This document shows, in pieces, positions 1 to 32,000 of a DNA stretch of 32,000 nt. This stretch comes from an uncultured bacterium (GTDB lineage Bacteria > Patescibacteriota > Gracilibacteria > UBA1369 > PNNO01). How positions within the stretch are numbered: position 1 is the first letter of the stretch; each line of letters begins with the position of its first letter. The stretch is from NCBI GenBank assembly GCA_963704705.1, contig OY969931.1, positions 480,001 through 512,000 on the forward strand, given 5' to 3'. The notes under the pieces are model-generated. The model was given only the letters and a program-made list of their open reading frames with translations, was not told the DNA's origin and made no database searches. The translations under genes and the position numbers were made by a program.

Positions 1-1
1 T

Positions 2-568
2 GGAGTATGGGCTGGATTTACATATTTAATAGAATTTTTTGTGAGTTCACCATGGCTCATTTGGGTATTTTTTGCAGGGGAATTGATATTAATATTTACA
101 TCAGTTGCATGGAGCAGAAAAAAGCCTTTGAACTATGTTTTATTTAGTTTATTCGCTTTTTTAACCGGGTTAACAGTAACACCTTTGCTTCTTGTAGCTT
201 CTGCTACTGCTGGTTCAGGAGTTGTTGTTAAAGCTTTGCTGGCAACAGTTTTTATGTTTACCGCAGCGGGTTTAATCGGATGGACTACAAAAAAATCATT
301 GGCTGGCATGGGCGGATTTTTAATTATCTCATTAATTGGAATGATTATTGTTGGAATAATTGGAATATTTATCCCATGGAGTTCGACTTTTGAAATGATA
401 TATTCCGGAATTGGAGTTTTATTGTTTAGTGGATTTGCAATGTATGATTTTCAAAGAATTAAAAGTTTTCCTGAAGACAGATATATTGATGCTGCAATGC
501 ATTTATATTTAGATATATTTAATTTATTTATATTTATTTTACGACTTATTCTTAGTCAAAAATCATGA
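2..568 (+). CDS. BAX inhibitor-1/YccA-family integral membrane protein, 5' end probably outside the window
   Basis: Frame is open from base 2 with no stop before the GTG at 41. Multi-TM hydrophobic sequence. C-terminal MYDFQRIK...DAAMHLYLDIFNLFIFILRLI resembles the BI-1/YccA family. The TGA stop overlaps the next ATG (ATGA at 565-568). Confidence 0.75.
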   Translation, partial: GVWAGFTYLIEFFVSSPWLIWVFFAGELILIFTSVAWSRKKPLNYVLFSLFAFLTGLTVTPLLLVASATAGSGVVVKALLATVFMFTAAGLIGWTTKKSLAGMGGFLIISLIGMIIVGIIGIFIPWSSTFEMIYSGIGVLLFSGFAMYDFQRIKSFPEDRYIDAAMHLYLDIFNLFIFILRLILSQKS

Positions 569-1140
569 AGCAAAAAGATTTTACATTTCAGATCGGGGAT
601 TTGGTTAGGGGCCCTCAGGGCACCAAATTTACATTTGAATTAGATGAAGAAAATTCATTGATTGAACCTGAAGAGGATTTTAAGCCAAAAGGTAATATTA
701 CTGGTAAGATTTCTTTTATGAAATTGGATGACGGGATATTAGCTGAAATCCATGATTTGGGGCTTGATGTGGAGTTTAATTGCAATAAATGCAGGACAGA
801 TTTTATTAAGAAAATTAAAGTTCAGAATGCTGACAGAGTTTATTTTTTTGAGAAGCAGCGTGGGATTCAGGATTTAATGGATATTTTTTATGTTGATTTA
901 AAGAATATGGAGATTGATGCGAGTGATTTTATAAGACAAGAAATTATCTTGCATTTTCCTATGATTCCAGTATGCTCTAATAGCTGTAAAGGGCTTTGCC
1001 CTAAGTGCGGGACCAATTTAAACAAGAAAAGTTGCAACTGCAAAACAGACAGCGATCTAAAAGATCATGAAAAACCATTAGCAATACTTAAACAGTTATA
1101 CAATGCCAAAACATCCAGTTCCGAAGAAAAAGACAGCTAA
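565..1140 (+). CDS. yceD: YceD/DUF177 family protein (23S rRNA accumulation protein)
   Basis: Sits immediately upstream of and overlapping rpmF, the classic yceD-rpmF arrangement. C-terminal Cys cluster CSNSCKGLCPKCGTNLNKKSCNC is typical of DUF177. Confidence 0.8.
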   Translation: MKQKDFTFQIGDLVRGPQGTKFTFELDEENSLIEPEEDFKPKGNITGKISFMKLDDGILAEIHDLGLDVEFNCNKCRTDFIKKIKVQNADRVYFFEKQRGIQDLMDIFYVDLKNMEIDASDFIRQEIILHFPMIPVCSNSCKGLCPKCGTNLNKKSCNCKTDSDLKDHEKPLAILKQLYNAKTSSSEEKDS

Positions 1141-1342
1141 GTCGACAAGTAAAACCAGATACAGCACTTTTGAAAGGCTTACTCGAAAAAAGCTTGAGAA
1201 TAGTGTAAATTTAACCAAATGTCCTGATTGCGGTGCTACAAAACTTATTCATCATGTTTGCGAAGAATGCGGCAAATATAAAGGACGTCAGGTTAAAAAT
1301 CTTCAAAAGAAGATTGAAAAAATCACGAAAGTAAAAGCGTAA
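1103..1342 (+). CDS. rpmF: 50S ribosomal protein L32
   Basis: Basic N-terminus MPKHPVPKKKTAKSTSKTR and zinc-ribbon CPDCG...CEECG. Size and position after yceD fit L32. Confidence 0.9.
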   Translation: MPKHPVPKKKTAKSTSKTRYSTFERLTRKKLENSVNLTKCPDCGATKLIHHVCEECGKYKGRQVKNLQKKIEKITKVKA

Positions 1343-1351
1343 TTTGAAAAA

Positions 1352-1807
1352 ATGGCAAGTTATCGGCATCTCGCGAGAATTGCAGTGATGCAAACAATAT
1401 TCGAATATGAATTCCTCCAGAATTTAGAAGAAAAGAAAGAACTGGACGTTAAAAGCATGCTTGCCTATAATATTCGTCAATTATCCGGAAAAATCCAGGA
1501 TAAGTCTTTTTCAAACGAAACTTTGGATGGTGTGATTAAAAATTTAAAGAAAATCCATAAAATTATTACTGAAAACGCACCTGAATGGCCAGTTGATAAA
1601 ATCGCGCCTGTTGATCGTGCGATTCTTGAAATTGGTGTTTATGAAGTGGTTTTTTCAAAAGAGGTGCCACCGGTTGTTGCGATTAACGAAGCAATCGAAA
1701 TTGCTAAAGTTTATGGTGATACAAACTCCCCAAAATTTATAAATGGAGTTTTAAGCGCTGTAATGACAAAACATAACAAAAAAAATAATGGTAAAAAAAG
1801 TAAATAG
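1352..1807 (+). CDS. nusB: Transcription antitermination factor NusB
   Basis: [18 protein letters not shown]-terminus and [10 protein letters not shown]...[30 protein letters not shown] match NusB signature regions. Confidence 0.9.
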
Positions 1808-2501
1808 ATATGCTGAATTGGAAAAACAGCTCGCAATAACCTTTATTGATAAAGATTTGTTGGATCATGCTTTTATTCATAAATCTTTTATGAATGAATA
1901 TAAAGGTGATGATAAATCAGATAATGAACGTCTCGAATTTTTAGGTGATGCTGTTTTGGAATTGGCGGTTACTGAATATTTATTTAAAACCTATTCAAAA
2001 AGTCCGGAAGGCGAACTTACTAATTGGCGCAGCGCCCTTGTGAAAGGTAAAAATCTGGCTAAAGTTGCTAATGAATTAAATCTTGGGAATTATTTATATT
2101 TAAGTAAAGGTGAAGAAAAATCAGGAGGCCGAAAGAAAAATTATATTCTTGCAAATACATTGGAAGCCCTTATCGGAGCTTTATATTTAGATAAGGGTTA
2201 CAAAATTGCACATGAATTTATTAATAAATATATTCTGATTAAATTAGAGGAGATTTTAGAAGAAGGGCTTCATATTGATGCAAAATCACACTTTCAGGAA
2301 CTTTCTCAGGAAGAATTTGATATTACACCTGAATATCGTTTAATCAGCGAATCAGGACCGGACCATGCAAAACGATTTGTTATGGGTGCTTTTTTGGGAG
2401 ATAAAAATGTAGGAGAAGGCGAGGGCAGCAGTAAGCAAAAAGCTGAAGAAGCAGCGGCTAGAAATGCTCTTCTAAAAGTGGATTGGAAGAAAAACGTATA
2501 A
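1788..2501 (+). CDS. rnc: Ribonuclease III
   Basis: RNase III signature [35 protein letters not shown], and a C-terminal dsRBD ending [15 protein letters not shown]. Confidence 0.93.
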
Positions 2502-2572
2502 TTTCCTTGTATATGTAGTTATAGTTTTTGTATATTGAATACAATAACTATTTCTTAAATTTATATATAAAA

Positions 2573-3997
2573 ATGAAAATTTCTTATTCTGCTGCGGCAA
2601 ATTCAAAGGTTGATATAATATTGCAACCATTTTTTGAAGGAAAATCACCAAAAAAAGAATTAAAATTATTTAAAGGAAAAGCAGGTGAATTACTTTTATT
2701 ACCAAATGAAAAAGCTTTATATATAGGACTCGGCAAAAAAGAAAAACTGGAATCTGCTGATAATCGCGCTACTTTCGCAAAGGCGGCAAAGTGCTTAATG
2801 AACGATAAATATAACAATGTTGGATTAAAATGGGATACTTCTTTAAATAATTTTATGACAGAAATTTTAGAGGGAATTTTATTGGTAAATCATTTTGTTG
2901 GAAAATATAAAACCGGCAAAGAATTTAAAAAAGAACAGGATAAATTAATTAAAGAATTAACAATCATAGGCAAAACACTTCCTAAAAATTTCAAAAAAAC
3001 AGCGGATGATATTTTGAAAATTGCTGAAGTTGTTCATTATGTTCGTGATTTGGTAACCGGACCTCCAAATACTGTGAGTGTTGATTTTGTTGCAAATGAA
3101 GCAAAAAAAGCAGCAAAAGCAGGAGGTTTTACAGTGAAAGTTTATGATAAAGCATGGATAAAAAAGAATAAAATGGGTGGTATTTTGGGAGTAAATGCAG
3201 GTTCGGGCAGCAAAGGAGCGAAATTATTGGTAATGGAATATAAACCTAACAGTGCTGCAGCAAAAAAAGCGCCTATTATGCTTGTTGGTAAAGGTCTTAT
3301 TTTCGACAGCGGAGGTTACAACTTAAAACCCACCAAACATATTGAAGATATGCAGCAGGATATGGCTGGCGGTGCTACTGTTTTGGGAGTGTTTAAAGTT
3401 TTAAAACAATTAGGAATAAAACATAAAGTAGTAGGAATCGTACCTTTAACTGAAAATCTGATTGATGCAGACGCAATGAAACCTTCTGATATCCTTACTG
3501 CATACAATGGTAAAACAATTGAAGTACGGAATACTGATGCAGAGGGTCGTTTAATTTTGGCAGACGCACTTGCATATGGAGTTAAAACTTTTAAGCCGGA
3601 ATATACAATTGATTTGGCAACTCTGACTGGTGCCTGCATTGTGGCCCTTGGAGACAGATATGCCGCGGTAATGGGTAATGATAAAACTCTTATTCAGAAA
3701 TTAATTAAATCAGGTGAAACAACCGATGAACTTTTATGGGAACTGCCTTTACATAAAGACTTTAGCGAATCAATGAAGGGAATTATCGGAGATTTACGAA
3801 ATGCTGACAACGGAACAAGTTATATGGCAGGCTCATCAAAAGCCGGTGCATTCTTAGAGTATTTTGTAGATGAGTCAAAATGGGCACATCTTGATATTGC
3901 CGGAACAGCTTATGTACAAAAACCTAAAGCTCACGAAAGCCAGTTTGGAACAGGCTTTGGGGTTAGGCTTCTTGCAAACTTTCTACAAGCTTTGTAA
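2573..3997 (+). CDS. pepA: Leucyl aminopeptidase (M17 family)
   Basis: M17 signature NTDAEGRLILADAL, plus VGKGLIFDSGGYNLKP and DMAGGA metal/active-site blocks. I prefer the ATG at 2573 (MKISYS...) over the track's TTG at 2528. Confidence 0.9.
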   Translation: MKISYSAAANSKVDIILQPFFEGKSPKKELKLFKGKAGELLLLPNEKALYIGLGKKEKLESADNRATFAKAAKCLMNDKYNNVGLKWDTSLNNFMTEILEGILLVNHFVGKYKTGKEFKKEQDKLIKELTIIGKTLPKNFKKTADDILKIAEVVHYVRDLVTGPPNTVSVDFVANEAKKAAKAGGFTVKVYDKAWIKKNKMGGILGVNAGSGSKGAKLLVMEYKPNSAAAKKAPIMLVGKGLIFDSGGYNLKPTKHIEDMQQDMAGGATVLGVFKVLKQLGIKHKVVGIVPLTENLIDADAMKPSDILTAYNGKTIEVRNTDAEGRLILADALAYGVKTFKPEYTIDLATLTGACIVALGDRYAAVMGNDKTLIQKLIKSGETTDELLWELPLHKDFSESMKGIIGDLRNADNGTSYMAGSSKAGAFLEYFVDESKWAHLDIAGTAYVQKPKAHESQFGTGFGVRLLANFLQAL

Positions 3998-4337
3998 CTT
4001 TTTCTCGTACAAGTGCAAGTAACCTATCTGATTCTTTTGAATCTTCGGGTCTGTCTTTACCAAATCCAAGATCTATTGGCTGTCTCAAGCATGATTGTGA
4101 ACCCCACTCAATTTTATTTTTAGATAATATAATTATACCTGCTCCTTTAAATTCACCATGATTATTAATTATCCAATTTTCTGCTGTTAGTGCGTGATTA
4201 TTATCACAATTAAATAATAATAATATTTGTTCACGACTGTTACCTTGTATGCTTTCAATTACAGCAAATTTTACACCAAATCCAACCATTAAATCATCTT
4301 GAATATCTTCAACACTCTTATAAAATTCAACTCGCAT
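3963..4337 (-). CDS. Hypothetical protein (124 aa)
   Basis: ORF only, no recognised motif. Its 3' end overlaps the pepA 3' end convergently by 35 nt. Confidence 0.4.
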   Translation of the reverse strand: MRVEFYKSVEDIQDDLMVGFGVKFAVIESIQGNSREQILLLFNCDNNHALTAENWIINNHGEFKGAGIIILSKNKIEWGSQSCLRQPIDLGFGKDRPEDSKESDRLLALVREKVTKLVESLQEA

Positions 4338-4393
4338 AATAAATAATTATTATAGGCAAATTGTAGATTTTTAATAGAATTTGTCAAACTCTA

Positions 4394-4888
4394 TTAGACT
4401 GCCCATTTTTTAAGTTCCTCAGGTGCGTCTTCTGGGTATTTAATATTTGGACCCTGTTCAACAATAATGCCTCTGGATTTTAAAATATCCCAATTCGGCA
4501 GAGCTTCAGGGTAACCTTCCTGAAAAACAACCCTTTTAATACCTGATTCAGCAATTAAACTTGAGCAAACACGGCAGGGATGTTTTGTACAGTAGATTGT
4601 TGCGCCATCAACGCTAATGCCTTTTTTAGCACAGAGTGCAAGACACCATTGCTCAGCGCAAATCCCATAACAAACTTCGCGTTCATGACCTGATTTACAG
4701 CCTCTAATATTTCTTATACATCCGATTTCAGTACAAGGTGTTTCAGGATGCCAATCATTGCAATGTAATATTAGAATTTCGCCGTCTTTAACTATTGCAG
4801 CTGCGATTTTAGCGCGAAGGCAGTGAGCTTTTGGTTCATTGTCATCTATTTGTTCAAGGATTTTTTTGTCTTCTTCTGTAATTGCCAT
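4394..4888 (-). CDS. Cytidine/deoxycytidylate deaminase family protein (dCMP deaminase/ComEB-like)
   Basis: PCxxC zinc motif (HPCRVCSSLIAESGIKRVVF) and a catalytic xAE motif that reads CAE (GICAEQW) rather than HAE. A Cys-rich insert (CTEIGCIRNIRGCKSGHEREVC) resembles the second zinc site of dCMP deaminases. Confidence 0.75.
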   Translation of the reverse strand: MAITEEDKKILEQIDDNEPKAHCLRAKIAAAIVKDGEILILHCNDWHPETPCTEIGCIRNIRGCKSGHEREVCYGICAEQWCLALCAKKGISVDGATIYCTKHPCRVCSSLIAESGIKRVVFQEGYPEALPNWDILKSRGIIVEQGPNIKYPEDAPEELKKWAV

Positions 4889-4899
4889 ATTAAATTTTG

Positions 4900-6609
4900 T
4901 TAACCAATTAAGGTGTCCTCAAGTGATTTGCCGCTTGGGACCATAGGAAATACGTTTTCTTCAGCTTCAGTAATGCATTCGCAAAGCACCGAACCTTTAT
5001 CCTTTTTAGCTTGTTTCATTATTTTTTTAGCTTCGCCTATAGTTTCAGCTCTGTAAAATTTCATTCCGTAAGCTTTGGCAATAAATTCCAAATTTGGAAC
5101 TGTCATGTGAGTACCTATATATTTTTTGTCATAGAACAAATCCTGCCATTGCCTTACCATTCCCAAAAAGCTGTTGTTACTAACTACTATTTTAATATCA
5201 ATTTTATCCTGTTGGAGTGTCATTAATTCCTGCATGTTCATTTGAAATCCTCCATCTCCGCAAAGAGCCCATACTTCTTTATTTGGTTTTGCCATTTTCA
5301 CTCCCATTGCTGTTGGAATTGCGAATCCCATGCAGCCAAGTCCGCCAGAAGTGATTGAAGTTTTTGGATGAGTATAACCCCAGCTTTGCGCAGCGAACAT
5401 CTGGTTTTGGCCTACATCAGTTACAAAATACGCGTCTTCGTCAGCTGCAGCGCGAATTGCTTTTACTACATCAGCTGCTTTTAATTTATCAGAATCTTTT
5501 CTTAAATTAGTTTTCATTTTGCGATCCTGAAACTTTGCAATTTTGGTTCGGTAATTATTAAGTTCTTCATTCCACTCAGGATAAGGCTTTGGACCTGCCT
5601 TGGGAACAGCTTTGATTAAATCTTTTAAAACTGACTTCGCATCACCTACAATAGGCACTGTTACATGCGTATTCTTGCCAATTTCAGCCGGATCAATATC
5701 AATATGGATTATGTCAGCACCTTTAGCAAATGTTTTTAAATCTCCTGTGATTCTGTCATCAAAACGTTCTCCAATTCCTATTATCAAATCAGAATTATGA
5801 GTAGCATAATTACAAACAGCATGGCCGTGCATTCCAAGCATTCCAAGTGAAAGGGGATGATGCTCAGGAATCGAGCCTAGTCCGTGAATTGTATTTATTA
5901 CTGGAATTTGAGTTTTTTCAGCAAATTCAACAAGTTCTTTTTCTGCGTTACTTAGAATTATTCCATGACCTGCCAGAATAATCGGCTTTTTAGCTTTTTT
6001 AATTGTTGCGATTGCCAGTTCAATTTGCTTTGGGCTGCCTTTTATTTGAGGATTATAACCCGGCAAATTAACTTTTTCAGGATATTCGAATTCGCATTCA
6101 TGAACCTGAACATCCTTTGGAAGATCAATTAAAACAGGTCCGGGCCTTCCTGTTCCTGCTATATAAAAAGCTTCTTTTATTATACGTGCCAGATCTTTTA
6201 CATCATCAACAAGATAATTATGTTTTGTGATCGGGATTGTTATACCCGCAATATCAACTTCCTGAAAGGCATCTGTACCAATAACACTTAATGGAACCTG
6301 ACCCGTAAAATAAACAACAGGAATGGAATCCATAAATGCGTTGGCAATTCCAGTAACGAGATTTGTTGCTCCAGGGCCTGATGTGCCGAATGCAACTCCC
6401 GGTCTGTTATTAACTCTTGCCCAGCCTTCTGCTGCAAATGCAGCTCCTTGTTCATGACGAACTAAAATATGGCGAATTTGCGGGTACTGCGGCATTGTGT
6501 CGTAAATTGGCAGAAGTGCACCACCGGGATATCCAAAAATGGTATCAACTCCTTCTTTTATAAGGCATTCAAATAAAATCTGAGATCCATTTAATTTCTT
6601 TCTTGTCAT
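4900..6609 (-). CDS. ilvB: Acetolactate synthase large subunit-like ThDP enzyme
   Basis: N-terminal GSQILFECLIKEGVDTIFGYPGGALLPIYD, ThDP-binding GDGGFQMNMQEL...NNSFLGMVRQWQ, and 569 aa length. No ilvN or ilvC is adjacent. Confidence 0.85.
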   Translation of the reverse strand: MTRKKLNGSQILFECLIKEGVDTIFGYPGGALLPIYDTMPQYPQIRHILVRHEQGAAFAAEGWARVNNRPGVAFGTSGPGATNLVTGIANAFMDSIPVVYFTGQVPLSVIGTDAFQEVDIAGITIPITKHNYLVDDVKDLARIIKEAFYIAGTGRPGPVLIDLPKDVQVHECEFEYPEKVNLPGYNPQIKGSPKQIELAIATIKKAKKPIILAGHGIILSNAEKELVEFAEKTQIPVINTIHGLGSIPEHHPLSLGMLGMHGHAVCNYATHNSDLIIGIGERFDDRITGDLKTFAKGADIIHIDIDPAEIGKNTHVTVPIVGDAKSVLKDLIKAVPKAGPKPYPEWNEELNNYRTKIAKFQDRKMKTNLRKDSDKLKAADVVKAIRAAADEDAYFVTDVGQNQMFAAQSWGYTHPKTSITSGGLGCMGFAIPTAMGVKMAKPNKEVWALCGDGGFQMNMQELMTLQQDKIDIKIVVSNNSFLGMVRQWQDLFYDKKYIGTHMTVPNLEFIAKAYGMKFYRAETIGEAKKIMKQAKKDKGSVLCECITEAEENVFPMVPSGKSLEDTLIG

Positions 6610-6625
6610 AATGAAATTATAACAA

Positions 6626-7582
6626 TTAATCTTCTATTCTCCAAACTTCATCGGTCACTATTTTACCTGGTATTGTAAAGCCGGCAGCCTTTTTGTGACC
6701 GCCACCTCCAAGCTTGCAACTAAGCGCTGAAACATCTACATCTTCGTTGCCTGACCGCATCGAGCCCTGAACATTTCCTTTCATATCTTCTGATAAAAGA
6801 ACGCTCATTTTGCAGTTTGGAACTGAATTAAGATAATTAATAACTCCTGACAGGTCTTTTGGACTGGCATTTGTTTCCTCGAATTCGTCAGATGTAATTT
6901 TTGAAACTATGGTTCCTTGTTTATTTACTTTTATATTCGACAGGACTCTGCCCCAAAGTCTAAGTTGTTCAACTGTTTTTGTTTTAAACATATTTTTAAC
7001 AATTAAATTTGCACTTGCTCCTGCTTCCATTAATTCAGAAGCAATTTTGTAAATTTCAGAATTGGTATTCGTATGCATAAAACTACCGGTATCACAATAA
7101 ATACCCGACAATAAGCATGTTGCCATTGCAGGAAGAACAGGTGTTTTAAGAAATTTTAAAAACTTATAAATAATTATTGTTGTTGATGCTGCATTTGTAT
7201 CAATAATATTAATATCTCCAAACTTTGTGTTTGAAGCATGGTGATCAATATTTATTAAAGGGATTTTTTTTTGGAAAAATTCAGATTTTGTTTCGGGATA
7301 TTTCATCTGATCAAAACTGCTGCAATCAACACTTATAATCAAATCTACATCATCTGAATTAAATTTTTTATGAACATCTGCGCTTTCCGGCAAGAAATTC
7401 AATGAAAAGGGAAGAGGATCTGCGCACGCTGAAGAAACAGTTATTCCGAAATATAAAGATAATGCTTTTTTTAATGCTAAATTTGATCCGATTGTGTCTC
7501 CGTCGGGTTGTCTGTGCGAAATAATTAGAACATGGCTGCTGTCTTTTAAGTATGACGCGGCTTTTTCAAATTCGATTTGCAT
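6626..7582 (-). CDS. nrnA: DHH/DHHA1 phosphoesterase (NrnA-like oligoribonuclease/pAp phosphatase)
   Basis: Motifs HRQPDGDTIGS, VDCS, NIDHH and C-terminal GGGHKKAAGF. Confidence 0.85.
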   Translation of the reverse strand: MQIEFEKAASYLKDSSHVLIISHRQPDGDTIGSNLALKKALSLYFGITVSSACADPLPFSLNFLPESADVHKKFNSDDVDLIISVDCSSFDQMKYPETKSEFFQKKIPLINIDHHASNTKFGDINIIDTNAASTTIIIYKFLKFLKTPVLPAMATCLLSGIYCDTGSFMHTNTNSEIYKIASELMEAGASANLIVKNMFKTKTVEQLRLWGRVLSNIKVNKQGTIVSKITSDEFEETNASPKDLSGVINYLNSVPNCKMSVLLSEDMKGNVQGSMRSGNEDVDVSALSCKLGGGGHKKAAGFTIPGKIVTDEVWRIED

Positions 7583-7686
7583 AAAATATTCATTGGTTTA
7601 TGAGCGCGCCAAAGGTTATTAATATAAAAAACAAACAGATTATTTTCAACTAACTGGCCTTGCAATAACCATTGAGACATTGCAAT

Positions 7687-8574
7687 CTAAGCTTTTGCAA
7701 ATCTTTCTCTTTCTTCAAATTGATTTCCTGTAATGATTATATAAATCACTGCAAAATAAGGTAATACTATTTGAATAAAATTGAATCCACCTATGAAAAT
7801 GCTGATCAATAACCCAATTCCAATAATTATTGATACTATTCGTTCCAATAATCCCAAAGCCATTAATGAACCGAGTAATATACTGAAAATTCCCGTATGA
7901 ACAACAAACCAATAATTGCTATAACTTTCTATTCCAAATATGCTTTGCATAAAATTAAGTGTTGGCATTGCATCAACAAAGGCGATAGCACCTGAATTAT
8001 CCAAAATATTATGATGAAGCGCAGCATAAGCTAAAGTCATTCCTCCAAGAAATCTCAACACAGGTAAAGCGAATTTTCTAAAATGGTCAAAAAGCTCTTT
8101 TTTATCAACAGGATGAAAAAAGAAACTGAATGAAAGAGCATCGCGATGCACAAGAAATAAAAATACAGCTATGCCTGCAAATATTGTGTAGTCAAGCATA
8201 TCCATATAAGGGAAAATAAAAAAACCAGCAATAAAACACGCGAGTAAACCCAAATTTACAAATCTTATAAAGATTCCCAAGGTAAGGCCTAATCCGATTA
8301 CAATTTGAGCTATCCTTAATGCAAGTCCCAAAACAGAATTATCCAAAGGCATTCCCGGAGCAAATAAATAATTATCAAAACCTCCGATTATTAAAAGGAC
8401 TCCGGTAATAATCGAAAGAAAGGTAGGCGACAAAAATGAACCTCTTTTTAATATATCAATAAGTTTGTTAATAGAAGCGTTTTTACGTGCGATAAATTCA
8501 AGAATTGCTGCAAAAATGAAAACTGAAAATGCAACTACTATAGGTACTATGTACCATGTTAAATATTCGTTCAT
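7687..8574 (-). CDS. Polytopic membrane protein of unknown function
   Basis: 295 aa, about 8 hydrophobic segments, no recognised catalytic motif. Confidence 0.6.
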   Translation of the reverse strand: MNEYLTWYIVPIVVAFSVFIFAAILEFIARKNASINKLIDILKRGSFLSPTFLSIITGVLLIIGGFDNYLFAPGMPLDNSVLGLALRIAQIVIGLGLTLGIFIRFVNLGLLACFIAGFFIFPYMDMLDYTIFAGIAVFLFLVHRDALSFSFFFHPVDKKELFDHFRKFALPVLRFLGGMTLAYAALHHNILDNSGAIAFVDAMPTLNFMQSIFGIESYSNYWFVVHTGIFSILLGSLMALGLLERIVSIIIGIGLLISIFIGGFNFIQIVLPYFAVIYIIITGNQFEERERFAKA

Positions 8575-8587
8575 ATCAATTTAGTTA

Positions 8588-8785
8588 TTATTCGACATCA
8601 GTCCAGCTGATTGCCTGAACAGGACATGCATCAATTGCAGCCTGAATATTTGCATCTTCGTCACCTGTTGGATTTATTGCTTTTGATTTACCATTATCCT
8701 GCATCGCAAACACTTTTGGACATAATTGAGTACAAAGTCCGCATCCAATACATGTATCTTCATTTACAACAGCACCTTTTGGCAT
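8588..8785 (-). CDS. Small single-cluster ferredoxin
   Basis: CIGCGLCTQLCP...ACPVQAI motif. I start at the internal ATG (MPKGAVV...). The longer track ORF (to 8884) would translate a GC-rich hairpin region whose codon usage is atypical for this genome. Confidence 0.8.
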   Translation of the reverse strand: MPKGAVVNEDTCIGCGLCTQLCPKVFAMQDNGKSKAINPTGDEDANIQAAIDACPVQAISWTDVE

Positions 8786-8814
8786 TTTTAATTGGTTAAT
8801 TATTAATGGAGTTC

Positions 8815-8867
8815 GCCCGCCAAAGGCGGGCTCACGCTTACGCTCGCGATAAGTTTTCGCTCGCGAG
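8815..8867 (-). promoter_or_regulatory. GC-rich structured element upstream of the ferredoxin start
   Basis: Hairpin GCCCGCC-AAA-GGCGGGC (8815-8831). Second hairpin CTCGCGA...TCGCGAG (8843-8867). Direct repeat CGCTCGCGA occurs twice. All of this sits in an otherwise AT-rich divergent fdx/fur intergenic region. Confidence 0.45.
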
Positions 8868-8939
8868 AGATTCGCATGGCTCATCTCTTATAGTATTTTT
8901 TTTATTCACATTTGGCAAGATTTTCATTAAACTCAAGTT

Positions 8940-9311
8940 ATGAAATATAGATATTCAGCACAAAGAGATAAAATTTTTAAAAAATTAAAGGCTTCTGGCA
9001 AGCATTTAACAGCTGAACAAATACATAAACTGGTTCCCGACATGGGGCTTGGTACTGTTTATAGAAATTTGGGTATTTTAGCGGACATGGGAAAAATAAT
9101 GAAATTCACTTTTGGTGATCGTTCTGTTTTTGAGGTCGATGAACAGCCGCATCATCATTTAGTGTGTAAAAAATGCGGGAAAATTACAAACGTTTATAAA
9201 CCTGCAAATTTTAAATGTGTTAATTGCTTGAGCTTTGTAAAGGATTTTAATGTAGATGAAGCTTATATTAACGCTTTTGGGTATTGCGCTAAATGTTCAA
9301 AAAAGAAGTAA
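8940..9311 (+). CDS. Fur-family metalloregulator (Fur/Zur/PerR class not resolvable)
   Basis: wHTH region LTAEQIHKLV...GLGTVYRNLGIL, then HHHLVCKKCGK and a C-terminal CAKC (paired CxxC structural zinc site). Confidence 0.8.
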   Translation: MKYRYSAQRDKIFKKLKASGKHLTAEQIHKLVPDMGLGTVYRNLGILADMGKIMKFTFGDRSVFEVDEQPHHHLVCKKCGKITNVYKPANFKCVNCLSFVKDFNVDEAYINAFGYCAKCSKKK

Positions 9312-9603
9312 GTTCATGTACTCTCTTCTGAGTCAGCAGTTTATCAGATGATTTTATTAAATCTCCGTCAAAACTTATTCCAAGATATTCATGAATATTA
9401 AATAGATCATCTTCATCAAGGCCCTGAAGCATGAGTCTTTGTTTTAATTCATTTATTATATCCGATAAATGATAAGCATTAAAAGCTGCCAATTGCACTG
9501 CATATTCATGCAATTCGTATTTGTTGTCGAGTTTAGCAATTGTTTCTTTTAAACTGGGGGATGGAGGTTCCGAGGACGGAGGCTGGTCATCAGTTGTATG
9601 CAT
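9289..9603 (-). CDS. Hypothetical protein (104 aa)
   Basis: ORF with its own TTGACA/TAAAAT promoter-like boxes upstream. No recognised motif. Convergent 23-nt overlap with the Fur-family gene. Confidence 0.45.
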   Translation of the reverse strand: MHTTDDQPPSSEPPSPSLKETIAKLDNKYELHEYAVQLAAFNAYHLSDIINELKQRLMLQGLDEDDLFNIHEYLGISFDGDLIKSSDKLLTQKRVHELTSFLNI

Positions 9604-9647
9604 ATATTTTTTTAGAAAAATTATTGCTATTAAAAATTATCATAGTT

Positions 9648-9675
9648 ATTTTAATATGTAAATATCTTTTGTCAA
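9648..9675 (-). promoter_or_regulatory. Sigma70-like promoter for the 104-aa gene
   Basis: On the minus strand: TTGACA (9675-9670), 16-nt spacer, TAAAAT (9653-9648). Confidence 0.4.
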
Positions 9676-9680
9676 ACAAT

Positions 9681-11333
9681 TTATATTACTATATTAAGAT
9701 AGCATTCCTCACAGAAGACTCTCTCTGGCAGTTCAGGTGAATAAGATGCCTTTATTTCCTTTCCGCAATTATCACATTTCCTGTCCCACAACTTCCTCGG
9801 ATTTCTAAGAATCATTCTCTCCAAATGTCTGCAGTCAGGGCATTTTCGTGGTACAGGAAGATCTAATTTCTTATAGAATGCAAGTTCTTTATCTATAATT
9901 TTGAAATTCTTTCCGCAATCATTACAGGCTAAAATTTCTCCAAGAATATCTTCTTTTACATCTTTAATATCTAAAGGAATTTTATATGTTTGTTTTTGAT
10001 AATCTTTCATGTCTTTTTCTTTCCATATATATCCATTTTTTAAACACGCGCTTTTATCCAATCTAAAATATTCCTGAGCAACTGTTTCATTATATGCAAA
10101 TGGCGAATATTTTATTGGAAAAAATTCTCCCCATTCTCCTGTTTTTTTCATATACTCAATTAGATTTGTGCGTAATTTTTCATATTCTTCTTTGGAATAT
10201 TGTTTGTTTAATATGCAATATTTCTTCTTATTGAGAGAAATACAACCGAATAAATTGCTGGAATTGTTAAAACATAAATTGCAGTAATTTATATCATTAT
10301 CATGCCAGCATGAATCACAGGCAATACAATTATTAATACCAGAACATCCGATTGTCTGATAACAAACTTCACTTTTATCATATCCCATACAATTCATATC
10401 CATTGAATCGTATGTTTCATCCATTTGATATCCGTAAGCTGAGTCTTCGCAGCCGGTACAATCAAAACAGGTGCGTAAATTTTTACAATTATTTAAATTA
10501 TTTCCTTCACAATTTTCACAATTAACTTTATAAACCGCTCTTACAGGAAATTTTTTTCTGAATTCGGTTTTGAAAATTTCAACTGCCTCTGAAAAATTCT
10601 TATAATTTCCAAAATTATATGATTCAAGTTGCTTAAAATAATCCTCTTTTGAATATTGTTTGTTAAAAATATAGTATTCTTTATGGCGGAGGTTAGAACA
10701 AAACAAACAATGCTTGCATCCCTTTAAATCAACAGAAAAATAGCATTCCTGACATCCTTCGCAGTGATCCAAATATACGCTTCTATATGAATTTCCTGAA
10801 AAAATGCATCCATAAGAAAGCTCACTTTCATAAAGCCATAAATAATCCATACAGTCTTTATTTTTTGTTGAATAATGACCGTACATGCAATCTTCTTCGT
10901 AGTGATTTCCAAAGGTTAAATAGCAATTTTTATTTGCAAAAGAATAATTACAATACTCACTGTTTTGAGATTGCTTATTAATAATTGCGAGCCTTGGAAC
11001 TTTTTGTAATAACTTATAAAACTGATCAAAAAAAGGTTCTTCAAAATTTACTTCATCGTTAAAATCGGTCGCATCCCAATCATCCTCCCAAAAGCACTCC
11101 TGACAATAAACAGGAAACGGCTTATCTTTCGAAAAAATTGAAATAATATTTTTTTTGCATTTATCACACTGCCTTTTATAAAGAACCCTTTCATTTCTGT
11201 AAGCGAGCCGTTTTTGCTGACGACAATCAGGGCATTCAAAAGGCTCCGGCAAATCGAGCTTTTGATAAAACTTCAGATCTTCATCTGTGAACTTGAATTG
11301 AGAATTACAGCTTATACAAGCTTTTATTTGCAT
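9681..11333 (-). CDS. Cysteine-rich protein with N- and C-terminal double zinc-ribbon modules, paralog A (550 aa)
   Basis: The N-terminal module CISCN..FYQKLDLPEPFECPDCR..RNERVLYKRQCDKCKK..VYCQECF is repeated at the C-terminus as CNDCGK..FYKKLDLPVPRKCPDCR..RNPRKLWDRKCDNCGK..VFCEECY. The centre holds Cys-containing short repeats. Conserved MKKTGEWGEFFP block. Confidence 0.85.
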   Translation of the reverse strand: MQIKACISCNSQFKFTDEDLKFYQKLDLPEPFECPDCRQQKRLAYRNERVLYKRQCDKCKKNIISIFSKDKPFPVYCQECFWEDDWDATDFNDEVNFEEPFFDQFYKLLQKVPRLAIINKQSQNSEYCNYSFANKNCYLTFGNHYEEDCMYGHYSTKNKDCMDYLWLYESELSYGCIFSGNSYRSVYLDHCEGCQECYFSVDLKGCKHCLFCSNLRHKEYYIFNKQYSKEDYFKQLESYNFGNYKNFSEAVEIFKTEFRKKFPVRAVYKVNCENCEGNNLNNCKNLRTCFDCTGCEDSAYGYQMDETYDSMDMNCMGYDKSEVCYQTIGCSGINNCIACDSCWHDNDINYCNLCFNNSSNLFGCISLNKKKYCILNKQYSKEEYEKLRTNLIEYMKKTGEWGEFFPIKYSPFAYNETVAQEYFRLDKSACLKNGYIWKEKDMKDYQKQTYKIPLDIKDVKEDILGEILACNDCGKNFKIIDKELAFYKKLDLPVPRKCPDCRHLERMILRNPRKLWDRKCDNCGKEIKASYSPELPERVFCEECYLNIVI

Positions 11334-11404
11334 TTAAATTTTAGATTTATTTAATAAATTTTTAATAATTAATTGGTGAAATCCAGCTGCTAGCCTCTCT
11401 TCGT

Positions 11405-11473
11405 GGGGGCAGTTGGACACTACGGGTCTTATCAAACTCAGTAGTAGGGGTTCGATTCCCCTTGCCTCCACCA
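11405..11473 (+). ncRNA. 69-nt tRNA-like / tmRNA tRNA-like-domain (TLD)-like element with encoded CCA
   Basis: Acceptor GGGGGCA/TGCCTCC with a G3:U70 pair. T arm AGGGG-TTCGATT-CCCCT (11446-11462). Discriminator A plus CCA. Only 34 nt lie between acceptor and T arm: no D stem, one bulged 9-bp helix, and an 8-nt loop. Confidence 0.55.
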
Positions 11474-11549
11474 GATGCTAGCATGTATAATTTAGTTGAT
11501 AAGACTCGTAGACCATCTGCAAAAGCTCTCAAATATTTGGGAGCTTTTC

Positions 11550-13187
11550 TTAAACTACTTCCTTTAAATAGCACTGTTCGCAATATACCTTTTCAGGCCG
11601 CTCTGGTAAATATGTTGTTTGAATTTCCGTTCCGCACTTATCACATTTTCTATCCCAGAGTTTTCGTGGATTTTTCCATGATTGCATTTCGAGTTGTCGG
11701 CAATCCGGGCATTTTTTTGATAATGGTGCATTAATTTTGCGATGCAGATTTAATTCCTGAGCCATTATTTTATAATTTTTACCGCAATCGGAACATGCTA
11801 ATAGTTCATTAACAATTGAGTCCGGAACTTCTTTAATTGTTACAGGAATTTTAAAGCTGGCCGGTTTGTATTCATGTGGATTTTTATCCTGCCATTTATA
11901 GCCTTTTGCCACTGCCTGCTCTTTAGTTAATGGATAGTAATCCTGTGCAGCCGAGTGATTGTAAGGGTAAAGTGATAATGACGTTGGGAAAAATTCGCCC
12001 CATTCTCCTGTTTTTTTCATGTGATCGATGATTTTGTCGCGCAGTTTTAAATATTCTTCCTTTGAATATTTTTTATTTAAAATGCAATATTTTTCTTTAT
12101 TATGCAGACCATCGCAACCAAAACAATCAGAAATACCCATTGAGATATAAATATAAGTACAATCAGGGCTAACAACAGGGCAAAAACTAAATTTTGTATT
12201 AACTGTTCTATCTCCACCTGTACTAATTTCATATGCAAGCTCAACTTTTTCATCATGATTGGTCAAATCCATTGAATCCGTTACGTTTACACAACCAACC
12301 ATATATTTTGAATCTTCAACACTGATACAATCGTAGCTTTCATGAACGTTATTACAGTTTTTAAGATAATTGCCTGATGAATTCTCGCAATTTATCAAAT
12401 TTTGATATCTTTTTGGAGTTGTTTGATTAAACTTTTTGAAATTTTTAGAAATAACTTCTTCATCGTAACTCATAATCTCTTCAACAATTTTTTCATATTC
12501 TTCTTTTGAATATTTTTGATTTTTATAATGATATTCCTTATTCGTTAGGCCGCTGCACATAAAACAATTTTTACACCCTATACAGTTCTCAAGATATGCT
12601 GAATCACTACAGCCCTTACAATTTATTAAATGATAAGAATTGTAACAATTTTGAGAATTTACACTGTAGTAAACAAGCTCACAGTCATCAAGAATAATTC
12701 CATCGCTGCAGTCCTTACATTTTTGGCTTTTAGTCAGATAATAAATATCTTCACTATAATAAGACCCTGCGCACATATACGCATTCTTACAATAAGCGAG
12801 TAATGTATTATATTCTGAATTTTCTGAATCATATACAAGAAGACATGCCTTAGGAACCTTCATCATAAGTTCATGGAATTGATCAAAAAATGGTCTGTTA
12901 AAATCAAAATCCTGACCATATTTCAAAGGATCCCAGCCATCTCTCCACCAACATTCATGGCAATATACGGGGAATTTTTCTTTTTCATTGAAAAATGAAA
13001 TTATATCTTTATTGCATTTGTCACATTTTCTTTTTGAAATATATCGTTCATTTCTAAAACTCAGTCTTCTCTGAAGCCTGCAGTCAGAACAAAAAGTGGG
13101 TTCCGGTACATTAATTTTAGTATAAAAAGCGCGATCTGAATCGGTTATTTCAAATTGTAATCCGCAGTTTTTACAAATTTTATTCAT
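11550..13187 (-). CDS. Cysteine-rich double zinc-ribbon protein, paralog B (545 aa)
   Basis: Same architecture as paralog A: CKNCG..FYTKINVPEPTFCSDCR at the N-terminus, CSDCGK..KCPDCR..CDKCG..VYCEQCY at the C-terminus, and MKKTGEWGEFFP. Confidence 0.85.
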   Translation of the reverse strand: MNKICKNCGLQFEITDSDRAFYTKINVPEPTFCSDCRLQRRLSFRNERYISKRKCDKCNKDIISFFNEKEKFPVYCHECWWRDGWDPLKYGQDFDFNRPFFDQFHELMMKVPKACLLVYDSENSEYNTLLAYCKNAYMCAGSYYSEDIYYLTKSQKCKDCSDGIILDDCELVYYSVNSQNCYNSYHLINCKGCSDSAYLENCIGCKNCFMCSGLTNKEYHYKNQKYSKEEYEKIVEEIMSYDEEVISKNFKKFNQTTPKRYQNLINCENSSGNYLKNCNNVHESYDCISVEDSKYMVGCVNVTDSMDLTNHDEKVELAYEISTGGDRTVNTKFSFCPVVSPDCTYIYISMGISDCFGCDGLHNKEKYCILNKKYSKEEYLKLRDKIIDHMKKTGEWGEFFPTSLSLYPYNHSAAQDYYPLTKEQAVAKGYKWQDKNPHEYKPASFKIPVTIKEVPDSIVNELLACSDCGKNYKIMAQELNLHRKINAPLSKKCPDCRQLEMQSWKNPRKLWDRKCDKCGTEIQTTYLPERPEKVYCEQCYLKEVV

Positions 13188-13212
13188 TATGAAGTTTGTT
13201 ATTCATGACAAG

Positions 13213-13241
13213 ACTTTATTAATGAAAGATTTTAGTGTCAA
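13213..13241 (-). promoter_or_regulatory. Sigma70-like promoter for paralog B
   Basis: On the minus strand: TTGACA (13241-13236), 17-nt spacer, TAAAGT (13218-13213), 25 nt upstream of the ATG at 13187. Confidence 0.35.
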
Positions 13242-13293
13242 ATTTGAATGTTTCACAAAGAATTTTATCTAAATAAAGCCAAATAAACAAATA

Positions 13294-14055
13294 TTAATTC
13301 TCAATCAATTGAGAAAATATATTAAATTGAGATCTTTGTATGTCAGCTATAATTTTGGATTTAACTAATACTGAACTAACATCATTTTCTTTAAAATGAT
13401 TGAATAAAATATAGTTTTCAGTATCCGAAAAAATGATAAAAGTGCCTTTAAAATTCAGGTTTAACTGATCAACCTGAGTTTTAAATTTTTTCTTAAAATC
13501 ATTGGTACAAAAGTAATCAGTATGTTTGCCGTGAGTTGTACAAATAGCATGATGTTTTGATTTTTTAATACGTAATTTTCTAAATTCGCGACCTACATCA
13601 AGTCCTCCAATTTTTGGGATGAAATTTTCAAAATCACCAAAATCCAGATTAGTTTCACCGCACCGTTGTGCAATAAAAAGGTATGGCTCAACAATTTGAT
13701 CAGGAGTATAAAAAGTTTCAATTTCCTCAACTGAATCAGCCGGACAATGTAAAAAAGGTGCGACATCCTTAATTCTACGTGCCAGTTTGCCTTTTTTCCT
13801 GCTGCTGTTTTGAAGCTGACTAACTAAAACTTTTAAAGACAATGCTTTGAAGCCTTCTTTAGCTGATTCAACCATCTTTAAATCCTCCAAACCTTCAAAA
13901 GCCCTGTAAACCGCATTCCTATCAAGGCCTGTTCTTTCAACAACTTCCCACTTTGTTTGTGCAGGATTTTTAAGAAGCTCAATATATACAAGAATTTCAG
14001 CTTCTTTTAAACCGGCTTGATTAAGTAAACTATTTAATTTTTTATATAAATTCAT
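13294..14055 (-). CDS. TrmB-like winged-helix transcriptional regulator (253 aa)
   Basis: N-terminal LKEAEILVYIELLKNPAQTKWEVVERTGLDRNAVYRAFEGLEDLKMVE fits a TrmB/MarR-type wHTH. Paralogous to the 15868-16638 product. Confidence 0.65.
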   Translation of the reverse strand: MNLYKKLNSLLNQAGLKEAEILVYIELLKNPAQTKWEVVERTGLDRNAVYRAFEGLEDLKMVESAKEGFKALSLKVLVSQLQNSSRKKGKLARRIKDVAPFLHCPADSVEEIETFYTPDQIVEPYLFIAQRCGETNLDFGDFENFIPKIGGLDVGREFRKLRIKKSKHHAICTTHGKHTDYFCTNDFKKKFKTQVDQLNLNFKGTFIIFSDTENYILFNHFKENDVSSVLVKSKIIADIQRSQFNIFSQLIEN

Positions 14056-14112
14056 TTAAAAATTAGACAGCAGGTGTATATCTAACCAGATTTTGCAAAT
14101 ATTGTCAACAAT

Positions 14113-15759
14113 TTAAGCAACCTCATTTAAATAGCACTGTTCGCAGTATACCTTTTCAGGCCTATCTGGTGAATATGTAGTTTTAACTTCAACTCCGCAC
14201 TTATCACATTTTCTGTCCCAAAGCCTAACCGGGTTGCGCAAATCGAGCCGCACTCTATGCCTGCATTCGCTGCATGTTGAAGGAGCCGGAATTCCCTGGC
14301 GCACATAAAAATTAAATTCAGGTCTGTTAATTTTGTAATTTCTGCCACAATCTTCGCATGCCAAAACTTTATCAATAATGCCTTCTTTCAAATCTTTAAC
14401 ATTGTCAGGCACAACCAAGTCTGATTTTTTATATTCTTTTGGATCTTTTTCTCTCCATCTGTAACCGTAAGTTAAGGCCTGCTCTTTTGTTAAAGGAAAA
14501 TATTGATGTGCTGTGCCCTCGTTATATGCAAAACAAGTTAATTCAGGCGGAAAGAACTTACCCCATTCTCCTGTTTTTTTCATGTGTTCAATGATTCGGC
14601 TGCGTAAAGCACGATATTCGTCTTGTTTATATTGCTTGTTTAAAATACAAAACTGTTTGTGTTTTAGTCCGTTGCATCCGAACACATCATTGCAACTTAT
14701 AATTTGTTCGCTATATTCTATATCATTACTGTCAAAAGCAAAGTATGTGAATTTTGATTTAACACATGTAAAAGTTGCAACCATGTTATAACAAACCTCA
14801 CTTTTATGGCCAAGATACGTTGAATTAAATAAATCGGTTGAATCAACTGAAAATAAAGTCTTTACAACATCCTCGCAATCATAAATGTCATAAGAATTTT
14901 TTACATTATTCGAATTATAAATATAATCTCCGGTCACATTTTCGTTGTTTACCCCATGATAATATTTCACCACACGCTTTTTTCTTAGCTCAACAAACAT
15001 TTTAAAAATCTCATTTATTCTTGCGCGGCTTCCATTTAGCATCTCCTTCTTTTGCGCAAAGTAGTCCTCTTTTGTAAGCTGTTTATTGCCGATGCAAAAT
15101 TCCTTTTTCGTAAGTCCCGTACATAAAATACATTCATTGCATCCGATACAATCACTTATAAAATAGCAGTTGGAACAGTTTTTGGAATCAAATGCATACT
15201 GGCATCCATAACTGTCATGTGAATATCCCATAAAATAACAAAGTTCGTTTTTATTGCTTATATCAATATCGAGTGAATCTTTATTGTGCATACATAAAGT
15301 ACTGTACTGAACATCTTCATTCATATCGCCTCCAAAAACCAAATAACAATTTTTATTTCCAACCGTCATATTACAATATTCGCTATTCTCTTGTTTTAGG
15401 TTTATTAAGGCCAGACGCGGAACCTCAAGCTGCAATTCTTTAAACTGTTCAAAAAATGGCCTGTTGAAGTCAAAATCGCGGCCGAATTCCATTGCATCCC
15501 ATTTGTCCGAATACCATGCTTTTGCGGAATAAACTTTATAAGGTGAATCCGGAGCGTAAATTGAAACAATGGGATCTCCGCTCGAATCACATTTGCGGTT
15601 ATATAAAACGCGTTCATTTCTAAATGCAAGACGCCCCATATGTGAACATTTAAAGCAAAGCTTTTCAGACGGAACCTGAAATTTTTCATATAATTTCAGT
15701 TCGTCTTCTTCGATAACTATATCCGCGCCGCATTGTAAGCATTTTGAATTCATACCCAA
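14113..15759 (-). CDS. Cysteine-rich double zinc-ribbon protein, paralog C (548 aa)
   Basis: Same architecture as A and B: CLQCG..LYEKFQVPSEKLCFKCS at the N-terminus, CEDCGR..CSECR..CDKCG..VYCEQCY at the C-terminus, and MKKTGEWGKFFP. Confidence 0.85.
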   Translation of the reverse strand: MGMNSKCLQCGADIVIEEDELKLYEKFQVPSEKLCFKCSHMGRLAFRNERVLYNRKCDSSGDPIVSIYAPDSPYKVYSAKAWYSDKWDAMEFGRDFDFNRPFFEQFKELQLEVPRLALINLKQENSEYCNMTVGNKNCYLVFGGDMNEDVQYSTLCMHNKDSLDIDISNKNELCYFMGYSHDSYGCQYAFDSKNCSNCYFISDCIGCNECILCTGLTKKEFCIGNKQLTKEDYFAQKKEMLNGSRARINEIFKMFVELRKKRVVKYYHGVNNENVTGDYIYNSNNVKNSYDIYDCEDVVKTLFSVDSTDLFNSTYLGHKSEVCYNMVATFTCVKSKFTYFAFDSNDIEYSEQIISCNDVFGCNGLKHKQFCILNKQYKQDEYRALRSRIIEHMKKTGEWGKFFPPELTCFAYNEGTAHQYFPLTKEQALTYGYRWREKDPKEYKKSDLVVPDNVKDLKEGIIDKVLACEDCGRNYKINRPEFNFYVRQGIPAPSTCSECRHRVRLDLRNPVRLWDRKCDKCGVEVKTTYSPDRPEKVYCEQCYLNEVA

Positions 15760-15867
15760 ATCTTATAATACTAAAAGTATTTTGCAAATTGCAAGTCACG
15801 GCAAATAAAAAATGGCTTTAAATAGTCAAAAAGCCAAATTAAATATTAACAAGCCCGCGTTAATATA

Positions 15868-16638
15868 TTAACTGTTCCAGTAGTGATTGAATTGATCCCG
15901 TTGAATTTTAAGTAATTCCGGCTGTCTTGTTATAACAACTTTTGGATCATCTTCATCGCAAATAAATAAGGTTGAACTGTCTTCGGTTATAACCATGAAA
16001 TTATCAGCAATAGGCTGTTTTGTGGTAAGTTTCATTGTTCTTTTCTCGAACGAATCACGTGATTTTAAAATATCGCCTAATTCATTGTACGGATTCATCA
16101 TTCTTACATAAATTCCACGTCGAAGTCTTTGTTGAATAAAATTACGTTCTTCGGGGCAATCAACACTCAAACCGCTTAAATTAAGAAAATTAATTACATT
16201 CCCCATTGGAAGCATTTCTTCTTTGCTCAGATTTGTTAGATTTAGATAAGCCTGTTTCATTGCATCAACACCGCATTTCACTTCAATCGGATCTTCCCGT
16301 TCTTTATCCGGATTTATAAATGATAAAAACGGATCCAGGTTTTTTAAGCCATTTTCAAGTTTTCTTAATTCTTTTTTATCATTTTGGATTTTTTTGACCA
16401 ATGATTTTAATGAAAGGGGTTTGAAAACAGATTCCTTGTTATTAATTGGAGCCGACTCAATGAGTCCTTTTTCTTTAAGATTTTTAAGAATTCTGTAAAT
16501 ATTTACAAAATGATATCCGCTAATTTCAGCTAACTTGTTAGCTGATGCCTGGCTTAATTTAAGCAGAATAAGATAGATTTTTATTTCTTCTTCTTTAAGT
16601 TCGGCCTTTTTTAATAGAGAAGTGAGTTTTTTTATCAT
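15868..16638 (-). CDS. TrmB-like winged-helix transcriptional regulator (256 aa)
   Basis: N-terminal LKEEEIKIYLILLKLSQASANKLAEISGYHFVNIYRILKNLKEKGLIE wHTH. The C-terminal end ...LLKIQRDQFNHYW parallels ...IADIQRSQFNIFS of the 13294-14055 product. Confidence 0.65.
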   Translation of the reverse strand: MIKKLTSLLKKAELKEEEIKIYLILLKLSQASANKLAEISGYHFVNIYRILKNLKEKGLIESAPINNKESVFKPLSLKSLVKKIQNDKKELRKLENGLKNLDPFLSFINPDKEREDPIEVKCGVDAMKQAYLNLTNLSKEEMLPMGNVINFLNLSGLSVDCPEERNFIQQRLRRGIYVRMMNPYNELGDILKSRDSFEKRTMKLTTKQPIADNFMVITEDSSTLFICDEDDPKVVITRQPELLKIQRDQFNHYWNS

Positions 16639-16659
16639 GCAAATCGATTATCAGGATGC

Positions 16660-16688
16660 ACAATACGACGGAAGCTTGTATTTGTCAA
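16660..16688 (-). promoter_or_regulatory. Candidate promoter for the TrmB-like gene
   Basis: On the minus strand: TTGACA (16688-16683), 17-nt spacer, TATTGT (16665-16660). Confidence 0.35.
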
Positions 16689-16701
16689 GAGTGGTCGTTG
16701 G

Positions 16702-16800
16702 TTAATCTTATGTTAAGATATTAACCGCTTGAATAAGATATTAAATGGTTGACAAGATATTATAAAAATGTTATAAATAAAGCATGAAATTAAGATATTT
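16702..16800 (+). repeat. Phased TAAGATATTAA direct repeats (candidate operator array)
   Basis: Identical 11-mers TAAGATATTAA at 16714-16724 and 16734-16744, exactly 20 bp apart. cAAGATATTAt at 16753-16763 abuts the -35 box. TAAGATATTt at 16791-16800 lies inside the first codons. An inverted partial copy TTAATCTTA is at 16702-16710. Confidence 0.6.
16749..16777 (+). promoter_or_regulatory. Sigma70-like promoter of the ATPase gene, probably giving a leaderless mRNA
   Basis: TTGACA (16749-16754), 17-nt spacer, TATAAA (16772-16777). The ATG at 16784 is only 6 nt downstream of the -10 box. Confidence 0.5.
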
Positions 16801-19015
16801 ACATATCATTGTGCCGCAGGGTGAAGAAGCTAATCCAAAAAAAGAACAGCTTTTTCAGCAATTTTTGAATAACCTCTACAGATCAACACAAAACAGACCT
16901 ATAGGTCTTGAAATATTTGGATATAAACAATATGCATATTTTTATATGGTTGTTCCAAATGATTTATATGCGCTTGTTGAAGGACTTGTTTACAGTTCTT
17001 ATCCGGGCTGCGAAATTAAAGAGAGTAAAGATTATTGCTCCTTTGCAATTAATAAAGGTTTAAAATTTGTAGGAACCAAGATTAAACTTAAACGAAGTGA
17101 TATTTATCCTATTTTAAATTTTGATGATTTTGAAGGGGATAGTTTATCTGGACTTTTTTCCGTTATTTCTAAAATTCAGCAGGATGAGCAGATTTGGATT
17201 CAGATACTTACCTCTCCTAAACCTGACAATTGGACATATCACATGGCTCGCAGATTCAGGATGTTTACGAACAAAATTAATCGTGTTTTTAGATTAAAAA
17301 ATTATATGCGCTTAAAAGGAAGAAAAGAATTTTTTACTGAAGAAAAAAACGCATTTATCCATAAAACCGAATCACATCCTTTTAAATTTGAAATTAGAAT
17401 TGCATGTTTTGCAGAAGACCGTAATAAAGCAGCTGGGAGGCTTGAAGCTGTTGCAAAGGCTTTCTATCAATTTAATAAAATTGATTTTAATGAGTTTACA
17501 ACAACTAGAAATACCAGTAGCAAGATTTTTTTAGAAAATTATATTAAGAGAAATTTAACCGATTCCCAGCTTATTAGTGCCAAGGAACTATCTACGCTAT
17601 ATCATTTCCCAAATGCTGATCATGTGCCGCATGTTGTACATGTTCTTTCAAAAAAAGCTGAAGCACCGCAGGATGTTCCTAAAAAAAGAGGCAAGGATGT
17701 AAGCTTTTTTGGTGTAACCAATTATCATAATAATTTTGATGAATTTGGTATAAGCCGTGAAGATCGCCGAAGACATTTGTATGTGGTAGGGAAGAGTGGT
17801 ACAGGAAAAAGTAAACTTCTTGAGTTATTTATTAGTGAAGATATTAAAAATGGTGAAGGTGTAGCGGTTTTGGATCCGCATGGTGATCTTGTTGATAATG
17901 TTGTAAGAATGATCCCAGAGCATCGAAAGAATGATGTTATTTATTTTGATCCGGGTGATACTGAATTCCCGGTTGCGTTTAACCCCCTTGTTAAAGTTGA
18001 TGAGACTCAAAAAATGCAAATGACTGTTGGTTTTATAAATATTTTTAAAAAATTATTCGGAAGCAACTGGAGCGACAGGCTTGAACATGTTTTACGTTAC
18101 ACAACTTTGGCGCTTTTGGATTCTCCAAATACAACAGTGCTTTCGATTCTAAAAATGCTTTCGGATAAAAATTATCGTCAAACAATCACAGCACGAATTA
18201 AAGACTCGGTTGTTAAAAATTTTTGGGTTAATGAATTTGCGGGTTGGAGCGAAAAATTTGATGCTGAAGCAATTACACCTTTATTAAATAAAGTAGGGCA
18301 GTTTGTTGCAACAAATATGATTCGAAATATTATTGGTCAGCCGGATAACAAGTTTGATATCAGAAAAGTAATGGATGAGAAAAAAATTCTGCTTATGAAA
18401 GTGTCTAAAGGGCTTTTAGGTGAGGAAAATTCAAATTTACTCGGGGCAATGATTGTAACCAAGATTTATCAGGCAGCAATGAGTAGAGCTGATACCCCTG
18501 AAGAACAACGTGAAGATTTCTATTTGTATGTTGATGAGTTCCAGAATTTTGCAACAGACACTTTTGAAGAAATTCTTTCCGAAGCACGAAAATACAAATT
18601 AAATTTAACCATTGCACACCAATTTGTTGGTCAACTTTCACCTACAATGATCAAAACCGTATTTGGTAATGTTGGCTCAATGCTCAGCTTTAGGGTAGGT
18701 GCAGAAGACGCACAGGTTCTTGAAAATGAATACACTCCTGTATTCAAAGTTCGGGATATTATTAATCTCGCGGTTCGTGATTTTTATATAAAGATGTCAG
18801 TTAACGGTGAAGTCCGCAAGCCATTCAGCGGTCGAACTCTAGATGTAGTTAAACCGCCCGAAGATTTCACCGAAGAAATTATTGCGAATTCACGCTCTAA
18901 TTACGCAACGCCTGTTAGCCGAGTTGAATCAATGCTTGAAAAATGGGATGAATCAGGCGAATTCGACCTTAAACCAGGGGAGGCAAATGAAGAGTTTGAG
19001 GAACCTTTAATTTAA
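16784..19015 (+). CDS. VirD4/TraD-like (type IV coupling protein-like) P-loop ATPase with an uncharacterised ~330-aa N-terminal region
   Basis: Walker A VVGKSGTGKSKLL, then VLDPHGDL, Walker B FYLYVDEFQNF, and KYKLNLTIAHQFVGQL. These are typical of TraD/TrwB/VirD4-type coupling ATPases. The N-terminal third has no recognised motif. Confidence 0.7.
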   Translation: MKLRYLHIIVPQGEEANPKKEQLFQQFLNNLYRSTQNRPIGLEIFGYKQYAYFYMVVPNDLYALVEGLVYSSYPGCEIKESKDYCSFAINKGLKFVGTKIKLKRSDIYPILNFDDFEGDSLSGLFSVISKIQQDEQIWIQILTSPKPDNWTYHMARRFRMFTNKINRVFRLKNYMRLKGRKEFFTEEKNAFIHKTESHPFKFEIRIACFAEDRNKAAGRLEAVAKAFYQFNKIDFNEFTTTRNTSSKIFLENYIKRNLTDSQLISAKELSTLYHFPNADHVPHVVHVLSKKAEAPQDVPKKRGKDVSFFGVTNYHNNFDEFGISREDRRRHLYVVGKSGTGKSKLLELFISEDIKNGEGVAVLDPHGDLVDNVVRMIPEHRKNDVIYFDPGDTEFPVAFNPLVKVDETQKMQMTVGFINIFKKLFGSNWSDRLEHVLRYTTLALLDSPNTTVLSILKMLSDKNYRQTITARIKDSVVKNFWVNEFAGWSEKFDAEAITPLLNKVGQFVATNMIRNIIGQPDNKFDIRKVMDEKKILLMKVSKGLLGEENSNLLGAMIVTKIYQAAMSRADTPEEQREDFYLYVDEFQNFATDTFEEILSEARKYKLNLTIAHQFVGQLSPTMIKTVFGNVGSMLSFRVGAEDAQVLENEYTPVFKVRDIINLAVRDFYIKMSVNGEVRKPFSGRTLDVVKPPEDFTEEIIANSRSNYATPVSRVESMLEKWDESGEFDLKPGEANEEFEEPLI

Positions 19016-19026
19016 TAAGGTGTAAT

Positions 19027-19149
19027 CCCGGCCCGGGCCAGGAAAGCCTAAATTGTGTATGAATATCTTTTTTTGTCAAATCCCTCCCCGGGGAGAGTAT
19101 ACCTAACAGACAACAAGTTAAAGTGTTGAGCAAATTCCCTCCCGGGAGG
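19027..19149. repeat. Three GC-rich perfect palindromes in an AT-rich intergenic region
   Basis: GGCCCGGGCC (19030-19039), CTCCCCGGGGAG (19084-19095) and CCTCCCGGGAGG (19138-19149). The last two share the context AAAT(T)CCCTCCC(C)GGG(G)AG. Confidence 0.6.
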
Positions 19150-19154
19150 AATTT

Positions 19155-19163
19155 TGCTATAAT
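19155..19163 (+). promoter_or_regulatory. Extended -10 promoter element (TGcTATAAT) for the hydrogenase protease gene
   Basis: TGCTATAAT at 19155-19163. The ATG at 19170 is 6 nt downstream, implying a leaderless mRNA. The palindrome at 19138-19149 occupies the -35/spacer position. Confidence 0.4.
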
Positions 19164-19169
19164 CGCGAC

Positions 19170-19553
19170 ATGAAAAAAATCATATATCTTGTCGGCAACC
19201 TATTAGTTGAAGAAGACTCCCTTCCAATCAAGCTCAAACCCGAACTCGAAAAGCAATTTCCACAGTTCATCTTTCGTGAATATGACCCAACCGAAGATCT
19301 GCCGCAGGATACCGAAGATCTTATTATTATCGATACGGTTGAAGGTCTGAAAGAACCGCACATTTTCACCGACATCGATGCATTTGCATCGCAAAAAGCT
19401 TATTCAATGCATGATTTTGATCTTGGATGGAGCCTTAAGCTATACAAAAAACTAAGAATGTTTAAGACCCTCAAAATAATAGGGATGCCATCAAACAGAG
19501 AGATTAATGAAATTTTCAATAAACTTAAAGATTTGCTAAAAACAAATATTTAA
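19170..19553 (+). CDS. [NiFe]-hydrogenase maturation endopeptidase (HycI/HybD-like)
   Basis: N-terminal VGNLLVEEDSLP (family GNxLxxDDGxG with an acidic ligand), IIIDTV (Asp ligand) and SMHDF (His ligand). Small size (127 aa). Lies beside the hydrogenase genes. Confidence 0.65.
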   Translation: MKKIIYLVGNLLVEEDSLPIKLKPELEKQFPQFIFREYDPTEDLPQDTEDLIIIDTVEGLKEPHIFTDIDAFASQKAYSMHDFDLGWSLKLYKKLRMFKTLKIIGMPSNREINEIFNKLKDLLKTNI

Positions 19554-20371
19554 AGCTCTAATAAATTTTTTAAATAATTATAACCTCTCTTTACAATACT
19601 TTTTTCTTTTCTAAATAATGCCTTACTCGATTCCTGAATTTTTTTCACGGTTCCTTTCATTACACCTCGTGCTTTCTCTGATATTTCGTTAATTTGTTTG
19701 ACTTGAAAGTCAAACAAATCACTTTCAAGTTCTATTCCTTTTTTAATATTTTCTTTCATATGATTTAAAGTTATTTTTGCAGCTTTACCTGCCTGCTCTG
19801 CAGTGATTATGCCTGCTTTCACCAGTGCCTTATTAAGTTTTGTTATTATCGGAGGCGTGATGTTTTTAAGAAGTTCATTTTCAGTTACATTTTCTTTGAA
19901 ATCTTTAGTTAAATAAAACAATAATGGACTTGTTGTCCTATATGTATTGCTAGCGAGTTGTTTTGCTCTAACTGATCTTGGCGCATGGAATAATGGACCA
20001 CATATATCTTTTACTAAAGCCATATAAACCAGAGGACTTCCTTCTTTTAATATTGTACAACTATATGCTGCAATACGTCTTTGTTCTTTTGGTTTTGCTT
20101 TTAAAGGATCCTTGCTTTTAATTTTTTTCTGTAACGAAGGGTACATACTGCTATCTTTAGTCCCTAATTTAACAGCAACATCATAGGGGGTAAATTCATT
20201 AGCAATAATAGCTTTTTTATCAGCAGCATCTGTTGCTTTTTTTGCAAGTTGTGTGAGAATGGATTCATCAATGCAATTTTTGATTTTCTGCAATCTTTTT
20301 GCTTTGTCTTTAATTGCAAGAATTGCATTTGGGCCTTCTTGGCTTTGTGTGGGTTGTATTTCTGTATTCAT
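19550..20371 (-). CDS. Hypothetical Lys-rich protein (273 aa)
   Basis: ORF only, no recognised motif. Shares a TTAA bidirectional stop with the protease gene. Confidence 0.5.
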   Translation of the reverse strand: MNTEIQPTQSQEGPNAILAIKDKAKRLQKIKNCIDESILTQLAKKATDAADKKAIIANEFTPYDVAVKLGTKDSSMYPSLQKKIKSKDPLKAKPKEQRRIAAYSCTILKEGSPLVYMALVKDICGPLFHAPRSVRAKQLASNTYRTTSPLLFYLTKDFKENVTENELLKNITPPIITKLNKALVKAGIITAEQAGKAAKITLNHMKENIKKGIELESDLFDFQVKQINEISEKARGVMKGTVKKIQESSKALFRKEKSIVKRGYNYLKNLLEL

Positions 20372-20463
20372 TTTTATTTTATTAATTTTAATTAATTATA
20401 TATAAATTATACAATAAAAATCAAATTTGCACAAGTGTGGTATATTTAAATATATAAATAATT

Positions 20464-20937
20464 TTAAATTTTACCCTCAAGGATAGAAGTATAATCTTTA
20501 AAACCGTGGCGCTTGTAGAAGCGTAGAGCGTGCTTGTTATTTGTGAAAAGTTCAACCTTCATTCGTTTAGCGCCGCGCTCTTTTAGCCATTTTTTGAATT
20601 CTTTGATTAGTTTTGTACCGATTTTAAGATTTCGATATCCATCAATAACAAACATATCGCCGAGCTGGCCAAGTTTATCAAGGGTTCTAAAGGCAGGGCT
20701 TTTAAAAAACCCGCCGCTTAAATATCCAACTGGTTCGCCGTCAACTTCCGCAATAATTGCAAAATTACTGCGTTCACTTACACGCATTTTAAAATAATCA
20801 GCGCATTTTTTACTTTTTGCCCATGTGATTTTATTTGTTGGATCAAAATTTTCATATTCCTCTTTCATCAAAAGATACATAAACTTTTGCATCAACTTAA
20901 TATCCTCTTGTTTTGCTTTACGAATTTTTACTTCCAT
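20464..20937 (-). CDS. GNAT-family N-acetyltransferase
   Basis: 157 aa. The block MFVIDGYRNLKIGTKLI...ALRFYKRHGF fits the GNAT acetyl-CoA-binding motif region. Overlaps the hydrogenase large subunit 3' end by 20 nt. Confidence 0.75.
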   Translation of the reverse strand: MEVKIRKAKQEDIKLMQKFMYLLMKEEYENFDPTNKITWAKSKKCADYFKMRVSERSNFAIIAEVDGEPVGYLSGGFFKSPAFRTLDKLGQLGDMFVIDGYRNLKIGTKLIKEFKKWLKERGAKRMKVELFTNNKHALRFYKRHGFKDYTSILEGKI

Positions 20938-22240
20938 TAAAGTGCCAGTTTAGTTTCAAAAAGTGAGTTGCGCAGCTCATACATGGGTCGTATGCGCGAA
21001 TTAGTTTTTCAATTTCGAATCTAACATGATCTTTATCTAAATTCTCACCGTCTTTATCCAAATATGATTGAACGAGATGTCTGATATCATTTGAAATATT
21101 GATTTGATTTTGCGCTGTTGGCACAACAACTTCAGCACCCTGGACAATTCCTGCATCATCCAATTTAACATAATGATATAAAGTACCGCGCGGAGCTTCA
21201 ACTACACCAACTCCTTCACCTGCTTTAAGCGGAAGTTTTTCTTTTGCAGGCTGATCAAGTTTAAGATTTTCAAGAATTTCAATAGAATGGTCTATTGAAT
21301 GTAAAATTTCAATGGCCTGAGCCAGATTATTATGATAAACATCATTTGAAGGAAAGCGTGCTAAATATTTTGCTGCGTCTTTTTTTGTTTTTTCATGAAG
21401 AGCATCGCGATTAACATTCATTCTTGCTAATGCGCCAACCATATATTCATTGCCCTGCAAAGTGTAACCGAGGGCAGTTGAATATGGGATTACAACTTCT
21501 TTTAACTGGTTTCTGAAATGTTCTTCGGGCACACAAAAACCGCCTTCGCTGCATAAAGCAGGTCCTTCCAAAAAACTGAAATCATCAGTTTTTAAGCCAA
21601 CAAATCGCGTTTCGCGTTTTAAACTGAATTCACAATTATCAAATATTTCCATTGCCAAGAATATTTTATCGCGAACTCCTTTTAATTCTTCAATAACTTT
21701 GGCAATTTCTTCTGTTGTTGGCAGTTTTACAAAACCGCCCGGCATTGGAAATGGTGCATGAACAGCACGTCCTCCAATCATTGTAGATAAATTGTTACCG
21801 GCTCTTTTTAAATCAAACATATCATGTAAAAGCTGGCTTTCTTTTTCATCATGTTCATCAAAATCCAATATAGAATCTTTACCTATTACATCAGGTAAAG
21901 CGAAAACATATAAATGAAGTGCATGATCACGAATCATTAAACCGTATGTAAGAAGCTTTCTAAGAGTTGTAGTTTGTTCTGATGGTTTGAACCCCAGAGC
22001 ATCTTCAACAGCTTCAATAGCAGCTAGCAAATGTGCGATACTGCATGTTCCGCAAATTCGCGAAAGTAGCTGTGGCACTTGCAAAAAAGGTTTACCTAAA
22101 ATTGCTTTTTCAAAAAATCTCTTATTTTCCATTATCATAAATTTCACGTCCTGAATTTTGCCGTCTTCAATTACAACATCCATATCAAGATGACCTTCGA
22201 TTTTTGATAAACCGTCGATGTTTATATTAATTTGATGCAT
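20918..22240 (-). CDS. [NiFe]-hydrogenase large (catalytic) subunit, group 3/4-like size (440 aa)
   Basis: N-terminal KIEGH and RICGTCSIAH (RxCGxCxxxH). C-terminal DPCMSCATH (DPCxxCxxH) followed by a 14-aa tail FLKLNWHFNGSKNS, consistent with endopeptidase processing. Confidence 0.85.
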   Translation of the reverse strand: MHQININIDGLSKIEGHLDMDVVIEDGKIQDVKFMIMENKRFFEKAILGKPFLQVPQLLSRICGTCSIAHLLAAIEAVEDALGFKPSEQTTTLRKLLTYGLMIRDHALHLYVFALPDVIGKDSILDFDEHDEKESQLLHDMFDLKRAGNNLSTMIGGRAVHAPFPMPGGFVKLPTTEEIAKVIEELKGVRDKIFLAMEIFDNCEFSLKRETRFVGLKTDDFSFLEGPALCSEGGFCVPEEHFRNQLKEVVIPYSTALGYTLQGNEYMVGALARMNVNRDALHEKTKKDAAKYLARFPSNDVYHNNLAQAIEILHSIDHSIEILENLKLDQPAKEKLPLKAGEGVGVVEAPRGTLYHYVKLDDAGIVQGAEVVVPTAQNQINISNDIRHLVQSYLDKDGENLDKDHVRFEIEKLIRAYDPCMSCATHFLKLNWHFNGSKNS

Positions 22241-22754
22241 TTTTGTGGTTAACTATTGAGTCGTCTTCAGGAATCACTCCGAATTCATGAAGATATTTAT
22301 CCATGGCTTTTACAAATTCGGTTTCAATCATCGGGCATCCCGGTACTTTATCATCAACCTGTACAATTTCGTGCAATGCCAATACTTTTTTGCTTTGATG
22401 AAATTGTAAAAGATAAGGAGCGATTTCTTCTTTCATTTCTTCACTGAAATTGTTTCGGTGGCCTGTTGGAAGCCCTGTAACAGCACATGATCCTATTGCA
22501 ACAATATATTTAGAATTCTCGCGGATTTTTTTAAGTTTTTCAGTATCGCGGTCTGAACAAATTGCGCCTTCAACAAATGCAACGTCAATATCGCTAAGCT
22601 CATTTTTGCTTTTTAAAACATTGCAATGTCTGAATTCCAGAATTTTCTTCCATGCCAACAGATGATCATTGAGCATCTCAGTGAACATAATTGTTGAATC
22701 TTCACAGCAAGTGAATGAAAACCAGCCGATTTTGAGTTTTTTTTGTTCAGACAT
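22227..22754 (-). CDS. [NiFe]-hydrogenase small subunit, minimal NuoB-like (proximal cluster only)
   Basis: Cys ligands FTCCEDS, AIGSCAVTG and VPGCP. About 175 aa from the ATG at 22754, which I prefer over the track's GTG at 22796 that overlaps hydG. No medial or distal cluster region. Confidence 0.75.
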   Translation of the reverse strand: MSEQKKLKIGWFSFTCCEDSTIMFTEMLNDHLLAWKKILEFRHCNVLKSKNELSDIDVAFVEGAICSDRDTEKLKKIRENSKYIVAIGSCAVTGLPTGHRNNFSEEMKEEIAPYLLQFHQSKKVLALHEIVQVDDKVPGCPMIETEFVKAMDKYLHEFGVIPEDDSIVNHKNASN

Positions 22755-22779
22755 CAAATCATATTTTACATAAAAATAT

Positions 22780-24141
22780 TTAAAAGTACAGATCACGCTG
22801 GCCCTCTTCTATAAATTTAAGACGTTCGATTGTTTTTTTGCGAACACTTTCAGAAGGTATTTGATCTACATATTTTTCAATGATTTTTAATCCTTTTGTC
22901 TTGGTGCGATCTTCCGCATAATCTTCCAAATATTCTTTTAAAGTTAAAATCGCATTTGGCCTGCAAAAATTATGTATTTCACCTGGCTTAGCAATATCCA
23001 TAAAATCCTGACCGGTTCTTCCCAATCTATAACAAGCAGTACAAAAACTTGGGAGCAAGCCTTTATCCATAATATCTTCAATGACTTCATCGACTGTGCG
23101 CTCATCTGAAGTTGTAAACTGATTGAGTTCAGGGTTTTTTCCATATCCCCCTGGAGAAGTACGCGAAGCAGCTGAACTTTGAGAAATGCCTATTTCAAAA
23201 GCTTTCTGCCTTATTTCGGGCCTTTCTCTTGTTGAAATAATCATGCCGGTATATGGAACCGCCATTCTTAAAATAGCTATAATTTTCAGAAGTTCTTCTT
23301 CACTTACAGCATGCGGCCATTTGTCTTTAACTGTTGGCGCAGGCTGAAGCCGCGGAACAGAAAAAGTATGAGGTCCAACGCCATAAGTTTTATCCAAATA
23401 AAAAGCATGAGAAAGCAAAGCGAGTGTGTCATATTTCCAGTCATACAAGCCATAAAGAACACCTAAGCCAATATCATCAATTCCGCCTTTAAATGCTTCG
23501 TCGTGAGCATTGAGTTGTCTTTCGTAATCACCCTTAAGGCCTTTGTGAAGTTTTTTGTAAGTCGGTCTGTGATAAGTTTCCTGAAATAATTGATAAGTTC
23601 CGATTCCAATTTCTTTTAATTTTGCGTAATTTTCAGCTGTTGTTGCAGCAATATTTACATTTACCCTTCGTATTTCGCCTTTGCCCTCCTTAACTGAATA
23701 AATTGTTTTGATTGTATCAACAACATAATCAATAGGGTTATTGATGGGATCTTCACCAAATTCAAGGAGCAAACGTTTATGTCCCATTCTAATTAGCAAT
23801 CTTGTTTGTTCTTCAACTTCTTCGAGTGTAAGTTTTTTTCTTTTACACTTATTCCTTGCATGAAATCCGCAATATTCACAGTCATTTACACAAAAATTTG
23901 AAATATAAAGTGGGGCAAAAAGCACCAGTCGCTCGCCATAAATCTCTTTTTTGATATACCAAGCTGTTTCAAACATTCTCGCTTCGTGTTTTTTATCTGC
24001 ATTCATTAACATCGCGGCTTCTTTAAGCCCGATTCCCTTCATTTTTTTTGCTTTATTTAGAATGATTTCAACCTGTTCATCAGTTGGATTTTGCGTTTCT
24101 TCGAGTATTTTTTCTATGATTTCGTGATCGAATTGTTTCAT
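22780..24141 (-). CDS. hydG: [FeFe]-hydrogenase maturase HydG (radical SAM tyrosine lyase)
   Basis: Radical SAM motif ISNFCVNDCEYCGF. C-terminal auxiliary-cluster motif CTAC followed by exactly 22 residues to the next C (CxxCx22C). 453 aa. Confidence 0.85.
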   Translation of the reverse strand: MKQFDHEIIEKILEETQNPTDEQVEIILNKAKKMKGIGLKEAAMLMNADKKHEARMFETAWYIKKEIYGERLVLFAPLYISNFCVNDCEYCGFHARNKCKRKKLTLEEVEEQTRLLIRMGHKRLLLEFGEDPINNPIDYVVDTIKTIYSVKEGKGEIRRVNVNIAATTAENYAKLKEIGIGTYQLFQETYHRPTYKKLHKGLKGDYERQLNAHDEAFKGGIDDIGLGVLYGLYDWKYDTLALLSHAFYLDKTYGVGPHTFSVPRLQPAPTVKDKWPHAVSEEELLKIIAILRMAVPYTGMIISTRERPEIRQKAFEIGISQSSAASRTSPGGYGKNPELNQFTTSDERTVDEVIEDIMDKGLLPSFCTACYRLGRTGQDFMDIAKPGEIHNFCRPNAILTLKEYLEDYAEDRTKTKGLKIIEKYVDQIPSESVRKKTIERLKFIEEGQRDLYF

Positions 24142-25410
24142 TTATGAGATTTTTAATTTGTCCTCAAGCATCTTATAACTCTCAGCAGTATTGTAAAGCC
24201 CGTATTTTTCCCACATTTCACGGTCCAAAGGTTGTTTTCTTTGATAGATTTCATAATGCGGCCGGTATTTTTCAGGAGTAATATCAAACATCATCGCATT
24301 TGCACCTGCTTTTATTGCTTTTTTTCTGCCTTCTTCAGGGTCCAGAGTTTCGTGAGCTGTAACAACCGGGATTCTTGTGTCCTTCATTTCAAGCCTTAAA
24401 ATAGCGATCATTTTTAGCATTAAATCGGTTGATCCGGCTTTTTCATTTTCATAAGGTGTATTTGCGCTTGGAACAAAAGGCCCCATTGAAACCATATCAA
24501 AATCATGGTCACGGATTGTAATAATATCTTCAGCTAAATCTTCAAGAGTCTGCCCCGGCAGCCCCACTATTGAGCCTGATGCAATAAAATATTTAAGCTC
24601 TTTCATGAATTTCAAGTGCTCAAAGCGCGCCTTAATAGATTTGCCCGGCAAAATACGATTGCCGTGAATCTTCGCAAACAGCTGCGGATTTGAGGTTTCG
24701 AATCTGAATAAAACTCCGTCTGCGCGTGCTTCTTTTAAGGCTTTATATGTTTCAAAATCGCGTTCGCCAATGCTTATAAAAATAAATACTTTGTGCTTTT
24801 CTTTAATTTTCCTAAGTAATTCCACAAGTTTTTCTTTTGTGTAATAAGGATCATCACCTGACTGTAATACAAAAAGTTTGTATCCTATATCTGCGCCTTG
24901 CCCAACCGCATCAACTATTTCTTCATCTGTCATTCTGTAGCGTTTGACTGCCTTGTTTTGGCATCGAAGTCCGCAATAATTACAGTTATTCACACAATAA
25001 TTTGAGAATTCAATGATACCGTGAATACAAAAAAAATCTTTTATTAAAGTTTTGCGCATCATGTCCGCTTCGCTAAAAAGCGCTTCAAGTTCAGGACCTT
25101 CGAGTTTTAATAAATATTTAATTTCATCTTTTAGAAGTTTGCGCTGTTTTGATGCTTTGACCACATCAACAAATCTTTCGCTTAAGTTTTTTGGATCGGT
25201 TTTTTGAACATGCTCCAACAATTCAAGAATTTCCTCGGCATCTTGAGGTGAAACTTTTTGAACGGCAATATCCGACATATATAAAATCCAATCTCCAACT
25301 TTAAGGTCATCAATGCTTCGAATATCTATTTCAAAATGCCTGCCATCTTTATTGATTTTGGCTTTCTTGTTATGAATTTCCTCTACTTTTGCGGGAATAG
25401 TTAGGCACAT
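24142..25410 (-). CDS. hydE: HypC-like domain fused to [FeFe]-hydrogenase maturase HydE (radical SAM)
   Basis: N-terminus MCLTIPAKVEEI...VGDWILY matches the HypC/HupF start (MC[LI]x[IV]P). The remainder matches HydE: IIEFSNYCVNNCNYCGLR...KRYRMT, VLQSGDDPYY, GSIVGLPGQTLEDL, HDFDMVSMGPFVP. Its stop abuts the hydG start with 0-nt spacing. Confidence 0.8.
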   Translation of the reverse strand: MCLTIPAKVEEIHNKKAKINKDGRHFEIDIRSIDDLKVGDWILYMSDIAVQKVSPQDAEEILELLEHVQKTDPKNLSERFVDVVKASKQRKLLKDEIKYLLKLEGPELEALFSEADMMRKTLIKDFFCIHGIIEFSNYCVNNCNYCGLRCQNKAVKRYRMTDEEIVDAVGQGADIGYKLFVLQSGDDPYYTKEKLVELLRKIKEKHKVFIFISIGERDFETYKALKEARADGVLFRFETSNPQLFAKIHGNRILPGKSIKARFEHLKFMKELKYFIASGSIVGLPGQTLEDLAEDIITIRDHDFDMVSMGPFVPSANTPYENEKAGSTDLMLKMIAILRLEMKDTRIPVVTAHETLDPEEGRKKAIKAGANAMMFDITPEKYRPHYEIYQRKQPLDREMWEKYGLYNTAESYKMLEDKLKIS

Positions 25411-25419
25411 AGTATTTGA

Positions 25420-25448
25420 ATTTTACAGATAAATTCTTTTTTTGACAA
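25420..25448 (-). promoter_or_regulatory. Candidate promoter of the hypC-hydE/hydG/hydrogenase operon
   Basis: On the minus strand: TTGTCA (25448-25443), 17-nt spacer, TAAAAT (25425-25420), 9 nt before the ATG at 25410. The -35 box overlaps face-to-face with the plus-strand TTGACA. Confidence 0.4.
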
Positions 25449-25470
25449 AATCTTTATAAAAAGTTATATT
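25442..25470 (+). promoter_or_regulatory. Sigma70-like promoter of the 408-aa gene
   Basis: TTGACA (25442-25447), 17-nt spacer, TATATT (25465-25470). Confidence 0.45.
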
Positions 25471-25493
25471 TTGCACCTTTAAAAAATTACAAG

Positions 25494-26720
25494 ATGATAG
25501 AACAAATAGATGGAAATGATGAATTGACCCAATTAGCAGCGGAAATTTCTGAACTTCAGGAAAAAAGAAGAGAACTTCGCAGAGATAAAGAAAAAACTCA
25601 GGAAAACGAGGCTTTAATAGATAAGCTTAAAACAAGATTAATTTATTTGCTTACTTTTGCTTTAATTCAAGATCCTCAAGATGCTCGGGAAATTGTGGAA
25701 CAAGCAGACAATTCGTTTACTGACAAACCACGATATGGAGAAGGTGAATATAGAACAACGGTTTTTGGACTTTTATTGAAAAAACGTTTAAAAGAAGGCT
25801 TATACTTGCCTCAATTGGATGAAAAACCGGTACATGCTGATTATATAAATGCATTGAAATTTATTGAAAGAAGAATGGCAATGATTGAGAAACTTGTTAA
25901 AAAGGGATTTAAAAAATATGAGCCTTATTTGGCTTATTTAAGGGATGCGAGATCTAAATTAAAAGTTCGTGAAACAACATTCTGGATAAGTACTGATTAT
26001 GAGGAAAGTTCAATAAGAACTTATGGCGGCAATGACCATCCGGATAAATTCTGGAATGATCTGCTTGTATATACTGCACAAAAATCAGCCGGAGAAATTG
26101 GCGGGATTGATAAAATTGATGGTGAAAACAGAATAATGGACAGGTCTCCGGAAAATCCTGATAAAACTTATATAAATATTCGTTCCGGCCATCAAATTGT
26201 TGATGAAGTAGTTGCAGAAGCCTTTAAATATGATTTATACACTGCTTCTTTTTTAGCTGTTTTGGAGCGTGATTTGGAAATCGGAACCGGACAGGTATTG
26301 CACTTTCAGAGAATGGGTCAATGGTCGCGCCGAAGGTATACTGATGCAATGTGCAGAGAAGCTCAGGCAATGTACAGACCGACTATTGAACGTCATAATG
26401 CAGAAGTTGCAGAAAAAATTAGGGAAATAATCGATACAAAAGGAGAAAAAATGATACCTGAAGCAGACGAGCAATTTGCTGAAAGGTTGGAAGCTATAAT
26501 GGAGCTTTTTCCTCAATTTAAATTTCAGGATATTGCATCAAAATTACCTAAAGAAGCCCAGATTGAAGATGAAAATTATAAATTAACAGGAATCAATGAT
26601 TTTGATAGAGTCCCGGAATATAAAGACAGTGAATATGAAGAGTGCTATTTAGGAGGTGATTCAAGCGATTTTACAGCTTTTGAAGATAGCAGAATGCAAT
26701 GGGACAAAACTGAAAATTAA
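25494..26720 (+). CDS. Hypothetical protein (408 aa)
   Basis: Long ORF with typical codon usage, N-terminal coiled-coil-like segment, acidic C-terminus. No P-loop or other recognised motif. Confidence 0.6.
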   Translation: MIEQIDGNDELTQLAAEISELQEKRRELRRDKEKTQENEALIDKLKTRLIYLLTFALIQDPQDAREIVEQADNSFTDKPRYGEGEYRTTVFGLLLKKRLKEGLYLPQLDEKPVHADYINALKFIERRMAMIEKLVKKGFKKYEPYLAYLRDARSKLKVRETTFWISTDYEESSIRTYGGNDHPDKFWNDLLVYTAQKSAGEIGGIDKIDGENRIMDRSPENPDKTYINIRSGHQIVDEVVAEAFKYDLYTASFLAVLERDLEIGTGQVLHFQRMGQWSRRRYTDAMCREAQAMYRPTIERHNAEVAEKIREIIDTKGEKMIPEADEQFAERLEAIMELFPQFKFQDIASKLPKEAQIEDENYKLTGINDFDRVPEYKDSEYEECYLGGDSSDFTAFEDSRMQWDKTEN

Positions 26721-27109
26721 GATTTTTTAACACCAAGAATTTGTTTTTCGAATTGTTTGTATTCTGCTGTAGAGGTAATTACTTCGCGGATAGCTTCGAT
26801 AATTTCTAATACAAGATCACGGTCATCAGATTCAAGCAAGCCGAGCCATGCTCCTATTTGAGCTGCAATATGGTCATCATCCGATTCAATTGCAAGGTCT
26901 TCTGCCAGGTTCAATATATCGTAACCAACTTGTCTTGCTCCTTTTTTTAGAACATCTTGAGCTTGCAGACATAAATAATTCACTAATGTCCGTGCATCAT
27001 TGATATTTGAATCAATACACCATTTTTGAAGACTTTGAGGTATTTTTTTGAATTTAGAATTGGCTTGCAGCCTTTCTGAAAGTGAGCTTATAGGAATTTC
27101 TGAATCCAT
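26717..27109 (-). CDS. Hypothetical acidic protein (130 aa)
   Basis: ORF only. Shares a TTAA bidirectional stop with the 408-aa gene. Confidence 0.5.
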   Translation of the reverse strand: MDSEIPISSLSERLQANSKFKKIPQSLQKWCIDSNINDARTLVNYLCLQAQDVLKKGARQVGYDILNLAEDLAIESDDDHIAAQIGAWLGLLESDDRDLVLEIIEAIREVITSTAEYKQFEKQILGVKKS

Positions 27110-27175
27110 ATTTAAAAAAGGTTATAGTGTATTTATAACTGAAAAATTGAAGAAATATTACAAAAATATAGGTTT

Positions 27176-27251
<76 letters not shown>

Positions 27252-27321
27252 TGATTTTTAATGATCAAACACAAGGTATTATACTTAAATTTCCTTTAAG
27301 GTAAAATTAAAATTTAAAGAC

Positions 27322-27350
27322 TTGACAAAATTATTACAACCTTTTATAAT
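27322..27350 (+). promoter_or_regulatory. Sigma70-like promoter
   Basis: TTGACA (27322-27327), 17-nt spacer, TATAAT (27345-27350), upstream of the ATG at 27384. Confidence 0.5.
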
Positions 27351-27383
27351 CAACCCCTATATAATTATTTAATATAATGAATT

Positions 27384-27911
27384 ATGCCTAAGCTGGAATC
27401 AAATAACGAACCGGTTTCGGTACACAGAATTGAATTTATTGATACAGAGGTGATTCCTGCTTTGGTGATTCCTGAAGAATTGCATCGTCTTACAATCAAT
27501 AAACTTCAGGAAGAATGTAGGACGAAGGTAAATATAATAGCTTGGACATATACAGTTATTAGTTTAGTATCTGCTGCAGTTGCAACATGGACTGCGGTTC
27601 CAAATCTTATTGATAGGCAAAAACACAAAGATAACGCTGCGGCCGTGTATAGATTAAATCAAGAACTGAAAGCAGAAAAATCAAAATCAGCAAGATTACA
27701 AAAAGAACTTAGAACGCAACGACAAGCGCACGATAGTGCTAAATTTATTCAGAAAATGACAGCACAAGCTTATGATGAACTGTTTAGAGAAGTTTTGAAT
27801 TGTGAAACTTCTTCAAAAAATCCAAAAAAGTGTTATGGAAAAATATTAACTGTAAACAATAAAGAAAGCGCAACCAGGAATCCGAAAAGGAAAAAAATGG
27901 CGAGATATTAA
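27384..27911 (+). CDS. Hypothetical single-pass membrane protein with a coiled-coil tail
   Basis: One hydrophobic segment (IIAWTYTVISLVSAAVATWTAV) followed by a K/Q/R-rich helical region. No recognised motif. Confidence 0.5.
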   Translation: MPKLESNNEPVSVHRIEFIDTEVIPALVIPEELHRLTINKLQEECRTKVNIIAWTYTVISLVSAAVATWTAVPNLIDRQKHKDNAAAVYRLNQELKAEKSKSARLQKELRTQRQAHDSAKFIQKMTAQAYDELFREVLNCETSSKNPKKCYGKILTVNNKESATRNPKRKKMARY

Positions 27912-28306
27912 GATTTTTCTTCAGCCTTTTCTTCTTTCTTTACTTTTGTTTCAGCTTTTTTTGGAGCTGCTTTGGCTTTTGGAGATTTTTTCGCTCCACT
28001 CGCTGACGCTCGTTCCATAGTGCTCGCATTGCTCGCACTTCCTTCTTTAATATTTGCTATTGCTCTTGCTAATCTTGATTTCTTGTTTGAAGCATTCTTT
28101 TTGTGAATGATATTCTTTTTTGCAGCTGTATCAATAATTTTATATGTAACTGAAAGTTCTTTTTCTGCTTCTTGTTTCTTGCCTTCTTTCACGAGAAGTA
28201 ACACCTTTTTAATATGTGTCTTCATAGAAGACCTGACAGGGAAGTTTCTTTGTCTTCGAATTTCGGCTTGTTTAACACGCTTTTTAGCTGATTTGATGAT
28301 TGGCAT
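27908..28306 (-). CDS. rpsT: 30S ribosomal protein S20 with a Lys/Ala-rich C-terminal extension
   Basis: MPIIKSAKKRVKQAEIRRQRN...SSMKTHIKKV...IIDTAAKKNIIHKKNASNKKSRLA is S20-like. About 45 extra C-terminal residues are rich in K, A and E. Confidence 0.85.
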   Translation of the reverse strand: MPIIKSAKKRVKQAEIRRQRNFPVRSSMKTHIKKVLLLVKEGKKQEAEKELSVTYKIIDTAAKKNIIHKKNASNKKSRLARAIANIKEGSASNASTMERASASGAKKSPKAKAAPKKAETKVKKEEKAEEKS

Positions 28307-28381
28307 ATTCGTATAATTATATTGCTTCTAATAAATTTGCCCATAAAATATAGGTGAAACATACTTTAAAGTCAAATAATT

Positions 28382-28984
28382 ATGCATAACAAGAAAATCA
28401 TCCTTGCATCACAAAGTCCGAGACGAATTGAAATCCTAAAAGATTTAAAAATTAAATTTGAAACAAAACCCAGCAAATGTAGGGAACACAGTTTTAAAGA
28501 CAGCAATATGACTCCAACGGAATTCGCTGTTGCCAATGCAGAGAGAAAGGCTCTCGATATAGCTAAAAACGAGAAAAACGCACTTATAATAGGTATGGAT
28601 ACTGTTGGTGAATTTAATGGCCAGGTTTTTGAAAAACCCAGTGATCGCAAACATGCTGAAACAATGATTAAAACTTTGAACAATACTACGCACAATGTAA
28701 TTACAGGTATTTGCATTATTGATGCCGACTCTGAAAATAAAGTAACAGCAGCTGAAATTACCAAAGTTACTTTTACAAATATGTCGGATAATGAAATAAA
28801 GGCATATCTTGATACAGGTGATTGGGACGGACTTGCCTGTGGTTATGGAATCCAGGGACTCGGAGCTTTATTTATAGAAAGGATAGAAGGTGATTATTTT
28901 AATGTTGTTGGTTTTCCGGTGTTTAGATTTCATCATTTAATGAAGCAAATTGGAATTAATATTTTGGAGCTAAGGCAAGGTTAA
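28382..28984 (+). CDS. maf: Maf-family nucleoside triphosphate pyrophosphatase
   Basis: ILASQSPRRIEILKDL N-terminal signature, ACGYGIQG, and NVVGFPV near the C-terminus. Confidence 0.88.
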   Translation: MHNKKIILASQSPRRIEILKDLKIKFETKPSKCREHSFKDSNMTPTEFAVANAERKALDIAKNEKNALIIGMDTVGEFNGQVFEKPSDRKHAETMIKTLNNTTHNVITGICIIDADSENKVTAAEITKVTFTNMSDNEIKAYLDTGDWDGLACGYGIQGLGALFIERIEGDYFNVVGFPVFRFHHLMKQIGINILELRQG

Positions 28985-29039
28985 TTAGCCCTTTATATAC
29001 TAAGTAACCCCCCACATACTAAGTATATAGAAATGCCTC

Positions 29040-29068
29040 TTGACAAATTTTTGCAACATAGTTATAAT
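29040..29068 (+). promoter_or_regulatory. Sigma70-like promoter of the surface-protein gene
   Basis: TTGACA (29040-29045), 17-nt spacer, TATAAT (29063-29068), about 60 nt upstream of the ATG at 29129. Confidence 0.5.
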
Positions 29069-29128
29069 CGCGTCTAAAATTTGCGATTTGATTTTTGTAA
29101 CGAATATAAGCAGGTCGCATTATAAAGA

Positions 29129-32000
29129 ATGAATAAGCATTTAATCTTACTTAATATGTATACAACAAAAGCACTTTCGTTAAAACGCGTTGGAGCAATA
29201 GCTGCTCTAATGGTTCTTGGACTATCACTTTTGCTTACACAAGCTATTTCTGCAAATGCATCAGTAGCTGCAATAAGTAATTACAGTGTTGCTCCGCTTA
29301 CTTTTAATCCCGGTTTACAGCCCCTTATTATCAATTTTGATATTAATCAGGCAGGTAAAGTCGGGTTAGAAGTCAGTAAAGATACAGAAGTAATTAAATC
29401 TATTGCGCACATGAAAGATGTGGTTCCGGGAACTCAAACTTTTGAGTGGGATGGAACTGACAGATATGGTGCTCAGGTCGAAGAAGGTGCTTACTGGGTA
29501 AGACTTATTTATTATAATACTGACTTTACTTTATTTAAAAATACCAAAGTTATTGTTGATTATAATGCACCTTATGTTGATCCCAATGGTGGTAACAATG
29601 GCGGTAATAACGGAGGTACAACCGATGTGATTACTTCTGATTATGTAAATCCTAATCCTTTTAATCCAACTCAGGAAACAGCAAGAATTTATTTTACATT
29701 AAATGAATCAGTAGATTATTTGGATGTGAAAATTAAAGATGGAAGCAATACAATTGCTACTTTAATAAATCATCAAAGTAAAAATGCAGGTACATATTAT
29801 GTTGCATGGAACGGTAAAGACACCTTTGGAGATTATGTGGATGAAGGTCCCTATTCTTATGAAATAAAAGCGAATGGTTCTTTTGGAACAGAAACCGAAC
29901 TTGGGAATGTTGATGTTGATTACGAAGGAAATCCTCCAAATAACGGAGGTAATAACGGTGGTGATACTATTGTTGAACCAAACATTACAAACGCCTATGC
30001 AATGCCTGAAGTCATTGATCCTTCTGAAGGAGACACAATGAGAATTTATTACACTCTTGATACATGCGCTTACGTAAAAGTAAATGTAACTGACCCTTCA
30101 AACAGCAATGCGCATGTAGCTGAGCTTCAGGACTGGACATATCAGTGTGATGGTGAACATTATGTTGTTTGGGAAGGCAAAAACGACAACAACCAAATTA
30201 TGCATAATGGTGATTATAAAATTACAATTGATGCAAATAACAGCAAAGGATCAGATGAAGAAGTGGAATTTGTTGAAGTTACAGATAATAACGGAGGCGG
30301 AAACAACAATGGAAATCTTCCTGATGTTTATGACTTAAGTTTAAACAGAGATGTGTTTGATCCTTATGATCAGACAGTTACATTAACTTATAAACTGGAC
30401 GAATGTTCGGATGTAACAATCAAGATTTACGATGAAAATGATAATTATGTTGATACTTTAACTAATGCTGAAAATAAGTGTTCAGGTACTTTTACAGAAA
30501 CCTGGAATGGTGAAGATTCATCAAATAATGAAGTTGATGATGGAAATTATTACTTCAAAGTCTATGCTTTAAATGATTACGGAAGCGATTCTGAAAAAAA
30601 ATATGTTGAAGCTGATTCAAGCAGCAATAATTCAGGCAATGACAAACCGCAAATTACAAATGTAGATGTAAATCCAGATGTATTTAATCCTTATGATGAA
30701 GATACTGAATTGAAATTTAAATTAAATACTTGTGCAGATGTAAGCATTGATGTTCGTGATCAGGATAATGATGTTGTTTATGAGGTTATTCATAATAAAA
30801 ATTTATGTAGCGGTACACATTCTTACAAATGGGACGGTGAAGATGATAATAATCATTATGTAAGAGAAGATAATTATGAATTTTACATCAGAGCTGAAAA
30901 TGATGAAGGAACTGATACAGCACGAGCTGATGTTGATGTTGATTACAACGGCTACACTTACAATTCAGGAGAAAGATGTTCAAATTACCTTGATGTAAGC
31001 ACAAGCAGTGAATATTGCGATGCTATTGAATATGTAACTGGAAGAGGAATTTTCGACGGATATCCTGACGGAACATTTAAACCTTATCAGGCAATTAACC
31101 GCGCTGAAACTTCAAAAGTTATTATTAAAGGATTTGATTATCCTATACTTTCACCTGACGGAACAAACCTTGGATTCTGGGATTTATTACCTGAAGCTTG
31201 GTATATTCCTTATATAAAAACAGGTAAGGCTTACGGAATTTTACAGGGATATCCTGATGGTTCATTCCAGCCTGCAAGAACAGTAAACCGCGTGGAATTA
31301 CTTAAGATTTTCCTTGAGTCAGCAAATGTAGCATTGCCTACTTGCAATACAGCTCCTTATGTTGACACTCCAAAACAAGCGGATACAGAATGGTATATTC
31401 CATATGTTTGCTATGCGAAAATGAACAATTTAATGGATACAGACTATTATGGTCACTTTAATCCTGATAAACCAATGACTCGCGGCGATGTAGCTGAGTT
31501 ATTCTACAGATTTTCAAACCGCGATTATAATACCAATTACACTTATAACGACCCATATTATTACGACGATTACTACTACACCAACACAACTACCGGAACA
31601 GTAGCAAAATTAAGCAATGTTGAACTTTCTGATGATAAGGTTGAACGAGGCGATGCATTCACTATTTATTATAATTTGAATGTACGATCTGATGTAACTA
31701 TTGAAATCCTTGATGAAGATGGTGATGTTGTAAGAGAAATTATTGATGACTTCAGCCAGTCAGCAGGAAGATTATCAGCTCGCTTTAACGGAGAAAATGA
31801 CGATGGTGACGATTTAAGATTGGGTGATTACACTGTAAGAATAGTTGCACGTAACTATTATGGATCAGACAAAGAAGAAATTGATTTTGAAGTTGCTGAA
31901 AACGGAGGAAGCAGTAGCGACGACTACAGAGATACCAATAAATTAGTTGATGTTTACGATCTTAATCTGGATCCAGACGAGTTCGATCCTGATACTGAAG
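29129..32000 (+). CDS. Large secreted cell-surface protein with FlgD-Ig-like repeats and internal SLH modules, 3' end outside the window
   Basis: Not in the ORF track because no stop occurs before the window end; I translated it by hand. Signal-peptide-like N-terminus (ALSLKRVGAIAALMVLGLSLLLTQAISANA). At least 7 units of ~95-105 aa carry WxGxD..G..V.(D/E)G.Y motifs, joined by NNGGNNGG linkers. Three SLH-like modules (GIFDGYPDGTFKPYQAINRAE, GILQGYPDGSFQPARTVNRVE, GHFNPDKPMTRGD). An alternative start is the ATG at 29156. Confidence 0.8.
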   Translation, partial: MNKHLILLNMYTTKALSLKRVGAIAALMVLGLSLLLTQAISANASVAAISNYSVAPLTFNPGLQPLIINFDINQAGKVGLEVSKDTEVIKSIAHMKDVVPGTQTFEWDGTDRYGAQVEEGAYWVRLIYYNTDFTLFKNTKVIVDYNAPYVDPNGGNNGGNNGGTTDVITSDYVNPNPFNPTQETARIYFTLNESVDYLDVKIKDGSNTIATLINHQSKNAGTYYVAWNGKDTFGDYVDEGPYSYEIKANGSFGTETELGNVDVDYEGNPPNNGGNNGGDTIVEPNITNAYAMPEVIDPSEGDTMRIYYTLDTCAYVKVNVTDPSNSNAHVAELQDWTYQCDGEHYVVWEGKNDNNQIMHNGDYKITIDANNSKGSDEEVEFVEVTDNNGGGNNNGNLPDVYDLSLNRDVFDPYDQTVTLTYKLDECSDVTIKIYDENDNYVDTLTNAENKCSGTFTETWNGEDSSNNEVDDGNYYFKVYALNDYGSDSEKKYVEADSSSNNSGNDKPQITNVDVNPDVFNPYDEDTELKFKLNTCADVSIDVRDQDNDVVYEVIHNKNLCSGTHSYKWDGEDDNNHYVREDNYEFYIRAENDEGTDTARADVDVDYNGYTYNSGERCSNYLDVSTSSEYCDAIEYVTGRGIFDGYPDGTFKPYQAINRAETSKVIIKGFDYPILSPDGTNLGFWDLLPEAWYIPYIKTGKAYGILQGYPDGSFQPARTVNRVELLKIFLESANVALPTCNTAPYVDTPKQADTEWYIPYVCYAKMNNLMDTDYYGHFNPDKPMTRGDVAELFYRFSNRDYNTNYTYNDPYYYDDYYYTNTTTGTVAKLSNVELSDDKVERGDAFTIYYNLNVRSDVTIEILDEDGDVVREIIDDFSQSAGRLSARFNGENDDGDDLRLGDYTVRIVARNYYGSDKEEIDFEVAENGGSSSDDYRDTNKLVDVYDLNLDPDEFDPDTE

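Follow-up and report, generated by a model that had tools for sequence, protein, structure and literature searches.

Five tightly packed genes are located on the minus strand of the window (i.e., the whole 32-kb stretch of DNA analysed) between positions 25410 and 20464. They encode a HypC–HydE fusion, HydG, the small and the large subunit of a [NiFe] hydrogenase and a GNAT acetyltransferase. The host is a CPR bacterium with a tiny genome. The HydE and HydG genes abut, a gap of 25 nt follows before the small-subunit gene, and the next two junctions are overlaps of 14 and 20 nt. All genes reported by the first-pass annotation were found where it had placed them, and its central observation, that HydE/HydG maturases are encoded in a [NiFe] operon, is confirmed. 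A promoter-like site (TTGTCA-17-TAAAAT; 25420..25448, minus strand) precedes the fusion gene, within a divergent intergenic region of 83 nt; it is suggestive at most, since the count of such sites in this region is not above that of shuffled sequence.

The first gene (24142..25410, minus strand) encodes a protein of 422 aa. In detail, its HypC domain comprises aa 1-72 (nt 25410-25195), begins with Met-Cys (MCLTIPAKV) and is followed by a linker. It is recognised by PF01455 over aa 1-65 (59.5 bits, cut-off 28.5) and by TIGR00074 (51.9 bits), and residues 1-70 match the T. kodakarensis HypC (PDB, E = 3e-7). The HydE part (TIGR03956, 272 bits, cut-off 254.6) has its radical-SAM barrel at aa ~84-392, with the CX3CX2C motif in the form CVNNCNYC; residues 84-392 cover nearly the whole barrel of the T. 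maritima HydE structures (PDB match, E = 1e-72). Cys2 is invariant across 19 diverse fusions, and a counterpart of the E. coli HypC His51 is absent from the HypC domain of this protein. Fusions of this kind make up a large conserved family and are no peculiarity of the window, a point missed at first reading: both domains are present in all 120 best database homologues (120/120), and one metagenome scan provided 454 relatives. In the HydE tree the fused clade was recovered in 30 of 50 bootstraps.

HydG (453 aa; 22780..24141, minus strand) is a tyrosine-lyase-type radical-SAM enzyme, with 574 bits for TIGR03955 (cut-off 312) and 57% identity to the Thermoanaerobacter HydG P0241, which is itself 97% identical to the crystallised 4WCX protein. 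The CX3CX2C (C84/C88/C91) and CX2CX22C (C367/C370/C393) motifs are intact, and the dangler-iron histidine, a HydG-specific residue absent from E. coli ThiH, is conserved (H258, equivalent to Ti His265). With the NCBI equivalog cut-offs passed by both radical-SAM proteins and these HydG ligands kept, their initial identification as genuine HydE and HydG holds.

Fusion-linked HydGs, including that of the window, form a single clade (bootstrap 99/100), and 41 out of 41 of them retain the cysteines of the radical-SAM and auxiliary clusters as well as the histidine of the dangler iron. Nested within this clade is L016, a canonical HydB-HydA-HydG-HydE-HydF cluster. The clade-specific residues Q112, R208, Q209 and F217 are also found in L016. 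Position 248 is not shared: fusion-linked sequences have Tyr there, L016 has Phe, and most ordinary HydGs have His. When the clade-specific residues were compared with L016, no HydG residue was found to track the [NiFe] link.

The small subunit (175 aa; 22227..22754, minus strand; PF01058, 70.7 bits) is truncated. The mechanically defined ORF begins at GTG 22796; when homologues are aligned, ATG 22754 is favoured, as had been chosen in the first place. The protein aligns solely to residues ~3-167 of the P. furiosus sulfhydrogenase delta subunit and spans no more than the first ~160 residues of 3b delta subunits, with the proximal-cluster domain alone present and the first motif being CCEDS versus CCEGC. 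The large subunit (440 aa; 20918..22240, minus strand; PF00374, 115 bits) is of the group-3b-related "hyd2" type. The motif check agrees with the earlier description of four Ni/Fe cysteines (RICGTCSIAH, DPCMSCATH) and a C-terminal tail, which extends 14 residues past the histidine; both cysteine motifs are kept in 29 of the 29 complete large subunits adjoining fusions. In NCBIfam the ShyA/HydA alpha subunits match best, with scores under their equivalog cut-offs, and the nearest solved structures are the group-3b alpha subunits of T. kodakarensis and P. furiosus (PDB 5YXY, 9NEZ). The closest named homologues belong to Peregrinibacteria/Patescibacteria, followed by Gracilibacteria and DPANN archaea.

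The hydrogenase itself is already known, although it was not recognised at first: Jaffe et al. 2020 (PMC7304191) described its clade as "hyd2". In that paper the hyd2 small subunit is truncated (mean 164 aa), the function is called uncertain, and "some members" of a neighbouring family are said to resemble hypC. The present locus shares with it the 3b-related large subunit, a small subunit of ~164-175 aa, a HypC-like neighbour and beta/gamma subunits that are not adjacent. It differs in that the paper is silent on radical SAM (zero occurrences of "radical"), and no description of a HydE/HydG link to the hyd2 hydrogenase was found in the searchable literature.

A gene of 127 aa on the plus strand (19170..19553) had been called a HycI-like endopeptidase. 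The gene is there; the HycI call relies on sub-threshold matches (Pfam HycI, E = 1.3e-3, 19 bits, cut-off 23; NCBIfam NiFeSe maturation protease, E = 2.8e-4, below cut-off), and hhalign, a PDB profile search and AlphaFold2 (pLDDT 50) did not confirm it. The family is a conserved neighbour of hyd2-type large subunits (Peregrinibacteria, Gracilibacteria, Micrarchaeota), and six of its residues are invariant: G9, N10, D16, D55, H81 and D82. In these data it is present only at hyd2-type large-subunit loci, where tails are 7-14 aa wherever the C-terminus was read. We tentatively regard the product as a putative minimal maturation endopeptidase for the large-subunit tail. Between this gene and the GNAT gene lies an unannotated ORF of 273 aa (19550-20371, minus strand), which had been omitted. 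The first 20 nt of the GNAT acetyltransferase gene (20464..20937, minus strand; PF00583, 67.8 bits) overlap the large-subunit gene. Only the closest relatives (L001 and L012) keep a GNAT gene at this place behind the large subunit.

The window had been described as devoid of HydA, HydF and HypDEF. This is borne out, as a six-frame search of the 32 kb at E ≤ 1, and Pfam too, gave none of HydA, HydF, HypA, HypB, HypD, HypE or HypF.

Gene neighbourhoods were compared between 88 non-redundant fusion loci (1.02 Mb in all) and a control set of 59 loci of unfused HydG, with counts covering ±10 kb around each match and, for the source genome, 32 kb of 1.37 Mb. HydG is immediately downstream of the fusion in 38 of the 66 loci with enough sequence. 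Fusion loci flanked by 8 kb or more (n = 42) contain the [NiFe] large subunit in 23 cases, 3b gamma in 16, 3b beta in 14, HypA in 13, and HypB and HydA in one each; HydF, HypD, HypE and HypF are found in none of these 42, even at E ≤ 10. In the control, HydF occurs at 19/59 loci and HydA at 15-16/59, Hyp proteins and 3b beta/gamma subunits at none of the 59, and large-subunit-like matches at just two, both weak (67-68 bits). Over the complete sets, large subunits were found at 32/88 fusion versus 2/59 control loci (Fisher p = 8e-7), HydF at 0/88 versus 19/59 (p = 4e-9) and HydA at 1/88 versus 16/59 (p = 1e-6). The association of the fusion with [NiFe] hydrogenases is far beyond chance and no local accident.

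The usual gene order is beta, gamma, HypC–HydE, HydG, delta, alpha, HypA, and therefore the maturases lie inside the structural operon. Conservation of synteny, named as a test by the first-pass annotation, was found: the gene order of the window recurs at five further Peregrinibacteria/Patescibacteria loci (L002, L012-L015) and at many more distant ones. The module goes with two divergent 3b large-subunit types, the four-subunit "hyd1"-like and the two-subunit "hyd2", in Peregrinibacteria, other Patescibacteria, one Woesearchaeota MAG and one contig with 54% GC. A stand-alone canonical HypC (Cys2 and His51 equivalent) accompanies the fusion in L018, L115 and L133. At 11 of the 42 well-flanked fusion loci there is neither HydG nor hydrogenase, and no HydE/HydG lies within 10 kb of the closely related hyd2 enzymes that Gracilibacteria and Micrarchaeota encode.

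The usual task of HydE and HydG is to build the iron-carbonyl-cyanide core of [FeFe] hydrogenases. The reading that we favour, with moderate confidence, is that a minimal [NiFe] hydrogenase, group-3b-related and made of two subunits, shares the operon with a dedicated module for maturation of its iron ligands, probably recruited from the [FeFe] system. In this module HydG and HydE–HypC would stand in for HypD, HypE and HypF. HydG, judging from its conserved site, would cleave tyrosine and build CO and CN⁻ on the dangler iron. By analogy with the known substrate of HydE, the barrel would then receive an Fe(CO)x(CN)y unit chelated by cysteine and release it via radical chemistry. The attached HypC domain may bind this unit through its invariant N-terminal cysteine and hand it to the apo large subunit, as the fusion and the known role of free HypC in the classical pathway suggest. 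Nickel insertion would be next, HypA being encoded in many related operons and not in the window, and finally the small candidate endopeptidase would cut off the 14-residue tail. A hybrid route, in which a [NiFe] large subunit would obtain its diatomic ligands, or an Fe(CO)x(CN) unit, from HydG and HydE, had been suggested at the outset; recurrent synteny, family membership and neighbourhoods with HypA/B/C but without HypD/E/F and HydF, all sequence evidence, argue for it. Lack of conserved synteny and a placement of the radical-SAM genes outside the HydE and HydG clades had been named beforehand as refuting outcomes, and on both points the result speaks for the route.

Some results count against this route. 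The characterised product of HydG is Fe(CO)2(CN)(Cys), whereas the [NiFe] site requires Fe(CN)2(CO); this stoichiometry does not match, and no sequence feature accounts for the change. The HydG residues shared with L016 do not track the [NiFe] link, the fused HydE clade has only 30/50 bootstraps, and the HydA near the fusion in L009, the 11/42 loci without the link and the hyd2 enzymes without a nearby module point in the same direction.

Current reviews hold HypA-F to be universally required and name the anaerobic origin of CO, an acknowledged gap of the classical pathway, as the most pressing open question, with tyrosine and radical SAM unmentioned (PMC12134894). This gap, and the fact that HydG is a proven CO generator, would suit an alternative that we consider unlikely, in which HypD/E/F elsewhere in the genomes make both cyanides from carbamoyl phosphate, and HydG with HydE–HypC gives only CO, or pre-carbonylated iron, anoxically. 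The HypDEF counts cover ±10 kb around each match, and the stand-alone HypC kept in three loci is the partner of HypD in classical systems. The genes hypC and hypD are, however, usually adjacent, and more than 20 HypC modules in the 1.02 Mb are without nearby HypD, HypE or HypF although HypA and HypB are present. HydG also yields CN⁻ equal in amount to CO, so HypE/F would be redundant, and such redundancy would be unusual in very small genomes.

It is less probable still that the radical-SAM pair matures an [FeFe] hydrogenase elsewhere, with the HypC-like domain replacing the HydF carrier and the [NiFe] co-location reflecting a shared hydrogen-metabolism regulon. Within the [NiFe] operon the maturase genes separate the gamma gene from the delta gene, HydA and HydF are depleted at fusion loci as counted above, and the fused domain is from the HypC family, whose sole known clients, to our knowledge, are [NiFe] large subunits. 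Such a client would fit the minimal HydA (283 aa) 10 kb from the fusion gene in L009, the nesting of L016 and HydE and HydG that are bona fide by curated thresholds; recognised maturases are also missing in many archaea with active [FeFe] hydrogenases (PMC11216029). A drift of the pair to another small molecule or cofactor, or a large-subunit metal site other than NiFe(CN)2CO, which would make the HydE/HydG names misleading, is very improbable: HydE clears its cut-off narrowly, the hyd2 small subunit is truncated and departs from the usual first cysteine motif, and the function of hyd2 is called uncertain (PMC7304191), but HydG scores nearly twice its cut-off with every cofactor ligand kept, the linked large subunits all have the four cysteines, and the nickel chaperone HypA is co-operonic in 13/42 loci.

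The system has in common with canonical HypA-F maturation (E. coli, T. kodakarensis) a HypC-family module with an essential N-terminal cysteine, a large subunit with four cysteines and a cleavable tail, a small candidate endopeptidase alongside, and HypA, rarely HypB, in related operons. It differs in that neither the window nor 1.02 Mb of related loci yielded HypD, HypE or HypF, HydG being there instead, and in that its HypC forms part of a radical-SAM fusion and has no His51 equivalent. With [FeFe] maturation by HydE/HydF/HydG it shares genuine HydE and HydG, whose catalytic and auxiliary sites are intact and whose genes lie side by side, as they do in many hyd operons. There is no HydF scaffold, a HydA client occurs in one locus only, HydE bears an N-terminal HypC domain, and the neighbours are [NiFe] subunits and HypA. 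Archaeal hybrid complexes (Greening et al. 2024, PMC11216029) likewise mix [FeFe] and [NiFe] components in uncultivated small-genome lineages, but they combine catalytic subunits and most of their genomes are without HydEFG, whereas here the maturation enzymes are mixed around a single [NiFe] catalytic subunit.

HypX of O2-tolerant [NiFe] hydrogenases provides a precedent for an add-on enzyme that gives a diatomic ligand from an unrelated metabolite (PMC12134894). HypX is aerobic, uses formyl-tetrahydrofolate and makes CO only, alongside HypCDEF; the candidate here would be a tyrosine-cleaving radical-SAM enzyme making both CO and CN⁻. Overall, the arrangement in ~90 related loci points to what may be an undescribed way of [NiFe] cofactor synthesis.

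The hydrogenase operon lies on the minus strand (25410-20464) and consists of five tightly packed genes. These encode, in order, a HypC–HydE fusion (422 aa), HydG (453 aa), the [NiFe] small subunit (22227-22754; 175 aa, PF01058), the [NiFe] large subunit (440 aa, PF00374) and a GNAT protein. The genes of the fusion and of HydG abut; a gap of 25 nt follows, and the last two junctions overlap by 14 and 20 nt. Just 5′ of the fusion gene there is a promoter-like site, of a kind no commoner here than in shuffled sequence. A six-frame search of the 32-kb window, whose seeds were the Hyp proteins of E. coli together with verified HydF and HydA, detected no HypA, HypB, HypD, HypE, HypF, HydF or HydA and a single HypC module, i.e., the fused copy. 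The first-pass annotation had placed [NiFe] genes in one operon with HydE and HydG, without HydA, HydF or HypDEF in the window, and this is borne out by the gene calls, the profiles and the six-frame search.

The window has a GC content of ~34% and carries housekeeping genes (NusB, RNase III, YceD, S20, Maf and tRNA-Met), and the closest named homologues of the hydrogenase genes belong to Candidatus Peregrinibacteria and the “Patescibacteria group,” which identifies the source of the window as a CPR bacterium. A block on the minus strand (9681-16638) contains three paralogues of ~545-550 aa with treble-clef zinc-finger motifs (9681-11333, 11550-13187 and 14113-15759), interleaved with two TrmB-like regulators (13294-14055 and 15868-16638). 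ORFs of ~545 aa resembling these paralogues adjoin the hydrogenase in a Peregrinibacteria locus (L002). In both genomes, a VirD4/TraG-like coupling ATPase (window 16784-19015, plus strand; L002 12696-14927, where it also carries DUF8128) directly adjoins the putative endopeptidase gene. An unannotated ORF of 273 aa is located between the latter gene (19170-19553) and GNAT. A very long ORF (28985-32000, plus strand; >950 codons) runs past the window end; its N-terminus has a hydrophobic segment resembling a signal, and it probably encodes a large secreted or surface protein.

The HypC–HydE fusion is a conserved family. In the window protein, PF01455 covers aa 1-65 (59.5 vs. 28.5 bits; TIGR00074, 51.9 vs. 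48), and residues 84-392 align to residues 17-319 of TmHydE from T. maritima (E = 1e-72), essentially the whole length of the barrel. The equivalog cut-off of TIGR03956 is passed narrowly (272 vs. 254.6 bits). This HydE is not a stand-alone radical-SAM protein, as the N-terminal HypC domain is found in all of its best 120 database homologues, each of which matches both PF01455 and PF04055 (down to 50% identity). The N-terminal motif is MCLTIPAKV in the window protein; its Met-Cys pair is invariant among 19 diverse fusions, which also share the radical-SAM motif of HydE. The domain and its Met-Cys are thus shared with the HypC/HupF/HybG chaperones, whereas two features of the latter have no counterpart. 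At the position of E. coli HypC His51, the fusions have Met, Ile, Thr or Gln, although the stand-alone HypCs of the same loci keep the histidine, and a HypD was not found in any locus. Judged from these residues, the fused domain fits a HypC that may no longer partner HypD. In the neighbor-joining tree of the HydE barrel, the fused HydE clade is not separated.

The HydG of the operon exceeds the TIGR03955 equivalog cut-off (574 vs. 312 bits), whereas it remains below that of ThiH (289 vs. 380). Its ligand residues are complete, that is, C84/C88/C91 (CX3CX2C), C367/C370/C393 (CX2CX22C) and H258. The dangler-iron ligand of HydG has been described as His265 (PMC8855341). Since the PDB chain 4WCX has 480 aa and the native Thermoanaerobacter protein 466 aa, the former carries a 14-residue tag, and His265 of the literature is therefore the histidine of GPHT, which corresponds to H258 of the window. 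Neither this histidine nor any of the six cysteines (three of the radical-SAM and three of the auxiliary cluster) varies among 41 fusion-linked and 55 ordinary HydGs; in E. coli ThiH the position of the histidine is occupied by Tyr. A putative replacement of the dangler-iron histidine in the fusion-linked clade (Tyr vs. His at 248) was rejected, as the true position is H258, invariant in both groups.

Fusion-linked HydGs form one clade with a bootstrap support of 99/100 (98 HydGs, neighbor-joining with E. coli ThiH as the outgroup; all trees of this analysis are distance-based). The sole exception inside this clade is L016, a locus without a fusion, which shows the textbook cluster HydB-HydA-HydG-HydE-HydF-TM1266. 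From the nesting of a canonical [FeFe] cluster among them, it follows that the [NiFe]-linked HydGs were taken over from the [FeFe] system. The clade is set apart by five positions (Q112, R208, Q209, F217 and Y248), and L016 shares four of them, with Phe at 248. Their reading as a [NiFe] specialization was therefore rejected, because residues largely common to a canonical [FeFe] cluster point to ancestry rather than to a demonstrable [NiFe] adaptation.

Concerning the structural subunits, the large subunit has its best matches, in NCBIfam as in the PDB, among group-3b alpha subunits, with those of T. kodakarensis and P. furiosus nearest to it. It has both RxCGxCxxxH and DPCxxCxxH, as RICGTCSIAH and DPCMSCATH, but it scores far under the 3b alpha equivalog cut-offs (263 vs. 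700). The small subunit spans only the proximal-cluster domain of 3b delta (175 aa vs. ~250 aa with three clusters). Since this subunit is truncated and neither beta nor gamma occurs in the 32 kb, the alpha-beta-gamma-delta composition of group 3b is not found here, and “3b-related (hyd2)” is a more suitable name than “3b.” The enzyme belongs exactly to the hyd2 clade of Jaffe et al. (2020), which is CPR-specific and of uncertain function, with a 3b-related large subunit, a truncated small subunit (mean 164 aa) and no adjacent beta or gamma (PMC7304191). In the same work, some members of a family neighboring hyd2 are hypC-like, and the word “radical” is absent from it. The small subunit of the window has CCEDS in the place of the CCEGC of 3b (alignment A4), i.e., a proximal-cluster Cys is changed to Ser and an extra Cys is adjacent. 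In a related copy (L156), CCEGC is kept and the cysteine of GSCA is gone (GSGAV). Such changes suggest that the only Fe-S cluster may have an unusual ligation.

Both Ni/Fe cysteine motifs are kept in all 29 complete large subunits adjoining fusions. Large subunits of the four-subunit type (L017, L018 and L084-L147) stop exactly at the histidine of DPCxxCxxH without any C-terminal extension; with nothing to cleave, they presumably mature without proteolysis. On the contrary, hyd2-type subunits have tails of 7-14 residues wherever the C-terminus was read, including the 14 of the window copy. The gene at 19170-19553 had been labeled HycI-like. The gene is present, whereas for the label only sub-threshold sequence matches were obtained (19 bits against PF01750, cut-off 23), with a probability of 0.6% against E. 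coli HycI in hhalign, no match in the PDB profile search and a pLDDT of 50 for the single-sequence AlphaFold2 model. The ~127-aa gene is nevertheless conserved, with invariant Gly-Asn, Asp16, Asp55 and His81-Asp82, and in these data it is confined to hyd2-type loci. Based on synteny, the conserved Asp/Asp/His and above all its co-occurrence with tailed hyd2 large subunits, it is tentatively a candidate tail endopeptidase. ORFs located 3′ of distant fusions in three loci (L007, L009 and L010) were rejected, as they are not homologues of it.

The arrangement recurs widely. A species-representative HydG scan showed the order fusion–HydG–small–large in four Peregrinibacteria/Patescibacteria loci (L012-L014 and the incomplete L015). 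In L017, another Patescibacteria locus, a different, full-length 3b hydrogenase is accompanied by HypA, and a PF05635 gene (23S-rRNA-intervening-sequence family, 6053-6421) separates hypA from the large-subunit gene. L018, a contig of 54% GC, contains HypC, the fusion, HydG and a convergent [NiFe] pair; its bin is Thermodesulfobacteriota, and a 689-aa ankyrin/Sel1-repeat protein (285-2354, minus strand) adjoins the hydrogenase genes. Either the module also has a host outside CPR, or this contig was binned wrongly. The fusion and HydG are also found in a Woesearchaeota locus (L074).

A metagenome scan with the fusion alignment gave 454 relatives; the best 80 were retained, and the fusion loci amounted to 88 after the removal of near-duplicates. 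The usual partners of HydG were searched within ±10 kb of each hit, and among these loci HydF was never found and HydA once (0/88 and 1/88). HydG is located directly 3′ of the fusion in 38 of the 66 loci with at least 1.5 kb downstream. Where the flanks reach at least 8 kb (42 loci), HydG is found in 25, the [NiFe] large and small subunits in 23, 3b gamma in 16, 3b beta in 14, HypA in 13, and HypB and HydA in one each. HydF, HypD, HypE and HypF are found in none of the 42, with nothing above noise at E ≤ 10 and the HMMER filters off. The commonest order is beta, gamma, HypC–HydE, HydG, delta, alpha, HypA, which places the maturases inside the structural operon. The 59 loci that surround unfused HydG genes in the HydG scan served as a control. 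HydF is present in 19 of them and HydA in 15-16, large-subunit-like matches are weak and limited to two, and neither Hyp proteins nor 3b beta/gamma occur. The contrast between the two sets is significant (Fisher p 1e-6 to 4e-9).

Neither HydG nor a hydrogenase is found in 11 of the 42 well-flanked fusion loci. A fusion sub-lineage (L121, L124, L129, L135, L137, L139, L140, L146, L149 and L150) has PAS-domain and pilus-like genes alongside, and HydG or a hydrogenase is missing within ±10 kb, also where the contig measures 400-800 kb. In most of its members, as well as in L136 and L144, a DJ-1/PfpI gene is 3′ of the fusion. Two clusters of conserved neighboring proteins (7 and 10), considered as possible extra maturation factors, were set aside; they have N-terminal hydrophobic segments and no family match, and look like pilus or pseudopilin proteins. 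In hyd2 loci of Gracilibacteria and Micrarchaeota, HypC-like genes exist, but HydE and HydG are absent within 10 kb, so the module is not universal in the hyd2 clade. The Gracilibacteria hyd2 genes (L003-L005, 9486-13177, and the contig of protein P0068) are placed inside a pyrimidine cluster (PyrK-like flavoprotein, PyrD, PyrC, PyrB and CarA), together with two HypC-domain genes, one with an N-terminal extension of ~100 aa. The 3b gamma subunit has a homologue in PyrK, so the PyrK-like flavoprotein might be the missing electron partner of these enzymes.

Conclusively, group-3b [NiFe] hydrogenases are coupled to [FeFe]-type maturases, a HypC–HydE fusion among them, apparently without HypDEF and HydF, and this coupling is real, conserved and widespread. 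The hydrogenase clade itself was already known; in the searchable literature the coupling is undescribed, since no link of HydG or HydE to [NiFe] maturation was found in the full texts. The hybrid route proposed in the first-pass annotation, in which HydG and HydE provide diatomic ligands to a [NiFe] large subunit, gains from the wide recurrence of the synteny and from a HydG that falls in its own family with intact ligands.

A functional link between the module and the [NiFe] enzyme is highly probable, whereas the chances that the module actually replaces HypDEF are about even. Starting from the observed gene content and order, the fusion, the conserved catalytic residues, the clade structure and the neighborhood statistics, a sequence of steps can be suggested. 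HydG would form CO and CN⁻ from tyrosine on the dangler iron, and the HydE barrel would process a cysteine-bound iron unit. The tethered HypC domain would take this unit onto Cys2 and deliver it into the apo large subunit. Nickel would be inserted next, via HypA where present, and tail cleavage would come last. The known product of HydG is Fe(CO)2(CN) and the [NiFe] site is Fe(CN)2(CO), a mismatch in ligand count which means either that the ligands are partitioned differently here or that the site is non-canonical. In its fullest form, this route would build the [NiFe] iron center of CPR and some DPANN wholly from tyrosine through HydG and HydE–HypC, with no HypD/E/F and perhaps with an Fe(CO)2(CN)-like site, which is conceivable though doubtful.

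HypDEF might instead be encoded elsewhere, with HydG supplying CO alone; the regions searched for HypDEF, HydA and HydF were ±10 kb around each hit and the 32 kb of the window, ~2% of its 1.37-Mb source genome, and we consider this reading unlikely. Service of the module to a distant [FeFe] hydrogenase would find an example in L009, a CPR-like contig of 269 kb, where a minimal [FeFe] hydrogenase of 283 aa (12109-12829, minus strand; PF02906, best NCBIfam match of the monomeric B1 type) is 10 kb from the fusion gene. This is the only HydA seen near any fusion; the neighborhood statistics speak against such a service, as does the presence of a HypC-type domain, and it is quite improbable. A drifted function or a non-standard metal site is very improbable.

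In textbooks and current reviews, every [NiFe] hydrogenase is held to need HypA-F, and HydE, HydF and HydG are held to be exclusive to [FeFe] enzymes. With HydG and a HypC-fused HydE in the apparent place of HypDEF, this operon is a candidate for another way of making the Fe(CO)(CN) unit, and it connects the two maturation systems in evolution. According to a 2025 minireview, no [NiFe] hydrogenase can do without the six Hyp proteins, and the anaerobic origin of CO is the most pressing open question; neither tyrosine nor radical SAM is mentioned there (PMC12134894). The proposed mechanism bears directly on that question and is testable. The module is compact (four to six genes), has its iron carrier built into the enzyme and is suited to heterologous expression and isotope labeling; it could also simplify the engineering of [NiFe] hydrogenases in hosts without the Hyp machinery. 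If the proposed route is true, [FeFe] and [NiFe] maturation are interchangeable modules and the anaerobic CO source is identified in at least one lineage, and it would become clear why a [NiFe] hydrogenase is affordable for ultra-small genomes.

Follow-up and report, generated by a model that had tools for sequence, protein, structure and literature searches.

The canonical route to the Fe(CN)2CO unit of [NiFe] hydrogenases runs through the HypCDEF proteins, with the cyanides derived from carbamoyl phosphate. To our knowledge, the HypC family is known solely from [NiFe] maturation, whereas HydG and HydE are taken to serve [FeFe] hydrogenases alone. A fusion of maturation enzymes, HydEF, exists in green algae. 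In HypC/HybG, the cysteine at position 2 is a ligand of the Fe(CN)2CO unit and also docks to the apo-large subunit (PMC8692609). Moreover, the genes found most often beside [NiFe] large subunits in general include HypE, HypD and HypF (PMC12727194, Table 1).

The sole trace found in the literature of a fusion involving HypC, HydE and HydG is a mention in a 2026 preprint, in which Ca. [quoted passage not shown] That protein apparently has the same architecture as the one described here; it is mentioned in passing, without a family survey, residue analysis, link to HydG or mechanism. The fusion is not described in a paper on archaeal hydrogenases (PMC11216029) or in a neighbourhood analysis (PMC12727194), and the Peribacter complete-genome paper reports a lineage without a [NiFe] hydrogenase.

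The fusion gene considered below lies in a stretch of 32,000 nucleotides, the whole of which was analysed and is referred to as the window. Its features and those of the neighbouring genes are collected in Table 1.

Table 1. Features of the fusion gene and of the genes around it (positions in the window).
Feature	Position	Strand	Basis and remarks
HypC–HydE fusion gene	24142..25410	−	422 aa and TAA stop; ORF translation, Pfam and NCBIfam matches
HypC/HupF domain, residues 1–65, predicted OB-type beta-domain and helix	25216..25410	−	PF01455, TIGR00074, 2z1c, AF2
Cys2 codon, presumed iron-binding N-terminal cysteine	25405..25407	−	Kept in 54/54 fusions and all reference HypCs
Tyr44-Met45, at the canonical HypC 'VH' site (E. 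coli His51), no His	25276..25281	−	Alignment
Linker, residues 66–83 (about 18 aa)	25162..25215	−	Between HypC model end and TmHydE alignment start at 84
HydE-type radical-SAM domain, residues 84–422	24145..25161	−	TIGR03956, TmHydE, Foldseek
Cys128-Ile-His130, replaces TmHydE His52 and Arg54	25021..25029	−	Fusion-specific signature
CX3CX2C radical-SAM cluster motif, C139/C143/C146	24973..24996	−	Aligns to TmHydE C63/C67/C70; invariant in fusion alignment
Phe211, replaces TmHydE T134	24778–24780	−	Fusion-specific column
Gly232, replaces TmHydE R155	24715–24717	−	Fusion-specific column
HydG (453 aa), tyrosine lyase that yields CO and CN	22780..24141	−	ATG directly after the TAA of the fusion
HydG C-terminal CX2CX22C auxiliary-cluster motif, residues 367–393	22963–23043	−	
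[NiFe] small subunit, truncated	22227..22796	−	Probable ATG 22754, 175 aa; proximal-cluster cysteines only
[NiFe] large subunit, group 3b-like, 440 aa	20918..22240	−	PF00374, E = 5.1e-33; top NCBIfam ShyA/HydA alpha
GNAT acetyltransferase, overlaps 3' end of large-subunit gene, same operon	20464..20937	−	PF00583, E = 1.3e-18
Divergent protein (127 aa), probably a hydrogenase maturation endopeptidase	19170..19553	+	PF01750 HycI, E = 0.0013, 19 bits (gathering score 23)

The fused gene and its HypC domain

The open reading frame encodes a genuine two-domain HypC–HydE protein, which begins MCLTIPAKVEEI and contains both VGDWILY and SNYCVNNCNYCGLR. An in-frame TAA is located five codons 5' of the ATG, with no other start codon in between, which fixes Cys2 as residue 2 of the protein, and the HypC and HydE parts are not interrupted by any stop. 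A first-pass annotation of this DNA had proposed that a HypC-like domain is covalently fused to the N-terminus of HydE, and profile searches confirm this architecture. The full 65-position PF01455 model (HupF_HypC) covers residues 1–65 (E = 3.6e-16; 59.5 bits, well over the 28.5 required for gathering), while residues 1–80 alone, the search suggested in that annotation, reach 63.9 bits; with the NCBIfam model TIGR00074 (hypC_hupF) the score is 51.9 (cut-off 48), and the HydE part exceeds the cut-off of TIGR03956. Additionally, a PDB sequence search matches residues 1–70 to T. kodakarensis HypC (2z1c, 2e-8). In a database survey, which had likewise been suggested, the fusion was found in 120 of the 120 closest protein clusters and, by a genome contig survey, in 53 GTDB species genomes.

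As far as sequence data can show, the annotation's own alternative of a downstream start with two separate genes is ruled out. In a broader form of this concern, a faulty start call, or a mistake in sequencing or assembly, would have merged separate hypC and hydE genes. The probability of such an artefact is vanishingly small, as the same unbroken reading frame occurs in independent assemblies from four sources (NCBI, ENA, JGI and Logan) at 45–100% identity, with the linker conserved and a stop in frame just 5' of the ATG. The only internal methionines before the barrel, at positions 117/118, would as start codons delete helices that align to canonical HydE. Those helices also define the linker, a segment of lower pLDDT in the AF2 model: since residues 84–127 align to the N-terminal helices of canonical HydE (7–51), it comprises about 18 residues, not the roughly 60 that had been assumed.

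The AF2 model of the fusion (pLDDT 85.9; pTM 0.87, a value that is insufficient alone to place the 65-residue HypC domain relative to the barrel) shows five N-terminal beta-strands and a helix, followed by the barrel. In the HypC part, strands are predicted at residues 7–13, 16–21, 24–29, 41–45 and 48–53 and a helix at 55–64, with a pLDDT of 76–90 across this block. The predicted arrangement, like that of the HypC family, is an OB-like beta-barrel with a helix at its C-terminal end.

The start MCLTIPA is invariant in the alignment of the fusions. A different picture emerges at the column equivalent to His51, a residue that belongs to the HypCD iron site: it is His in the reference HypCs of E. 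coli, T. kodakarensis and Shewanella, but in none of the 54 fusions, where I, A, T, M, V, L or S is found instead. The fusion therefore resembles HypC/HybG/HupF chaperones in its full-length domain, Met-Cys2 start, predicted fold and association with [NiFe] large subunit, HypA, HypB and endopeptidase genes. Unlike them, it is fused to a radical-SAM partner and has lost His51, and no HypD partner was found in any fusion locus.

The HydE-type domain and its exit site

The second domain scores 272.2 bits with TIGR03956 (rSAM_HydE), a narrow margin over the equivalog cut-off of 254.6, and profiles of BioB, PylB and HmdB give its secondary NCBIfam scores. Pfam places Radical_SAM at residues 133–295 and BATS at 313–390. 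In a PDB sequence search, residues 84–392 match T. maritima HydE (TmHydE) at 1e-72, and Foldseek aligns the modelled barrel with TmHydE at a TM score of 0.84–0.90. The catalytic and upper-pocket residues of TmHydE, namely E58, E161, M224, M291 and K309, are all present in the window protein, and so is T269. Across 17 fused representatives, the cluster cysteines, E58, E161 and M224 are kept in every sequence, M291 in 16 and K309 in 11.

When these 17 proteins were compared with 122 unfused HydE cores, the four most discriminating columns were those of TmHydE positions 54, 52, 134 and 155, which read H/C/F/G in the fused and R/x/T/R in the unfused proteins. The signature C-H-[FYI]-[GA] occurs in all 17 fused representatives: an invariant Cys stands at the position of TmHydE His52, and F, H and G (or A) replace T134, R54 and R155 in 15–17 of the 17. 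Among the 122 unfused proteins, T134 is retained in 104, R54 in 112 and R155 in 102. The same signature was found in one unfused HydE (L074), whose gene is flanked by those for HydG and a [NiFe] large subunit.

In TmHydE, R54, T134 and R155 touch the CN ligands (PMC11826987), and the S3 exit site toward HydF was described as lined by 'threonine and two arginines' (PMC10114646); R54, T134 and R155 are likely the threonine and two arginines meant in that review. A mononuclear M224-Fe(CO)2CN species is known at the S3 site of HydE (PMC10114646), and it represents the kind of unit that a HypC thiolate could accept. Because M224 and M291, which are implicated in dimerisation of the iron units, are conserved, the domain might still yield a di-iron product.

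This region had been described as a full-length HydE; it is not a plain one, because the product-exit pocket is remodelled. It shares with HydE (TIGR03956; T. maritima structures 3cix, 7o1o and 7o1t) a structure-based identity of 38–39%, the catalytic residues and the pairing with HydG. It differs in the exit trio R54/T134/R155 and His52, in the lack of HydF nearby (0/54 loci against 27/80 for canonical HydE) and, in all but one locus, of an [FeFe]-like gene, and in its ties to [NiFe] genes. The Cys-x-His, Phe, Gly signature (TmHydE positions 52/54/134/155) tells this class apart from true [FeFe] maturases. The distinction is important, since genome annotation currently names all such proteins '[FeFe] hydrogenase maturase HydE'.

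Gene neighbourhood in the window and in related loci

The operon in the window consists of the fusion, HydG, the small subunit, the large subunit and a GNAT gene, in this order and with zero spacers or overlaps. HydG scores 573.8 bits with TIGR03955 (cut-off 312), matches T. italicus HydG (4wcx) from end to end (E = 8.6e-166) and carries CX3CX2C at residues 84–91; the C-terminal CX2CX22C motif is present as well, so in these respects it is canonical. It departs from known HydG in being coupled to a [NiFe] operon and, in two related proteins (P0129 and P0134), fused to HypC–HydE, instead of being linked to HydA or HydF.

The small subunit matches PF01058 (Oxidored_q6, E = 1.3e-19), with sulfhydrogenase delta subunits as its top NCBIfam models, and displays a CC...GSC...GCP pattern; the C-terminal cluster domain is absent. 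The large subunit contains RICGTC (61–66), DPCMSCATH (418–426) and a C-terminal extension of 14 residues, and is closest in the PDB to the sulfhydrogenase alpha subunits of T. kodakarensis and P. furiosus (4.6e-68). It is termed '3b-like' because its NCBIfam scores are under the equivalog cut-offs. Of the four-subunit 3b architecture, the window encodes alpha and, in truncated form, delta, but neither beta nor gamma; genes for the latter two are found in 12 related loci. The GNAT gene was seen in just four related loci.

A candidate for the maturation endopeptidase is also encoded in the window. Five of its six orthologues give the same sub-threshold HycI match, and all six are located in loci with a [NiFe] large subunit. 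The call is tentative, since the HycI hits are sub-threshold only and a profile built from the six sequences found no match among PDB sequences. HypA, HypB, HypD, HypE and HypF were not found in the 32-kb window, nor did Pfam and NCBIfam searches reveal an [FeFe] hydrogenase (HydA) there.

The survey covered 54 non-redundant fusion loci with up to 10 kb on each side, and the related loci amount to about 0.9 Mb. They come from Patescibacteria, anammox Planctomycetota and MAGs of Thermodesulfobacteriota/Deltaproteobacteria. HydG is located directly downstream on the same strand in 39 of 50 fusion loci, and 11 of the 50 have no adjacent HydG. In 32 of the 54 loci the fusion is accompanied by one or more [NiFe]-specific genes, the category comprising both subunits (large and small), beta/gamma, HypA, HypB and the endopeptidase, and 22 have none within the flanks examined, up to 10 kb on each side. 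For instance, the operons of L035 and L040 read fusion, HydG, HypA, HypB, small subunit, large subunit. The fusion is linked to two [NiFe] classes, group 3b and a sensory-type enzyme whose genes precede that of a histidine kinase. Furthermore, the two HypC-HydE-HydG triple fusions (P0129 and P0134) represent divergent subfamilies and lineages, and each lies within a group-3b [NiFe] operon. HydF is absent from all 54 loci. As a negative control, 80 loci with canonical HydE (0.86 Mb) contained [NiFe] genes in no case and HydF in 27; by Fisher's test, fusion and control loci differ at p = 1e-16 for the [NiFe] association and p = 1e-7 for HydF.

An [FeFe] H-domain was found in one of the 54 fusion loci (L001), where a Fe_hyd_lg_C gene is about 10 kb away. 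HydA-seed matches in other fusion loci fall in the C-terminal region of the seed (query about 390–660), and those in L035, L040 and L041 correspond to the histidine-kinase gene. These matches were set aside because L001 alone matches the H-domain part.

These counts bear on the version suggested by the first-pass annotation, in which the HypC domain stands in for the missing HydF as a carrier, and HydG and the fusion mature an [FeFe] hydrogenase whose gene lies elsewhere. Both radical-SAM proteins do exceed the NCBIfam equivalog cut-offs for [FeFe] maturases, M224 and M291 are conserved, HydF is missing from the fusion loci and L001 has its Fe_hyd_lg_C gene. However, the single H-domain contrasts with 32 loci containing [NiFe] genes, and canonical HydE loci show the opposite distribution. 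Both triple fusions are found inside [NiFe] operons, the exit site facing HydF has been specifically rebuilt, the window has no HydA, and the fused domain belongs to a family known to us from [NiFe] maturation alone. The proposal is thus very improbable, and the idea that the HypC domain substitutes for HydF is not supported. The related suggestion that the fusion connects two maturation systems is correct in that it joins their components, but the direction is opposite to the one implied: [FeFe]-type radical-SAM maturases appear to have been recruited to [NiFe] maturation, because their partners are [NiFe] subunits, HypA/HypB and an endopeptidase.

It might also be argued that the fused enzyme makes some other sulfur- or iron-containing product, such as an Fe-S or other cofactor, and that co-regulation is its only tie to the hydrogenase genes. 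The chemical diversity of the HydE relatives BioB, PylB and HmdB, the remodelled pocket and the 22 loci without nearby hydrogenase genes would all agree with this. The covalently attached HypC domain with its invariant N-terminal Cys speaks against it, as do the canonical HydG, tightly coupled or fused, and the presence of HypA/HypB, protease and subunit genes next to the module across distant phyla. Such unrelated chemistry is very improbable, even slightly more so than a role in [FeFe] maturation.

A possible tyrosine-derived route to the [NiFe] iron unit

On the basis of the sequence evidence, the module of HydG and HypC–HydE probably matures the adjacent [NiFe] hydrogenase, not an [FeFe] enzyme, and would most likely do so as a substitute for HypD/E/F, which are absent from the window and, in related loci, from the sequence up to 10 kb on either side of the fusion. 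From the observed architecture, conservation, gene associations and residue signatures, we infer each chemical step outlined below, as well as a genome-wide absence of HypD/E/F.

HydG would split tyrosine and, at the C-terminal cluster, assemble a synthon of the form cysteinate-Fe(CO)x(CN)y, as its near-canonical sequence suggests. The HydE domain would take this synthon into the conserved upper pocket, where a 5'-deoxyadenosyl radical would remove the cysteine backbone; the retention of CX3CX2C, E58, E161, M224, M291 and K309 argues for such a reaction. The iron product may then be held at the rebuilt exit site formed by Cys128, His130, Phe211 and Gly232 and passed to Cys2 of the tethered HypC domain, a hand-over to which the family-specific substitutions and the fusion itself point. 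In the canonical counterpart of this step, the HydE product would leave through the Thr/Arg/Arg site toward HydF. Subsequently, the HypC domain would dock on the apo-large subunit and deliver the iron unit, like HypC/HybG. Finally, HypA/HypB, which related loci encode, would insert nickel, and the endopeptidase would cleave the C-terminus.

The proposed module would have in common with the HypCDEF route the presumed end point, Cys2-mediated delivery to the apo-large subunit, nickel insertion by HypA/B and proteolysis. It differs in that the HypCDEF route employs the HypD scaffold and the cyanide enzymes HypE and HypF, whereas the module loci contain a tyrosine-based radical-SAM source of CO and CN.

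Several observations count against this explanation. The known HydG product, Fe(CO)2(CN)(Cys), does not match the Fe(CN)2(CO) of the [NiFe] site, and the necessary ligand swap is not accounted for, because the window HydG looks fully canonical. The fusion loci without a [NiFe] gene (22 of 54) or without adjacent HydG (11 of 50), the one [FeFe]-like gene and the lack of HypA/HypB in the window also weigh against it. Some 60 related loci were searched for HypD, HypE and HypF with tblastn, with phmmer and by motif, and gave no hits. Nevertheless, four loci with a stand-alone HypC beside [NiFe] genes likewise have no HypD/E/F within 10 kb, so their local absence is weak evidence alone.

These points leave room for an auxiliary role, in which HypD/E/F are encoded elsewhere in the genome and the pair supplies part of the cofactor, such as CO or an Fe-CO unit, to a HypCD scaffold, with the cyanides coming from carbamoyl phosphate via HypE/HypF. 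The searches for HypD/E/F spanned the window and, for related loci, at most 10 kb on either side, and these genes could lie elsewhere; the two CO and one CN of the known HydG product are unlike Fe(CN)2CO, and the strong [NiFe] association fits equally well. A 2025 review, moreover, ranks the anaerobic origin of CO as the most pressing open question. On the other hand, HypA/HypB and the endopeptidase adjoin the module in many loci and HypD/E/F in none, though the latter are common [NiFe] neighbours (PMC12727194), and the fused HypC has lost His51 in 54 of 54 cases. The reduced genome of the Ca. Centrionella symbiont, as given in the preprint, lists no HypD/E/F. HydG also makes CN, and therefore HypE/F would be redundant. 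An auxiliary role is consequently unlikely, although it deserves far more weight than the alternatives discussed above.

Replacement of HypD/E/F by HydG and HypC–HydE thus remains the preferred reading. Its extension to whole lineages is more tentative: Patescibacteria, anammox Planctomycetota, Thermodesulfobacteriota and a Legionellales symbiont might be among those that do without HypD/E/F. With similar reserve, it is proposed that such lineages could assemble the Fe-CO/CN unit of [NiFe] enzymes from CO and CN derived from tyrosine by HydG, process it in a HydE with a Cys/His exit and insert it by means of the tethered HypC. A route from tyrosine to the CO and CN of the [NiFe] iron via HydG and the fusion has not been described before, and the gene neighbours suggest that it exists.

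The module is conserved across multiple phyla and joins [FeFe] radical-SAM enzymes to a [NiFe] iron chaperone inside [NiFe] operons, offering a concrete, testable alternative CO/CN route for [NiFe] maturation. If this route is real, the six-Hyp pathway held to be 'universal' would not be so, these organisms would possess a defined anaerobic source of CO for their [NiFe] enzyme, and an evolutionary bridge would connect the maturation systems of the [FeFe] and [NiFe] types. As a compact kit of two or three genes, the module might be of use in heterologous production of [NiFe] hydrogenases. In genome annotation, HydE and HydG hits are unsafe as markers of [FeFe] metabolism in CPR and anammox genomes.

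A HydE-HydG fusion was also seen (P0149). HydE-HydG and HydEF fusions resemble HypC–HydE in joining consecutive maturation enzymes in one polypeptide; they stay within the [FeFe] system, whereas HypC–HydE crosses two systems.

Architecture and distribution of the fused protein

The start of the fusion ORF is fixed by an in-frame TAA five codons 5' of the ATG with no alternative start in between, which makes the cysteine residue 2, its place in every HypC protein. A true start further downstream, which would have separated the two domains, is very unlikely: the only internal Met residues ahead of the barrel (117 and 118) would cost the protein N-terminal helices that align to canonical HydE. 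PF01455 (HupF_HypC; gathering score 28.5) covers residues 1-65 along its full length of 65 positions (E = 3.6e-16, 59.5 bits), and further Pfam matches are Radical_SAM at 133-295 and BATS at 313-390. Both relevant NCBIfam models pass their curated cut-offs, hypC_hupF with 51.9 (cut-off 48) and rSAM_HydE with 272.2 (cut-off 254.6). In a search of solved structures, T. kodakarensis HypC aligns with residues 1-70 (2e-8) and T. maritima HydE (TmHydE) with residues 84-392 (1e-72). The HypC-like domain that the first-pass annotation had placed at the N-terminus of HydE, and for which it had proposed the HypC/HupF model search, is thus borne out.

Sixteen family members went into an AlphaFold2 model, which is confident (pLDDT 85.9, pTM 0.87). 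The predicted N-terminal domain has five strands and one helix, and the barrel after it fits TmHydE with TM 0.84-0.90. Residues 84-127 are the counterpart of the N-terminal helices of canonical HydE (residues 7-51), and the linker therefore comprises about 18 residues (66-83) rather than the roughly 60 originally estimated.

The survey for other such fusions, also suggested at that stage, was productive. In a search of 5.8 billion proteins, all of the best 120 clusters (50-100% identity), drawn from NCBI, ENA, JGI and Logan assemblies, contain both PF01455 and PF04055. With each GTDB species represented by one genome, the complete fusion was recovered in 53 genomes, belonging to Patescibacteria (Peregrinibacteria/Peribacteria, Moran-, Jorgensen-, Falkow- and Berkelbacteria), anammox Planctomycetota (Kuenenia, Brocadiaceae, Wunengus) and Thermodesulfobacteriota/Deltaproteobacteria/Syntrophales MAGs. 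Against this recurrence across databases and genomes, the chance that the fusion is an artefact and not a genuine single gene is negligible. Additionally, 1.84 billion representatives at 50% identity were searched exhaustively, and 21 of the best 150 have a HypC-like N-domain. The NCBI name of the fusion proteins is just '[FeFe] hydrogenase H-cluster radical SAM maturase HydE'.

Free and fused HypC coexist in some genomes, since a stand-alone HypC-like ORF directly precedes the fusion in a Thermodesulfobacteriota-type MAG (locus L046, 9745..9996). Stand-alone HypCs with the same MCLTIPA N-terminus also occur beside [NiFe] genes in several Patescibacteria and Thermoplasmata (L059-L067).

Genes around fused and canonical HydE

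In the window, the fusion, HydG, the [NiFe] small and large subunits and a GNAT gene follow in this order on the minus strand with overlaps of a few bases, the HydG ATG coming directly after the fusion TAA. This HydG (453 aa) reaches 573.8 bits with TIGR03955. Its alignment with T. italicus HydG runs from end to end (E = 8.6e-166), and the CX2CX22C motif is intact. The large subunit is group-3b-like and 440 aa long, with RICGTC, DPCMSCATH and a C-terminal extension of 14 residues; in the PDB it best matches the sulfhydrogenase alpha subunits of Thermococcus and Pyrococcus (4.6e-68). The small subunit (175-189 aa) retains cysteines for the proximal cluster only. No HydA, HydF, HypA, HypB, HypD, HypE or HypF was found in the window, nor were the beta/gamma electron-transfer subunits. 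The hydrogenase looks minimal, with two subunits, while many related loci have all four.

The neighbourhood survey covered 54 non-redundant loci that have the fusion in full, with flanks of at most 10 kb. ORFs were clustered without a prior gene list, antisense noise was set apart from the recurring clusters, and the recurring neighbours were confirmed by Pfam or E. coli reference proteins. HydG is the next gene downstream, in the same orientation, in 39 of the 50 loci with enough sequence. The [NiFe] large and small subunits each occur in 27 of the 54 loci, the FAD/NAD gamma and 4Fe-4S beta subunits each in 12, HypA and HypB each in 8, and maturation endopeptidases of two types in 6 and 5. 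The same analysis was applied to 80 control loci (0.86 Mb) around canonical unfused HydEs from metagenomes. One or more [NiFe]-specific genes occur in 32/54 fusion loci, versus none of the 80 control loci for the large or small subunit, HypA, HypB, HypC or endopeptidase (Fisher's exact p = 1e-16). Conversely, HydF, searched with a seed from the control set, is found in no fusion locus versus 27/80 control loci (p = 1e-7). HydA H-domain seeds match 17 control loci; clusters read by eye include a NuoE-like protein (14 loci), an 87-aa small protein (10) and a likely ammonia-lyase (4).

These neighbours agree with the earlier proposal that the two maturation systems are connected. Its second part, that the HypC domain takes over the scaffold role of the missing HydF in maturing an [FeFe] enzyme, is poorly supported and appears very improbable: the only fusion locus with an [FeFe] H-domain is L001, where the domain is some 10 kb away from the fusion and HydG does not adjoin the fusion gene.

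In Planctomycetota, fusion and HydG are followed by HypA, HypB, the small and then the large subunit and, last, a hybrid histidine kinase. The large subunit stops exactly at DPCLVCTVH without the C-terminal extension, which indicates an enzyme of the sensory type. With 3b-like and sensory-type enzymes both alongside it, the module is a companion of more than one [NiFe] class. In the anammox-related loci L035 (5392..10074), L040 and L041, fusion, HydG, HypA and HypB precede an extensionless [NiFe] enzyme with a hybrid histidine kinase/response regulator behind it; the enzyme looks like a HupUV-like H2 sensor.

Moreover, HydG itself can be fused. P0129 (881 aa, MCLTIPGK...) and P0134 (906 aa, MCYAIPGK..., from a second subfamily) are single HypC-HydE-HydG polypeptides, both within group-3b [NiFe] operons. 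Locus L069 reads beta, gamma, a number of further genes, triple fusion, a 188-aa ORF, small and large subunits, with HypA slightly further; L070 reads beta, gamma, small subunit, large subunit, HycI, cNMP-binding protein, triple fusion. Read from sequence, such polypeptides inside [NiFe] operons are Rosetta-stone evidence.

E. coli HypD, HypE and HypF queries (tblastn, phmmer) matched nothing in any fusion locus up to 10 kb per side, and signature-motif searches of these loci gave nothing credible. Around 951 [NiFe] large subunits, the commonest neighbours include HypE (953), HypD (615) and HypF (600), ahead of HypA (527) (PMC12727194); since they outrank HypA, their absence beside HypA and HypB is notable. 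We consider it probable that HydG and HypC-HydE form a [NiFe] maturation system standing in for HypD, HypE and HypF. HypD/E/F may, however, be encoded elsewhere in the genome, beyond the window and flanks searched, and the module might then contribute only part of the cofactor, e.g. by providing a HypCD scaffold of the normal kind with CO or with an Fe-CO unit. This alternative is rather unlikely, if attractive in that HydG yields Fe(CO)2(CN) while the [NiFe] site needs Fe(CN)2(CO). That the module performs unrelated chemistry is scarcely likely.

Residue signatures and a putative maturation route

Cys2 of the HypC domain is kept in 54/54 fusions. The column of E. coli His51, a histidine in the E. 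coli, T. kodakarensis and Shewanella reference HypCs, is I/A/T/M/V/L/S in all 54, a loss that presumably fits a HypC domain no longer pairing with HypD.

When 17 fused and 122 unfused HydE cores were aligned with TmHydE and all columns ranked by class discrimination, Tm positions 54, 52, 134 and 155 came first. Position 54 is His in 17/17 fused versus Arg in 112/122 unfused proteins, 52 is Cys (17/17) versus His, Tyr or Phe, 134 is Phe (15/17) versus Thr (104/122), and 155 is Gly or Ala (17/17) versus Arg (102/122). In other words, every fused HydE carries C-H-[FYI]-[GA], while unfused ones are overwhelmingly x-R-T-R. P0154, an unfused HydE with the fused-family signature, is located between HydG and the C-terminus of a [NiFe] large subunit (...AYDPCMSCAAHFLKVRWNEA*). 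Both classes keep the cluster cysteines, E58, E161, M224, M291, T269 and K309.

The S3 product-exit site of canonical HydE, which faces HydF, is lined by a Thr and two Arg; mutating one of them impairs maturation, and a mononuclear M224-Fe(CO)2CN species was observed there (PMC10114646). We infer that this trio is T134/R54/R155. If so, the fused family would retain the substrate-processing half of HydE with its hand-off site precisely rebuilt. According to the same review, dimerisation may take place either in HydE or in HydF, and the HydE domain may make a di-iron product, as M224 and M291 are conserved.

For a system replacing HypD/E/F, the following route is proposed. HydG would turn tyrosine into a cysteinate-iron carbonyl/cyanide synthon, from which the HydE domain, with its conserved upper pocket, would strip the cysteine backbone by radical chemistry. 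The mononuclear iron unit would be kept at the rebuilt Cys128/His130 exit site (Tm 52/54) instead of being handed to HydF, and would move to Cys2 of the tethered HypC domain. This domain would dock on the apo-large subunit and hand the unit over in the manner of HybG/HypC, which use their N-terminal cysteine for delivery (PMC8692609). HypA/HypB and the endopeptidase would complete maturation.

A full-text search of 8 million papers and preprints returned one trace of the fusion, a 2026 preprint (bioRxiv 10.64898/2026.04.11.717937) naming a "HydE-HypC fusion" in a [NiFe] operon of Ca. Centrionella anaeramoebae that also has HybD, HypA and HypB; it offers no analysis of it and nowhere mentions HypD, HypE, HypF or HydG. 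For a 2025 review of [NiFe]-cofactor biosynthesis, the most pressing question is where CO comes from under anaerobic conditions; neither HydG nor radical SAM nor tyrosine appears in it. According to another paper of that year, every [NiFe] hydrogenase owes its cofactor to the six Hyp proteins. The component families are already known; the wiring is new.

Different N-terminal extensions of about 95-110 aa occur in other HydE clusters (P0148, P0166, P0169, P0204, P0146, P0163, P0167), which carry the canonical R-T-[RN] at the signature sites; in one extension type, the motif 'G.(V/I)C..A' is conserved. Judging from these sequences, HydE seems to have gained carrier-like N-domains on more than one occasion.

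Surroundings of the operon

Features of the window and of locus L001
Feature	Sequence	Position	Strand	Remarks
Single-cluster ferredoxin gene	window	8588..8884		beside Fur-family regulator 8940..9311
Three paralogous Cys-rich proteins	window	9681..11333, 11550..13187, 14113..15759	-	about 545-550 aa
Two TrmB-family regulators	window	13294..14055, 15868..16638	-	interleaved with Cys-rich paralogues
VirD4/TraG-type coupling-protein homologue	window	16784..19015	+	743 aa; T4SS-DNA_transf, TrwB_AAD_bind
Candidate HycI-type protease ORF	window	19170..19553	+	127 aa; sub-threshold HycI-protease match
GNAT acetyltransferase	window	20464..20937	-	overlaps 3' end of large-subunit gene by 20 nt
[NiFe] small and large subunit genes	window	20918..22796	-	3b-like large, truncated small subunit
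HypC-HydE fusion ORF	window	24142..25410	-	422 residues; N-terminus MCLTIPAKVEEI
Very large ORF	window	29129..32000	+	>950 aa visible, repeat-rich; runs past window 3' end
Short [FeFe]-hydrogenase-like gene	L001	12109..12829		Fe_hyd_lg_C 110 bits; PCxxKxxE and CxGGCxxGP

The G+C content of the window is 34%, and its appearance is that of a small genome of the CPR type. Given its overlap, the GNAT gene is apparently co-transcribed with the large-subunit gene; it is kept only in the closest relatives (4 loci). Among orthologues of the candidate protease, 5/6 repeat the sub-threshold HycI match and 6/6 lie in loci with a large subunit. The coupling-protein homologue beside the hydrogenase cluster may reflect mobile DNA or the type-IV-like systems common in CPR bacteria. 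The Cys-rich paralogues (region 9681..16638) have many CxxC pairs and weak treble-clef zinc-finger matches. The very large ORF looks like a cell-surface protein, with homologues in 3 related loci (cluster C32).
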